Assembly: GCA_964436735.1 (NCBI GenBank) | Contig: CAYTFM010000100.1 | Span: forward strand, 1 to 26,461 | Length of the DNA: 26,461 nt | DNA from: an uncultured Victivallales bacterium | GTDB lineage: Bacteria > Verrucomicrobiota > Lentisphaeria > Victivallales > GWF2-38-69 | Reading direction: 5' to 3' | Shown here: positions 1 to 26,461 of the stretch, piece after piece | Layout: each line of letters starts with the position of its first letter | How positions within the stretch are numbered: the first letter of the stretch is position 1 | Position numbers and translations under genes: made by a program | The notes under the pieces: model-generated | Databases searched by the model: none | What the model was told of the DNA's origin: nothing | The model's input: only the letters and a program-made list of their open reading frames with translations

Positions 1-447
1 TTTGACGAGCGCGCAGGTGGCCTCGCGGACCTCCGAGACTGTGCCGCCGCTTTTTTGTCGCGCGTCGAACATGGCGGTGAAGCGGGCGGTCGCTTTGTCG
101 GCTCCGTTGAGTTCGACCGACACATCGACGAACCGCAGGTTGATCGAGGAGAACTGCGCCCGCGCCTGGACGGCATGTGAGGATATCTCCTGGGGCGTGT
201 AGTCGCCATTGAAAGGACACCCGGGAACCTCGAGTCCGCAGCGTTCGTCGAAAAGTCCTTCGAGGGCATGCGTCTTCGCTGCCAGCGTCACCGGCCCCTC
301 CTCGGAAGACTTCGCGATGCCCGCTGACAGGGACACCAGTTCCTTCTTGATCAACTCCTTGTCGTCGGGTTTCCGTAGGACGTACACCGCGATGACTGCG
401 GCGGCTACCAGCAGGGAAAGGAGTAGCGTGATGTGTCTGCGTGGCAT
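1..447 (-). CDS. Hypothetical membrane-anchored or secreted protein. Its N-terminus is at 447 and its C-terminus runs off the window start.
   Basis: There is an ATG at 447 on the minus strand. I read all 149 codons down to position 1 and found no in-frame stop, which is why it is absent from the ORF track. It starts MPRRHITLLLSLLVAAAVIAVYVLRKPDD, i.e. an N-terminal hydrophobic anchor or signal. A weak GAGGA lies upstream. Confidence 0.4.
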   Translation of the reverse strand, partial: MPRRHITLLLSLLVAAAVIAVYVLRKPDDKELIKKELVSLSAGIAKSSEEGPVTLAAKTHALEGLFDERCGLEVPGCPFNGDYTPQEISSHAVQARAQFSSINLRFVDVSVELNGADKATARFTAMFDARQKSGGTVSEVREATCALVK

Positions 448-800
448 GGGTCCTCAATTCTCCTGTAGTTGTGCATATATGAAGCTCAATCGAATTACGG
501 TGTTCAGTGCACTACCCTCCGTGGGATCGACCACCTCAAACGTCGCTCTGCGACGTATGCATTGTGGGATTTATTACCGTGGGTTGAAACCCACGGCTAC
601 CATCACCCAGCCGCTCCGCGGCGGAGGATGCGCTGATTGTGCCGCAGAGCGGCAGACGAAGGTAGCCGGGCGTTTTAACGCCCGGAACTGGCGGTTTAAT
701 GATTCCCGCCACGGAGTGGCGGTTGAAAGAATGCCAGTTTTTCATTCACGCAGCCGCTTTTGTGAAGTGTGCCAAGTCAGCCACCAATAACTTCTCCCCT

Positions 801-1439
801 CTACCATAGCAGCTTTCCCGCGAGACGCCGCGTCTCGGTCTGGCCGAATATCTGCGCGTCGATCGGCATCGCTCGGTTGTCGCCCACCACGTACAGGTTG
901 CCGGGATCGACCTTTCGTGGCGGGAGCTCCCAGTCCCCTCTAAGTTTGACGTACGGCTCGTCGAGTTCCCTGCCGTCGACGAGGAGCGCGCCCTGGCGGA
1001 ACTCGACCGTCTGGCCTTCGAGGGCCACGACGCGCTTGAGCATCATCACGCGTTCGCCGGCCATGCGGATGGCGACGATGTCCCCTCGGTGCGGCGCGGA
1101 GAACAGGTAGGCCGCCTTGAGAATGAAGATGAACGATCCGTCGCGGCAGGTCGGCTCCATGCTGCCGCCCCGCGCCCGCATCGGCGCGCAGACATGCCCG
1201 AAGAAGAGGTAGGCGACAAGGGCGACAAGCCCCACGCGCAGCCAGTAGCGCGGATCCCGTGGGCGTCCGACCACCCAGGCGCGCCATGCGGAGTCCGTCC
1301 GCGTCCCGCTTTGTGTTGTGCCTGGCGCGCCAATCGCCCGGACACCATCGAACGGCCCGCCTGGCATAGGGAGTGGGTGTTTGTTCCTGTTGTTGGTCAA
1401 GTTTTCGAGTTTCACATTGCCACGCCGTTGCTGCCGCAA
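801..1439 (-). CDS. lepB: Signal peptidase I (LepB family)
   Basis: The translation carries the SPase I boxes: SMEPT (catalytic Ser box B), LKRVVALEGQTV (catalytic Lys box D), and YVVGDNRAMPIDAQIFG (GDNR box E, divergent). A TM segment RYWLRVGLVALVAYLFF precedes the catalytic domain. The start may be the internal Met at 1367 (MPGGPF...). Confidence 0.8.
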   Translation of the reverse strand: MRQQRRGNVKLENLTNNRNKHPLPMPGGPFDGVRAIGAPGTTQSGTRTDSAWRAWVVGRPRDPRYWLRVGLVALVAYLFFGHVCAPMRARGGSMEPTCRDGSFIFILKAAYLFSAPHRGDIVAIRMAGERVMMLKRVVALEGQTVEFRQGALLVDGRELDEPYVKLRGDWELPPRKVDPGNLYVVGDNRAMPIDAQIFGQTETRRLAGKLLW

Positions 1440-1468
1440 ATACCGTTTTTTTCTTTGCTTACCATATC

Positions 1469-1495
1469 TTGTTATTTCCGTGGGTGATGTATACT
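1469..1495 (+). promoter_or_regulatory. Putative sigma70 promoter for the J-domain gene: TTGTTA, 15-nt spacer, TATACT
   Basis: TTGTTA at 1469-1474 and TATACT at 1490-1495 sit in an AT-rich tract (tatactatatatag) in the divergent region between lepB and the downstream plus-strand gene. Confidence 0.3.
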
Positions 1496-1532
1496 ATATA
1501 TAGTGTTCAGTTTCAAACCAGTGCGGATACCG

Positions 1533-2039
1533 ATGAGCAGACCACAGACGGCCGACTTCTCAAAGATACTGACCGAGGTCAGTATCGACAATTTCAATTT
1601 CCAAGTGACGCGGAATCCGTTTGAGATGGGATCCAGCATCCTGTGGTTCCGCGACGCCTACACCCAGCTGGGCTTCACCGCGCTCGGTAAATTTTCCGGC
1701 TTTGACAAACGCAAGGTCCTCGAATTCGTCGTCAAATACGCCACGAACGCCACGCTCCGCATGGAGATAGCGAAACGTCGGTTCGAGAAGAAGCTCAGTT
1801 CTTTGACGCTGAGCTATTTCGAACGCATCGAGTTGTTAAGCTACAAGGACCGCGAGGCGGCGTACCGCAGCCTCTTCGACCTTGAGATCGGCGCCGAGCA
1901 CGAACATGCCGACCTCTCGTCGAAACGGCGGATGATGGTGAAGCGCTTCCATCCCGACGCCGGCGGAGACCACCGCGCCATGACCCTCATCAACGAGGCG
2001 TACGACTACCTCTCCACCCGCGCCGGCGGCGCGCGCTGA
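1533..2039 (+). CDS. J-domain (DnaJ-like co-chaperone) protein with an uncharacterised N-terminal domain
   Basis: A C-terminal J-domain signature is present: KRRMMVKRFHPDAGGD...INEAYDYLS, with the HPD motif plus helix III. ATG 1533 is preferred over the ORF-track GTG at 1503, which lies inside the predicted promoter. Confidence 0.6.
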   Translation: MSRPQTADFSKILTEVSIDNFNFQVTRNPFEMGSSILWFRDAYTQLGFTALGKFSGFDKRKVLEFVVKYATNATLRMEIAKRRFEKKLSSLTLSYFERIELLSYKDREAAYRSLFDLEIGAEHEHADLSSKRRMMVKRFHPDAGGDHRAMTLINEAYDYLSTRAGGAR

Positions 2040-2077
2040 GTGAATTCAACGTGAATGATAAATAGTGAATGGTGAAT
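2040..2077 (+). repeat. Four direct GTGAAT repeats immediately after the J-domain gene stop
   Basis: Reads gtgaattcaacgtgaatgataaatagtgaatggtgaatag. GTGAAT occurs at 2040, 2051, 2065 and 2072. The last two copies form an imperfect 14-nt tandem (gtgaatgataaata / gtgaatggtgaata). Confidence 0.5.
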
Positions 2078-2333
2078 AGTTGCACCACTCACGACCCACA
2101 CCTCACGCCCTCTTAACTTGATCGTTCAGGGAAATTGTTATGTCAGGTGCGCGCGTCCCCCGCCTTGACGGAAGAGGCTCGGACAAGGCTGCGGTGTTCG
2201 AACCGAGCCCCGTGCGTAAGCGTGGGGGCAAGGCTCCGGAAGTGCGGCACTGTCGATGTTCGCGCACGGCCTACCGCTTGCGAAACGCTTGCGGACGCTG
2301 TATTTTCTTCTTAACGTATAAAGGTGGCTACAT

Positions 2334-2912
2334 ATGGATTCCGTGTTCAGCACACATTTCGCGCATACCCTGTACTGGTGCATGGCGGTGTTCGGTTCGA
2401 CGTTTCTGGTGATCCAACTGATCATGACGCTGTTCGGCTTCGGAATGGATCATGCGGATGTCGACGCGACCTCGGACGGGGTGTTAGGCCCCGACGCCCA
2501 TCATGGAGATCTCAGCGGCGTGGGGACGTTCAATCTATTCTCGGTCAGATCGCTGTTCGCGTTCGTCACCTTCTTCGGCTGGGGCGGCGTCTTCTGGGGC
2601 GACAACCTCCTGGGATTCTGCGCCTCCTTCGGTCTCGGGGTTGCGATGATGTTCGTCACGGCCTCCATCTTCTACTTCATGATGAAACTGCAGGAGAGCG
2701 GCAACATCAGATCCTGTGACATGGTCGGCAAGACGGGATCCGTCTACATGACGATTCCGGCTGGCCGCGAGAAACATGGGATCGTGACGGTCTCGATGGG
2801 CACCTGCACCCGTGAGGTGATGGCCGTCGCGGACGTCGAGCTCAAAACCGGCGTCGCCGTGAAGCTGACGTCCTGCGTCGATGGCAAACGCTATTTCGTC
2901 GAAAAGTGCTGA
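2334..2912 (+). CDS. NfeD-like (YqiJ/YuaF-type) membrane protein, the usual partner of flotillin
   Basis: Three N-terminal TM helices are followed by a C-terminal OB-fold-like segment (GKTGSVYMTIPAGREKHGIVTVSMG...VAVKLTSCVDGKRYFV). The RBS AAAGGTGG lies 7 nt upstream, and the gene sits directly upstream of an SPFH/flotillin gene, as in yqiJK/yuaFG operons. Confidence 0.6.
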   Translation: MDSVFSTHFAHTLYWCMAVFGSTFLVIQLIMTLFGFGMDHADVDATSDGVLGPDAHHGDLSGVGTFNLFSVRSLFAFVTFFGWGGVFWGDNLLGFCASFGLGVAMMFVTASIFYFMMKLQESGNIRSCDMVGKTGSVYMTIPAGREKHGIVTVSMGTCTREVMAVADVELKTGVAVKLTSCVDGKRYFVEKC

Positions 2913-3023
2913 GTTGGTTATTGCCGTAATCTCATCTACAGGATGTGAACTATTCACGCTGCGCAATCTTGCAAACAGAAGAAGTCTTGAACTCAAACAG
3001 GAAATAATCAAAGGGAGGTGTGT

Positions 3024-4625
3024 ATGGGACCGATGATTCTGGTAACCATTATGATCGTCGTCTTCATTGTCATCACGCTCATGATGGTGGTGGGGCGCTA
3101 CAAGAAATGTCCGTCGGACCGGATCATGGTGATCTACGGAAGGACGGGGGGGCAGAAGCGTGCCGCGCGCTGCATCCACGGCGGTGCGGCGTTTGTGTGG
3201 CCGGTGCTCCAGGACTACGGGTTCCTGTCATTGCGTCCCCTGCAGATCGAAGTCAGCCTGGAGAATGCGCTGAGCAAGCAGAACATCCGCATCAGCACGC
3301 CGTCAATCTTCACCGTTGGCATCAGCACGGACGAGGCGATCATGGGCAATGCGGCCGAGCGTCTGTTCGGTTTGCATCCCGACGCCATCAGCGAGCTTGC
3401 CCGCGACATTATCTTCGGTCAGTTGCGGCAGGTGATCGCCTCGATGACGATCGAGGAGATCAACGCCGACCGCGAGACCTTCTTGAACAACGTGATGAAC
3501 AACGTCGAGAGCGAGCTCAACAAGATCGGTCTCAAGCTGATCAACGTCAACGTCAAGGACATCACCGACGAAAGCGGCTACATCGCCGCTATCGGCAAGC
3601 GGGCTGCCGCCGAGGTCATCAACAAGGCCGCCGCCGAGGTCGCCGAGGAGGAGCGCAAAGGGCGCACCGGCGAGGCCGAGGCGCGGAAGGCTCAGCGCAT
3701 CTCCGTGGCGAATGCGGAAGCTCTTGCCGCGTCAGGTGAGGCGGAGGCGAAGAAGTCCCAGCGCGTCGCCGTGGCGAACGCCGACGCCGCCGCCGTCTCT
3801 GGTGAGGCCGAGGCCCAGAAATCCCAGCGCGTCGCCATCGCCAACGCCGAGGCCGAGGCCGCCTCCGGTGAGGCCGATGCCGACAAGAACAAGCGTATCG
3901 CCATCAAGCAGGCCGACGCCACCGCGGTGGGCGGCGAGAACATTTCAGCCATTGAGATCGCCAAGTCCAACGCCATCAGATCCGAGCAGGAGGCTGAGGC
4001 CTTCCGCAAAGCCGAGGCGGCCAGGCGGATCGCCGAGGCCGAGATCGAACGCGCCAAGTTCGAGGCCGAGCAGAAGGCCCAGGTCGCCCGCGCCAACATG
4101 GAGCGCGAGCGTCAGCGCGCTGAGATCATCGTCCCCGCCGAAATCAGAAAACAGCAAATCGAGATCGCCGCCGAGGCCGAGGCCGAGAAACTGCGCCGCG
4201 AGGCCCGAGGCCAGGCCGACGCCATCTATGCGAAACTGGAAGCGGAAGCCAAAGGTAATTTCAATGTCTTGAAGGCCAAGGGCGAAGGCTTCAAGGAGAT
4301 CGTCCAGGCCTGCATGAACGACTCCAACACCGCCGCCACCATGCTGCTCATCGAGAAACTCGAGTCCATCGTCGAGCTGCAGACGAAAGCCATCTCCAAT
4401 CTCAAGATCGACAAGATCACCGTCTGGGACGGCGGCAGCTCCGCCGATGGCAAGGGCGCGACCGCCAACTTCCTCAGCGGCATGGTCAAGAGCCTTCCGC
4501 CCCTGCACGAGGTCGCGGGGATGGCGGGCATCGAGCTGCCCGACTACCTCGGCAAGATGAAGTTCTGCAAGGAGAAGGATGGCGTGGCGCACGCTGCCGA
4601 GACGGAGAAGAATCATAAAGCGTAA
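3024..4625 (+). CDS. Flotillin-like SPFH-domain protein (FloT/YqiK family) with a long Ala/Glu coiled coil
   Basis: The protein has an N-terminal TM helix, an SPFH core (LQIEVSLENALSKQNIRISTPSIFTVGISTDEAIM...TIEEINADRETF) and an EA-rich repeat region. The RBS AGGGAGG lies 6 nt upstream of ATG 3024; the ORF-track start at 3018 is a GTG within that spacer. Confidence 0.8.
   Translation: MGPMILVTIMIVVFIVITLMMVVGRYKKCPSDRIMVIYGRTGGQKRAARCIHGGAAFVWPVLQDYGFLSLRPLQIEVSLENALSKQNIRISTPSIFTVGISTDEAIMGNAAERLFGLHPDAISELARDIIFGQLRQVIASMTIEEINADRETFLNNVMNNVESELNKIGLKLINVNVKDITDESGYIAAIGKRAAAEVINKAAAEVAEEERKGRTGEAEARKAQRISVANAEALAASGEAEAKKSQRVAVANADAAAVSGEAEAQKSQRVAIANAEAEAASGEADADKNKRIAIKQADATAVGGENISAIEIAKSNAIRSEQEAEAFRKAEAARRIAEAEIERAKFEAEQKAQVARANMERERQRAEIIVPAEIRKQQIEIAAEAEAEKLRREARGQADAIYAKLEAEAKGNFNVLKAKGEGFKEIVQACMNDSNTAATMLLIEKLESIVELQTKAISNLKIDKITVWDGGSSADGKGATANFLSGMVKSLPPLHEVAGMAGIELPDYLGKMKFCKEKDGVAHAAETEKNHKA
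3669..3932 (+). repeat. 4 x 66-nt in-frame tandem repeats encoding 22-aa flotillin EA repeats
   Basis: Units begin at 3669, 3735, 3801 and 3867 (ggYgaggcSgaggcS...). They encode EAEARKAQRISVANAEALAASG, EAEAKKSQRVAVANADAAAVSG, EAEAQKSQRVAIANAEAEAASG and EADADKNKRIAIKQADATAVGG. They also generate the spurious Pro/Arg-rich ORFs in the other frames (3712..4272 +, 3692..4099 -). Confidence 0.7.
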
Positions 4626-4664
4626 ACGTGAAAAGTAATTGAAATTCAATCGCCACACGGAGGT

Positions 4665-4731
4665 GGCTCCCACATTGTTGGAGCCATGAATCGCAAGAGT
4701 GGTTTAATGTGGGAGCCAGCTCCTGCTGGCG
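4665..4731 (+). terminator. Nested inverted repeats downstream of the flotillin gene; putative terminator
   Basis: A perfect 12-bp inverted repeat GGCTCCCACATT (4665-4676) pairs with AATGTGGGAGCC (4706-4717). An inner GGCTCC/GGAGCC pair is present, and a tight hairpin gccagc-tcct-gctggc follows at 4716-4731. Confidence 0.4.
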
Positions 4732-4810
4732 ATTCCTACTTTGAACGCAGTGGCGTAGCCGTTACGCGTTACGTTTCACGTTTTCACTTTCGCGGAAAGC
4801 GATTGCCTTT

Positions 4811-5542
4811 GTGCAAAGACTGCTCCATTTCAACGACCTCGAATCGATGAGCCGTCACACCGCCGCGCTGATCGTCGAGGCGGCGCATGAGGCGGTGACC
4901 GAGCGTGGTGTCTTCTCGCTGTTGCTCTCGGGCGGAAGCACGCCACGACGCCTCTACGAGCTTCTCGCGGAGGAACCGTTCAGAAGTACCATGCCGTGGA
5001 CGGAAACCAGTATCTACCAAGTGGACGAGCGGCTTGTTCCCCGCGGCCATCCTGACAGTAACTCCAAAATGCTGAATGCGACCCTTCTTTCCAAAATACC
5101 GATTCCGCAGGCGAATAGCCATCTCATGCTCGGGGAAATGGACGAAAAGGACGTAAAGGATGATAGGCTCGTTGAGGAGAGACGGAAGACGCTCGAAAAT
5201 TGGCTTGCCGGTCTTATCGATGGCCCGGGGGTGGATTTCGCCGTGATGGGGATGGGGCCGGACGGGCACACCGCCTCAATCTTTCCCGGTTCGCCACTCT
5301 TGCACGATACCGGCGGCTGTCTCGTGGCGGTGGTTCCCGCTCCCACGACCTGCGCGCCGAAGGTTCCCCGTATGACTCTGACGCTCAAGGCGTTGTCGTC
5401 CGTACGGGAGGCTGTGTTCCTTGTCGCCGGCGCGGACAAACTGCGCCTCGCTCAGGAGATCGCCGCGGGAGGACACGCCGAACTGCCCGCCGCCCGCGCG
5501 CGGTTCCAGGGCGCCCCGCTATGGATGTTGTCCAGTGCATAG
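4811..5542 (+). CDS. pgl: 6-phosphogluconolactonase
   Basis: Motifs LLSGGSTP and GMGPDGHTASIFPG are present, which mark the Pgl/DevB branch of the NagB/Pgl fold. The start is GTG. Confidence 0.75.
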   Translation: MQRLLHFNDLESMSRHTAALIVEAAHEAVTERGVFSLLLSGGSTPRRLYELLAEEPFRSTMPWTETSIYQVDERLVPRGHPDSNSKMLNATLLSKIPIPQANSHLMLGEMDEKDVKDDRLVEERRKTLENWLAGLIDGPGVDFAVMGMGPDGHTASIFPGSPLLHDTGGCLVAVVPAPTTCAPKVPRMTLTLKALSSVREAVFLVAGADKLRLAQEIAAGGHAELPAARARFQGAPLWMLSSA

Positions 5543-5556
5543 CTCTGCGGGTTCCC

Positions 5557-5608
5557 ACTATCAGACTTCCTGTTATGCTGAGCTTAGCATAACAGGAAGT
5601 CTGATAGT
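5557..5608 (+). terminator. 52-bp near-perfect palindrome with 23-bp perfect arms; intrinsic or bidirectional terminator, or a protein-binding site
   Basis: Reads ACTATCAGACTTCCTGTTATGCT-gagctt-AGCATAACAGGAAGTCTGATAGT. It begins 15 nt after the pgl stop and lies about 80 nt upstream of the regulator promoter. Confidence 0.45.
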
Positions 5609-5688
5609 ATGATCAAGATTAAGATTGTGAGTGAGCGATAATTCGCCGTACAAGCATTTTAGCCATATGGGAAAACACGTTCACCCTC

Positions 5689-5717
5689 TTGACAGGTGCT
5701 GTATCGTATCGTATAGT
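5689..5717 (+). promoter_or_regulatory. Consensus sigma70 promoter (TTGACA, 17-nt spacer, TATAGT) for the regulator-GH operon
   Basis: TTGACA lies at 5689-5694 and TATAGT at 5712-5717, with an exact 17-nt spacer. The spacer and -10 contain a GTATC GTATC GTATAGTAT direct repeat that could be an operator. The RBS GGGGAG (5731-5736) precedes ATG 5745. Confidence 0.5.
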
Positions 5718-5744
5718 ATTAATAATACCCCGGGGAGACAACGC

Positions 5745-6884
5745 ATGGCACGGAAATACCAGACGATTCTCGACCACCTGCGCCTGATGTCGCAGAGACT
5801 TTCCGATGGCGATGCTTTGCCGTCCGTGAGGGATCTCATGCGCGAGTTCCGCGTGAGCCAGGCCACCGTCGACCGCGCCATGATGTCCGCCAAGTCCGAG
5901 GGGTTCGTCGACGTCATACCCGGCGAGGGAGCTTTCGCCTCGCATGGGAAAAAGAACTGTGGCGCCAGCGGCGGACTGCGGATCATTCTCGCAATGCACG
6001 ATTATCCGTCCAGTTTCGCCGCGAAATTGGAAGAGGAATTGTCGAATGTCCTCTCTGTGGCCGGGCACACGGTGAATGTGTTTCGTTTCGCGTGGAGCAG
6101 GCGGTTGCCTGCGGCTTTCAAGCCTGGTCTCGATGACGCCATCGTCCTACTGCCTCCAGTCCAACGCATCGATCCAGCCGACATCGTCACGCTGCGGAAG
6201 ACCGGTTTGCCTGTGGTGTGTGTCGCGGCTGTTCCTGAGGGGCTTGAGATCGACGCGGTCGGCGTCGACGATGTCAAGTGTGGCGAGATGGCGGTGTCGC
6301 TCCTCATGGAACGTGGCCGTCGCAGATTATGCGTGGTTGCCGGCGAACCGATGGGGCCGCAGACGAGGGCGCGGCTTGCCGGTTTCAGTTCGGCGTGCGA
6401 GAGAGCGTCGCTGGCAAGGCCGCTCATGCTTGACGCGGGCACCAGCTATGGGGAGAGTTCTCTTCGCAAGTCCTACGAGAGCGTCTTGGCGCTTGGGGAG
6501 ACCGAGCGCGCGTTCGATGGTCTTTTTGGAGTGACTGACGCCTGCGCGCTCGGCGCAGTCCGCGCCCTGCACGAGAGAGGCGTCAATGTCCCGGGGGGGG
6601 TCTCCGTGCTTGGCTGCAACGACATTCCCGAGGCTCCCTACGTGATCCCCTCGCTCAGTTCGCTTGGCAACGATTATTCCCGCTGGGCTTCGGAAATCAC
6701 CGCGATCATCCACCGCAGGAAGTCAGGCGACACGTCTCCCGCCGCGCAAGTCAAGGTTCCCCCCATATTTCTCGAGCGCGAGTCGACGGGGGCGCTCCAG
6801 ACGCGCCGCTCCCTCAGGCGGCAACCTCGGTCTGTTTTCCCCGATGAATATAGCAAAGATAGAAAGGAGATGGCGTATGCGTGA
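5745..6884 (+). CDS. Transcriptional regulator combining a GntR-type N-terminal HTH with a LacI-type sugar-binding domain
   Basis: The N-terminus carries [22 protein letters not shown], a GntR-family winged HTH. The remainder resembles a periplasmic-binding-protein/LacI fold. The start is taken at the Met with an RBS rather than the ORF-track upstream extension (5631). Confidence 0.7.
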
Positions 6885-7626
6885 AAGGAATCGCAGGAAA
6901 CATGCCGGCTGTCGAATGGCGTTCACCCTCATTGAGTTGCTGGTGGTGATCGCCATTATCGCGATCCTCGCCAGTCTGTTGCTGCCAGCGCTCGCCAAGG
7001 CGAAGGACTTCGCCAAAGGGGTCACTTGCGCCAACAACCTCAAGCAACTCAATCTCGCGCAGATCCAGTATGCCGGCGACAATAACAGTTGGATGTGGAA
7101 TGTTGGGTACACCGACCCCAACTATGACAACTGGGTTGAGGCGATCAGCGGAGGCAGGCTCTATCCTCAAACGGCGTATGTTCCTCGGAACAATATCTTT
7201 GTCTGTCCGATGTACCCCACGATGAGCAACGGTTACGAGAACCAATTCCGGACATATGGCATGTACCGCGGGCGCTGGGACGGGGAGTATGCGGCGAAGG
7301 GGTATGATTTCATGAAGACTCCGAACTCCGCCTTCATCTTCTACAATATGGAAAGGATCCAGAATCCGTCGTCGTTCGTCATGCTGGCCGACACCGTCTG
7401 TCTGAACCATCCCGGGAACTCGGCCTATAGTCTCAAACCACACTGGCAGTTCAGTCCCACGCAGTATCTGGAGGATGCGGGGATACACGCCATTCACGGG
7501 AATTCGGCGAACTGCGCCTTCCCGGACGGGCATGCGTCGCCAACCACGCCAGGCGACTTGCGGCAAGGGGCCACTCAAGTGAAAGTGTATGTGAATAAAT
7601 TCTACCAGAAGGTGTCGATGCCCTGA
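6877..7626 (+). CDS. Prepilin-type N-terminal cleavage/methylation protein with an H-X9-DG domain (DUF1559-like pseudopilin)
   Basis: The leader is [26 protein letters not shown] (a class III signal) and the C-terminus carries [13 protein letters not shown], i.e. H-X9-DG. The RBS AAAGGAG lies 7 nt before ATG 6877. The gene overlaps the regulator stop by 8 nt. Confidence 0.8.
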
Positions 7627-7745
7627 TCGCATGCGGAATCCTCTGACGGACGGGAGGCGCTCGATCCAAGACTCATGCGTGGGGCTGGTGTTGCGGTCGG
7701 ACGGCCGCTTGACTTAATCTTTGGGCTTCGAATGGAGGTTGAGCT

Positions 7746-9734
7746 ATGCTGAGGCGTGACGTGAGATGCTGGTGTGGATTGGTGGCGGTTGTCGCCTTGT
7801 TTCAACTCGCTGGTTGTCAAAGCTCGATGGAACGCTCCACGGAGCAGGCGGCGGGAGCGGTGGAGTTTTCGCCCGCCGTGGACGGCTCTCCTTATGGTGT
7901 CTGCGCGCACATCTCCCGCGGCGGCGAGCATCAGATCGCCGTCAAAGAGATGGCGGCCATGAATGCCGCAGGCATCAACTGGGTCCGCACCGATTTCGAC
8001 TGGGCTGGCGTGGAAAAGAAGGAAGGCGAGTGGGACTTCGCCTCGCTGGACGAGACCGTCGAATGGGCGCGGCAGGCTAATATCAACATCCTGCCCATTT
8101 TGGATTACGATGTCGCCTGGGCCCGCCCCGTGCAGCAGCACCTCGACAAGTGGAGCACCTACGTGCGCACGGTGGTCACCCGCTACAAAGACAGGCTCCG
8201 GTACTGGGAGGTGTGGAATGAGCAGAACATCGGCGGGTTCAAGAAAAACTCAAATGGCGCGAAGGACTATGTCCTGCTTCTTGAGGCGACCTACAAGACC
8301 GTCAAGGCGATCGACCCCAATCTGACGGTGGTATACGGTGGCACGGCGGGCATTCCGTGGGACTTCCTGGAGGAGTCCTATAAAGCTGGCGCCAAGAATT
8401 TCTTCGACGTCATGAACATCCACCCCTACCGCTATCCCAGCCGTCCGGAGACAGGCAAGCTCTACGAGGACATATGCAAGCTCCGCGAGCTCATGGACAC
8501 CTACGGCGACAGCGGCAAACCGATCTGGATCACGGAGTTCGGGTGGCCGACACACTGTCCTCCCGTGGTGGTCGGCGAGTTCCTGAACGGCATTTTTGAG
8601 GCTGGCGTAAAGTCCATCCGCGGCGACAAGCCCGTGTCATCCGTCGCCATCCTCTCTGATCCGGACTATCGCTTCACATTTGAGCCCGAGATGCTGGAAA
8701 CCGCCCGCGTCATGGCCGGCAAACGCGCGTTCGTCGAGATCACACTCGCAGGTCTTGCTGCCCTTGATCCGGCCGTGGTCCAGGTGCTGGTCATGCCGCC
8801 AGAGGAGGGATTTCCCGCGGACTACTTTGACGCCCTCGAATCCTTCGTCCGTCGTGGCGGGATCGTGGTGTTCTGGGCCGGAGTCCCGCTGTGCTACCAA
8901 TATAAGAAAGGCGCGGACGGAACGTGGAACCAGAGTGATGCCGACGAATCATTCCGTACTCGTCTGCACATCGGCTGGGAGGCGTGGTGGACGCGCAAGG
9001 ACGTCGTCCCGGAATCCACCAAGCAACTGGAGGTGCCTGCTGAGGTAGGCGGCATGATCAAACTCCCGAAGACGCCGATGGAAGCCACACGGTTCCTGAC
9101 CGACTCGGCCCTCAAGCCCGGTGACCGCATGATTCCGTTGATCCACGCGCTGCACAAGGACTACAAAGGGGTTCCGGTCGCCGCCTATGCGTTCGACAGC
9201 GACCTCAAGGGCGGTGTCATCGTCATGACGAACCGGCAAATCGGCAACAACGTCACGCCTGATCGACAGGGGCTTATTCTGCCGCGGGCCTACTTGACCG
9301 CCTTCCAGGCCGGCGTCCAGCGCGTGTTCTGGTATGAGTTCCAGGCTCCGGAGCACGACCTTTTCTACAACGAGGATCACTTCGGCATGGTCCACAATGA
9401 TATTTCTCCGAAACCAGCCTATACGGCCATGCAGGCGCTGACTCGGGCGCGGCCGGCCGGATCCGCGATGGCTACGGGCGTCTGGCGGAGCGGCGCCATC
9501 TATCATCCACGTTGGAAACGGCCTGACGGACGCACGGGGTGGGCGTTGTGGACGCCTCAGGGCGAATCGAAGTGCGCTCTCACCGTGCGCGGGGCGATCG
9601 ACGAGGCCTTTGATCATCTGGGCAGGCCTGTGGCTTTGCAGCCCAACGGCGGGGCGCTGGCGATCACCTTGACCGAGTCCGTGCTCTACATCATCGGCCC
9701 AGAGGATCTCGTCGTGCCGGCCACCGCGGAATGA
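7746..9734 (+). CDS. Glycoside hydrolase lipoprotein of TIM-barrel clan GH-A (GH39/GH5-like)
   Basis: A lipobox LAGC follows the signal peptide. The acid/base region reads YWEVWNEQN and the nucleophile region IWITEFGWPT. About 350 aa of extra beta-rich sequence follows C-terminally. Confidence 0.6.
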   Translation: MLRRDVRCWCGLVAVVALFQLAGCQSSMERSTEQAAGAVEFSPAVDGSPYGVCAHISRGGEHQIAVKEMAAMNAAGINWVRTDFDWAGVEKKEGEWDFASLDETVEWARQANINILPILDYDVAWARPVQQHLDKWSTYVRTVVTRYKDRLRYWEVWNEQNIGGFKKNSNGAKDYVLLLEATYKTVKAIDPNLTVVYGGTAGIPWDFLEESYKAGAKNFFDVMNIHPYRYPSRPETGKLYEDICKLRELMDTYGDSGKPIWITEFGWPTHCPPVVVGEFLNGIFEAGVKSIRGDKPVSSVAILSDPDYRFTFEPEMLETARVMAGKRAFVEITLAGLAALDPAVVQVLVMPPEEGFPADYFDALESFVRRGGIVVFWAGVPLCYQYKKGADGTWNQSDADESFRTRLHIGWEAWWTRKDVVPESTKQLEVPAEVGGMIKLPKTPMEATRFLTDSALKPGDRMIPLIHALHKDYKGVPVAAYAFDSDLKGGVIVMTNRQIGNNVTPDRQGLILPRAYLTAFQAGVQRVFWYEFQAPEHDLFYNEDHFGMVHNDISPKPAYTAMQALTRARPAGSAMATGVWRSGAIYHPRWKRPDGRTGWALWTPQGESKCALTVRGAIDEAFDHLGRPVALQPNGGALAITLTESVLYIIGPEDLVVPATAE

Positions 9735-9816
9735 TATGGCGTTTGCCGTAGTCAGGCTGCGTCTGACGTAAAAAAACTAAACCACGAACACGAACTAAAA
9801 ATTGAGAGGAGGACAC

Positions 9817-11805
9817 ATGAGGATGCGGGGCATGCTGGTGATGGCGCTGTGCGCGGCGGGAATGGCGGTGATGGGGGGGGAGCCATACAATGGTCCGAAG
9901 TTCATCGTCGGAGCCTGTACGCACCTTGGGTTCAGGCAGGGGATCCTGTCGGAGAATCTCTCGACGCTCAAACAGGCCGGGATCATGGCGCCCCGCGACG
10001 AACTCTCATGGAGTGGATGCGAGAAGGAGAAAGGTAAGTTGGAGATACCGCCGCATTATCCGACATTTGTCGAGGCCGCTACTGGCATGGGGCTTATCCC
10101 GTTGAACATCCTCGACTACGGCAATAAGCTTTACGATGACGGCGGCTACCCCCGTTCACCGGAAGCGGTCGACGCCTTCGCCCGCTACAGCGAGTTCGTC
10201 GCCACCACGTTCAAGTCGAAGATCCGTTTTCATCAGGTGTGGAACGAGTGGGACGGCGGCTGCGGCATGCCCAAGGAGCTCCGCGGCAAGGGCGATCCGG
10301 AAGCCTACATGAATCTGCTCAAGACCGTCTATCCGCGGCTGAAGAAGGTCGACCCTTCAATCGTGGTCGTGTCCAACTCCGTCTGCACAGGCGACAAATA
10401 TCTCGAGAAGCTGCTCGATCTCGGCCTTGTTGAAAACTGCGACGTCGTGGCGCTCCACACCTACAACTATGGCGAGGCGGCGCGGACTCCCGAGGATTGG
10501 CGTGACCGCATGGAGAAGGTCGACGGCATGCTCCGCAGTCACAACGGCGGCAAGGAGGTGCCTCTCTTTGTCACCGAGATGGGATGGCCGACCCAGATCG
10601 ACGCTCGCGGCACCACGCCTGAGGAGTACGCGAGTTTTCTCGCCCGCCTCTATCTGCTGGCGCGGACGTTCTCCTACGTCAAGGGGCTCTGGTGGTACGA
10701 CTACCAGGACGACGGTTGGGATTGGAAGTACAACGAGAACAACTTCGGCATGGTCAGGCCCGACCTCACTCCGAAGCCCTCCTATTTCGCCATGACTGAC
10801 ATCTCGGGACTCGTCGCCAAGGGCGACTTCGTGGAACGGATCGACACTGGTGACAAGGCTATCTGGGCACTCAAGTTCAAACTGCCCGATGGCAAGGACT
10901 GCCTCGCGCTCTGGAGCTCACATCGGCAGGACGGCTGGCAGGTCACGCTCACGGACGCCGGAGCGAAGAAGCCGGTCACGTGTCTCAAGGTCGGCACGGG
11001 CATGCGTGTCACCCGCGCCTGGGGCACCCGCGACTGGATCGCCAAGCGCGACGACCCGCTTAAGGTTGACGAATTGCCGATTGTGCTCGATGGGCGCCCC
11101 ACGCTTGTCGAGGGCGACTTGTCCAAGGTGACCGTCACCAAGGTTGTCTGTCGGGAGGCCCCGGAGGGCAAGCGACCGAAAAATGTCGTCTACCGCGTGC
11201 CCGACAAGATTGGCAGAGCCACTCCCGCCGCCGACGCGGGGCGGACGCAGGAATACGACTTCGGCGCCGACGCCGATTACCGGCTGGTTCTGGAGACGCC
11301 TCGCAAGGGACGCGAGGATCTCGACGCGAAGTTCTCGGCGAAATGGGACTGCGACAACCTTTACCTGCGCGTCACCGTGAGCGATGACGTCTTTTGCCAA
11401 AAAGAGACGCTTGAGGAGTCGTGGAAGGGCGATGGCATTCAGATGGCATTTCAAGAATTAGGGTTGGAGGGCGACACCGCGGGGAATCACACAGAGTTGG
11501 ATCTCGCGCTGACTCCGGACGGGACCAAGGTATACCGCCGCGCGGCTCAGAGTGGTGCCGCCCCCGGCGAGATCAAGGAGGTCGAATTGAAGGTTGATCG
11601 TGACGGCCTTCGTACAGTTTACAACATCAAAATCCCGGTCAAGTCGGTCGATCTTCCCGCCCTCAAGCCTGACACCATCATCGGATTCTCCATGCTGGTC
11701 AACGACAACGATGGGCCTGTGCGCAAGGGCTACCTCCACTGGGGCGACGGCATCGGCACAGGGAAAAATCCACTGCTCTTCAACTGGCTGATGATGGAGA
11801 AGTGA
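9817..11805 (+). CDS. Glycoside hydrolase, clan GH-A paralogue, with a C-terminal CBM9-like carbohydrate-binding domain
   Basis: A signal peptide is followed by HQVWNEWDGG and LFVTEMGWPT. The C-terminal ~200 aa (DAKFSAKWDCDNLYLRVTVSDD...GDGIQMAF...FSMLVNDNDG) resembles CBM9/DOMON-like domains. The RBS GAGAGGAGGA precedes ATG 9817; the ORF-track start at 9802 is a TTG inside that RBS. Confidence 0.6.
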   Translation: MRMRGMLVMALCAAGMAVMGGEPYNGPKFIVGACTHLGFRQGILSENLSTLKQAGIMAPRDELSWSGCEKEKGKLEIPPHYPTFVEAATGMGLIPLNILDYGNKLYDDGGYPRSPEAVDAFARYSEFVATTFKSKIRFHQVWNEWDGGCGMPKELRGKGDPEAYMNLLKTVYPRLKKVDPSIVVVSNSVCTGDKYLEKLLDLGLVENCDVVALHTYNYGEAARTPEDWRDRMEKVDGMLRSHNGGKEVPLFVTEMGWPTQIDARGTTPEEYASFLARLYLLARTFSYVKGLWWYDYQDDGWDWKYNENNFGMVRPDLTPKPSYFAMTDISGLVAKGDFVERIDTGDKAIWALKFKLPDGKDCLALWSSHRQDGWQVTLTDAGAKKPVTCLKVGTGMRVTRAWGTRDWIAKRDDPLKVDELPIVLDGRPTLVEGDLSKVTVTKVVCREAPEGKRPKNVVYRVPDKIGRATPAADAGRTQEYDFGADADYRLVLETPRKGREDLDAKFSAKWDCDNLYLRVTVSDDVFCQKETLEESWKGDGIQMAFQELGLEGDTAGNHTELDLALTPDGTKVYRRAAQSGAAPGEIKEVELKVDRDGLRTVYNIKIPVKSVDLPALKPDTIIGFSMLVNDNDGPVRKGYLHWGDGIGTGKNPLLFNWLMMEK

Positions 11806-11806
11806 A

Positions 11807-14269
11807 ATGCGTCAAACAATCGCGTGCCCTGTGATGGGACACATGGCGTGGGCGGTCGTGCGGCATGCATGGAGGCTGTCAGTCGTCGTGTCCTGCTTGT
11901 CGGTCGTGTCGAATGTTCGTGCGGCTGCGGATGCCGCGATTCCTGCGGCAGAGGCAGGAGGGTGTGGCGAGGTGCTGCTCGACGACTGCGCAAGCATGTC
12001 GCGGTGGCGGTATCACAATGGCGGAGAGTTCCCGGGCGCGAAGGGGGGGCTTGAGAAGGATCCTGTGGGCAAGGGGCTGAAGTTGTCCTACGATTTTGGC
12101 GGAGGCGGATCCTATGTGGGGGCGGGATTGTACGGCGCGTTCCCCCCGGCGGCCGACGTGGCGCGGGTGGCTTTGACGGCACAGGGGGACTGCATGCTGT
12201 TCTTCCGGCTTGTCGACTCCCGTGGTCGCACATATCAATGGGAGAAGCAGAAGCGCGTCGCCGGACAGCACGCCGTGTTGCTGAGCATGACGGCTGGCTG
12301 GTCGGGCGCGTGGGGCGGCCCGAAAGAGACGAAAGCGGACAGCGCGCCTCTCCTGCCCGTGAAGGAGCTGTGGATGTGCGTGGCGAACGCCGATGGCGTC
12401 GCGAAGTTGGGAGCCGTGACGCTGACGAGTGTCTCGGTGGGAAGTTCGAAAGGTGTGATCGCGTCCACGGAACCCGTTGTCGGCGAAGACTTCTCGTGTT
12501 CCTTTGGCGGGTGGCGTGTCACGGGGACGTGGGGCAGTCACGGGTGGCGGAACACGTATCTCCGCGTCGGCGCGGAGGGGGGAGCTGCCCCTGCGGAACT
12601 CGCGCTCGATCTCCCGGCCATGGGACGGCATAAAGTTTTCCGCCTCCACCTCGAACCCGGAAAGACCGAATCCGCCGAGTTCTCCCCGGGACTCCCCAAT
12701 GGCGGGAATCCCCGCAACACGTACCAGATCGCGCTGAGCCTCTCGGTCGGCAGGGAGCACTACGAGAGAATCGTTGTACTCCGCGGCGTGGAGTCGGACA
12801 AAACCGACTTTGGCGCGCCGAAACCAAGCTCGTCGATCGAACGCTCGAAATTTGGCACCTGCGTTCATTTCTCGCACGTCAACCCGGCGGATCCACACTC
12901 GTGGCCGGAGTGGCGCGACTACCAGTGGTTCGTCGACCGGATAGCCGGCGGCGGCATCAAATGGATCCGCGATGGCATCAGAACCGACAAGAGCGCCGAG
13001 GGAACCTACACGCTCAATCCGCACGACGTCGAGTGGGCGCGCTACGCGAAGAGCAAAGGGCTGAGAATCCTGTGTGTCATCTCGATGAACGCCCATGAAC
13101 CAGTGGATGAGTTTGTCGCACGCTGTGAAGCTCTGGCGGAGCGGACGCGTGATCTGGTCGACGCGTTCGAGCTTGGCAACGAGCCGAACAACTTCGGCGG
13201 TTGGCTTAAGAAGTACGGCGGCACGTGGAACGGCAAGGAGGAGGATAACTCCACCTCCGGGTGGGTCAAGGAGCATCTGAAAAGCACCAACGCCGGAGCC
13301 GTGGCGCTCAAAAAGATCAGACCTGAAACCCCGGTGGTCGGGCTTGGCGCATGCTCGCCGACGAACTTCCGCTATCTGGACCTTGGCGTCTCTCCCGCTC
13401 TCGACGGCGTGGTTGATCATCCCTATCCGTACTGCATGCCTCCCGAGAAGATACCCTATGGCTGGGGCATGGAGAAGCGCGACGGCGTCAAGGTCGGCGA
13501 CGCCAACCACACGCTCGAGGGGCTCGTCCGCTCGTACCATGAGAAGTTCGCGGCCACCGGCGCGCCGAGACAGTTGTGGTTCACCGAGTTCGGGTTCTCC
13601 ACGTTTCTCTTCGATGGGGAAAAGACGGAGAAATGTCTCTATGCCGGATTCTCCGAGGAGGCGCAGGCGGTCTACATCGCGCGGGGATATCTGCTCAGCA
13701 GCGTGCTTCCTGTCGAGGCGATCTTCCAGTATGATTTCACCGATGATTACCATTCCGTCCCGCGTGATGCTGAGGCCAATTTCGGCATGTGGCGCGCCGA
13801 CCGTTCTCCCAAGCCGTCGTATGGCGCGGTGACGAGGATTTGTTCACTGCTGGCAGGCTATGAGGCCGACGCCGGCGCCGGCGTCTCCATCACCGCCGCT
13901 CCACTGCACCGCGGCATGGAACGGACGGAGTTGGTGCGGAACTGGGACGATACCACCTTGACCGCCGAGAATGGCGTGCGCGCCCATGCCTTCACCTCGA
14001 AGGCGAAACCCACTACGCGCATGCTGGCGGTCTGGTCGCAACTGCCTTTCTCGAAAGAGCACCATAACCGCGTCGCCACGATCAAACTCACCGGCTGGAA
14101 GGACTTCGGTGTCGATGCGGTCGCCATCGACCTGATCGATGGCAGCACTTTTGACGCGCCAGTGAAGAGGGAGGGCGACGACCTCGTCCTTGACCGCCTA
14201 TTCCTTGGCGCGCATCCACTGATGATCAGCTTCCAGTCTTCCGGGAGTCGCACCAAGGAAGGGGAGTGA
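11807..14269 (+). CDS. Multidomain glycoside hydrolase, clan GH-A paralogue
   Basis: A canonical acid/base motif [12 protein letters not shown] and nucleophile LWFTEFGFS are present. An N-terminal extension of ~330 aa and a C-terminal beta domain flank the core. The start ATG is 1 nt after the preceding stop (tgaaatg), which indicates translational coupling. Confidence 0.6.
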
Positions 14270-14273
14270 TTCT

Positions 14274-14951
14274 GTGAGCAACGATGGAAAACGCCATGTG
14301 GCTGCGAGTGCTTTCACGCTCATCGAGCTCTTGGTGGTGGTCGCGATCATCGCGATACTGGCGGCCCTGCTGCTTCCTGCGTTGAGAGCCGCGCGGGAAC
14401 GCGCAGTCTCCCTCTCCTGCATGAGCAACATGCGGCAAGGCGGGCTTGCCATGCTCAGCTACGTCAATGACAATGTGGGCTATCTCCCTCCGAGTTTGTG
14501 GGAAGGCTCGGGCAAGGGGAAGTATTGGACGAACATTTTGGTCGACAACGACTATATGACGCTGCCGGGGGGCTGGAACAACAAGGCGTGGGGCAATGCG
14601 GGGAAAGGCAATAACATGCTCGTCTGCGTCAGTTCTCAGAAGGCCCGCACCCCCCAATACGAAAGAGCGTATGGCTATGCGCACGGTCAGTGGGGCCATG
14701 GTCCGTTCGACAACAAACCCTACATGATGACCAAGACCTCCCGTCCCACGGAACGGCTCCTGCTGACCGACTACAACACGCCGATCGCCTTCTGCCGCGG
14801 ATGCTGCGGGGACGTCTCGCAGTGGCTGCGGCCAGTCCATCCGTACGAAATGGGCGTCAACGTCGTGCTCATGGACGGACATGGCTCATGGAAAGACGTG
14901 CGCATTCTCTCGGGTGACACCGAGGACATGTGGGGGCACGCCACGCAGTGA
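14274..14951 (+). CDS. Second prepilin-type H-X9-DG pseudopilin-like protein
   Basis: Reads ...[25 protein letters not shown] and later [15 protein letters not shown]. The start is a GTG lying 4 nt after the GH stop, with its RBS AAGGAAGGGGAG inside the 3' end of the upstream gene. Confidence 0.75.
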
Positions 14952-15157
14952 AAACGACTTGGCGAGAGGTCGCTGTCAAGGATCACAAAAACGCGAACGG
15001 CCCACGTTGGGGCGGCAAGAATGACGGCATCTGGCGCGGACCGCTCAAGGGGATGTCCCTCATCGTGGACCGTGGCAAACTCAAGCGTCCTGAGATGAAG
15101 CGAGCACGGTTGCTGGTCGAGGAGATCGAGGTTATTCCGACGCCCTCGGCGAAATGA
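14930..15157 (+). pseudogene. C-terminal gene fragment paralogous to the 207-aa secreted protein at 25753-26376
   Basis: TWREVAVKDHKNANGPRWGGKNDGIWRGPLKGMSLIVDRGKLKRPEMKRARLLVEEIEVIP aligns with the last ~65 residues of the 25753..26376 product (EWQEIFVDPKGVNSTYSGGQCDGVWCGALKGISIILEKGKLKRPDLKRGKLLVDLVEVLP). The first ~140 residues, including the signal peptide, are absent. The fragment overlaps the 3' end of the upstream gene. Confidence 0.4.
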
Positions 15158-15298
15158 CGATCATGAATCAAAACCCGCATTATGCCCACGAGGAGCATCT
15201 GTGTTTTTTCTCTGAGAACGCCCAGTTCCAGTTCGGCCCTTCTGTCAATCTTTATTATCGGTAAGGGCCGCATTAGGGGCAACGCTGTCCTGTTGGGT

Positions 15299-15333
15299 GA
15301 GGCGATGCATCGCCTCGCTTATTGTGTACTTTT
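15299..15333 (+). terminator. Perfect 18-bp palindrome GAGGCGATGCATCGCCTC plus a T-rich tail; putative bidirectional terminator between the convergent GH operon and hsdM
   Basis: The palindrome is at 15299-15316. It is followed on the plus strand by gcttattgtgtactttt. It lies 2 nt from the hsdM stop (15319-15321). Confidence 0.35.
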
Positions 15334-16782
15334 GAGATCTTCGGCGATGGTGGCGAACTGTTCCAAGGCGGCCTCCAGGTCGTCGGTTATCTCCTGTGCG
15401 ATGACCTCCGGGGCGGGAAGATTGGCGGACTCCTCCAGCGAGTCATCCTTCAGCCAGAAGATGTCCAGGTTCACCTTGTCGCGCTTCAGCAGCTCCTCGC
15501 AGGTGAAGCCCTTGAAGCGTTCCGACTCCTTGCGTTCGTGACGGTTCGCCGGATTGAAGCGGGTGACGAAGTCGTCGAGGTCGGATCGCTTGAGCGTATT
15601 CTCTTTGAGCGTGAAATGCAGGTTGGTGCGCAGGTCGTAGATCCAGAGCTTATCCGTCCACGGCTTTTCCCGCGCCGGCTTGCGGTCGAAGAAAAGGACG
15701 TTCGCCTTCACCCCCTGGGCGTAGAAGATGCCGGTGGGCAGGCGCAGCAGCGTGTGGACGTCGGCCTGCTTGAGAAGGGCGCGGCGGATCGTCTCTCCGG
15801 CCCCGCCCTCGAAGAGGACGTTATCAGGTAGGACCACCGCCGCCCGGCCGTTCTGCTTGAGGATCGTGAAGATGTGCTGGAGGAAGTTGAGCTGCTTATT
15901 GCTCGTGGTGGCCCAGAAGTCGTCGCGGTTGATGATGAGCGACTCCTTTTGTTGTTCCCCCGCCTCGTTGACGATCGTCACGCTGCTTTTCTTGCCGAAG
16001 GGCGGATTGGCGAGCACCATCTCGTACTCGCCGTGCTTTCCGGCGAGGGCGTCCTTGGTGACGACCGGCAGATCGCTGTCGGAGTCGCCGCCGCTGCCGT
16101 GCAGCAGCAGGTTCATGGCGCACAGCCGCGTCACGCCGTCCACAAGCTCGATGCCGTAGAGCGTGCTGTTCTTGAGACGCTTCTTCTGCTCGCGGTCGAG
16201 CGAATGGCTTTTGACAAGGTAGTCATGCGCCGCCAGCAGGAAGCCGCCGGTGCCGCAGGCGGGGTCGCAGATGGCGTCGCCCGGCTTCGGGGCCATCACG
16301 TCGACCATGGCGGCGATCAGGGGGCGCGGCGTGAAATATTGCCCGGCTCCCCCCTTCACGTCCTCGGCGTTCTTCTGGAGGAGCCCCTCGTAGGCGTCGC
16401 CCTTGACGTCGGAGGAGAGGCTCGACCACTGCTCCTTGTCGATCAGGTCGACGATCAGCCGCCGAAGCTTGGCGGGATCCTGGATCTTGTTCTGCGCCTT
16501 GCGGAAGATGACGCCGAGCATCCCGGGCCGTTTCCCAAGCTCCTCAAGGGTGTGTCGGTAGTGCGTCTCCAAGTCGTCGCCATCAAGCCGCAGGAGCGAC
16601 TCCCAGTTGAACCCTTTTGGGACGGGCGAGTCCTTCTTGAACGGCGGCTTGCTTTGTTCGTCGGCCATCTTGAGGAACAGCAGATAGGTCAACTGTTCGA
16701 CATAGTCGCCATACGACAGGCCGTCGTCCCTCAGGATATTGCAGTAGTTCCATAGCTTTGCGACAAGTGCTTCAGATCTCAT
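15319..16782 (-). CDS. hsdM: Type I restriction-modification system methyltransferase subunit HsdM
   Basis: HsdM N-terminal helix bundle (LWNYCNILRDDGLSYGDYVEQLTYLLFLKMADEQ), YFTPRPLIAAMV, AdoMet motif I DPACGTGGFL and catalytic NPPFG are present. The RBS GGGAGA precedes the start. Confidence 0.9.
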   Translation of the reverse strand: MRSEALVAKLWNYCNILRDDGLSYGDYVEQLTYLLFLKMADEQSKPPFKKDSPVPKGFNWESLLRLDGDDLETHYRHTLEELGKRPGMLGVIFRKAQNKIQDPAKLRRLIVDLIDKEQWSSLSSDVKGDAYEGLLQKNAEDVKGGAGQYFTPRPLIAAMVDVMAPKPGDAICDPACGTGGFLLAAHDYLVKSHSLDREQKKRLKNSTLYGIELVDGVTRLCAMNLLLHGSGGDSDSDLPVVTKDALAGKHGEYEMVLANPPFGKKSSVTIVNEAGEQQKESLIINRDDFWATTSNKQLNFLQHIFTILKQNGRAAVVLPDNVLFEGGAGETIRRALLKQADVHTLLRLPTGIFYAQGVKANVLFFDRKPAREKPWTDKLWIYDLRTNLHFTLKENTLKRSDLDDFVTRFNPANRHERKESERFKGFTCEELLKRDKVNLDIFWLKDDSLEESANLPAPEVIAQEITDDLEAALEQFATIAEDLKSTQ

Positions 16783-16802
16783 GGCATATATCTCCCGGAG
16801 AT

Positions 16803-17675
16803 TTACAAATCTCTATCAAGTAATTCTTTTACCCACAGTCGGTCACGGTAGGCTCTCAAATAGAGGCGAGCAGCGGTAGAAAACTCAGCTTGAGCTCTGA
16901 CTTTTTTGATGAGTTCTTTTTTGTGATACAAATAATTAGACTCGTTTCCGCCAGCCTTTGCGTCATCTCCTTTTAAGACATGTTCCTCAATATCTATTGC
17001 GAGTTGTTTCCGCTTTCTCACCAATGCAATTTGCTTCAAATGGTATAGTTCAATGCTTGCCTCTACTCGATCAATTGTCATCTGATCACTCTTTGCGGGA
17101 TGAGGAGATCCATCGGGGAGGAATGTAAGGAGTTTTGTGTCGTCGACATTCACCGGATCTAACAATTTTGATCGCTCGCAAGGATCACTTTTACTATGAG
17201 CGTATGATGGAGGCGGAATTATAGGAAAATGGTCTTGCTTGCCACCTTCTGTTCCGCCGATATCTCGCCTCCTACAGTTGCAGAATGTGCAGGATAAACG
17301 GAAATTTTTCCAATCGAAGGCAAGCCACGTATAGCCAGGATGTGTATCTTCCTCAATGACAGAGTTTTTTGGGCGGAAATGATCAACGGACATGTCAGAG
17401 CGGTCTTGTTTAGTTTCACAATACCAACATTTGTCATGACTTGCTTCCCGCAGTGCTTCTTTAGCAGCACTCCATACCGATGATTTTAAATTGATTGCCT
17501 TGTGTCTTGCCTCAAGGCAGATGACATTTAACTCACTTCCGGTTTTCCCTTTTGATTCAGCTTCATCTTTAGCTGCAGTCACCTTTCCCTCAACAAACCT
17601 TTCAGCTTCCTCTACTATTTTTTTCCAATCGGAAGGGAGACAGCAGCAAACGTCATCCTGAAGGATAAACCTCAT
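16803..17675 (-). CDS. HNH endonuclease, Septu PtuB-like (TIGR02646-type)
   Basis: The HNH core reads CWYCETKQ...SVDHFRPKN...WKNFRLSCTFCNCRR (C-x2-C, DH, N, C-x2-C). A strong RBS GAGGAAGG precedes it. Its ATG overlaps the stop of the upstream ATPase ORF by 4 nt (ATGA). GC is about 43%. Confidence 0.65.
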   Translation of the reverse strand: MRFILQDDVCCCLPSDWKKIVEEAERFVEGKVTAAKDEAESKGKTGSELNVICLEARHKAINLKSSVWSAAKEALREASHDKCWYCETKQDRSDMSVDHFRPKNSVIEEDTHPGYTWLAFDWKNFRLSCTFCNCRRRDIGGTEGGKQDHFPIIPPPSYAHSKSDPCERSKLLDPVNVDDTKLLTFLPDGSPHPAKSDQMTIDRVEASIELYHLKQIALVRKRKQLAIDIEEHVLKGDDAKAGGNESNYLYHKKELIKKVRAQAEFSTAARLYLRAYRDRLWVKELLDRDL

Positions 17676-20600
17676 ATCTTGCCTTCCTCATGCTCAATCT
17701 CATCCAATATTTTGTCGGTCTCTTTGGCAAGGTTCTCGATGTCCTTTTTGTTCCAAGCCGGTTTATGCAGAATATCACGAGCTTTTCGTCTGCGCCCAAG
17801 AGCCTGTAAGTAGATCCGATAATAAGGGTCAGAACTAGCGGATTTGAACCCTAAGTGCTCAACTTCTTTAGTCAAATCTTGTAGTTTTTTCAGATCGTCT
17901 ACCGAAACTCTTTTCTTTCCGGCCAATTCCGCATGTTTGTCGAGCAAGCACAGTGTCTCATCATCCAAATCAGATTTCAGCCCAAACATTTCGCTTGTAA
18001 GAATTCCTGTAAAGCCCATGCCTCTTAGGTTTTCGCCAGCCAGGGCTGCGAAGCACTCCTCAGTTTGTTCGCGGCGTTTTAAAAGGTGAATATTCTCCTT
18101 GAGCAGTCCAGCGATTGCTAAAGGATCATGTGTCGATAGAAGCACCTGGCTATTCAACCGTTTCTCAAGTTCTTCGAATGGAAGACGCTTGGGAGAGTTT
18201 TTGTCGGTGACATCCCCTACTAAGGCGTCCAAAAGCAGATGCAAGTATCCAAGCTGCCAGTGGGGATTCAAGTGGGTATCTGGTTCATCCAGAAGGACGA
18301 GAGATTGATTCATCTTCGTGAAACGAAGCAGGCCGAGAACCATCATAAGCTGTTGTTCTCCTTCGCTCATTTCTTTGAAGGTTACAACGGTCTGCTTTGT
18401 TGCTGTTGCGTTTATCCGAATGCGGATTCGCACCTCGTGAATGATTGATGAGAAGTCAGTGCATTCTAAGGCGACAAAGAAGCTGGTCGGGTCAGCATAT
18501 TCCGAGGCTAGTTTTTGCAGGTGTTTTTTACTCGGAAGAAGCAGGAAATAATGATCGCCTGCGCTTTCCTGAAATCCATCATCCACTCGTTGTTGTAAGA
18601 CCATATGCGCAATCGAGTGGCGGCGAAGGTGTTCCAGAACGGGACGAAGTAGTCCGTCTGCGCCCCAGAAATCCTCAGGATTGTTGTTGCGATACCATCG
18701 CGGACGCTTTAAAACAAAGAGAACTGATTCGAGATCTTCGATGCGTAGATGCTTCTTCAAAAAACTGTGGATTCCCGGGTCATCCTCATAAAAAAAAGCA
18801 AGCAGCGCATATTTCGCATGTTGGGTTTCAGCGTTGAAGAATCGTCTTTCTTCCAACAGACGTGCAAGGGTTTCCTCATCGTACGTTTTCTGCTTTAATA
18901 GCCTATTGTAGTGTTCTTGTTTCGGTTCTGAGAAAAGGTCAGCAAACCTTTTGCTTGGGCCGGAGTAGTATCCAAATACAAAATGGGGTAATGGAATCTC
19001 TTCCCGTTTACATATATTAAAGTCGATATTGCCCGATTTATGATTGCGTTTCGATGCTATCTTTGCTTGGGGCTTGCGCAAATTGATTTGCCAATCAATC
19101 TCGACCAATTGCCCATCTATCTCGTAACGAATGCGATAGTCTTCCAAGCCAGCCTGCGGTGTCCATTTGTCTTTTGTTTGCCATTTATAGAGGTCGCGAA
19201 AGATAGCAACAAGTACTTCAAACAGGTTCGATTTTCCCGTGCCGTTCCAGCCGAGAAGCACGTCGACTGCATGGTTCGGATCAAATATCACTGAATAGTC
19301 TTCTAAATTCTTGAACTTTTTGATCCAAATTTCATGAAGACGGAAGGGGCCAGACGGTTTTCTATTAGAATTATGCCGATGATGAGATTTCTTTGCAAGT
19401 TGCTTTTGCCCTGTAAAGCTCTTAATGAGTTTTGCCGAATCTGCGATTGTGTCATAGAACTCATAAACCTCTTCGCGTCCGAATTGTGCGGCATTGAATA
19501 AATCCCTAGCAGTGGGTGTTCCGACAGCTACACTTAACGCAGTTTCAAGCACACGTTTCCGGGCTTCAGATGATTTCATGGAAGAAACTTTCTTGCTCTT
19601 ATGAAGCTTTCTTTGCTTGGGCTGTTCTGATGGAGTCGCAATTAGGTTTACCTTGGGGACATGGATATGTTCCAGCAGCTTTCTTTCAAGCCCATCACAT
19701 GGGTCTTGTGACACCAGTTGGCCAGAGAAGGCCTGTTGAAGGATTTTTTGGCGAAGCAGAATTCCCCGTTGGAGGTTGGTATTCACCACCGCCTCCAACT
19801 CCTCCACCACGCTCATCCGTCGCTCGACCTCCGTAACAATTCTCGTCTGCTCGTCAAGCGGGGGGAGAGGAAACGGAATCGTTGAGAATTTCTCTGCTCC
19901 AAGATGGTTTATGCCGACGCCAACAGCGACCTGAGCAAAAATGCCGTTAATGTAAAAGTGCCTAAGCACAAGAAGAGGGAATCTCGAATCGAGGAGAACA
20001 GGTTGCAGGCGAATGATAGTGTTCTGAAAGCAACATTGAGGCAATTCTTCGTGCCAGATTGCCGGTTTTCCCACTTGGGATATGCTACCAGACGCCTCGG
20101 ATATGATTAGATCCCCACGTTTCAATAGATAACGCTCTCTCTCGTCTGGTGTGAATTCCATCTCAAGCACATCGCTCAAATCGAGACCGTTCTCAGTTAT
20201 GTTTGCGGCGCGCATGTATTTTGTCGGAAAGTCCCTCGAAATATTCTTTGGCGAGCGTTGGCGACCTAATTGAACAGAGCCCAGTTGTCCCACACTCGCC
20301 CACGTCCATCCTTCTGGGAGCTGGGGGAGGTTGGCTGTGTCGGGAGGGGCGGGTTCTTTGTATATGCCGCGGCCGGACCATTTCCGGCGGCGTACAGTGA
20401 GGATGCGCTTCAGGAGTTGCTCCCCATTCTCATACACTTCTGATTTCTTTCCAGTTACATCTGGCTTGGCCAATTCCGCTTCGGTTGGAACTATCTTGCC
20501 CTCGCAAGCAGCCTTGAGCACGGCGGCGCGGTAACGCTTGAGATTTGCCTGAACCCGTTTCAATGCCGCCATCCCCGCCTCCAAACGCGTGAACTGCTTC

Positions 20601-21076
20601 TCGATCTCCGCGACGATAAGACGTTGTTCTGGCAAGGAAAAAGAAGGAATCAAGAATGAAGAAATATCTTTGGGACGAACGGCAGGATAGAGCGCACCCT
20701 GTACTTTTTGACACATCTCATCAATGAAATCAGGTGTCTGGACGGCGTAGAAAAGGAATCTGGGCTCCTCGCCTTTTGCACGCAGCACATGAAACCCAGT
20801 TGAACCAATGGAGCCGTCAAGGTCAGGCGGAACAAGTGCCACAGCATTCAGATTAGGGCGTGTCATTGACACGAGAACGTCGCCCATTCTCAAAACCTGC
20901 TTTGCCCGACTTGGAGCTTGGGCCACTGGCAGTGTCTTAGGATCGACGATCCGTTTTGTCTCACGATCAATGCTACTGATGTCCACGTAACTGAATTCAT
21001 GCCTACCACTTGGAGGACCGGTTTGTTCAACCCGCGCCTCAGTCATATCCCCAATTGTTTTCCCTGCGTTCTTCAC
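17672..21076 (-). CDS. hsdS: In-frame fusion of a complete type I RM specificity subunit (HsdS, aa 1-455, two TRDs) to a PtuA/OLD-like ABC ATPase (aa ~577-1134) through a Lys-rich ~120-aa linker
   Basis: The HsdS part has TRD1, the central conserved region IPSFSLPEQRLIVAEIEKQFTRLEAG, TRD2 beginning LPEGWTWASVGQL, and the distal conserved region PFPLPPLDEQTRIVTEVERRMSVVEELEAV...LLRQKILQQAFSGQLV. No stop follows. The linker is ...KLHKSKKVSSMKSSEARKRV...KKSHHRHNSNRKPSG. The ATPase part begins FRLHEIWIKKFKNLEDYSVIF, has Walker A VLLGWNGTGKSNLFE, Walker B/D-loop SLVLLDEPDTHLNPH and H-loop VLLSTHDP. The start is GTG at 21076, overlapping the upstream gene stop by 4 nt. Confidence 0.7.
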   Translation of the reverse strand: MKNAGKTIGDMTEARVEQTGPPSGRHEFSYVDISSIDRETKRIVDPKTLPVAQAPSRAKQVLRMGDVLVSMTRPNLNAVALVPPDLDGSIGSTGFHVLRAKGEEPRFLFYAVQTPDFIDEMCQKVQGALYPAVRPKDISSFLIPSFSLPEQRLIVAEIEKQFTRLEAGMAALKRVQANLKRYRAAVLKAACEGKIVPTEAELAKPDVTGKKSEVYENGEQLLKRILTVRRRKWSGRGIYKEPAPPDTANLPQLPEGWTWASVGQLGSVQLGRQRSPKNISRDFPTKYMRAANITENGLDLSDVLEMEFTPDERERYLLKRGDLIISEASGSISQVGKPAIWHEELPQCCFQNTIIRLQPVLLDSRFPLLVLRHFYINGIFAQVAVGVGINHLGAEKFSTIPFPLPPLDEQTRIVTEVERRMSVVEELEAVVNTNLQRGILLRQKILQQAFSGQLVSQDPCDGLERKLLEHIHVPKVNLIATPSEQPKQRKLHKSKKVSSMKSSEARKRVLETALSVAVGTPTARDLFNAAQFGREEVYEFYDTIADSAKLIKSFTGQKQLAKKSHHRHNSNRKPSGPFRLHEIWIKKFKNLEDYSVIFDPNHAVDVLLGWNGTGKSNLFEVLVAIFRDLYKWQTKDKWTPQAGLEDYRIRYEIDGQLVEIDWQINLRKPQAKIASKRNHKSGNIDFNICKREEIPLPHFVFGYYSGPSKRFADLFSEPKQEHYNRLLKQKTYDEETLARLLEERRFFNAETQHAKYALLAFFYEDDPGIHSFLKKHLRIEDLESVLFVLKRPRWYRNNNPEDFWGADGLLRPVLEHLRRHSIAHMVLQQRVDDGFQESAGDHYFLLLPSKKHLQKLASEYADPTSFFVALECTDFSSIIHEVRIRIRINATATKQTVVTFKEMSEGEQQLMMVLGLLRFTKMNQSLVLLDEPDTHLNPHWQLGYLHLLLDALVGDVTDKNSPKRLPFEELEKRLNSQVLLSTHDPLAIAGLLKENIHLLKRREQTEECFAALAGENLRGMGFTGILTSEMFGLKSDLDDETLCLLDKHAELAGKKRVSVDDLKKLQDLTKEVEHLGFKSASSDPYYRIYLQALGRRRKARDILHKPAWNKKDIENLAKETDKILDEIEHEEGKI

Positions 21077-22170
21077 TCTTCATCCTTTGCTTTGTCATTC
21101 CATGCGAATTTGCGGATCAAGGTGTTGAAGCGGCTCCATTTATGGGTCAGGAACTGATAACGTCCCGCGACGATTCCCGGAGAGACACCGAGTTCGTTTG
21201 CGATCGTCTTGATCTCGGACTCGATCTGCGAGACCTTGATGCGCCCATTGTACCTGGCGGGGATCAAGGTTTCGGCGGCAAACTCGTCCGCCTGTTTTTC
21301 CCGTGGATCATCCTTGGAACCGTCGTTGATCATGAGATCTTTCTTCGAGTCATGCAAAACGTGCCCGAGTTCATGGAAGAAGGAAAACCATAGTTTATCT
21401 TCGCCTTTGCCACGCAAATTCAGCAGGATCATAGCTTTTGTCGGCGTCAACCACCGGGTCGCTCCGTTCCACGGCGCTTTTTTCATTTCCTTAACCAGTG
21501 CCAACGCCACGCCACACTCAGCACATATCCTTCGCATTTCAGCGACCATTGCTGATGGGTCTGCCTTGCAGGACAGCGAACGCAAAGCATGTATTTGCTT
21601 CAGAAGAGCAGAACGATCATAAGGACGGCAGTCGCACTTCTGGGCTTGCAACTCGCCCATGCGGATCCATGAGGATGCAGGGCCAGGCAGAGACTCAAAG
21701 CATTGAGAACGCCTTGCCGCCACTTCGGGTCTTTCCCATAACTCGCACCATGCCCGCACACTGCTGACGCCATAAAACTTCAACGTGTCGCATAGCAACG
21801 CATGCTTGTCGCTGTTTTGGGGAATAACTTTCCTGCTAATGAGCTCGGAGGTGGGAATTGTCTTGAGCCACTCGAGATCAGACGCCAAACGCTGTTTTTC
21901 CTCCAGCTTGGACAGTTGCTCGCGGTAGTTGAGCTCAAGATTGTTCCAGAACCGGGCGGGAGAGCCAAAGACAAGTTCAAGCCGATTGGCGGTTTCGAGT
22001 GTTATCGGCTGTTCGCCTTTGAAGATTCGATTAATGGTCTGTTGCGTCGTTTCAAGCCGAATGGCAAGCTCTTGCTGCGTCCAGCCATTGAACTCCATGT
22101 GCTCGCGTATAGTTTCGCCTGGTGGAACCGCATAATCCGGGTCGTATGTATATTTGCGTTTCGCTTTCAT
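21073..22170 (-). CDS. HigA-like XRE-HTH antitoxin domain fused to an ImmA/IrrE-family (COG2856) zinc metallopeptidase
   Basis: The N-terminus is IREHMEFNGWTQQELAIRLETTQQTINRIFKGEQPITLETANRLELVFGSPARFWNNLELNY, a HigA/VapI-type HTH. The C-terminus has HEXXH (FFHELGHVLHD) followed by EKQADEFAAETLIP, the ImmA/IrrE signature. A strong RBS GGAGGAA precedes it. Its ATG overlaps the higB-like stop (ATGA). Confidence 0.7.
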   Translation of the reverse strand: MKAKRKYTYDPDYAVPPGETIREHMEFNGWTQQELAIRLETTQQTINRIFKGEQPITLETANRLELVFGSPARFWNNLELNYREQLSKLEEKQRLASDLEWLKTIPTSELISRKVIPQNSDKHALLCDTLKFYGVSSVRAWCELWERPEVAARRSQCFESLPGPASSWIRMGELQAQKCDCRPYDRSALLKQIHALRSLSCKADPSAMVAEMRRICAECGVALALVKEMKKAPWNGATRWLTPTKAMILLNLRGKGEDKLWFSFFHELGHVLHDSKKDLMINDGSKDDPREKQADEFAAETLIPARYNGRIKVSQIESEIKTIANELGVSPGIVAGRYQFLTHKWSRFNTLIRKFAWNDKAKDEE

Positions 22171-22529
22171 TGGCGGTTCCTCCGCTGGTATTTCTGGTCA
22201 TGCGTGTCTTCGATGTCGATTACTTCAATAGCTGTCACTTGCTCCAAGTCGATGCCTCCGTCAGTTTTTGTTGGTACGGGAATATTTGCCGGTATGAAGA
22301 GCAACCTATATGGATACTGGAGGTCAACCGAAAAAACGCCTTTCCTATTGACAAGCTCATGGCACTGAGGCGGTGGTAGGTAAGAGATGTCACTTAGCGT
22401 CTCCCCCGCTTTCAGTTCCGCCAGGCGTTGCCGGAGTTTTGAGGCGCACTGCGGGCCAAGCTCCCTGACGCCCGCCTTCTCCACATCGCAGATCTTTTTC
22501 AACTTGTTTGCTCTAAATGATATCTCCAT
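22167..22529 (-). CDS. HigB-like toxin (RelE/ParE superfamily, plasmid-killer family)
   Basis: The 120-aa product reads MEISFRANKLKKICD...LRQRLAELKAGETLSDISYLPPPQCHELVNRKGVFSVDLQYPYRLLFIP. This matches the HigB pattern and it lies immediately upstream of a HigA-type HTH gene. The start coordinate is taken from the ORF track; my manual count of the start codon differs by 1 nt. Confidence 0.6.
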   Translation of the reverse strand: MEISFRANKLKKICDVEKAGVRELGPQCASKLRQRLAELKAGETLSDISYLPPPQCHELVNRKGVFSVDLQYPYRLLFIPANIPVPTKTDGGIDLEQVTAIEVIDIEDTHDQKYQRRNRQ

Positions 22530-22530
22530 G

Positions 22531-22600
22531 TCGCTCCGTCTTCAATAAATAATTAACATTCTATGTTAATAAAAACAAGCAAATAGAGTTTACTTTTTTT
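22531..22600 (-). promoter_or_regulatory. Promoter/operator region for the higB-led operon with a perfect palindrome TTAACAT-tct-ATGTTAA
   Basis: On the minus strand: TTGTTT, a 17-nt spacer, TAATTA, then GGAG, then ATG. The 17-bp palindrome at 22554-22570 overlaps the spacer, which is the typical autoregulatory operator arrangement for a TA HTH antitoxin. Confidence 0.45.
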
Positions 22601-22761
22601 GAAAACTTCCTCCCGGAAGATTTCCCGATGTTCGTTGGGAATACCTCGTCTCCGGTTTTACCCGAGTCCTTTGGTGTTCCGCCCCCCCGGGGATGGGCGT
22701 ACCGCCGGGCAAACTTGCTTCCTCCCCAGAATGCGGGCGGGACGCCCACGGTCCCAGGGAG

Positions 22762-25557
22762 TCATGCAACAAGCGCCTGGTTCAACTCGTCCAGGATGCC
22801 GTTCAAGTCACCGCCGAAGAGCTGCGAGGCCTTGCCGAGGCCGCCTTGCTGGCTGAAGGGGGCGTAGTCGAAGTCCTCCGGCTCGACGCTGAGGCTGGTG
22901 GCGATGTGGTCGCGGATAAGGTTGAGCCAGGAGAGCTGCTCGGAGGCGAAAACCGTGCCGGCCTTGGCCTTGTCCATGAGCCATTCGTTGAACCGCTCAT
23001 GGACGGACTCGGCGAAGGGCTGAAGCAGCGGTTGCTGCTCCAGGGCGAAGCGGACGAGCGCGACGAGGTCGGCGAAGCGTCCGGTCTGCGAACGTCCTTT
23101 GACCTTGCCGGGGCGGGTGGCGGCGAAGGCGTTCCAGAGGCGGTCCTCCGTCCATGCGGCGTGGTTCTCGCAAAGCTTCCGCTCCAACTCCTTGAGCATC
23201 TGCTCGGTGACGCGTTGGCGGTAGGGGCGGCTGTAAAGGATTTGCAGGGCGGAGATCTCCGCGTGATGCTGTTCGAGGTAGGCGCGGAAGGATTGCACAA
23301 GATTGGCGGCCCGCTCCTTGGCAGCGGCGTCGAACCCTTGCTCGACCACGGCGTCGATGGTGACGGTGTCGATGGTCTGCTCGCTGGCCTTCTTGACGGC
23401 GAGGATTTTCTCGCGGAGTTCGGGGCTGTCGAAGGGAAGGCAAGCGGTGGCGACAAGGTCGGCCTGTGCCGCGGCAAGATCCTCCCGCGAGGACTGGAAG
23501 TCCGTGGGCTTGCCCGTGACGGCTTTCGCGTGGACGAGATCCGGATCGAGGGCGTCGAGGAGGGCTCGGGCGAGATCGGGAAGGGATTTGCCGCCCGCAA
23601 GCTCCTTGAGCCCCTTGGCGTCTTCCTGCGTGCTATCCTGACTGAGCCGCGCGAGGCGTCCGGCAAGGGAGCTGATGGTGTCCTCGTTGCGCTTGCCGAG
23701 GGCGACGCCGAGGAGGAGATCTTTGAGCGGCACTGTGCGTTTGCGCTCGAGGGGGCGGGAGTCGGTCTTGTCGCTTTCGCAGACGCCGACGGCGTCGACG
23801 ATCACGAAATGCGTCTTGGCCCGGGCGTCGGCCCCGCTGACGGACTGCAGGTCGGTCGGGCTGAGCACGCGGGTGCCGCGCCCCTTCATCTGCTCGAAAT
23901 AGACCCGGCTGCGGACGTCGCGCAGAAAGAGGAGGCATTCCAGCGGCTTGATGTCCGTGCCGGTGGCGATCATGTCCACTGTGACGGCGATACGCAACTG
24001 CGGCGAGGTGCGGAACAATTGGATAAGATCCTCGGCCTTGGCCGGCTTGCCGGTCTCCGGATGCTTGGACTGGTAGGTGATCTTCTTGGCGAAGTCGTTG
24101 CCCTTGCCGAAGACCTCCCGGACGATGTGGACGACATCCTCGGCATGCGAGTCGTCCTTGGCGAAGATCAGCGTCTTGGGCACCATGGCGCGTCCGGGGA
24201 ACAGCTCCGTGAAGAGGGCGTCTTTGAAGGCTTTGATGACGGTGCGGATCTGGGAGGGGACGACGACGGAGCGGTCCAGCTCCTGTTTGGTGTATTCCAG
24301 ATCCTCGTCGAGGCGCTCCCAGCGGCGGGCGCGGGTCTCCTTGCTGCGCTTGTCGACGTAGAAGCCCTTCTCGACAAGGCCGCCCTGTTCCGAGACCTGC
24401 GTCTTGATCCGGTAAACCTCGTAGCCGACGTTCACGCCGTCGGCCACGGCGCGTTCGTGTCTGTATTCCGTGACAAGGTTCTGATGAAAGAAGCCGATGG
24501 TCTGCTTGGAGGGGGTGGCGGTGAGGCCGATGATGAAGGCGTCGAAGTAGTCGAGGACCTGCCGCCAGAGGTTGTAGATGGAGCGATGGCACTCGTCGGT
24601 GACGATGAAGTCGAAGGTCTCGATGGGGATCGCCGGGTTGTAGGCGACCTCGCGGGGGCGCTCGTTCGCCTGGGAGAGCTCGAAGGCGGACTTCTCGTCG
24701 AGATCCTCGTCAAGCTCCTCGCCCCGCAGCATCGCGTAGAGCCGCTGGATGGTGCAGACGCAGACGCGGGCCACCGGATCAAACTGGTTGGAGTTGAGCC
24801 GCTGGACGTTGTGCAACTCGGTGAACTTGCGGCCGGTGTCGGGCGTGACGAACTGGTCGAACTCGGATTTGGCCTGACGTCCAAGGTTGGCGCGGTCGAC
24901 GAGGAAGAGGACGCGGCGGGCTCCGGCGTGTTTGATCAACCGGTAGATGAAGGCGCAGGCGGTGAAGGTTTTGCCCGCACCGGTGGCCATCTGGATCAGG
25001 GCGCGCGGGTGGTTGGCGGCGAAGGACTGTTCCAGCCGCGTGATGGCCTCGGTCTGGCAGGTGCGCAGACCGCGCGAGACAAGCGGATGAGCGGCGGGCG
25101 CGGTTTGCAGGCGCATGCGCAGGGTGTCGGGCTCGGTGGCCATGGCGGACAAGGTTTCGGGTCGATGGAAGGAGAAGATTTGGCGGGAACGTGGATCAGG
25201 ATCGCGTTCGTCCCTGAAAAAGGTTTCGACGCCGGTGGATTCGTAGCGGAAGGGAAGCGATCCAGCCTTGGGCCTCAGGAACTCGGGGAGCGTGTCGCCA
25301 TAATAAGCCGTTTGGTCGGCGACGATGGAAAGGGTCTTGCCCTCGCGTTTCGCTTCGACAACCCCGACAGGCGCGCGGTTCGCGATCAGGAGGTAGTCGC
25401 ATCGGCCGCCGGGCAGCGGCACTTCGCGCAAGGCGACGCCTGGTGAGGCTCCAAGGTTGCACCTCACATAGTCCTGAACCAGCCAGCCCGAGTCGGCAAG
25501 CATCCGGTCGATCTTCTCACGTGCCTTTTGTTCAGGCGTTCCTGGCATTCGTGCCAT
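22762..25557 (-). CDS. hsdR: Type I restriction enzyme R subunit HsdR (SF2 helicase/endonuclease)
   Basis: The N-terminus EQKAREKIDRMLADSGWLVQD is HsdR-like. Helicase motif I is LIQMATGAGKTFTA and motif II VTDECHRS; the remainder is the long SF2 body. Start is the ATG at 25557 with GAGGA upstream. The ORF-track extension to 25635 adds 26 residues with no RBS. Confidence 0.85.
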   Translation of the reverse strand: MARMPGTPEQKAREKIDRMLADSGWLVQDYVRCNLGASPGVALREVPLPGGRCDYLLIANRAPVGVVEAKREGKTLSIVADQTAYYGDTLPEFLRPKAGSLPFRYESTGVETFFRDERDPDPRSRQIFSFHRPETLSAMATEPDTLRMRLQTAPAAHPLVSRGLRTCQTEAITRLEQSFAANHPRALIQMATGAGKTFTACAFIYRLIKHAGARRVLFLVDRANLGRQAKSEFDQFVTPDTGRKFTELHNVQRLNSNQFDPVARVCVCTIQRLYAMLRGEELDEDLDEKSAFELSQANERPREVAYNPAIPIETFDFIVTDECHRSIYNLWRQVLDYFDAFIIGLTATPSKQTIGFFHQNLVTEYRHERAVADGVNVGYEVYRIKTQVSEQGGLVEKGFYVDKRSKETRARRWERLDEDLEYTKQELDRSVVVPSQIRTVIKAFKDALFTELFPGRAMVPKTLIFAKDDSHAEDVVHIVREVFGKGNDFAKKITYQSKHPETGKPAKAEDLIQLFRTSPQLRIAVTVDMIATGTDIKPLECLLFLRDVRSRVYFEQMKGRGTRVLSPTDLQSVSGADARAKTHFVIVDAVGVCESDKTDSRPLERKRTVPLKDLLLGVALGKRNEDTISSLAGRLARLSQDSTQEDAKGLKELAGGKSLPDLARALLDALDPDLVHAKAVTGKPTDFQSSREDLAAAQADLVATACLPFDSPELREKILAVKKASEQTIDTVTIDAVVEQGFDAAAKERAANLVQSFRAYLEQHHAEISALQILYSRPYRQRVTEQMLKELERKLCENHAAWTEDRLWNAFAATRPGKVKGRSQTGRFADLVALVRFALEQQPLLQPFAESVHERFNEWLMDKAKAGTVFASEQLSWLNLIRDHIATSLSVEPEDFDYAPFSQQGGLGKASQLFGGDLNGILDELNQALVA

Positions 25558-25752
25558 GCCTTTCCTCGATATGGGGTCGGACAGGAAACAGCGTATACTT
25601 ATTCTATGACCCGGGGCGCGGTTTTCAAGTTGCATTCAAGGGGTGATCCCCTCGTCAACCTGGGAGATCGCCGATTGTTTTATTGGAATATTTGCCGGCC
25701 AGGATGTAATTATTGGGCTGAAATCTCGAAAACAGCCTAATCATGAGGAGCT

Positions 25753-26376
25753 ATGGATATGAGGCACTTGAATAACTGTCGGGTATGTTTGGGGATGGTG
25801 ACCGCATTGGTCGTGGCGGGGTTCTGCGCCCTTTCGCTTGCGGCGCAGGAGGGCGGGCCGTTTGCCGTGGGGGTCTTCAACGGCAAGAGCAAGCTTGATG
25901 GCTGGACGATCTCGCTTGACCGGGAGTTCTCCGTCGCGCAAGGTTCTCTTTCACGCAACCCCGATGAGGGAGTCGATAAGAAAGGCGCGGCAAGTCTGGA
26001 GGGAGTGTTCCTCAACGGCGGCACCTTCGTGTCGATGGGCAAGGCATTCGCGAAACCGATACCCGCGGCTACGGCAAGGATAAAACTAAAAACATCCGAC
26101 GTGAGTGGCATTGTCGTGCGGATGCAGGCCGCTGACGATCAAACCTTCCAGCAAGCCATCTCCCTGGCCGACACCAATGAATGGCAAGAGATCTTTGTCG
26201 ATCCCAAGGGCGTGAATAGCACGTATTCGGGAGGGCAGTGCGACGGCGTCTGGTGCGGAGCGCTCAAGGGGATTTCCATCATCCTTGAGAAGGGCAAGCT
26301 CAAACGACCGGATCTGAAGAGGGGGAAACTGCTTGTCGATCTTGTGGAGGTTCTGCCCCCCGCGGCACCGCTGTGA
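25753..26376 (+). CDS. Secreted hypothetical protein (signal peptide; C-terminal KGKLKRP...LVEV motif)
   Basis: A signal peptide MVTALVVAGFCALSLAAQE is present. GAGGAG lies 4 nt upstream of the ATG. The C-terminal third is paralogous to the fragment at 14930-15157. Confidence 0.5.
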   Translation: MDMRHLNNCRVCLGMVTALVVAGFCALSLAAQEGGPFAVGVFNGKSKLDGWTISLDREFSVAQGSLSRNPDEGVDKKGAASLEGVFLNGGTFVSMGKAFAKPIPAATARIKLKTSDVSGIVVRMQAADDQTFQQAISLADTNEWQEIFVDPKGVNSTYSGGQCDGVWCGALKGISIILEKGKLKRPDLKRGKLLVDLVEVLPPAAPL

Positions 26377-26461
26377 GGGATGCATGTGCCGTATTACTCT
26401 CTATAAAGAGCCTGTCTAACAAATATTATTGCGAACGGGATGCCCATATAATATACTTGTC

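What the first reader, a model, noticed from the sequence alone, without database searches (positions are those of the whole stretch)
15158..25752. Approximately 10.5-kb defence island: a type I RM system with non-canonical gene order and two nested accessory modules
All island genes are on the minus strand, against the plus-strand flanks. The order is hsdR, a 232-nt gap, higB-like, higA/immA, hsdS::ATPase, HNH, hsdM. hsdS lies upstream of hsdM, which reverses the usual M-then-S order. GC is mosaic: hsdM and hsdR are ~60% like the host, the TA module ~50%, the hsdS TRDs ~50-55%, and the ATPase-HNH cassette ~43-46%. ATGA 4-nt overlaps link higB, higA/immA, hsdS::ATPase and HNH, so at least these four genes are translationally coupled in one transcript from the higB promoter. 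No integrase or transposase is present.
Basis: partly seen in the sequence, partly recalled or inferred. Interest (0 to 1): 0.6.

Follow-up and report, generated by a model that had tools for sequence, protein, structure and literature searches.

The report
Type I restriction system fused to Septu
[quoted passage not shown] The same HsdS–PtuA–PtuB–HsdM unit recurs in many bacterial phyla, often with no restriction subunit nearby, which suggests an undescribed way of aiming a Septu nuclease with a restriction system's DNA reader.

Summary
Six co-oriented minus-strand genes lie between plus-strand housekeeping genes, GC is sharply mosaic, and there is no integrase, transposase or tRNA.

The interpretation needs revising. 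The "ATPase–HNH cassette" is Septu (PtuA E=7e-148, PtuB E=2e-77), and it is not a freely nested insert. PtuA is fused in frame to a full-length HsdS.

- The fusion is conserved in 16+ independent genes, at identities down to about 26–30%.
- In 86 of 88 related loci, HsdS is immediately followed by PtuA and then PtuB, with HsdM adjacent. The layout is either S-A-B-M, as here, or M-S-A-B.
- All five best standalone PtuA relatives, chosen without reference to HsdS, have the same context.
- These HsdS proteins carry a specific ~63-aa C-terminal helical domain (85/88 loci), exactly where the fusion occurs.
- HsdR is optional: 16 of 50 well-flanked loci have one, and a complete conjugative Vibrio plasmid has the four-gene module and no HsdR.
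- HsdS target-recognition domains shuffle freely between close relatives.

Only the HigB-like/HTH–M78 pair is a variable add-on.

Best reading: a physically coupled type I RM–Septu hybrid in which HsdS directs or controls PtuAB. I found no description of it in the searchable literature. I rate it a new variant of known kinds, with moderately high interest.

The parts
22762..25635 (-). hsdR, the type I restriction subunit (EcoEI/EcoAI-like family). The true start is probably M27 or M30, near nt 25557.
   Evidence: Pfam ResIII 6e-37, EcoEI_R_C 1.5e-39; NCBIfam PRK11448 4e-114. The PD-ExK residues (D80, E94, K96), Walker A, DECH and motif VI are conserved. A promoter-like site lies inside the 5' end of the long ORF.
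25601..25628 (-). Promoter-like site upstream of the probable hsdR start (TTGAAA-16-TAGAAT).
   Evidence: Matches 10 of 12 consensus positions. This is a consensus match only. The host appears to be PVC-type, so its promoter rules are uncertain.
22530..22761 (-). 232-nt intergenic gap between hsdR and the higB-like gene; probable internal promoter and operator region.
   Evidence: Sequence read. It is AT-rich at its downstream end.
22552..22570 (.). 19-bp perfect palindrome ATTAACAT-N3-ATGTTAAT, 22-41 nt upstream of the higB-like ATG; candidate operator for the HTH-M78 protein.
   Evidence: the repeat finder gives 8-nt arms at 100% complementarity. It is unique in the window, with 0 matches expected in shuffles. 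Its function is inferred.
22167..22529 (-). HigB/RelE-like toxin-family gene (120 aa).
   Evidence: PHROG 3066 'toxin of TA system' 8.5e-10. Pfam HigB-like_toxin 0.0044, below the curated cut-off. No PADLOC hit and no PDB sequence hit.
21073..22170 (-). HigA-like HTH fused to an M78 (ImmA/IrrE-type) metallopeptidase (365 aa); probable antitoxin and/or autoregulator.
   Evidence: HTH_3 2e-9, Peptidase_M78 5e-12. TIGR02607 HigA 6.5e-12, at 45.1 bits against a 47.7-bit cut-off. PADLOC PD-Lambda-2_B 2e-25 and capP 2e-10. The HELGH motif is visible in the translation.
19697..21076 (-). HsdS portion of the fusion gene (aa 1 to about 460): two target-recognition domains plus two conserved helices.
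   Evidence: PADLOC Specificity_I 3.8e-82. The AF2 model is confident for aa 27-450. Foldseek matches HsdS structures 3okg, 5ybb and 2y7c at E 6e-23 to 1e-12.
19397..19585 (-). Small four-helix 'Septu-linking' domain (aa 498-560), flanked by disordered, partly basic tethers (aa 462-497 and 559-578). The ATG for M500 is at 19577-19579.
   Evidence: AF2 pLDDT 69-88 within the fusion and 77 when predicted alone. An iterative HMM finds it in 85 of 88 loci, always at the HsdS C-terminus or between HsdS and PtuA. No significant PDB fold match. The Met is conserved in all 16 fused genes examined.
17672..19342 (-). PtuA portion of the fusion gene (aa 579-1134): the Septu ABC ATPase.
   Evidence: PADLOC PtuA 6.8e-148 over positions 2-525 of 527. 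Standalone relatives align from their aa 2 to query aa 579. Foldseek matches Septu and retron PtuA structures 8eea, 9n6b and 9nnb at E 1e-12 to 1e-8. Walker A (G609-S616), the signature motif (S904, G906, E907, Q909), Walker B (D930, E931) and H983 are invariant.
16803..17675 (-). ptuB, the Septu HNH nuclease (290 aa); overlaps hsdS::ptuA by ATGA.
   Evidence: PADLOC PtuB 2.4e-77; NCBIfam PtuB 1.3e-14. H99, N124, N133 and C83 are conserved in at least 90% of 82 homologues.
15319..16782 (-). hsdM, the type I N6-adenine methyltransferase (487 aa).
   Evidence: N6_Mtase 1e-66, HsdM_N 7e-13. PADLOC MTase_I 2.9e-193. The DPACGTGGF and NPPF motifs are conserved.
15174..15192 (-). Terminator-like hairpin followed by a T-run, downstream of hsdM; probable end of the operon.
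   Evidence: Found by the terminator scan. This is a consensus match only.

Best explanation
[quoted passage not shown] A toxin-antitoxin-like regulator pair has been added at the R/S junction.

**Shown by the analysis**
- HsdS is translated as one polypeptide with PtuA. The two parts are joined by a flexible basic tether and a small helical domain.
- That small domain marks all Septu-linked HsdS proteins.
- ptuB and hsdM follow directly, and all catalytic motifs are intact.

**Inferred mechanism**
1. HsdS::PtuA plus two HsdM form the usual M2S1 methyltransferase, which reads a bipartite DNA target and methylates host sites.
2. PtuA, carrying PtuB on its C-terminal domains, is held on this complex through the HsdS C-terminal domain or the fusion. 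HsdS therefore decides where or when the PtuAB nuclease acts.
3. When the complex meets unmodified target sites on foreign DNA, PtuA's ATPase cycle releases PtuB activity. PtuAB thus serves as an HsdS-directed restriction arm.
4. In this window it acts alongside HsdR. In the many related loci and plasmids that lack HsdR, it acts in its place.

**Upstream pair.** The HigB-like/HTH-M78 pair is a variable add-on. Its HTH probably binds the 19-bp palindrome and autoregulates a promoter in the 232-nt gap. That promoter would drive the translationally coupled higB-like, HTH-M78, hsdS::ptuA and ptuB genes, and probably hsdM.
For: **Identity of the parts:**

**The fusion is real and conserved**
- No stop codon at the junction.
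- More than 20 full-length fused homologues, down to 26-30% identity, forming about 10 clusters at 50% identity.
- Fused genes occur in isolate genomes too, for example Leptolyngbya PCC 6406 and Brevundimonas.

**The unfused operon has the same order:** L007, L092 and L094.

**Census of 88 loci:** HsdS is immediately followed by PtuA and then PtuB wherever the sequence covers both genes (86 loci). Junctions are mostly -4 to +3 nt. HsdM is adjacent wherever the contig extends far enough.

**Less biased sample:** all 5 of the best standalone PtuA relatives are HsdS-linked.

**HsdS-specific domain:** a C-terminal domain found in 85 of 88 loci, located exactly at the fusion point.

**HsdR is dispensable**
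- Present in only 16 of 50 loci that have at least 7 kb of flank on both sides.
- None of the large unassigned ORFs checked in ten HsdR-negative loci is a credible HsdR; one (L050) shows only weak helicase hits.
- L005 keeps only HsdR fragments while S::PtuA-PtuB-M stays intact.
- The complete conjugative plasmid NZ_CP012741.1 has M-S-PtuA-PtuB and no HsdR.

**DNA specificity matters:** TRDs are 15-29% identical between loci whose PtuA parts are 78-85% identical, with occasional shared TRD1, including in HsdR-less loci.

**Precedent:** a different sensor, the retron, has co-opted PtuAB as its effector (PMC12819146).

**Motifs are intact**.
Against: - No experiment was done. The HsdS-PtuA interaction rests on fusion, adjacency and a shared domain, not on a measured contact.
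- The AF2 inter-domain arrangement is unreliable (pTM 0.47).
- The 80-locus census was ranked by match to the fused query, so it is biased toward S-PtuA adjacency. The unbiased sample is only 5 loci.
- HsdR could be encoded elsewhere in the chromosomes of 'HsdR-negative' genomes, because only about 10 kb of flank was visible. My HsdR profile could also miss divergent families.
- Characterised Septu and retron-Septu systems act as abortive-infection effectors, some of them cleaving tRNA-Tyr (PMC13096335, PMC11555353). That fits a guardian role as well as a restriction role.
- PtuA works as dimers or higher oligomers whereas M2S1 contains one HsdS, so the stoichiometry of a fused protein is unexplained.
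- L002 has a frameshifted hsdM next to intact S::PtuA and PtuB. That is awkward if loss of methylation were lethal.
- The sharp GC3 contrast between ptuB (0.38) and hsdM (0.86) is unexplained.
Confidence: 0.5

Rival explanations
1. Guardian (PrrC-like) model. PtuAB is kept latent by binding to the HsdM2-HsdS complex. It fires as an abortive-infection effector, cleaving tRNA or DNA non-specifically, when a phage anti-restriction protein (an Ocr/ArdA/Stp-type inhibitor) or another infection cue disturbs that complex. HsdS acts as the sensor or antitoxin, not as a targeting device.
For: - PrrC is an ABC-ATPase-nuclease embedded in type I RM loci, including an HsdR-HsdS-PrrC-HsdM order, and is activated when the RM complex is inhibited (PMC11555353; PMC12707154).
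- Retrons sequester PtuAB and release it on infection (PMC12819146).
- Standalone Septu behaves as an abortive-infection system that cleaves tRNA-Tyr (PMC13096335).
- Tight stoichiometric coupling through fusion and translational overlap suits a toxin/antitoxin-like relationship.
Against: - A guardian of restriction should accompany a restriction subunit, yet HsdR is missing from about two-thirds of well-flanked loci and from a whole conjugative plasmid.
- Continued TRD shuffling suggests the DNA sequence specificity itself is under selection. A pure inhibitor sensor would not need that.
Confidence: 0.3
2. Independent accessory cassettes (a TA module and an ATPase-HNH module) were inserted by chance into a type I RM operon, a known hotspot. 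They function autonomously, and the hsdS-ATPase fusion is incidental.
For: - Type I RM operons commonly hold embedded, independently acting defence genes (Payne et al. 2024 bioRxiv; DarTG2 in PMC12255303).
- GC3 of the middle genes differs strongly from hsdM and hsdR.
- The TA-like pair really is variable between loci.
Against: - The HsdS-PtuA-PtuB order is invariant in the 86 of 88 loci where both genes can be seen, in two operon layouts and many phyla, and in 5 of 5 independently chosen PtuA relatives.
- The fusion is conserved in at least 16 genes.
- A dedicated HsdS C-terminal domain co-occurs with PtuA.
- HsdM co-diverges with PtuA and PtuB.
Confidence: 0.1
3. The fusion is an assembly or sequencing artefact, or a pseudogene formed by loss of the hsdS stop codon in a decaying locus.
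For: - The window is a single metagenome-type contig.
- Some relatives show decay: HsdR fragments in L005, a frameshifted hsdM in L002, and split fusions in L016 and L024.
Against: - Independent fused genes occur in many samples and in isolate genomes, with the reading frame and all ATPase motifs conserved at 26-60% identity.
- All catalytic motifs in the window's genes are intact.
Confidence: 0.02

Closest known systems
Septu (PtuA ABC ATPase + PtuB HNH nuclease; Doron et al. 2018; structures 8EEA/8EE4)
   Same: - The PtuA part is a full-length match to a PADLOC PtuA model (7e-148), and PtuB to a PtuB model (2e-77).
- The predicted fold matches solved PtuA structures.
- Walker A/B motifs and HNH residues are intact.
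- ptuB follows ptuA with a 4-nt overlap.
   Different: - Canonical Septu is a standalone two-gene system. Here PtuA has no start codon of its own and is the C-terminal half of an HsdS protein.
- The pair is always flanked by hsdS and hsdM.
- Published PtuA/PtuB phylogenies recognise only 'Septu' and 'retron I-A' classes (PMC12819146).
Retron type I-A (Ec78/Eco7, Ec83) with PtuAB effectors
   Same: Same principle: a separate sensing module co-opts and physically holds PtuAB, and partner-specific structural elements have been acquired to do so (PMC12819146).
   Different: - There is no reverse transcriptase and no ncRNA in the window.
- The partner is a type I methyltransferase/specificity complex.
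- The adaptor element sits on HsdS (its C-terminal domain or the fusion), not on PtuA.
PrrC / EcoprrI (and RloC): an ABC-ATPase-nuclease embedded in type I RM
   Same: - An ABC-type ATPase coupled to a nuclease is encoded inside a type I RM operon next to hsdS. An HsdR-HsdS-PrrC-HsdM order is documented (PMC11555353).
- It is thought to be controlled by the RM complex.
   Different: - It is a different protein family, with ATPase and anticodon nuclease in a single polypeptide.
- It is not fused to HsdS.
- By the guardian logic PrrC accompanies a complete R-M-S system, whereas HsdR is often absent here.
Classical type I RM (EcoAI/EcoEI-like family, by the EcoEI_R_C domain)
   Same: HsdR, HsdM and HsdS all have their defining domains and motifs. 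TRD shuffling between relatives is typical of type I systems.
   Different: - HsdS is extended by a tether, a helical domain and PtuA.
- PtuB is inserted before hsdM.
- The order is R-S-(A-B)-M.
- HsdR is dispensable across the family.
Defence systems embedded in other systems (Septu in Hma; DarTG2, GmrSD, PARIS and others in type I RM, BREX, DISARM; Payne et al. 2024)
   Same: The gene arrangement qualifies as 'embedded', and the embedded genes are co-oriented with the host system.
   Different: Embedded systems are described as independently functioning passengers; only 0.7% of Septu systems are embedded in Hma. Here a specific PtuA subfamily is obligately HsdS-linked and sometimes covalently fused.
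NCBIfam TIGR04435 'restriction system-associated AAA family ATPase'
   Same: The PtuA part hits this model (2e-28, below its cut-off). NCBI names the fused homologue P0026 with it. Curators have therefore noticed an RM association for such ATPases.
   Different: It is an annotation label only. I found no paper using the term and no description of the fusion, the linking domain or the HsdR-less modules.
HigBA toxin-antitoxin pairs; ImmA/IrrE (M78)-HTH regulators such as CapP/CapH; PD-lambda-2 component B
   Same: - The toxin gene lies upstream of an HTH antitoxin gene with a 4-nt overlap, as in higBA.
- The HTH plus M78 peptidase combination resembles protease-controlled repressors.
- The best PADLOC hit is PD-Lambda-2_B (2e-25).
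   Different: - The toxin match is weak: Pfam is below its cut-off, and support comes from PHROG (8.5e-10).
- The antitoxin carries an extra M78 domain.
- No other PD-lambda-2 components are present.
- The pair is translationally coupled to hsdS::ptuA.

Membership tests
Type I restriction-modification system | HsdM N6-adenine methyltransferase with SAM-binding and NPPF motifs | tested here: met
   N6_Mtase 1e-66, HsdM_N 7e-13, PADLOC MTase_I 3e-193. DPACGTGGF and NPPF are conserved.
Type I restriction-modification system | HsdS with two target-recognition domains separated by conserved helical regions | tested here: met
   PADLOC Specificity_I 4e-82 over aa 8-562. The AF2 model shows two TRDs and two long helices. 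Foldseek matches 3okg and 5ybb.
Type I restriction-modification system | HsdR with a PD-(D/E)xK nuclease plus an SF2 helicase motor | tested here: met
   ResIII 6e-37, EcoEI_R_C 1.5e-39, PRK11448 4e-114. D80, E94, K96, Walker A, DECH and motif VI are conserved.
Type I restriction-modification system | ATP-dependent restriction of unmethylated DNA and methylation of a bipartite target | not testable with these tools
   Needs methylome sequencing and restriction assays.
Septu | PtuA: an ABC-type ATPase with Walker A/B, signature motif and H-loop | tested here: met
   PADLOC PtuA 7e-148, full length. Invariant motifs in 23 fused homologues. Fold match to 8eea and 8ee4.
Septu | PtuB: an HNH nuclease encoded immediately downstream of ptuA | tested here: met
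   PADLOC PtuB 2e-77. ATGA overlap. H99, N124 and N133 are conserved.
Septu | A standalone two-gene system that functions without other partners | tested here: not met
   PtuA lacks its own start codon and is fused to HsdS. This PtuA subfamily is HsdS/HsdM-linked in 88 of 88 census loci and 5 of 5 less biased loci.
Retron type I-A (retron-Septu) | A reverse transcriptase and an msr/msd ncRNA adjacent to ptuAB | tested here: not met
   No Rfam family reaches its gathering score anywhere in the window. None of the six island proteins or ten flanking ORFs scanned has a reverse-transcriptase domain.
PrrC/RloC anticodon-nuclease guardians | A single polypeptide with an N-terminal ABC ATPase and a C-terminal anticodon nuclease, embedded in type I RM | tested here: not met
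   The architecture is ATPase plus a separate HNH protein. The best family assignments are PtuA and PtuB. The resemblance is one of position and logic only.
HigBA type II toxin-antitoxin | A RelE/HigB-fold toxin encoded upstream of an HTH (HigA) antitoxin | tested here: inconclusive
   Toxin: PHROG 3066 8.5e-10, but Pfam HigB 0.0044 at 17.9 bits against a 27-bit cut-off. Antitoxin: TIGR02607 at 45.1 against 47.7 bits. Gene order and the ATGA overlap fit. Toxicity was not tested.
PD-lambda-2 | A multi-gene system in which all components (A, B, C) are present | tested here: not met
   Only component B matches, via the HTH-M78 protein (2e-25). The neighbouring genes give no PD-Lambda-2 A or C hits.
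MADS (methylation-associated defence system) | MAD2, MAD3 and MAD5 equivalogs scoring above the NCBIfam cut-offs | tested here: not met
   MAD2 127 bits against 720, MAD5 24 against 400, MAD3 21.5 against 420.

The most novel reading that the evidence does not exclude
HsdM-HsdS-PtuA-PtuB is a self-sufficient, previously unrecognised class of restriction-modification system. In it the Septu ATPase-HNH pair has replaced HsdR as the nuclease arm, recruited by a dedicated HsdS C-terminal domain or by covalent fusion. HsdS-defined, methylation-sensitive DNA recognition, rather than an unknown phage cue, would then be what triggers this branch of Septu. The window's locus would be a transitional form that keeps both nucleases.
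Probability: 0.35. Interest if true: 0.85.

Novelty: new variant of a known kind. Interest (0 to 1): 0.68.

Why it matters
How Septu senses infection is still unclear, and published work treats it as either standalone or retron-associated. A conserved fusion of PtuA to the DNA-specificity subunit of a type I RM system points to a third mode, in which sequence- and methylation-specific DNA recognition is wired directly to the PtuAB effector.

The evidence for such a mode is the invariant HsdS-PtuA-PtuB adjacency across many phyla, a dedicated linking domain on HsdS, and frequent absence of HsdR.

If confirmed, three things follow:
- **A defined trigger.** Septu would gain a manipulable trigger, namely the target motif and its methylation state.
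- **Annotation.** Many loci now labelled "orphan type I methyltransferase plus Septu", or simply "ATP-binding protein / hypothetical protein" as on a clinical Vibrio vulnificus conjugative plasmid, would be reclassified as single functional systems.
- **Evolution of RM systems.** It would add an example of effector swapping to the history of restriction systems.

It also gives a concrete test of the guardian-versus-nuclease question for ABC-ATPase defence effectors.

Tried and rejected
- **Internal start for PtuA.** There is no in-frame ATG, GTG or TTG near aa 579. A conserved Met at aa 500 exists in all fused genes, but the upstream sequence mostly lacks a Shine-Dalgarno motif. This is unresolved, not adopted.
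- **Second copy of the linking domain at the PtuA C-terminus.** This appeared in one profile iteration and was traced to my own parsing error, which contaminated the profile. A clean re-run removed it.
- **hsdM from a different lineage than ptuAB, as an explanation of the GC contrast.** Pairwise identities show HsdM co-diverging with PtuA and PtuB, just as among the other close relatives. The protein-level data do not support it, and the GC3 contrast remains unexplained.
- **Fold of the linking domain.** Foldseek against the PDB gave no significant hit. The best matches (E about 2-3) are winged-helix-like proteins.
- **HsdR hiding as an unrecognised large ORF in HsdR-negative loci.** I scanned the largest unassigned ORF in each of ten negative loci against Pfam. 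They were phosphoketolase, GyrB, TraG, IF-2, a TonB-dependent receptor and a NACHT protein. One (L001) had no Pfam hit, and one (L050) showed only weak helicase matches.
- **Mobile-element boundaries.** No tRNA, integrase, transposase or flanking direct repeats.
- **Retron.** No Rfam hit.
- **E. coli homologue for easy experiments.** Megablast of the Enterobacter module found nothing in 5,426 E. coli genomes.
- **Literature.** Searches for HsdS+PtuA, Septu+type I restriction+embedded, 'restriction system-associated AAA' and HsdS+fused+ATPase+HNH found no description of this coupling. Krishnan et al. 2020 (NAR, ABC ATPase survey) could not be read and may mention RM-linked ATPase-HNH operons. 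One search (PD-lambda-2/M78) was badly targeted and wasted.
- **PDB sequence searches.** Searches with the HigB-like protein and with PtuB gave nothing useful.

Full report
**1. Observation**

The window carries six co-oriented minus-strand ORFs between 15319 and 25635. They are flanked by plus-strand genes of ordinary chromosomal character: flotillin, a GntR/LacI-type regulator, glycosyl hydrolases, a CBM9 protein and DUF1559/prepilin-like proteins typical of PVC-group bacteria.

In transcription order the genes are:
- hsdR, 22762-25635
- a 232-nt gap
- a 120-aa HigB-like ORF, 22167-22529
- a 365-aa HTH + M78-peptidase ORF, 21073-22170
- a 1134-aa hsdS::ATPase ORF, 17672-21076
- a 290-aa HNH ORF, 16803-17675
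- hsdM, 15319-16782

The junctions are ATGA, GTGA, ATGA, and a 20-nt spacer with GGGAGA.

GC is strongly mosaic, most clearly at third codon positions. GC3 is 0.86 for hsdM and 0.84 for hsdR, against 0.71-0.85 for host ORFs. It is 0.38 for the HNH gene, 0.47 for the ATPase part, 0.53 for the HsdS part and about 0.6 for the small upstream pair.

No tRNA, integrase, transposase, Rfam family or bounding direct repeats were found.

**2. What the genes are**

- **Type I RM subunits.** Pfam, PADLOC and NCBIfam identify an EcoEI/EcoAI-like HsdR, a type I HsdM and a type I HsdS.
- **Septu.** The "ATPase-HNH cassette" is Septu. Residues 579-1132 of the long ORF match a PADLOC PtuA model end to end (6.8e-148), and the HNH protein matches PtuB (2.4e-77).
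- **Structure.** An AlphaFold2 model built from 23 fused homologues has a mean pLDDT of 76. It shows a confident HsdS (27-450), a disordered tether (462-502), a small four-helix domain (503-556), a second short disordered stretch, and then PtuA. Foldseek matches the N-terminal half to HsdS crystal structures and the C-terminal half to PtuA from Septu and retron-Septu complexes.
- **Motifs.** Catalytic and nucleotide-binding motifs are intact in HsdR, HsdM, PtuA and PtuB.
- **Upstream pair.** The small ORF belongs to a phage-derived "toxin of TA system" family (8.5e-10) and resembles HigB only weakly in Pfam. Its partner combines a HigA-like HTH with an M78 peptidase carrying HELGH.
- **Operator candidate.** A perfect 19-bp palindrome, unique in the window, lies 22-41 nt upstream of the toxin-like gene and is a plausible operator.

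**3. The fusion is real and conserved**

The junction has no stop codon and no nearby in-frame start. A search of 5.8 billion proteins returned more than 20 full-length proteins of 1050-1180 aa with the same HsdS+PtuA architecture, down to 26-30% identity. An exhaustive HMMER search of 1.84 billion cluster representatives found about ten fused clusters. It also found standalone PtuA proteins whose residue 2 aligns to query residue 579, which fixes the fusion boundary.

**4. The architecture is a family trait, not a local accident**

- **Fused homologues.** All six metagenomic loci encoding fused homologues keep S::PtuA-PtuB-HsdM.
- **Unfused relative.** The closest unfused PtuA relative sits in HsdR-HsdS(598 aa)-PtuA-PtuB-HsdM.
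- **Genome scan.** The best 80 come from Verrucomicrobiota, Acidobacteriota, Cyanobacteria, Planctomycetota, Chloroflexota, Bacteroidota, Actinomycetota and Proteobacteria, including Acinetobacter nosocomialis, Enterobacter asburiae and Shewanella.
- **ORF-level census of 88 loci.** Wherever the contig and ORF calls cover both genes (86 loci; L035 and L061 start at ptuA), HsdS is immediately followed by PtuA and then PtuB, mostly with -4 to +3 nt junctions. There are two layouts: S-A-B-M (46 loci) and M-S-A-B (33 loci). Seventeen of the 87 other loci have a fused gene.
- **Control for ranking bias.** That sample was ranked by similarity to the fused query. I therefore also examined the five best standalone PtuA relatives, which scored through PtuA alone. 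All five lie directly downstream of a 535-598-aa HsdS, with a PtuB-sized gene and HsdM adjacent.

So S upstream of M is normal for this family, and PtuAB is not a free-floating insert.

**5. A dedicated linking domain**

The small helical domain between HsdS and PtuA (window aa 498-560) was detected by a clean iterative profile in 85 of 88 loci. It is always at the extreme C-terminus of HsdS in split systems, or between HsdS and PtuA in fused ones, and in the split forms it is typically preceded by a Lys/Arg-rich tether.

It has no significant structural neighbour in the PDB. The best, non-significant hits are winged-helix proteins.

Its position makes it the obvious candidate for the HsdS-PtuA interface. 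In retron-Septu, by contrast, the adaptor elements were acquired by PtuA (PMC12819146).

**6. HsdR is optional**

- Of 50 loci with at least 7 kb on both sides, only 16 have a detectable HsdR, always upstream and co-oriented.
- The largest unassigned ORFs in ten negative loci are unrelated proteins, apart from one in L050 with weak helicase hits. Eight other negative loci have no ORF of 650 aa or more.
- L005 retains only two short HsdR fragments directly upstream of an intact S::PtuA-PtuB-M.
- A complete 70-kb F-type conjugative plasmid of a clinical Vibrio vulnificus isolate carries M-S-PtuA-PtuB. RefSeq annotates it merely as methylase / subunit S / ATP-binding protein / hypothetical protein. 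It has no HsdR homologue anywhere, while positive controls score above 900 bits.
- Pantoea plasmid pEuc2 has S-PtuA-PtuB-M with no HsdR within the roughly 19.5-kb stretch examined.

**7. DNA specificity is under diversification**

Between loci whose PtuA parts are 78-85% identical, the two TRDs are only 15-29% identical. Some pairs share TRD1 at 74-87%. This is classical TRD shuffling, and it includes loci without HsdR. The sequence read by HsdS therefore matters to whatever the module does.

**8. Mechanism**

*Shown:* covalent or obligately adjacent HsdS-PtuA, a specific linking domain, constant presence of HsdM, an optional HsdR, and intact catalytic sites.

*Inferred, best model (about 0.5):* HsdS::PtuA with two HsdM forms the M2S1 methyltransferase, with PtuA/PtuB tethered to it. 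Recognition of unmodified target sites licenses the PtuA ATPase cycle and PtuB cleavage. PtuAB is thus an HsdS-directed restriction arm that supplements HsdR here and replaces it elsewhere.

*Main rival (about 0.3):* a PrrC-like guardian, in which M2S1 keeps PtuAB latent until the complex is attacked by anti-restriction proteins, after which PtuAB causes abortive infection. Three points support it:
- the PrrC precedent;
- retron sequestration of PtuAB;
- tRNA-Tyr cleavage and abortive behaviour of standalone Septu.

The frequent absence of HsdR and the continued TRD diversification weigh somewhat against it.

*Weaker rivals:* the independent-cassette reading (about 0.1) is contradicted by the census. 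The artefact reading (about 0.02) is contradicted by conservation of the fusion.

**9. The upstream pair and the GC mosaic**

The HigB-like/HTH-M78 pair is variable. Among the 88 loci it recurs only in L039, 5 kb away from the core. L002 instead has a Gp49/HI1420 TA pair at the same position. L092 has an unrelated 205-aa gene between R and S. L001 has four reverse-oriented small genes there.

The pair is translationally coupled to hsdS::ptuA (GTGA overlap). It probably supplies the promoter and operator for the downstream genes.

The GC3 contrast is much sharper here than in relatives. For example, in L001 PtuB is 0.52 and HsdM 0.65; in L002 they are 0.50 and 0.78. Yet HsdM co-diverges with PtuA and PtuB at the protein level. 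I cannot decide between a recent cassette exchange at gene boundaries and gene-specific codon constraints.

**10. Comparison with the literature**

- Embedding of defence genes in type I RM, BREX, DISARM and Hma is established. Septu is known to be embedded in Hma, and PrrC is almost always embedded in type I RM (Payne et al. 2024).
- DarTG2 between hsdS and hsdR is another example (PMC12255303).
- NCBI has a model named "restriction system-associated AAA family ATPase" that weakly matches this PtuA and names one fused homologue.
- I found no paper describing an HsdS-PtuA fusion, an HsdS linking domain, or M-S-PtuAB modules without HsdR.
- A 2025 review of RM biology does not mention Septu at all.
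- A 2025 PtuA phylogeny distinguishes only Septu and retron classes.
- The ABC-ATPase survey of Krishnan et al. 2020 could not be read and may contain relevant observations.

**11. Verdict**

The finding is real.

- Novelty: new variant of known kinds.
- Interest: 0.68.
- Most novel reading not excluded: a new RM class with PtuAB as the nuclease, probability about 0.35.

Noticed in passing
window 19577-19579 (codon for M500 of the fusion protein); same position in L001, L002, L004, L005, L008-L014, L016, L018, L024, L025: An ATG-coded Met sits at the very start of the small linking domain in all 16 fused genes examined, whereas unfused HsdS proteins mostly have Lys or Arg there. It may be a relic of an ancestral 'domain-PtuA' gene start, or an internal initiation site that yields free domain-PtuA. 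The latter would help with the one-HsdS versus PtuA-oligomer stoichiometry problem. Upstream sequence is A-rich but mostly lacks a clear Shine-Dalgarno motif.
   Followed up: partly
proteins P0015-P0120 (e.g. P0015, P0016, P0058 Gemmata, P0074 Rosistilla; P0022, P0060, P0075, P0095; P0051, P0065; P0110; P0029; P0068; P0101): Many close homologues of the window's HsdS part are unusually long. 87 proteins of 600-800 aa have only Methylase_S annotated and lack the Septu-linking domain. Others are fused to recognisable domains: a DUF559/Vsr-like endonuclease, HTH+M78 peptidase, GIY-YIG, radical SAM, a Y1 transposase or HsdM. In these lineages HsdS looks like a general hub for C-terminal effector or regulator fusions.
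   Followed up: no
window 16783-16802 and 22762 (GC3 boundaries); compare L001, L002, L005, L006: GC3 jumps from 0.38 (ptuB) to 0.86 (hsdM) across a 20-nt spacer, and similarly at the end of hsdR. Yet HsdM co-diverges with PtuA and PtuB at the protein level. Relatives in high-GC hosts show the same direction of difference, but much more mildly. Unexplained: it could be a recent cassette swap at gene boundaries, or selection for rare codons in the effector genes.
   Followed up: partly
window 25557-25635: The longest hsdR ORF starts at 25635, but a promoter-like site (25601-25628) lies inside its first 35 nt, and homologues align only from about aa 33. The true start is probably M27 or M30 (MARMPGTPEQKAREKIDRML...).
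   Followed up: partly
L005:3086-3607: A 173-aa ORF directly upstream of an intact S::PtuA-PtuB-HsdM matches only aa 34-80 and 434-523 of HsdR. It is an internally deleted hsdR remnant, direct evidence that HsdR was lost while the rest was kept. A WYL-domain (BrxR-like) regulator lies just upstream.
   Followed up: partly
L002:14173-15644 and 16591-17880: hsdM in this fused-type locus appears frameshifted (two tblastn segments in different frames), while S::PtuA and PtuB are intact. A tyrosine integrase and an HTH_17 excisionase-like gene lie 1-2 kb downstream, which suggests this copy rides on an integrative element.
   Followed up: no
R/S junction: window 21073-22761; L002:8991-9676; L092:3759-4376; L001:8056-10002; L004:1201-1789: The position between hsdR (or the upstream flank) and hsdS holds different small genes in different loci: HigB-like/HTH-M78 here, Gp49/HI1420 TA in L002, a 205-aa ORF in L092, four reverse-strand ORFs in L001, and two unannotated small ORFs in L004. 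It behaves as an insertion hotspot, possibly for regulators.
   Followed up: partly
L088 (NZ_CP012741.1 59964-66751) and L090 (3240-3563): On the V. vulnificus conjugative plasmid, a Fic/DOC-domain gene immediately precedes M-S-PtuA-PtuB. A Fic family gene also lies near the Pantoea module (L089). The plasmid's leading region separately carries a 108-aa 'type I restriction endonuclease subunit M' fragment next to ArdC.
   Followed up: no
L007:12236-15578; L092:383-1089 and 11191-13653: Related loci sit in typical defence islands. McrBC lies directly downstream in L007, with an integrase nearby. L092 has a nucleotidyltransferase/HEPN pair upstream and a Lamassu-like LmuB_C gene downstream.
   Followed up: no
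L003:10218-11363 and L006:6778-7860: The two most divergent fused loci have PtuA parts only 21-27% identical to the window's and lack the linking domain. They carry a longer (360-381 aa) gene in the PtuB position that my PtuB profile did not recognise. This may be a second, independent HsdS-ATPase fusion lineage with a different effector.
   Followed up: no

What the first reader, a model, noticed from the sequence alone, without database searches (positions are those of the whole stretch)
17672..21076. Translational fusion of the complete HsdS specificity subunit to a Septu PtuA-like ABC ATPase
The 1134-aa ORF contains every element of a two-TRD HsdS, ending in the family-typical C-terminal helix ...LLRQKILQQAFSGQLV at about aa 455. 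It then continues without a stop through a basic Lys-rich linker into an AAA_15/AAA_21-type ATPase with Walker A GWNGTGKS, Walker B LLDEPDTHL and H-loop LLSTHDP. No convincing RBS precedes the internal Met at 19579, which argues against an independent ATPase start. I know of no described HsdS-ATPase fusion. Septu (PtuA ATPase plus PtuB HNH) normally acts as a stand-alone two-gene system. Fusion to HsdS would tether the ATPase/nuclease effector to the sequence-specific M2S core. The HNH effector could then use TRD-directed DNA recognition, or respond to perturbation of the RM complex, e.g. by anti-restriction proteins. That would be a built-in second line of defence comparable to PrrC or RloC, but with a different effector architecture.
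Basis: partly seen in the sequence, partly recalled or inferred. Interest (0 to 1): 0.85.

Follow-up and report, generated by a model that had tools for sequence, protein, structure and literature searches.

The report
HsdS specificity subunit fused to PtuA

Summary
Confirmed. The 1134-aa ORF lies on the minus strand (17672-21076). It encodes a complete two-TRD HsdS (aa 1-455), a disordered basic linker, a small helical domain (aa 500-560) and a full-length PtuA ABC ATPase (aa 579-1134). ptuB (HNH) overlaps its stop codon and hsdM follows.

It is not a sequencing artefact. A monophyletic fused clade spans several phyla, and a second ATPase family (TIGR04435) is fused to HsdS independently.

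The larger result is the context. In 150 of 150 assessable related loci, hsdS sits directly upstream of ptuA and ptuB, usually with overlapping stop and start codons. All of these HsdS proteins carry about 100 extra C-terminal residues, which are a candidate PtuA dock. hsdR is absent from 38 loci that have at least 3.5 kb of flank on both sides, including an E. coli island and a Pantoea plasmid. In those loci hsdM keeps its catalytic motif, and within the fused clade, where hsdR is mostly absent, TRDs are shuffled.

Best reading, inferred: the M2S methyltransferase core acts as sequence and methylation sensor for a tethered PtuA-PtuB nuclease arm. That arm works beside HsdR or replaces it. A PrrC/PARIS-like guardian role remains a serious rival.

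The window locus is a GC mosaic: hsdR and hsdM are high-GC, and the S::ptuA-ptuB cassette between them is low-GC. I found no description of this in the searchable literature.

The parts
22762..25635 (-). hsdR, type I restriction subunit (957 aa, EcoAI/type IB-like). GC about 0.64.
   Evidence: Pfam ResIII, EcoEI_R_C, SWI2_SNF2 and weak HSDR_N. NCBIfam NF008521 and NF046051 match below their cut-offs. Motifs VVEAK (aa 92), ATGAGKT (aa 217) and DECH (aa 347) are present. GC.
22530..22761 (-). AT-rich intergenic region between hsdR and the higB-like gene. It holds the palindrome TTAACATAGAATGTTAA (22553-22569). Candidate promoter and operator of the downstream five-gene operon.
   Evidence: Sequence and palindrome. 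A weak promoter-like hit at 22545-22517. Function is inferred only.
22167..22529 (-). HigB/RelE-like small gene (120 aa). Overlaps the next gene by 4 nt.
   Evidence: Pfam HigB-like_toxin at E 0.004, below the cut-off. Coordinates.
21073..22170 (-). HTH (HigA-like) plus ImmA/IrrE M78 metallopeptidase protein (365 aa). Candidate regulator of the operon.
   Evidence: Pfam Peptidase_M78 and HTH_3. PADLOC PD-Lambda-2_B at E 2e-25, plus capP and RmrA hits. NCBIfam HigA antidote just below its cut-off.
17672..21076 (-). hsdS::ptuA fusion gene (1134 aa plus stop)
19712..21076 (-). HsdS module, aa 1-455: TRD1, conserved helix 1, TRD2, conserved helix 2
   Evidence: PADLOC Specificity_I. AF2 secondary structure. 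Foldseek matches to HsdS structures. Motif coordinates.
19580..19711 (-). Basic, disordered linker, aa 456-499
   Evidence: pLDDT below 50 for aa 458-501. Sequence.
19397..19579 (-). Small helical 'HsdS-tail' domain, aa 500-560. It starts at a Met codon that is a start codon in 20 of 20 fused genes. Candidate PtuA-docking element.
   Evidence: Covered by the HsdS profile PDLC03127 up to aa 562. Four helices between aa 503 and 555 with pLDDT about 80. Homologous tails occur on unfused HsdS proteins. Start-codon conservation.
19343..19396 (-). Second short basic linker, aa 561-578, ending at the fusion point (...KPSGPF|RLHEIWI...)
   Evidence: pLDDT below 50 for aa 559-574. Junction comparison with unfused relatives.
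17675..19342 (-). PtuA ABC ATPase module, aa 579-1134. Walker A at 19229-19252, signature at 18350-18367, Walker B at 18269-18295, H-loop at 18122-18142.
   Evidence: PADLOC PDLC00293 at E 7e-148 over the full profile. Pfam AAA_21 and AAA_15. Profile and fold matches to solved PtuA structures. Motif coordinates.
16803..17675 (-). ptuB, HNH nuclease (290 aa). Its ATG overlaps the fusion gene's TGA (ATGA). The CxxC...DH...N...CxxCN motif lies at 17277-17429.
   Evidence: PADLOC PtuB PDLC00330 at E 2e-77 over the full length. NCBIfam PtuB and TIGR02646 match below their cut-offs. Motif, overlap.
15319..16782 (-). hsdM, N6-adenine DNA methyltransferase (487 aa). GC about 0.61. NPPF at 15997-16008, DPACGTGG at 16243-16266.
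   Evidence: Pfam N6_Mtase at E 1e-66 and HsdM_N. PADLOC MTase_I at E 3e-193. Motifs. GC.

Best explanation
SHOWN. The ORF is a real, conserved fusion of four parts: HsdS, a flexible linker, a small tail domain and PtuA. It is followed by the translationally coupled ptuB (HNH) and by hsdM. It is the covalent version of a widespread cassette (hsdM, hsdS, ptuA, ptuB) in which hsdS, ptuA and ptuB are always contiguous. In that cassette HsdS always carries about 100 extra C-terminal residues.

INFERRED.
1. HsdS and two HsdM form the usual M2S methyltransferase core. This core reads a bipartite DNA site and its methylation state.
2. PtuA is attached to the HsdS C-terminus. In most relatives the tail domain holds it non-covalently. 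Here the attachment is covalent.
3. PtuA carries the PtuB HNH nuclease.
4. On host DNA the core methylates its sites and the effector stays silent.
5. When the core engages unmodified foreign sites, the signal passes to the tethered ABC ATPase. ABC heads work as ATP-bridged dimers, so two S::PtuA complexes would be brought together. PtuB is then licensed to cut.

On this reading PtuA-PtuB is an alternative restriction arm that works beside HsdR, as in the window, or replaces it, as in the many relatives without hsdR. Whether PtuB cuts the DNA bound by the core or another substrate such as tRNA is not known.
For: Identity of the parts.

The fusion is conserved.
- About 22 distinct fused proteins at 26-61% identity.
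- In an exhaustive search of 1.84 billion representatives with the PtuA part alone, every full-length hit at 48% identity or more is fused. The hits at or below 44% identity are about 500-570 aa or shorter, with the match beginning at residue 2 in those of full length.
- In a PtuA-only metagenome scan, the 19 closest loci are all fused (one of them frameshifted) and the other 61 are not.
- A second ATPase family (TIGR04435, 340.9 bits against a cut-off of 300) is fused to HsdS independently.

Linkage.
- hsdS lies directly upstream of ptuA in 78 of 78 and 72 of 72 assessable loci, and ptuB lies directly downstream.
- The hsdS stop overlaps the ptuA start by 4 nt in 55 of 119 unfused loci.
- The window reads ...GPF-RLHEIWIKKFKNL where unfused relatives read stop/M-RLHELWI..FKNL.

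Tail. Unfused HsdS proteins extend a median of 103 aa beyond the HsdS profile and share a conserved motif. The same domain is folded and flanked by disorder in the model.

hsdR is optional.
- 38 loci with at least 3.5 kb of flank on both sides have no hsdR, against 55 with hsdR upstream.
- Large neighbouring genes are housekeeping genes by Pfam.
- Two annotated records show the same picture: an E. coli KFu019 island and the Pantoea plasmid pEuc2.

Specificity matters.
- Among 20 fused proteins, median identity is 67% for PtuA but 20-21% for the TRDs. L001 against the window gives PtuA 78%, TRD1 18% and TRD2 21%.
- HsdM keeps NPPF in 74 of 74 loci with no hsdR detected and 51 of 51 with hsdR.

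Precedent. Retron type I-A systems co-opt PtuAB through a sensor that binds PtuA physically (PMC12819146; PDB matches).
Against: - No experiment exists. Nothing here shows that HsdS and PtuA touch, beyond the covalent link in the fused clade. The AF2 output has pTM 0.47 and gives no inter-domain information.
- Characterised PtuAB effectors can act on tRNA-Tyr rather than on DNA, and they act in an abortive-infection-like manner (PMC13096335, PMC11555353). That fits a guardian model better.
- TRD shuffling could be a neutral consequence of recombination with other hsdS genes.
- An hsdR encoded elsewhere in the genome was not excluded for the loci that lack one nearby.
- The hsdR counts depend on my own ORF calling and on profiles built here.
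- The genome-collection scan was ranked with the full fused query, so it was biased towards hsdS-adjacent loci. The metagenome scan was not.
Confidence: 0.5

Rival explanations
1. Guardian or abortive-infection model, like PrrC or PARIS. The M2S core holds PtuA-PtuB inactive. A phage anti-restriction protein (a DNA mimic such as Ocr or ArdA, or an Stp-like peptide) or another disturbance of the core releases or activates the effector. PtuB then cuts tRNA or nicks DNA indiscriminately and stops the infection. In loci without hsdR, the core would be kept as bait.
For: - PrrC is an ABC-type ATPase-nuclease embedded in a type I locus and is activated when the enzyme is inhibited. PARIS is an ABC ATPase plus nuclease triggered by Ocr (PMC12707154; Payne et al. 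preprint 10.1101/2024.01.29.577857).
- Stand-alone Septu and retron-Eco7 PtuAB cleave tRNA-Tyr on infection (PMC13096335, PMC11555353).
- Retron I-A shows PtuAB sequestered by a bound sensor (PMC12819146).
- The window does have an intact hsdR to guard.
Against: - hsdR is absent from 38 assessable loci and from all other assessable fused-clade loci, so there is often nothing to guard.
- A bait role does not explain a retained methyltransferase catalytic motif (125 of 125) or extensive TRD diversification on a conserved PtuA.
Confidence: 0.3
2. Plain genetic embedding with no physical or functional coupling. A Septu pair happens to sit inside type I loci, as many defence systems do. The fusion would then be a neutral accident, made easy by the overlapping ATGA stop/start.
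For: - Known defence systems are often embedded in type I RM, BREX, DISARM and Hma loci (Payne et al. preprint).
- The ATGA overlap means a single small change can fuse the frames.
- Frameshifted copies exist (L013, L021, L102).
Against: - ptuA always lies directly after hsdS, whichever side hsdM is on (150 of 150). Random embedding would use other junctions too.
- A dedicated HsdS tail co-occurs with it.
- The fused state has persisted while PtuA diverged to 45% identity across Verrucomicrobiota, Acidobacteriota, Cyanobacteriota, Desulfobacterota and Alphaproteobacteria.
- It arose a second time with another ATPase family.
Confidence: 0.08
3. PtuA-PtuB serves the methyltransferase rather than defence. 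It might be an ATP-driven loader, a regulator, or a repair or nicking factor that helps M2S act on DNA.
For: hsdR is often absent, and M+S pairs without R are known as epigenetic regulators (general knowledge). ABC ATPases of the SMC/Rad50/RecF kind act in DNA handling (PDB profile matches).
Against: - The conserved HNH active-site motif (CxxC...DH...N...CxxCN) is intact in the window's PtuB. My strict pattern for it was found in only 29 of 53 PtuB ORFs from loci with hsdR and 36 of 94 from loci without.
- The strongest similarities are to defence effectors.
- The cassettes sit in islands, ICEs and plasmids next to other defence or toxin genes.
Confidence: 0.06
4. Sequencing or assembly error, or a recent pseudogenising read-through, removed the hsdS stop codon in this one contig.
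For: The raw reads could not be inspected. The contig is a single NCBI record and its protein has no other cluster member.
Against: More than 30 independent loci from different samples and phyla carry the same fusion, with the same junction and an intact frame on both sides.
Confidence: 0.01

Closest known systems
Septu (PtuA ABC ATPase + PtuB HNH nuclease)
   Same: There is an adjacent ATPase and HNH pair. PADLOC PtuA and PtuB profiles match over their full length (E 7e-148 and 2e-77). The best solved-structure matches for the C-terminal half are PtuA chains (8ee4, 8eea). Walker A, Walker B and HNH motifs are intact.
   Different: It is not stand-alone. This subfamily always follows hsdS, sits next to hsdM, and is fused to HsdS here. 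Sequence similarity to the solved E. coli PtuA is confined to the ATPase motifs. The NCBIfam PtuA and PtuB equivalog scores are far below their cut-offs. No member of the subfamily has been tested.
Retron type I-A (Ec78/Eco7, Ec83): a retron sensor that has co-opted PtuAB
   Same: The principle is the same: a separate sensing module is physically coupled to PtuA and controls the PtuB nuclease (PMC12819146). Retron PtuA chains are the top fold matches for the C-terminal half (9n6b, 9kjx, 9nnb).
   Different: The sensor here is a type I M2S methyltransferase core, not a reverse transcriptase with msDNA. None of the six operon genes shows a reverse-transcriptase domain; retron ncRNA was not searched for. 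The coupling is covalent here.
PrrC / RloC anticodon nucleases embedded in type I RM loci
   Same: An ABC-type ATPase-linked nuclease is encoded inside a type I locus next to hsdS, and is thought to associate with the RM enzyme (PMC12707154).
   Different: PrrC carries its own nuclease domain on the same chain and is not fused to HsdS. It needs a complete, inhibitable R2M2S enzyme, whereas hsdR is often absent here. The nuclease here is a separate HNH protein.
Classical type I restriction-modification enzyme (R2M2S1)
   Same: HsdM and a two-TRD HsdS are present, TRD shuffling is seen, and in the window an EcoAI-like HsdR is present.
   Different: HsdS has a C-terminal tail plus an ABC ATPase, and an HNH partner is present. 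The SF2 motor-nuclease HsdR is dispensable in many relatives.
NCBIfam TIGR04435 'restriction system-associated AAA family ATPase'
   Same: It is a related ABC ATPase family that curators already linked to restriction systems. It is fused to HsdS in clade B (P0026, 340.9 bits).
   Different: The window protein scores 99 bits against a cut-off of 300, so it belongs to a sister family. The TIGR04435 partner gene in L002-L004 is a 381-aa PDC-M62B/M01B-like protein, not a typical PtuB.
PARIS (AriA ABC ATPase + AriB Toprim nuclease)
   Same: An ABC ATPase is paired with a nuclease. It is functionally tied to anti-restriction through its Ocr trigger. There are weak AriA profile matches.
   Different: No Toprim/AriB partner is present, and PARIS has no link to HsdS.

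Membership tests
Type I RM specificity subunit (HsdS) | Two target-recognition domains separated by two long conserved helices | tested here: met
   PADLOC Specificity_I matches aa 8-562. AF2 gives helices 148-192 and 407-450 between two beta-rich TRDs. Foldseek matches 3okg, 5ybb_D (TMt 0.68) and 2y7c.
Type I RM specificity subunit (HsdS) | Encoded with a cognate HsdM methyltransferase | tested here: met
   hsdM lies at 15319-16782 in the same operon with NPPF and motif I. Caveat: the GC mosaic suggests that hsdM and hsdS::ptuA have different recent origins.
Type I RM system (complete R2M2S1) | An HsdR SF2 helicase-nuclease encoded with M and S | tested here: met
   The window has an intact hsdR. 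It is NOT met in 38 assessable related loci or in the other assessable fused-clade loci.
Septu | PtuA: an ABC-type ATPase with Walker A, signature motif, Walker B and H-loop | tested here: met
   Fold matches to PtuA structures.
Septu | PtuB: an HNH nuclease encoded immediately downstream of PtuA | tested here: met
   PADLOC PtuB at E 2e-77. The CxxC...DH...N...CxxCN motif is present. There is a 4-nt overlap with the fusion gene.
Septu | An autonomous two-gene system (PtuA+PtuB sufficient, found on its own) | tested here: not met
   This subfamily is always directly downstream of hsdS and next to hsdM. Whether PtuAB alone is sufficient was not testable.
Septu | Protects against phage; ATPase and HNH activities are required | not testable with these tools
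   This needs phage challenge with Walker A and HNH mutants.
Retron type I-A (retron-Septu) | A reverse transcriptase and ncRNA encoded next to PtuAB | tested here: not met
   None of the six operon genes has a reverse-transcriptase domain. Neighbours in related loci are hsdS, hsdM and hsdR. ncRNA was not searched for.
PrrC/RloC guardians | An ABC ATPase-like domain and an anticodon-nuclease domain on one polypeptide, embedded in a complete type I locus | tested here: not met
   The nuclease is a separate HNH protein, and the ATPase is fused to HsdS rather than to a nuclease. hsdR is often absent in relatives.
PrrC/RloC guardians | Activation by inhibition of the RM enzyme (for example by T4 Stp) | not testable with these tools
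   This requires experiments.
NCBIfam TIGR04435 restriction system-associated AAA ATPase | Score at or above the curated cut-off (300 bits) | tested here: not met
   The window scores 99.3 bits. The clade B fusion P0026 meets the cut-off with 340.9 bits.
MADS (methylation-associated defence system) | MAD2, MAD3 and MAD5 equivalogs above their cut-offs | tested here: not met
   MAD5 scores 24 bits against a cut-off of 400, MAD3 21 against 420 and MAD2 127 against 720.

The most novel reading that the evidence does not exclude
The HsdS-linked PtuA-PtuB cassettes are a new class of ATP-dependent restriction-modification enzyme. A type I M2S core supplies sequence and methylation discrimination. 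The SF2 motor-nuclease HsdR is replaced, or in the window doubled, by an ABC ATPase-HNH arm docked on or fused to the HsdS C-terminus. On this reading a large branch of 'Septu' is really the restriction arm of an RM system.
Probability: 0.4. Interest if true: 0.85.

Novelty: new variant of a known kind. Interest (0 to 1): 0.72.

Why it matters
How Septu senses infection is still unsettled, and PtuAB is already known to be borrowed by retrons as an effector. A gene fusion is strong genomic evidence that two proteins work in one complex. Here it links PtuA to the DNA-reading subunit of a type I methyltransferase.

Together with the invariant hsdS-ptuA-ptuB order and the frequent absence of hsdR, this suggests that a sizeable Septu branch is directed or controlled by sequence-specific methylation. 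That would be a new restriction architecture, or else a new kind of RM guardian. It would also change how 'orphan' M+S pairs and 'Septu' calls are read in defence-system censuses.

The idea can be tested directly. The cassette occurs in E. coli, Enterobacter, Acinetobacter, Pantoea and Shewanella.

Tried and rejected
- The plus-strand reading of the given coordinates is full of stops. The ORF is on the minus strand.
- An exact look-up of the window protein's contig found nothing, and the cluster look-up gave no organism or name.
- Single-sequence searches of PtuA and PtuB against PDB sequences found nothing. A profile and a fold search were needed.
- Sequencing error or pseudogene was rejected because the fusion is conserved.
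- I tested the worry that missing hsdR calls reflected a weak detector. I built a second HsdR profile from 24 hits and ran Pfam on the largest unexplained neighbours. All were housekeeping or unrelated genes.
- The apparent HsdR hit in L089 and L091 is a type III Res helicase. The hit in L085 is only a 54-aa remnant of the HsdR C-terminus.
- The internal Met at aa 500 is not the PtuA start. PtuA starts at aa 579.
- Membership of MADS, PARIS and retron I-A was considered and rejected.
- Seven literature searches found no paper on an HsdS-PtuA fusion or on HsdS-linked Septu. The ABC ATPase classification paper (Krishnan et al. 2020, PMC7544218) is not held and could not be checked.
- The phage collection has no match, and only 5 of 72,556 plasmids do.
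- The promoter and terminator scan was uninformative.

Full report
OBSERVATION

The coordinates are right, but the ORF is on the minus strand. It runs from 21076 down to 17672 and encodes 1134 aa. Its GTG start sits in a GTGA overlap with the stop of the upstream gene and is preceded by AAGGA. The plus-strand translation is full of stops.

The N-terminal part is a complete HsdS.
- PADLOC's Specificity_I profile PDLC03127 matches aa 8-562 (E 4e-82).
- Pfam Methylase_S is significant only for TRD2.
- The AlphaFold2 model (mean pLDDT 75.7) folds two TRDs separated by the two long conserved helices, 148-192 and 407-450.
- Foldseek puts this half on solved HsdS structures: 3okg, 5ybb_D and the M.EcoKI model 2y7c.
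- The helix ...LLRQKILQQAFSGQLV ends at aa 455.

The frame then continues without a stop. The C-terminal part is a full-length PtuA. PADLOC PDLC00293 matches aa 579-1132 across profile positions 2-525 of 527 (E 7e-148). Pfam AAA_21 and AAA_15 also match. A family profile finds retron I-A and Septu PtuA chains as the best PDB sequences, and the fold search does the same.

They sit at or next to residues invariant among 22 fused homologues.

ANATOMY BETWEEN THE TWO MODULES

- a disordered stretch, aa 458-501
- a small helical domain, aa 503-555, with pLDDT about 80
- a second disordered stretch, aa 559-574

The small domain belongs to HsdS. The 571-position HsdS profile covers it. Unfused HsdS proteins that precede a ptuA gene end with the same domain, for example ...L..L.EAG.PL...ELF..AGF....VE.FY.EL....

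The fusion point is exact. Unfused relatives read 'stop/ATG-R-L-H-E-L-W-I..F-K-N-L', usually with an ATGA overlap. The window reads '...KPSGPF-RLHEIWIKKFKNL'.

THE LOCUS

Reading along the minus strand, the genes are:
1. hsdR, EcoAI-like, with nuclease and helicase motifs present
2. a 232-nt AT-rich spacer holding a 17-nt palindrome
3. a HigB-like gene
4. an HTH plus ImmA/M78 peptidase gene, with PADLOC PD-Lambda-2_B-like, capP-like and RmrA-like matches
5. hsdS::ptuA
6. ptuB, an HNH nuclease with an intact CxxC...DH...N...CxxCN motif
7. hsdM, with NPPF present

Genes 3 to 6 overlap each other by 4 nt. The flanking genes are ordinary chromosomal genes: an SPFH protein, a GntR/LacI-type regulator, glycoside hydrolases, CBM9 and a prepilin-type protein.

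IS THE FUSION REAL?

Yes, for four reasons.
- A word-indexed search returned about 22 distinct proteins of 1000-1180 aa with both Methylase_S and AAA_15/AAA_21 domains, at 26-61% identity.
- An exhaustive HMMER search of 1.84 billion cluster representatives with the PtuA part alone found 221 clusters at E below 1e-30. Every full-length hit at 48% identity or more is fused, with PtuA starting at residue 540-616 of a protein of 1100-1180 aa. The hits at or below 44% identity are about 500-570 aa or shorter, and in those of full length the match begins at residue 2.
- A metagenome scan ranked only by PtuA similarity gave the same split. The 19 closest loci (44-77% identity) are all fused, although one of them (L102) is frameshifted. 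The other 61 are not.
- So there is one monophyletic fused clade, clade A. Its members come from Verrucomicrobiota, Acidobacteriota, Cyanobacteriota (including Leptolyngbya sp. PCC 6406), Planctomycetota, Geobacteraceae and Brevundimonas.

A second clade, clade B (P0026, loci L002-L004), fuses HsdS to a different ATPase family without the tail domain. That family is TIGR04435, 'restriction system-associated AAA family ATPase', scoring 340.9 bits against a cut-off of 300. Clade B is followed by a 381-aa PDC-M62B/M01B-like protein that resembles PtuB only weakly. This is an independent fusion.

A few copies are frameshifted: L013, L021 and L102.

THE WIDER FAMILY

I called ORFs in 160 related loci. 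I scored them with profiles cut from the fused alignment and with the window's PtuB, HsdM and HsdR. The results are:
- hsdS lies directly upstream of ptuA on the same strand in 78 of 78 genome loci and 72 of 72 metagenome loci that have enough upstream sequence. The ten exceptions all start within about 350 nt of a contig end.
- ptuB follows ptuA directly. The overlap is 4 nt in 82 of 127 loci.
- The hsdS stop overlaps the ptuA start by 4 nt in 55 of 119 unfused loci.
- hsdM lies either before hsdS or after ptuB. When hsdR is present it is always upstream. The orders are R-S-A-B-M (29 loci) and R-M-S-A-B (22 loci).
- The unfused HsdS proteins extend a median of 103 aa beyond the end of the HsdS profile.

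The genome scan was ranked with the whole fused protein and is therefore biased towards hsdS-adjacent loci. The metagenome scan is not biased in this way.

Hosts include Acinetobacter nosocomialis, Enterobacter asburiae, Shewanella, Streptomyces, Rhizobium, Paraburkholderia, many Bacteroidota and Anabaena. Annotated records call the genes only 'restriction endonuclease subunit S', 'AAA family ATPase', 'hypothetical protein' and 'DNA methylase'.

hsdR IS OPTIONAL

With a profile built from 24 HsdR hits, 55 loci have hsdR upstream. Another 38 loci with at least 3.5 kb of flank on both sides have none.

The large neighbouring genes in such loci are phosphoketolase, an NmrA-like protein, peptidase S9, GlmS, GlmU, a NACHT protein, TraG and VgrG.

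Two annotated records confirm this. An integrative island in E. coli KFu019 carries methylase, S, AAA ATPase and a hypothetical protein with no hsdR. The Pantoea eucalypti plasmid pEuc2 carries S, AAA ATPase, a hypothetical protein and methyltransferase.

Within the fused clade no other assessable locus has hsdR.
- In the genome set, 0 of 6 do.
- L089 and L091 carry a type III Res helicase instead.
- L085, the closest relative I found in the metagenome scan (PtuA 77% identical), keeps only a 54-aa remnant of the HsdR C-terminus directly upstream of the fusion gene.

Loci with no hsdR detected nearby look functional. HsdM has NPPF in 74 of 74, and the PtuA Walker motifs are present in about 100 of 107.

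SPECIFICITY IS UNDER TURNOVER

Median pairwise identities among 20 fused proteins are:
- PtuA 67%
- tail domain 45%
- the two conserved HsdS helices 38-39%
- the two TRDs 20-21%

L001 against the window gives PtuA 78% and helix 1 81%, but TRD1 18% and TRD2 21%. This is the classical pattern of TRD exchange. It occurs on a conserved effector and in loci without hsdR.

THE WINDOW LOCUS IS A MOSAIC

GC is 0.63-0.66 across most of hsdR and about 0.61 for hsdM, close to the 0.58 of the window as a whole. It falls to 0.43-0.54 across ptuB, hsdS::ptuA, the ImmA gene and the higB-like gene. The change takes place over a few hundred bases at about 16.8 kb and 22.7 kb. Other fused loci have uniform GC.

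The window's HsdM is closest (86%) to that of L163. L163's PtuA is unfused and only 41% identical, and its PtuB is 28% identical. L001, with PtuA 79% and PtuB 70% identical, has an HsdM only 71% identical.

The simplest reading is that a low-GC cassette (higB-like gene, ImmA gene, S::ptuA, ptuB) replaced the middle of a resident R-S-A-B-M operon. This is an inference. It would explain why the window alone in its clade has hsdR. It also means that the compatibility of this HsdM with this HsdS is assumed, not shown.

MECHANISM

Shown:
- the domain content
- the covalent link between HsdS and PtuA
- the invariant gene order and coupling
- the HsdS tail
- the dispensability of hsdR
- the intact catalytic motifs
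- TRD turnover

Inferred, my preferred model at about 0.5: M2S is the sensor of sequence and methylation. PtuA is held on the HsdS C-terminus, by the tail in most systems and covalently here. PtuA carries PtuB. Engagement of unmodified sites drives ATP-dependent pairing of PtuA heads, and hence of two M2S complexes. This licenses the HNH nuclease. The arm would act beside HsdR or in its place.

Solved PtuAB assemblies contain PtuA in multiples of two. The entry titles give 4:2 (Ec78) and 2:1 (Ec83) PtuA:PtuB. The sensor in retron I-A binds PtuA directly (PMC12819146). Coupling of a sensor to PtuA therefore has precedent.

The main rival, at about 0.3, is a guardian of the PrrC or PARIS kind. 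It would be released by anti-restriction proteins and might cut tRNA-Tyr, as stand-alone Septu and retron-Eco7 do (PMC13096335, PMC11555353, PMC12707154). The absence of hsdR, the retained methyltransferase motif and the TRD turnover weigh against it but do not exclude a 'bait' version.

Pure co-localisation (0.08), a role in methylation rather than defence (0.06) and an artefact (0.01) are unlikely.

AN UNEXPLAINED DETAIL

The codon for aa 500, at the boundary between the first disordered linker and the tail domain, is a start codon in all 20 fused genes: 19 ATG and 1 GTG. Its neighbours are not conserved. Unfused tails have no fixed Met there; 58 of 102 have some Met nearby.

This may mark internal initiation giving a 635-aa tail-PtuA product. 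Free PtuA could be needed to complete an oligomer. It may instead be a relic. The window has no Shine-Dalgarno-like motif upstream.

COMPARISON WITH WHAT IS KNOWN, AND NOVELTY

Four relevant facts are already known:
- Known defence systems are embedded in type I loci (Payne et al. preprint 10.1101/2024.01.29.577857).
- PrrC is embedded in a type I locus (PMC12707154).
- Septu is embedded in Hma (same preprint).
- Retrons co-opt PtuAB (PMC12819146).

NCBI curators also named a sister ATPase family 'restriction system-associated'.

I found nothing on an HsdS-PtuA fusion, on the obligate hsdS-ptuA-ptuB linkage, on the HsdS tail, or on the cassettes without hsdR. The library lacks most subscription papers, and the key ABC ATPase classification paper could not be read. 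Prior mention therefore cannot be excluded.

I rate it a new variant of a known kind. It would deserve more if the RM-arm model proves right.

Noticed in passing
window 16800-22700, against 15319-16782 and 22762-25635: There is a sharp GC discontinuity. ptuB, hsdS::ptuA, the ImmA gene and the higB-like gene have GC 0.43-0.54, while hsdM and hsdR on either side have 0.61-0.65. HsdM is closest (86%) to a locus whose PtuA is only 41% identical. The locus looks like a recombinant in which a foreign cassette replaced the middle of a resident type I/Septu operon.
   Followed up: partly
window 21073-22529 (minus strand) and 22553-22569: A HigB-like gene and an HTH+ImmA/M78 peptidase gene sit between hsdR and hsdS::ptuA. 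The peptidase gene has PADLOC PD-Lambda-2_B-like, capP-like and RmrA-like matches. They are preceded by an AT-rich spacer with the palindrome TTAACATAGAATGTTAA. This may be a damage-responsive or infection-responsive regulator of the operon. A similar HigB+ImmA pair lies about 3.5 kb downstream of hsdM in L036 and L124.
   Followed up: partly
window 19577-19579 (codon for aa 500 of the fusion): This codon is a potential start codon in 20 of 20 fused genes (19 ATG, 1 GTG), although the neighbouring residues vary. Unfused HsdS tails have no fixed Met at that place. It may be an internal initiation site giving a tail-PtuA product.
   Followed up: partly
P0015-P0017, P0020, P0058 (Gemmata sp. SH-PL17), P0074 (Rosistilla oblonga) and many others: Many HsdS proteins of 630-770 aa from the same HsdS family carry a different conserved C-terminal domain of about 210-250 aa (...GRTQL.K.L.L...GP.D..IYKLEG...AELFAT.YAAWNDLLIDGR...WH.SKKKF...GYVPTG.G). 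It has no Pfam match and does not match the PtuA-linked tail.
   Followed up: no
P0022, P0060, P0075, P0095 (PF04480/PF18741); P0110 (GIY-YIG); P0029 (radical SAM); P0051, P0065 (ImmA peptidase); P0049, P0068 (Y1 transposase-like): Other HsdS proteins in the hit list are annotated with further fused domains, including Vsr-like and GIY-YIG endonucleases. The HsdS C-terminus may be a general attachment point for effectors. Some of these could be gene-calling artefacts.
   Followed up: no
L002-L004 (P0026; Pyrinomonadaceae MAG): This is a second, independent HsdS-ATPase fusion. The ATPase is of the TIGR04435 family, there is no tail domain, and the internal Met is retained at the junction. It is followed by a 381-aa PDC-M62B/M01B-like gene and then hsdM. 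There is no hsdR within the 7 kb of flank available on either side.
   Followed up: partly
L085 2444-3409: In this close relative of the window's fusion gene (PtuA 77% identical), the ORF directly upstream ends with a 54-aa match to the C-terminus of the window's HsdR. This looks like a remnant of a lost or truncated hsdR.
   Followed up: partly
L165 (E. coli KFu019, NZ_CP091700 4694458-4700134) and L166 (Pantoea eucalypti pEuc2): These are complete M-S-PtuA-PtuB or S-PtuA-PtuB-M cassettes without hsdR in cultivable Enterobacterales, annotated only generically. In E. coli the cassette lies in an integrase-bearing island next to toxin-antitoxin genes. Both are ready experimental models.
   Followed up: partly
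L013, L021, L102: These fused-clade genes are split by an apparent frameshift into two overlapping ORFs. The cause is either decay or sequencing errors in those assemblies.
   Followed up: no
window 22693-25446 (+) and other long ORFs antisense to hsdR and hsdM: Very long antisense ORFs (up to 917 aa) overlap hsdR. Their Gly/Ala/Arg/Leu/Glu/Asp-rich composition and the 0.64 GC indicate high-GC artefacts, not genes.
   Followed up: no

Follow-up and report, generated by a model that had tools for sequence, protein, structure and literature searches.

A Septu-like PtuA ATPase fused to the HsdS specificity subunit, with an adjacent PtuB nuclease, in a type I restriction-modification locus of an uncultured Victivallales bacterium

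Introduction

Septu is a common system with reported activities that comprise the cleavage of tRNA-Tyr, DNA nicking and control by ATP. [quoted passage not shown] The locus raises the question whether such a pair works together with the type I methyltransferase or is only housed beside it. Three testable questions are connected to it, namely whether type I M2S cores drive effectors besides HsdR, which agent cuts DNA in restricting HsdR-less 'orphan' hsdMS loci and whether Septu reads DNA methylation. At present, annotators would call such loci an incomplete type I RM system plus an independent Septu, and the NCBI names for the proteins of the family do not go beyond 'AAA family ATPase' and 'hypothetical protein'.

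Organization of the locus

The operon lies on the minus strand and has the order hsdR, HigB-like gene, HTH-ImmA gene, hsdS::ptuA, ptuB and hsdM. The hsdR gene (22762..25635) is a 957-residue ORF coding for a type I restriction subunit (Pfam ResIII, SWI2_SNF2, DEAD and EcoEI_R_C). Its 24 homologues align only from residue 33 on, and the real start is probably M27 or M30. The PD-(D/E)xK residues D80/E94/K96 and the Walker A motif GAGKT (219-223) are kept in at least 90% of these homologues, and the HsdR of the window has both the PD-(D/E)xK nuclease and the SF2 motor.

Downstream of hsdR, a small gene (22167..22529) encodes a HigB/RelE-like protein of 120 amino acids with a weak match to Pfam HigB-like_toxin (E=4e-3); a homologue with 50% identity is found near one of the related loci (L037). 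It is followed by a gene for an HTH and ImmA/IrrE (M78) metallopeptidase protein of 365 amino acids (21073..22170; Pfam HTH_3 and Peptidase_M78), which matches the PADLOC models PD-Lambda-2_B (2e-25) and capP (2e-10). Its stop codon overlaps the GTG start of the fusion ORF hsdS::ptuA (17672-21076, 1134 amino acids) as GTGA.

The last gene, hsdM (15319..16782), starts 20 nt behind the stop codon of ptuB and encodes a type I N6-adenine methyltransferase of 487 amino acids (Pfam N6_Mtase, 1e-66, and HsdM_N; PADLOC MTase_I, 2.9e-193), with the SAM-binding motif DPACGTGGF and the NPPF motif present in the translation. Two terminator-like hairpins (15192-15174 and 15008-14990, minus strand), found as pattern matches in a consensus scan, lie 3′ of hsdM and likely mark the operon end. 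The catalytic motifs of HsdM, HsdR, PtuA and PtuB are all intact.

The PtuA and PtuB modules

The PtuA ABC-ATPase module comprises residues 579-1134 of the fusion protein (17672..19342, minus strand). Residues 579-1132 match positions 2-525 of the 527 positions of the PADLOC profile PDLC00293 (6.8e-148). The conserved motifs of an ABC/SMC-type ATPase are Walker A GWNGTGKSN, in which K615 is invariant, the signature SEGEQQ (invariant at S904-Q909), Walker B LLDEPD (invariant at D930/E931) and the invariant H-loop residue H983. When the family profile was compared with the PDB, PtuA chains were the best matches (8ee4, 1.4e-17; 9n69, 8e-19), and PtuA chains alone stand among the Foldseek matches listed for the C-terminal half of the fusion. 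The solved Septu proteins were reached by profile searches only, as single-sequence searches fall short. Closest homologues outside Septu, such as RecF or SbcC, would have spoken against the sequence-only reading; the nearest relatives are neither.

The ptuB gene (16803..17675, minus strand) encodes an HNH nuclease of 290 amino acids, which matches PADLOC PDLC00330 over the full profile (2.4e-77). As the sequence-only reading had described, the motifs CWYCE, DHFRPKN and SCTFCNCRR are present, at residues 83-87, 98-104 and 128-136, respectively. The residues C83, E87, H99, R101, P102, K103, N124 and N133 are invariant and include the catalytic histidine and asparagine. PtuB chains were the sole PDB matches of the family profile, and the AlphaFold2 model (pLDDT 93.9) has 11 PtuB chains, among them 8eea_G, as its only significant Foldseek matches in the PDB. 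The curated model TIGR02646 is narrowly missed (42.5 against a cut-off of 52.15 bits). With PADLOC, PDB profiles and AlphaFold/Foldseek in agreement on both proteins, the pair is indeed Septu-like.

Both genes are co-oriented, translationally coupled neighbors: the ATG of ptuB overlaps the TGA of the fusion ORF as ATGA (17672-17675), and a ribosome binding site of its own, GAGGAAGG, is located 6 nt 5′ of the ptuB ATG within the ATPase codons. Overlap and ribosome binding site had been predicted correctly, and so had the location of the pair between the HsdS module and hsdM. The locus departs from a self-contained two-protein Septu in that PtuA is no free protein.

The HsdS half and its connection to PtuA

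The N-terminal half of the fusion protein (residues 1-457; 19706..21076, minus strand) is a complete two-TRD HsdS with the succession TRD1, CR1, TRD2 and CR2. It is matched by PADLOC Specificity_I PDLC03127 (3.8e-82, covering residues 8-562) and, with matches in two domains, by the HsdS chains 5ybb, 3okg and 2y7c in PDB sequence comparisons. In the AlphaFold2 model, in which pLDDT is mostly 80-92, each of the two conserved helical regions appears as a long helix (148-192 and 407-451). HsdS structures are matched by Foldseek (target-normalized TM-score 0.77 for 5ybb_D). Among close relatives, the conserved HsdS regions are about 60% identical and the TRDs 18-29%. Since fusions with TRDs as different as this have PtuA modules that are 76% identical, DNA specificity seems to matter.

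According to the model, three elements connect both halves: first a disordered tether, then a small domain of helices and finally another tether. The first tether is rich in lysine and arginine (residues 458-502; 19571..19705, minus strand) and is predicted to be disordered (pLDDT <50). It leads into a small C-terminal extension (CTE) domain of HsdS (residues 503-555; 19412..19570, minus strand) with four predicted helices (503-516, 523-529, 534-546 and 548-555; pLDDT 68-87), for which no matches were found in Pfam. A short second tether (residues 556-578; 19343..19411, minus strand; pLDDT <50 over residues 559-574) connects it to PtuA, and the junction sequence PFRLHE(I/L)W is conserved across the fused clade.

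An iterated HMM detected this previously unannotated domain of about 55-75 amino acids in 80 of 85 related loci, and wherever it is present it lies directly upstream of PtuA. In the 62 unfused HsdS proteins that were scored, the distance between its end and the C-terminus has a median of 10.5 residues. Among about 105 further long HsdS relatives, no more than 7 contain it. Judged by its position, the CTE domain is a candidate adaptor for the docking of PtuA.

Gene order, fusion and HsdR in related loci

The survey covered 85 related loci, which represent more than 10 phyla. In all 85 of them, ptuA and ptuB adjoin a gene for a type I methylase, and in nearly all, ptuA is directly preceded by hsdS, a linkage whose universality is biased upward because HsdS was part of the query used for ranking the loci. 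Two gene orders prevail, S-A-B-M (n=46) and M-S-A-B (n=34), and in 80 sampled loci from two type I families ptuA stands directly after hsdS and at no other position. The commonest spacing is a 4-nt overlap both between hsdS and ptuA, where 57 of 68 loci lie within 11 nt either way, and between ptuA and ptuB (46 of 81 loci). Even in the unfused relatives, hsdS and ptuA are translationally coupled. Loci that are arranged as hsdR-hsdS-ptuA-ptuB-hsdM and contain the same families of HsdR and HsdM occur in Planctomycetota, Acidobacteriota, Proteobacteria, Chloroflexota and Bacteroidota. Members of the family occur in Salmonella, Enterobacter, Acinetobacter, Vibrio and E. coli as well.

Besides the window, at least 13 sampled loci carry the fusion, at 26-78% identity and with all motifs intact. 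The fused architecture is spread over about a dozen clusters at 50% identity, down to 26-31% identity. Searched against 1.84 billion representatives, roughly the 12 nearest clusters are all fused, and standalone PtuA proteins appear at 42% identity or less. The nearest locus (L001) has PtuA and PtuB proteins with 78% and 69% identity and contains the nearest HsdM (71%) too. A second fused lineage, of the TIGR04435 type, has another nuclease partner and lacks the CTE domain. The fusion in the window is a derived form that arose at least twice in the family. As Rosetta-stone evidence, the covalent link of PtuA to a specificity subunit points to a physical interaction and suggests that a large Septu subfamily works in contact with a type I methyltransferase core.

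Of 52 loci flanked by 5 kb or more on either side, 16 have an adjacent hsdR gene, namely none of 7 fused and 16 of 45 unfused ones, a more distant copy being possible. A complete conjugative plasmid of Vibrio vulnificus (70 kb) carries M-S-PtuA-PtuB and no HsdR-like ORF, and integrative islands of Enterobacteriaceae and E. coli contain M-S-A-B only. Because the module is so often without the usual restriction enzyme, PtuA and PtuB may serve as another means of cutting.

Proposed mechanism and alternative explanations

We tentatively read the locus, with a probability of about 0.45, as a composite of a type I methyltransferase and Septu, with PtuAB tethered by HsdS; the mechanism is inferred. 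HsdM2-HsdS would form the usual sequence-specific methyltransferase core and would keep the host sites methylated. PtuA would be held by the C-terminus of HsdS, covalently in the window and via the CTE domain in the relatives, and would carry PtuB as in the solved Septu complexes. If the core met an unmethylated target of an invader, the ATPase cycle of PtuA would free or activate the HNH nuclease, and the invader would be cut in a sequence-directed and methylation-sensitive manner that does not need HsdR. Since HsdR is also present in the window, the same core would serve two effector arms there.

A further-reaching version of this composite reading is possible but doubtful. HsdS-tethered PtuAB would then be a true restriction subunit, which replaces HsdR on the M2S core and uses the CTE (about 55 residues) as its docking module. 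Such complexes would make up a new class of ATP-dependent, methylation-sensitive restriction enzymes and could provide the 'missing endonuclease' of HsdR-less 'type I-like' systems with DNA restriction seen in experiments, such as that of Klebsiella pneumoniae NUH66.

PtuAB could instead act as a guard similar to PrrC, an explanation we regard as less likely. The pair would be kept inactive on the type I methyltransferase or restriction complex via HsdS, until a phage anti-restriction protein (e.g., the DNA mimics Ocr and ArdA, or an Stp-like peptide) disturbs the complex and sets off non-specific cleavage of tRNA or DNA and abortive infection. With PrrC, a type I locus harbors an ABC-ATPase nuclease that is silenced by EcoprrI and activated by T4 Stp, and PARIS, another pair of ABC ATPase and nuclease, is triggered by Ocr. 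The PtuAB proteins of E. coli Septu and of retron-Eco7 cleave tRNA-Tyr on infection. The covalent HsdS tether is what the sensing of HsdS occupancy would require, and the window offers an intact HsdR to be guarded. However, an adjacent HsdR is absent in about two thirds of the related loci and in all 7 other well-flanked fused loci, and the complete conjugative plasmid carries the module without it. Fast-diversifying TRDs are not needed by a guard itself, although they would be inherited, and PtuB is an HNH nuclease instead of a PrrC-type anticodon nuclease domain.

For characterized PtuAB pairs of Septu and retrons, cleavage of tRNA-Tyr with growth arrest or abortive infection is known, and plasmid nicking has been reported in addition. 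Against a composite system, these activities fit a guard no less well than DNA restriction. Furthermore, PtuA forms a hexamer in the solved Septu complexes, compared with a single HsdS in each M2S1 complex. Phage protection by the hsdM-linked Septu subfamily is not reported in the literature searched.

It is improbable that the pair is a selfish or co-regulated passenger. Type I loci would tolerate insertions, and the genes would afterwards be transferred and expressed jointly; DarTG2 of EPEC, which is located between hsdS and hsdR, speaks in favor. PtuAB would be independent as in canonical Septu, and the fusion would be a neutral by-product of a lost stop codon, for which a single indel could suffice given the usual 4-nt overlap of hsdS and ptuA. 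Against this stand the fixed position of ptuA directly after hsdS across two type I families, a dedicated HsdS domain that co-occurs with PtuA, and the fusion itself, which is found in two lineages and whose forms last and diversify with intact motifs.

Nucleotide composition and origin of the cassette

The sequence-only reading had described positions 16803-19350 as an AT-rich cassette and had proposed a recent insertion of ptuA and ptuB into a resident hsdR-hsdM-hsdS operon, by which ptuA was probably fused and hsdS moved ahead of hsdM. The low GC content is real, with 0.445 compared to 0.612 for hsdM and 0.605 for the window outside the block. The GC3 values, suggested as a check, are 0.47 for the PtuA part and 0.38 for ptuB, far from those of the host-like genes hsdM (0.86), hsdR (0.84) and six others in the window (0.71-0.85), and in bins of 40 codons the stop of hsdR and the start of hsdM are marked by sharp steps in GC3. 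Such sharp boundaries are in favor of an insertion, but the block is larger than described: as low GC3 is also seen in both genes ahead of the fusion (HigB-like, 0.59; HTH-ImmA, 0.61), in the HsdS half (0.51) and in the linker (0.40), it spans about 16803-22529.

In 74% of the related loci, the GC3 of S, A and B is lower than that of R and M, and the contrast recurs in unrelated high-GC hosts (e.g., loci L075, L069, L074, L028 and L038). Low GC3 is a trait of the family and not the mark of a recent event. No direct or inverted repeats were found flanking the low-GC block. An insertion as the origin of the fusion is not supported, as the other fused loci share the fusion and hsdS and ptuA are coupled in unfused relatives; nor is a displacement of hsdS, given that the same gene order is kept across many phyla, and the nearest PtuA and PtuB accompany the nearest HsdM. 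A recent acquisition of the effector pair is very improbable, whereas the central cassette may have been replaced as a whole. An assembly or sequencing error that joined separate hsdS and ptuA genes by a frameshift is hardly credible, even though split or odd ORFs resembling such errors occur in L014, L022 and, at 2x long-read coverage, L087, since one single ORF is likewise present in 13 independent loci, where the junction is conserved and the linker runs in frame over more than 100 amino acids, and in-frame residues stand where the start methionine of PtuA would be.

Comparison with known systems

Compared to Septu type I (Doron 2018; 8EE4/8EEA), the locus has the same two proteins, folds and gene overlap, with intact Walker A/B and H-N-N residues. 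It differs in the placement of PtuA as the C-terminal half of an HsdS fusion, in the length of PtuB (about 290 amino acids against about 215-260 in the solved homologues) and in that the sampled subfamily always adjoins hsdM.

PrrC/EcoprrI resembles it as an ABC-ATPase-controlled nuclease located by hsdS in a type I locus (type IC) and tied to the RM complex. However, PrrC is one polypeptide with an anticodon-nuclease domain, without an HNH partner or HsdS fusion, and almost always accompanies complete type I systems, whereas the Septu-hsdMS family is often without adjacent HsdR. An assignment to the PrrC-type anticodon nucleases was rejected: the nuclease of the window is a separate protein, and the PrrC model is absent among the top PADLOC matches listed.

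Embedded defense systems (Payne et al. 2024, preprint), like Septu in Hma or DarTG2 in type I RM, likewise place a co-oriented pair inside a methylation-based system. While those reports concern separable nested systems, the family of the window has a fixed position, coupling, an adaptor domain and a covalent fusion, none of which is described in the literature searched.

In retron type I-A/Septu type II (Ec78/Eco7 and Ec83), a PtuAB pair has been recruited by a distinct sensing module too, and PtuA has gained partner-binding elements. PtuAB is partnered there with a reverse transcriptase plus msDNA and not with an M2S methyltransferase core. Both retron models score far below their cut-offs (NF041760/NF041761; PtuA 34.9 against 500 bits, PtuB 54.6 against 150), and no reverse transcriptase was found among the operon genes.

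The 'restriction system-associated AAA family ATPase' TIGR04435 is a curated sister family of RM-linked ABC ATPases, which occur in HsdS-fused form as well. These fusions differ by the lack of a CTE and by their partner, a 381-residue protein similar to PDC-M62B/M01B and not a PDLC00330-type PtuB. The protein of the window is no member (99.3 bits against a cut-off of 300), with unfused relatives at 124-158 bits; the fusion of locus L002 (subclade B) is the sole one to pass, with 340.9 bits, and P0026 carries this name at NCBI.

In MADS, which needs an unmethylated site, type I-like M and S subunits likewise confer methylation-based discrimination of self and non-self on non-HsdR effectors. It comprises 8 genes with other effectors. 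The locus does not belong to it, as MAD2 (127 against 720 bits), MAD5 (24 against 400) and MAD3 (21.5 against 420) score far too low and the mandatory genes MAD6, MAD7 and MAD8 were not found in the operon.

Finally, K. pneumoniae NUH66, whose genome is without HsdR, restricts plasmids through an HsdR-less hsdMS locus, depending on hsdS and the recognition site, and thereby parallels the proposed system in hsdS-dependent DNA restriction without HsdR.

Organization of the Operon

Six co-oriented genes on the minus strand of the window are arranged in the order hsdR, a HigB-like gene, an HTH-ImmA gene, the hsdS::ptuA fusion, ptuB, and hsdM. The fusion ORF (17672-21076) encodes 1134 amino acids and is matched by the Specificity and PtuA profiles of PADLOC: residues 8-562 represent a full type I specificity subunit (PDLC03127, 3.8e-82), and residues 579-1132 a full-length Septu PtuA (PDLC00293, 6.8e-148, profile positions 2-525 of 527). 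The 290-aa product of the next gene (16803-17675) corresponds to PtuB over the whole profile (PDLC00330, 2.4e-77) and has no Pfam matches. As the sequence-only reading had described, the two genes overlap by ATGA, and a ribosome binding site, GAGGAAGG, lies 6 nt upstream of the ptuB ATG. A 20-nt spacer carrying GGGAGA separates ptuB from hsdM (15319-16782; Pfam N6_Mtase and HsdM_N, PADLOC MTase_I 2.9e-193), whose product retains the motifs DPACGTGGF and NPPF.

At the other end of the operon, hsdR (22762-25635; Pfam ResIII and EcoEI_R_C) encodes a protein with conserved catalytic residues (D80/E94/K96, GAGKT). Its true start is probably M27 or M30 and not the first ATG (25548-25635, minus strand). 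HsdR homologues align from amino acid 33 onward, and the first 40 codons show a GC3 of 0.47 compared to 0.8-0.9 in the remainder. A scan for promoters and terminators yielded consensus-level sites at best.

Between hsdR and the fusion lie the HigB/RelE-like gene (22167-22529) and a gene coding for an HTH_3 domain and an ImmA/IrrE (M78) peptidase (21073-22170), the stop codon of which overlaps the GTG start of the fusion by GTGA. In PADLOC the ImmA protein is matched by PD-Lambda-2_B (2e-25, over nearly the full length) and by capP (2e-10). The pair (21073-22529) may represent a regulator of the CapH/CapP type that responds to damage, or else a toxin-antitoxin system. In one related locus (L037), homologues of both genes (50% and 41% identity) were found 3.5 kb downstream of hsdM, and two others (L004, L005) carry different TA-like or RHH genes upstream of the fusion. 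The N-terminus of the fusion (21040-21076, minus strand) lacks the LPxGW motif which opens most homologous HsdS proteins; as the ImmA gene abuts the fusion, acquisition of the upstream pair may have cost it some codons at this end. Elsewhere in the window, a prepilin-type N_methyl and DUF1559 protein (14274-14951, plus strand), which would point to a Planctomycetota-like host, is encoded near GH5-like and CBM9 proteins (7746-11805, plus strand); an 820-aa ORF (11807-14269) has no Pfam matches.

Assignment to Septu

The proposal of a Septu-like pair was borne out by PADLOC, PDB profiles, and AlphaFold models alike. Single-sequence phmmer searches of PtuB and the fusion against the PDB returned no PtuA or PtuB, so that family profiles were required. 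A 31-sequence PtuB profile recovered PtuB chains only (retron Ec78/Eco7 1e-8, Septu 8ee7_C 5e-3). A 26-sequence PtuA profile scored best against 9n69, a retron I-A ATPase (8e-19), followed by Septu PtuA 8ee4 (1.4e-17) and retron PtuAs; AriA, SMC, OLD, Rad50, and RecF, the last of which the sequence-only reading had named as one example of a non-Septu homologue, scored below the PtuA chains. In the AlphaFold model of the whole fusion (pLDDT 75.9), the N-terminal half matches the HsdS structures 3okg, 5ybb, 7vs4, and 2y7c, and the C-terminal half, among the matches listed, PtuA chains only. The PtuB model (pLDDT 93.9) gave 11 significant PDB matches, all PtuB, including 8eea_G. Conserved residues comprise Walker A K615, the signature S904-Q909, Walker B D930/E931, and H983 in PtuA as well as the catalytic H99, N124, and N133 in PtuB. 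The proteins fall short of the curated NCBIfam models for PtuA and PtuB of the retron type and for TIGR04435; the pair represents a distinct Septu subfamily.

Gene Order and Distribution of the Family

A scan of 185,579 species genomes identified at least 522 relatives, of which the best 80 were analyzed together with five metagenomic loci. In all 85 loci ptuA and ptuB adjoin hsdM. Directly upstream of ptuA lies hsdS in nearly all of them, a universality which is probably overstated, as the survey was ranked by a query containing HsdS. The order hsdS-ptuA-ptuB-hsdM was found in 46 loci and hsdM-hsdS-ptuA-ptuB in 34. In unfused loci a 4-nt overlap is the commonest junction, both between hsdS and ptuA (57 of 68 lie within 11 nt either way) and between ptuA and ptuB (46 of 81). 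The hosts belong to Planctomycetota, Verrucomicrobiota, Acidobacteriota, Cyanobacteria, Chloroflexota, Bacteroidota, Actinomycetota, and Proteobacteria. The cassette, which the sequence-only reading had proposed to look for in other contexts, recurs across many phyla and on plasmids and islands; in the 85 loci it is always beside hsdM.

Loci with the gene order of the window and an HsdR carry the same HsdR (~50%) and HsdM (about 60-65% identity) families. Based on this and on the surveyed gene orders, hsdS preceding hsdM is ancestral in the family, and the earlier view that an insertion had displaced hsdS was not upheld. Nor does the effector pair seem to have arrived alone, because one locus (L001) holds the nearest PtuA (78%), the nearest PtuB (69%), and also the nearest HsdM (71%).

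Among Gammaproteobacteria the subfamily is a large one, with at least 5936 proteins at E<=1e-60 (8000 candidates scored), in Salmonella, Klebsiella michiganensis, K. aerogenes, Enterobacter, Acinetobacter baumannii, Vibrio, and E. coli, named merely 'AAA family ATPase' in the sources. A tblastn search of a phage collection gave no matches.

Recurrence of the Fusion

A search of 5.8 billion proteins returned over 20 that are 1000-1180 aa long and combine Methylase_S and AAA_15/21 domains (26-61% identity), and the aligned fused relatives have the junction and every ATPase motif in common. When the PtuA half was searched exhaustively against 1.84 billion cluster representatives, 221 clusters were obtained at E<=1e-30; the ~12 nearest (>=48% identity) are all fused, and standalone PtuAs of 500-570 aa first appear at <=42% identity. 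Close fusions share 76% identity in PtuA and about 60% in the conserved regions of HsdS, but only 18% in TRD1 and 29% in TRD2, which by sequence comparison is the pattern expected of HsdS with specificities undergoing shuffling.

The survey contains 13 fused loci, and two further ones resemble frameshifted fusions. Split or oddly joined ORFs in L014 (270-3717), L022 (1358-4839), and L087 (5396-7367), among them HsdS::PtuA broken off after the PtuA N-terminus and an apparent PtuB::HsdM fusion, look like frameshift errors or pseudogenes and not like new architectures. This PtuB::HsdM fusion (P0364) was discarded as a likely frameshift artefact, as hsdM is split on its contig, which has just 2x long-read coverage.

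With 341 bits, a second fused lineage exceeds the cut-off of TIGR04435; it lacks the HsdS C-terminal domain. In Pyrinomonadaceae (L002/L003) this type is followed by a 381-aa nuclease-like protein (10218-11363, plus strand), whose matches are the phage-defence candidates PDC-M62B and PDC-M01B and, weakly, PtuB (9e-6); here the shared fused architecture has another nuclease partner. Because this lineage differs in both the domain and the partner, the HsdS fusion has arisen at least twice.

Eight further HsdS relatives (P0022, P0029, P0049, P0051, P0060, P0065, P0075, P0095) carry other fused domains, namely DUF559/Vsr-like endonuclease with PF18741, radical SAM, ImmA/HTH, and RayT/HsdR-like, and many more of 630-780 aa have unannotated C-terminal extensions. 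HsdS may serve more generally as a platform to which effectors are tethered.

A Small C-Terminal Domain of HsdS

According to the AlphaFold2 model, the HsdS part of the fusion (aa 1-457) is followed by a disordered K/R-rich tether (aa 458-502), a four-helix domain (aa 503-555, pLDDT 68-87), and a short disordered tether leading into PtuA. A Pfam search of this domain with E up to 10 gave nothing credible, and no Pfam model exists for it. An HMM iterated from the domain detected it in 80 of the 85 loci, compared to just 7 of some 105 further long HsdS relatives; the plasmid-borne modules carry it as well. In unfused loci it forms the very end of HsdS, with a median of 10.5 residues left before the stop codon and ptuA directly downstream. 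In L082 (9339-10007), L058 (11069-11464), and L041 (6924-7154), small ORFs immediately upstream of ptuA carry this domain alone, with an hsdS of canonical length at a distance of 1.7-2.4 kb; the domain keeps beside ptuA even where hsdS is apart. Its position and co-occurrence suggest that HsdS is docked to PtuA through this domain, a contact which the fusion would turn covalent.

HsdR Is Optional

Loci with at least 5 kb on both sides were scanned for an adjacent HsdR by means of an HMM derived from 24 diverse HsdRs. It was present in 16 of 45 unfused and in none of 7 fused loci, always upstream on the same strand; the window is the sole fused locus sampled with an adjacent, apparently intact hsdR. 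No other recurrent neighbour able to replace HsdR was seen among the related loci.

A complete conjugative Vibrio vulnificus plasmid of 70,069 bp (NZ_CP012741.1; L088/L090/L091; MOBF/MPF_F) carries hsdM-hsdS-ptuA-ptuB, with no HsdR-like ORF across its entire sequence, and on a Pantoea plasmid no HsdR lies within 7 kb of the module. An integrase-bounded island (integrase/AlpA/RadC) located beside yicG-ligB holds hsdM-hsdS-ptuA-ptuB alone in E. coli (NCTC9966, NCTC11121 [LS483296.1, about 66.4-68.8 kb], and KFu019) and in other Enterobacteriaceae (L092-L095). One identical PtuA of these island modules occurs in 191 collection blocks.

Base Composition

The low GC content noted for 16803-19350 was confirmed (44.5%, compared to 61.2% in hsdM and 60.5% in the window outside the block), and so was the GC3 contrast of ptuB (0.38) and the PtuA part (0.47) to hsdM (0.86). 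The proposed limits did not hold: the linker (0.40), the HsdS part (0.51), and the HigB-like (0.59) and HTH-ImmA (0.61) genes are low as well, so that the anomalous block extends over ~16803-22529 and includes the HsdS module. In hsdR GC3 is 0.84, and it ranges over 0.71-0.85 in six other genes of the window. Resolved into 40-codon bins, GC3 shifts abruptly at the hsdR stop and within hsdM codons 1 to 40-80; these shifts, in gene values and bins, show that the anomaly is real. Around the block just short chance-level direct or inverted repeats and no insertion scar were found, which, together with the many divergent fused proteins, speaks against a fusion made locally by recent insertion.

Across the 85 loci, GC3 of PtuA and PtuB lies below that of hsdM in 74% (mean difference -0.07), HsdS behaves likewise, and hsdR tracks hsdM. 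In high-GC hosts the contrast equals that of the window, as in Dyella L075 (hsdR 0.89, hsdS 0.67, ptuA 0.59, ptuB 0.57, hsdM 0.91), which L069, L074, L028, and L038 resemble. Because the contrast repeats in this way, strongest in high-GC hosts, the AT-richness of the hsdS-ptuA-ptuB core is a recurrent property of the family. It is consistent with a central cassette that would be swapped more often than the conserved hsdR and hsdM flanks enclosing it; alternatively, selection on codon use may differ.

Proposed Function and Comparison With Known Systems

In solved Septu, PtuA is described as a hexamer, with PtuB held between the PtuA C-terminal domains and regulated by ATP. E. coli Septu and retron-Eco7 cleave tRNA-Tyr upon infection, for which ATPase and HNH motifs are both required, and retrons co-opt PtuAB via elements acquired by PtuA. 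By analogy, the family looks like PtuAB co-opted by the type I methyltransferase core (M2S). The core would provide sequence-specific, methylation-sensitive recognition, and the tethered PtuAB would act as an effector arm without need of HsdR. This model is favoured, with a probability of somewhat under one half, because HsdR is often absent, mobile elements carry hsdM-hsdS-ptuA-ptuB alone, the TRDs diversify, MADS provides a precedent, and an HsdR-less hsdMS of K. pneumoniae NUH66 restricts DNA. In NUH66 (HsdS MDH8382952.1), restriction depends on hsdS and the site, and the nuclease was not found by the authors; a tie to the present ptuAB family is a lead, not evidence. No K. pneumoniae protein was among the best 120 matches, and in Enterobacter L079, judged by ORF sizes only, no McrB- or McrC-sized ORF lies upstream of hsdM.

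The main rival is a PrrC-like guard, in which PtuAB fires once anti-restriction proteins disturb the complex; it would fit the tRNA-cleaving, growth-arresting behaviour of known Septu and is rated less probable than the effector-arm model. Co-embedding alone, with PtuAB not physically coupled to its neighbours, is unlikely in view of the fixed position, the dedicated HsdS domain, and the repeated fusion. The findings open a concrete mechanistic hypothesis to testing in available E. coli strains.

In the searchable literature, coverage of which is incomplete, no report was found of HsdS fused to PtuA, of an obligate linkage among hsdS, ptuA, and ptuB, of the C-terminal domain in HsdS, or of the frequent HsdR absence in the family. 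Defence systems nested in type I RM, BREX, DISARM, and Hma loci have been published, among them Septu within Hma and DarTG2 flanked by hsdS and hsdR, and the notion of a 'restriction system-associated' ATPase is already contained in the NCBI model TIGR04435.

What the first reader, a model, noticed from the sequence alone, without database searches (positions are those of the whole stretch)
21073..22600. HigB toxin plus a HigA-HTH/ImmA-protease fusion heading the hsdS-effector-hsdM operon, with a palindromic operator
HigA antitoxins are normally ~100 aa. Here the HigA-type HTH is fused to a COG2856 ImmA/IrrE Zn-peptidase (HELGH...EKQADEFAAE). In ImmR/ImmA and DdrO/IrrE systems these peptidases cleave their cognate HTH repressor in response to DNA damage or infection signals. 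A self-contained HTH-protease placed upstream of hsdS::ATPase, HNH and hsdM, and translationally coupled to them, could make expression of the whole methylase/specificity/effector operon signal-responsive. The perfect palindrome TTAACAT-tct-ATGTTAA overlaps the predicted promoter spacer for higB.
Basis: partly seen in the sequence, partly recalled or inferred. Interest (0 to 1): 0.5.

Follow-up and report, generated by a model that had tools for sequence, protein, structure and literature searches.

The report
HigB-like toxin with HigA–peptidase partner cassette
This is a widespread, self-contained two-gene toxin–antitoxin-type cassette (a HigB-like RNase plus a HigA-type DNA binder fused to an ImmA/IrrE zinc peptidase) that has landed inside a type I restriction locus; the kind is already known, and it is not a dedicated regulator of that locus.

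Summary
A 120-aa HigB-fold protein (22529..22167, minus strand) overlaps by 4 nt a 365-aa HigA-type HTH + M78 peptidase (22170..21073). That gene abuts hsdS::ptuA–ptuB–hsdM. A perfect palindrome, ATTAACAT-N3-ATGTTAAT, lies at 22552–22570.

Comparative data change the interpretation. The 365-aa protein belongs to a large family with relatives in at least 581 species genomes. A HigB-like gene lies immediately upstream in about 74 of the 80 best loci, and there is no conserved third gene. Only the window's two closest relatives share its hsdR/hsdS flanks. Five related hsdS::ptuA–ptuB–hsdM operons lack the cassette. So this is an autonomous mobile cassette, related through its long protein to component B of the PD-λ-2 defence system. 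It sits in an hsd-locus insertion hotspot.

The core TTAACA-N5-TGTTAA of the palindrome is conserved about 41 nt upstream of the start codon in 53 of 80 loci, so it is very probably the HTH operator. It lies upstream of a conserved σ70-like promoter, not in its spacer. That promoter, TTGACA-17-TATAYT, straddles the higB start codon. Codon 3 is ATA in 56 of 68 loci, against 20% of Ile codons elsewhere. It should yield transcripts for the HTH–peptidase only.

Which partner is toxic, and what the peptidase cleaves, remain untested.

The parts
22552..22570 (.). Palindromic operator ATTAACAT-N3-ATGTTAAT (core TTAACA-N5-TGTTAA), the probable binding site of the HigA-type HTH
   Evidence: Perfect 8+3+8 inverted repeat. 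It occurs once in the window against 0.02 expected. The exact core occurs once per locus in 53 of 80 related loci, always just upstream of the cassette.
22540..22545 (-). -35 hexamer (TTGAAG here; family consensus TTGACA) of the conserved sigma70-like promoter
   Evidence: The hexamer lies at -16..-11 from the start codon, with a 17-bp spacer, in 38 of 68 loci. 59 of 68 loci score 9-11 of 12.
22517..22522 (-). -10 hexamer (TATCAT here; family consensus TATAYT) inside codons 3-5 of the HigB-like gene; the predicted transcription start is near 22510/22509
   Evidence: T, A, T and T at +8, +9, +10 and +13 are 100%, 91%, 96% and 100% conserved. Codon 3 is ATA in 56 of 68 loci, against 99 of 492 Ile codons elsewhere (p = 5e-28). 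Other synonymous sites are saturated.
22534..22537 (-). Shine-Dalgarno-like GGAG upstream of the HigB-like start codon
   Evidence: Read from the sequence. A purine-rich stretch at -12..-7 recurs in the family.
22167..22529 (-). HigB-like (RelE/HigB-fold) protein, 120 aa, the presumed ribosome-dependent RNase toxin
   Evidence: Pfam HigB-like_toxin E 0.0044 and phrog_3066 'toxin of TA system' 8.5e-10. The model has pLDDT 87 and its best structural matches are P. vulgaris HigB. H57 and R75 align with HigB H54 and R73. The C-terminal EDTH is set against HigB's EDYH by eye. R35, H57, E58, R75, D108 and H110 are invariant.
21073..22170 (-). HigA-type HTH fused to an ImmA/IrrE (M78) zinc peptidase, 365 aa
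   Evidence: HTH_3 and Peptidase_M78. PADLOC PD-Lambda-2_B 2.1e-25 over residues 16-354. The model has pLDDT 84; its matches are CapP 7t5t and many HigA structures. It is full length and 58-70% identical in the top 120 homologues.
21916..22128 (-). HTH domain (about residues 15-85)
   Evidence: HigA structures align to residues 15-88.
21361..21375 (-). HELGH zinc-binding motif (H266, E267, H270); E291 within EKQADEFAAE is the probable third ligand
   Evidence: H266, E267, H270, E291, A294 and A298 are invariant in 27 homologues.
17672..21076 (-). Context: HsdS fused to a PtuA-like ATPase (1134 aa)
   Evidence: PADLOC PtuA 6.8e-148 (residues 579-1132) and Specificity_I 3.8e-82 (residues 8-562). 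The fusion recurs in other genomes.
16803..17675 (-). Context: PtuB-like HNH nuclease
   Evidence: PADLOC PtuB 2.4e-77.
15319..16782 (-). Context: hsdM
   Evidence: N6_Mtase 1e-66.
22762..25635 (-). Context: hsdR (EcoEI/EcoAI-type)
   Evidence: EcoEI_R_C 1.5e-39 and ResIII 5.9e-37.

Best explanation
The two genes form an autonomous, horizontally mobile toxin-antitoxin-type cassette. It has inserted between hsdR and hsdS::ptuA of a type I R-M/Septu-like locus.

Shown here:
- The pair (HigB-like gene, then HTH-M78 gene), its upstream palindrome and a sigma70-like promoter travel together as one unit across phyla.
- Their neighbours are unrelated from locus to locus.

Inferred:
- The HigA-type HTH dimer binds TTAACA-N5-TGTTAA and autoregulates.
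- The conserved promoter TTGACA-17-TATAYT starts transcription at about codon 7 of higB. It therefore supplies the HTH-peptidase without HigB. This would keep the long protein in excess, as internal antitoxin promoters do in other toxin-first TA operons.
- HigB-like, whose HigB active-site residues are invariant, is a ribosome-dependent mRNase held inactive by the HTH-M78 protein.
- A trigger, probably phage infection, acts through the M78 peptidase. The peptidase might cut its own protein, a linker or a partner. This would free HigB and cause abortive growth arrest.
- In this locus, transcripts reading through the cassette probably also reach hsdS::ptuA-ptuB-hsdM. This is a consequence of where the cassette landed, not its evolved role.
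For: - Family size and uniform full-length architecture.
- A HigB-like gene lies immediately upstream in about 74 of 80 loci, and it is the only conserved neighbour (59 loci in one cluster).
- The neighbours are heterogeneous, and the downstream gene is often on the opposite strand.
- The cassette has lower GC than the flanks: about 0.52 against about 0.60-0.66.
- The operator is conserved in position and sequence.
- The promoter is conserved, with a strong synonymous-site constraint.
- HigB fold and catalytic residues.
- HigA and CapP/IrrE folds, and an invariant HExxH...E.
- PD-Lambda-2_B profile match 2.1e-25. PD-lambda-2 gives abortive-infection defence (PMC9519451).
- HTH+ImmA antitoxins are a known hub in RosmerTA and NetFlax node D25 (PMC10440598).
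- A TA system embedded in a type I R-M locus has precedent in DarTG2 (PMC12255303).
- 10 of 80 cassettes lie within 8 kb of hsd genes, in at least four different arrangements.
Against: - In PD-lambda-2, the only relative tested, the HTH-peptidase alone was toxic and the HigB-like protein rescued it. A third gene was also needed for defence. That polarity is the opposite of the one proposed here.
- The window's HigB-like protein does not match PADLOC's PD-Lambda-2_A model. It is also below Pfam's HigB cut-off.
- No conserved promoter able to transcribe the higB start codon was found. How HigB is expressed is therefore unexplained.
- Nothing here tests DNA binding, proteolysis or toxicity.
Confidence: 0.65

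Rival explanations
1. Reversed polarity, as reported for PD-lambda-2. The HTH-M78 protein is the toxic effector, through its protease or a dominant DNA-binding activity. The HigB-like protein is its neutraliser or sensor.
For: In PD-lambda-2, B alone was toxic and A rescued it (PMC9519451). The 365-aa protein matches PD-Lambda-2_B over nearly its full length. COG2856 proteases have been treated as the toxin partner of Xre antitoxins, for example in Brucella (PMC10538038, listed).
Against: The HigB catalytic residues (H57, R75, D108, H110) are invariant across the family, which is unexpected for a mere inhibitor. The conserved promoter should make the HTH-M78 protein without HigB, which would be self-harming if that protein were the toxin. 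The match to PD-lambda-2 is distant: there is no hit to the A model and no C gene.
Confidence: 0.22
2. The HTH-protease is a CapH/CapP- or ImmR/ImmA-like signal-responsive switch, and its evolved job is to control the hsdS::ptuA-ptuB-hsdM operon it heads.
For: - The genes lie on the same strand with 4-nt overlaps.
- No terminator-like site and no other promoter-like site lie on that strand between the cassette promoter and hsdS.
- The peptidase half matches CapP best.
- Cassettes recur inside or beside type I R-M operons.
Against: - About 70 of 80 related cassettes have no hsd gene within 8 kb, and many are followed by a gene on the opposite strand.
- Five related hsdS::ptuA-ptuB-hsdM operons lack the cassette and the operator.
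- Only one operator copy exists in the window.
- No C-terminal GAF-like sensor domain is present, unlike in CapP and IrrE.
- A HigB-like partner with intact catalytic residues has no place in a pure regulator.
Confidence: 0.1
3. A decayed or inert remnant of a TA cassette with no current function.
For: The HigB-like protein scores below Pfam's cut-off. The gene overlap differs from the 10-25 nt gap usual in the family.
Against: Both ORFs are intact and full length. All family-invariant residues are present. The operator is perfect, and both promoter hexamers are present.
Confidence: 0.03

Closest known systems
PD-lambda-2 anti-phage system (Vassallo et al. 2022, PMC9519451)
   Same: A HigB-like gene comes first, followed by a HigA-type HTH fused to a C-terminal ImmA/IrrE peptidase. 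The long protein matches PADLOC PD-Lambda-2_B at 2.1e-25 over residues 16-354.
   Different: There is no third (C) gene here or in the family. The HigB-like protein does not match the A model. The reported toxicity polarity (B toxic, A rescues) may not apply.
Canonical HigBA / GraTA type II TA modules
   Same: Toxin-first gene order. HigB fold with H54/R73-equivalent residues and a C-terminal EDTH matching HigB's EDYH by inspection. HigA-type HTH. A palindromic operator upstream.
   Different: The antitoxin is 365 aa, with an extra helical region and an M78 peptidase. There is a single operator upstream of the -35, rather than operators overlapping the -35 and -10 as in P. vulgaris HigBA (my own knowledge). 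A promoter is embedded in the toxin's first codons.
RosmerTA (RmrA antitoxins) / NetFlax ImmA hub D25
   Same: An HTH + M78 protein is paired with a variable toxin and is linked to phage defence. RmrA profiles hit the peptidase region at E down to 3.5e-10.
   Different: The matches are partial and weak. The toxin here is a HigB/RelE RNase rather than an RmrT.
CapH/CapP, ImmR/ImmA and DdrO/IrrE repressor-protease pairs
   Same: An M78 peptidase next to an XRE-type HTH. CapP is the best structural match for the peptidase half.
   Different: The HTH and the protease are one polypeptide. There is no GAF-like sensor domain. There is no conserved regulated operon downstream. A toxin gene is always attached.
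TA or abortive-infection genes embedded in type I R-M loci (DarTG2 in the EPEC hsd locus, PMC12255303; PrrC in EcoprrI, from my own knowledge)
   Same: A small toxin module sits between hsd genes, on the same strand.
   Different: The toxin and antitoxin families differ. No evidence here shows the cassette senses or interacts with the R-M enzyme.

Membership tests
HigB-like toxin (Pfam PF05015, RelE/HigB fold) | Sequence match above the Pfam gathering score | tested here: not met
   17.9 bits against a cut-off of 27. However, many homologues at 55-65% identity carry PF05015, and phrog_3066 matches at 8.5e-10.
HigB-like toxin (Pfam PF05015, RelE/HigB fold) | RelE/HigB three-dimensional fold | tested here: met
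   The model has pLDDT 87.3. The top Foldseek hits are P. vulgaris HigB, with probability 1.00 and target-normalised TM 0.65-0.79.
HigB-like toxin (Pfam PF05015, RelE/HigB fold) | Active-site residues equivalent to HigB H54, R73, D90 and H92 | tested here: met
   H57 and R75 align with H54 and R73 (hhalign). The C-terminal EDTH is set against EDYH by inspection. All are invariant in 36 homologues.
HigB-like toxin (Pfam PF05015, RelE/HigB fold) | Ribosome-dependent mRNA cleavage and growth arrest | not testable with these tools
   Needs expression and cleavage assays.
HigA antitoxin (TIGR02607) | Model score above the cut-off; a single-domain protein of about 100 aa | tested here: not met
   45.1 bits against 47.7, and 365 aa with a second domain. 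The HTH fold itself matches HigA structures at TM 0.7-0.85.
ImmA/IrrE M78 peptidase (PF06114, COG2856) | Pfam match above the cut-off, with the HExxH motif and a downstream Glu ligand | tested here: met
   46.1 bits against 22. H266, E267, H270 and E291 are invariant.
ImmA/IrrE M78 peptidase (PF06114, COG2856) | Cleaves a cognate HTH repressor in response to a signal | not testable with these tools
   No biochemical data.
CapH/CapP-type regulator of a defence operon | Conserved linkage to a downstream defence operon, and a C-terminal GAF-like sensor domain | tested here: not met
   Downstream genes are not conserved. Related hsdS::ptuA operons lack the cassette. The protein ends about 20 aa after the peptidase core, and CapP aligns over only 172 columns.
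PD-lambda-2 | Component B (HTH + peptidase) | tested here: met
   PDLC03982 matches at 2.1e-25, residues 16-354 to profile positions 59-389 of 402.
PD-lambda-2 | Components A and C | tested here: not met
   No PD-Lambda-2_A hit for the window protein or for 35 homologues, even at E <= 1. There is no conserved third gene.
RosmerTA | RmrA-type antitoxin with an RmrT toxin | tested here: inconclusive
   RmrA profiles hit only the peptidase region, at E 3.5e-10 or weaker. The spr1629 model scores 35.9 bits against a cut-off of 335. The partner is HigB-like.

The most novel reading that the evidence does not exclude
In this locus the cassette has been captured as the transcriptional switch of a hybrid type I R-M/Septu operon. 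The gene hsdS::ptuA has no room for its own promoter. Expression of hsdS::ptuA, ptuB and hsdM would therefore depend on the operator-controlled promoter that fires from inside higB. Infection-triggered self-cleavage of the HTH-M78 protein would then release HigB and boost the R-M/Septu genes at the same time.
Probability: 0.12. Interest if true: 0.6.

Novelty: new member of a known kind. Interest (0 to 1): 0.3.

Why it matters
The finding is mostly ordinary. HigB-like + HigA-peptidase pairs are common, are already annotated, and have one experimentally validated relative (PD-lambda-2).

The value added here is a family-wide map of the cis-elements:
- an invariant operator;
- a near-consensus promoter written into the toxin's first codons, which predicts uncoupled expression of the long protein;
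- evidence that the HigB active site is conserved.

These give concrete handles on an open question, namely which partner is the toxin and what the M78 domain senses. The analysis also shows that hsd operons repeatedly acquire this cassette.

Tried and rejected
- phmmer of the 120-aa protein against PDB sequences gave only chance hits. The profile search gave only GraT, at E 0.011. The fold search was needed to settle the fold.
- PADLOC gave no hit for the HigB-like protein or its homologues.
- I looked for direct repeats or a target-site duplication around the low-GC block and found none of note.
- I looked for a conserved promoter upstream of or overlapping the palindrome that could transcribe the higB start codon. 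Only an A-tract is conserved there.
- I tested for covariation between operator variants (TGAACA-N5-TGTGAA in a Verrucomicrobial clade) and HTH residues. The differences (QRDL against QKEL in helix 2) are confined to one clade, so the test is inconclusive.
- I searched for follow-up papers on the PD-lambda-2 mechanism and on an HsdS-PtuA fusion. None are in the library.
- The mBio 2025 RelE/ParE paper does not mention peptidase partners.
- Promoter-like sites in the window alone are no more frequent than chance: 6 against 5.4 expected. The promoter's weight comes only from cross-species conservation.
Full report
**Anatomy.** All relevant genes lie on the minus strand:
- hsdR, 25635..22762.
- A 232-bp gap.
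- A 120-aa ORF, 22529..22167.
- A 365-aa ORF, 22170..21073.
- A 1134-aa ORF, 21076..17672.
- A 290-aa ORF, 17675..16803.
- hsdM, 16782..15319.

The first three junctions after hsdR are 4-nt overlaps. For hsdS the GTG start has an AGGA 7 nt upstream, and an alternative ATG lies 30 nt downstream. The block from about 16.8 to 22.6 kb has 44-53% GC, against about 60-66% in hsdM, hsdR and the rest of the contig. The rest of the contig encodes PVC-type chromosomal genes, including glycoside hydrolases and N_methyl/DUF1559 proteins.

**Domain checks on the long protein.**
- It carries HTH_3 (2.1e-09) and Peptidase_M78 (5.1e-12, above the cut-off).
- It nearly reaches the HigA equivalog model, at 45.1 against 47.7 bits.
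- It matches PADLOC's PD-Lambda-2_B over residues 16-354 at 2.1e-25. Weaker hits go to capP and RmrA.
- Its AlphaFold model has pLDDT 84. It matches CapP (7t5t) with the peptidase half and about 40 HigA/GraA structures with the N-terminal 85 residues.
- H266, E267, H270 and E291 are invariant in 27 homologues. So are three cysteines and much of a helical region at 100-185 that has no family assignment.
- No GAF-like sensor domain follows the peptidase.

**Domain checks on the short protein.**
- It is only a weak Pfam HigB match (E 0.0044).
- Homologues at 55-75% identity are named 'killer suppression protein' or 'plasmid maintenance system killer', and many carry PF05015.
- Its model has pLDDT 87, and its best matches are P. 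vulgaris HigB structures.
- hhalign places H57 and R75 on HigB H54 and R73 (I confirmed the HigB sequence against 4mct_B).
- The C-terminal IEDTH is set against HigB's YEDYH by inspection.
- R35, H57, E58, R75, D108 and H110 are invariant in 36 homologues.
- The RNase site therefore looks intact.

**The pair is an autonomous cassette.**
- The long protein has 3372 hits at E <= 1e-5. The top 120 are all about 360 aa and 58-70% identical.
- A scan of one genome per species found at least 581 relatives. They occur in Desulfobacterota, Verrucomicrobiota/Kiritimatiellia, Spirochaetota, Hydrogenedentota and others.
- In the best 80 loci, a HigB-like gene lies immediately upstream in about 74.
- Clustering of about 440 neighbouring ORFs gave one recurrent family, the HigB-like protein, in 59 loci. 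No conserved third gene emerged.
- The next gene downstream varies in size and is often on the opposite strand.
- The 119 neighbours range from Fic, HNH, McrBC, DUF1016 and methyltransferases to gyrase, HypD and transporters.
- More distant full-length relatives (28-40% identity) sit on 44 plasmids and three phages. PGAP annotates them as 'HigA family addiction module antitoxin' next to a 'RelE/ParE family toxin'.

**Relation to the R-M/Septu operon.**
- The downstream ORF is HsdS fused to a PtuA ATPase. It is followed by a PtuB HNH nuclease and hsdM.
- The fusion recurs. About six 50%-identity cluster representatives of 1099-1179 aa align over both halves.
- Five loci carry hsdS::ptuA-ptuB-hsdM with overlapping genes. 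None has a HigB-like gene, an HTH-M78 gene or the operator.
- Conversely, only L001 and L002, the closest relatives, share the window's hsdR-upstream/hsdS-downstream flanks.
- In L001 the same gap also holds a Gp49-like pair and a zinc-ribbon gene, and hsdS is unfused.
- In L002 the HTH-M78 gene lacks HigB and is flanked by two copies of the hsdR 3' end.
- Other cassettes lie beside hsd genes in different arrangements. One is hsdM | cassette | HNH-hsdS-Mrr in Verrucomicrobiales. One is hsdM | cassette ... hsdR in Akkermansiaceae. One is cassette ... hsdR-hsdM in Syntrophorhabdaceae.
- In all, 10 of 80 cassettes lie within 8 kb of hsd homologues. By my rough estimate that is well above chance.
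- I read this as repeated landing in defence loci. A published precedent is DarTG2 inside an EPEC type I system. I do not read it as a dedicated regulatory partnership.

**Cis-elements.**
- The palindrome is ATTAACAT-aga-ATGTTAAT on the coding strand, at 22552-22570. It occurs once, against 0.02 expected.
- The exact core TTAACA-N5-TGTTAA occurs exactly once per locus in 53 of 80 loci. It always begins about 41 nt before the HigB-like start codon. It is present even in L002, which lacks higB.
- This is strong evidence for a functional site, and the HigA-type HTH is the obvious binder. That assignment is an inference.
- Anchoring the alignment on the palindrome shows only an A-tract upstream.
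59 of 68 loci score 9-11 of 12.
- The -10 is written into codons 3-5. Codon 3 is ATA in 56 of 68 loci, against 20% of Ile codons elsewhere in the same genes (p = 5e-28). Codon 7 is ACA in 41 of 49 loci. Other conserved residues (G25, R35, L39, A41) use all synonymous codons evenly.
- In the window the hexamers are TTGAAG (22545-22540) and TATCAT (22522-22517). A CA lies at +20/+21, that is 22510/22509.
- The start codon itself is real. It varies as ATG, GTG or TTG, it has a purine-rich stretch upstream, and the N-terminal strand belongs to the HigB fold.
- The promoter should therefore produce transcripts that lack the higB start and encode only the HTH-peptidase.
- Toxin-first TA operons such as mqsRA and Rts1 higBA are known (my own knowledge) to use internal promoters to uncouple antitoxin supply. 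This family appears to do so at the extreme 5' end of the toxin gene.
- I found no conserved promoter able to transcribe higB itself. That remains unexplained.

**Mechanism.** The best-supported reading is a type II-like TA/abortive-infection cassette.
- The HTH binds the operator.
- The long protein is made in excess and holds an active HigB-like RNase in check.
- The M78 domain provides the trigger step.

The main caveat is experimental. In PD-lambda-2 the HTH-peptidase alone was toxic, the HigB-like protein rescued it, and a third gene was required for defence. No later mechanistic work was found. The invariant HigB active site and the promoter that makes the long protein alone both argue for the classical polarity in this family. 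I still give the reversed polarity about 0.2.

In this locus, however, no terminator-like site and no other promoter-like site separate the cassette promoter from hsdS::ptuA on that strand. Read-through into the operon is therefore likely.

**Verdict.** The finding is a new member of a known kind, of modest interest. The conserved operator, the codon-embedded promoter and the recurrent HsdS::PtuA fusion are the items most worth carrying forward.

Noticed in passing
window 17672-21076 (minus strand), with 16803-17675 and 15319-16782; loci L081-L085: HsdS is fused in frame to a Septu PtuA-like ATPase (1134 aa), followed by PtuB and hsdM. The fusion and the three-gene operon recur in five other loci and in about six 50%-identity clusters. 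No paper in the searched library describes it. It suggests a Septu-type ATPase/HNH effector recruited to a type I specificity subunit.
   Followed up: partly
window 22517-22545 (minus strand); equivalent positions in 59 of 68 related loci: A near-consensus sigma70-like promoter (TTGACA-17-TATAYT) straddles the HigB-like start codon. Its -10 is encoded by codons 3-5, and ATA at codon 3 occurs in 56 of 68 loci. The predicted start is at codon 7, so its transcripts cannot encode HigB. How higB itself is transcribed is unexplained.
   Followed up: yes
L002:593-2706: The HTH-M78 gene occurs with its operator but without a HigB-like gene. It is flanked by two copies of the hsdR 3' end (residues 723-957 and 908-957), which may be a footprint of how the cassette inserts or recombines.
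   Followed up: no
L001:1307-5643: The same hsdR-hsdS gap holds a Gp49-like (RelE-type) gene plus a 158-aa partner, then the HigB-like/HTH-M78 cassette, then a 126-aa zinc-ribbon ORF before an unfused hsdS. The gap acts as an insertion hotspot for small cassettes.
   Followed up: partly
L031, L046, L049, L058, L061, L062, L067 (upstream of the HigB-like gene): A Verrucomicrobial clade carries a variant, less symmetric site (TGAACA-N5-TGTGAA) together with HTH helix-2 changes (QRDL instead of QKEL). This may be operator/HTH co-evolution, but it is confined to one clade.
   Followed up: partly
window 21073-22170, residues about 100-185 of the 365-aa protein: A conserved helical region lies between the HTH and the peptidase. 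It contains the invariant motif AARRSxCF and cysteines C157, C181 and C216. It has no family assignment, and part of it has low model confidence (residues 148-153). It might be the toxin-binding or a metal-binding region.
   Followed up: no
L088:2675-4602 (Achromobacter phage CF418P1): A distant relative (29% identity) of the HTH-M78 protein sits in a prophage-like region between a 95-aa gene and a 161-aa gene. This may be a three-gene PD-lambda-2-like arrangement.
   Followed up: no
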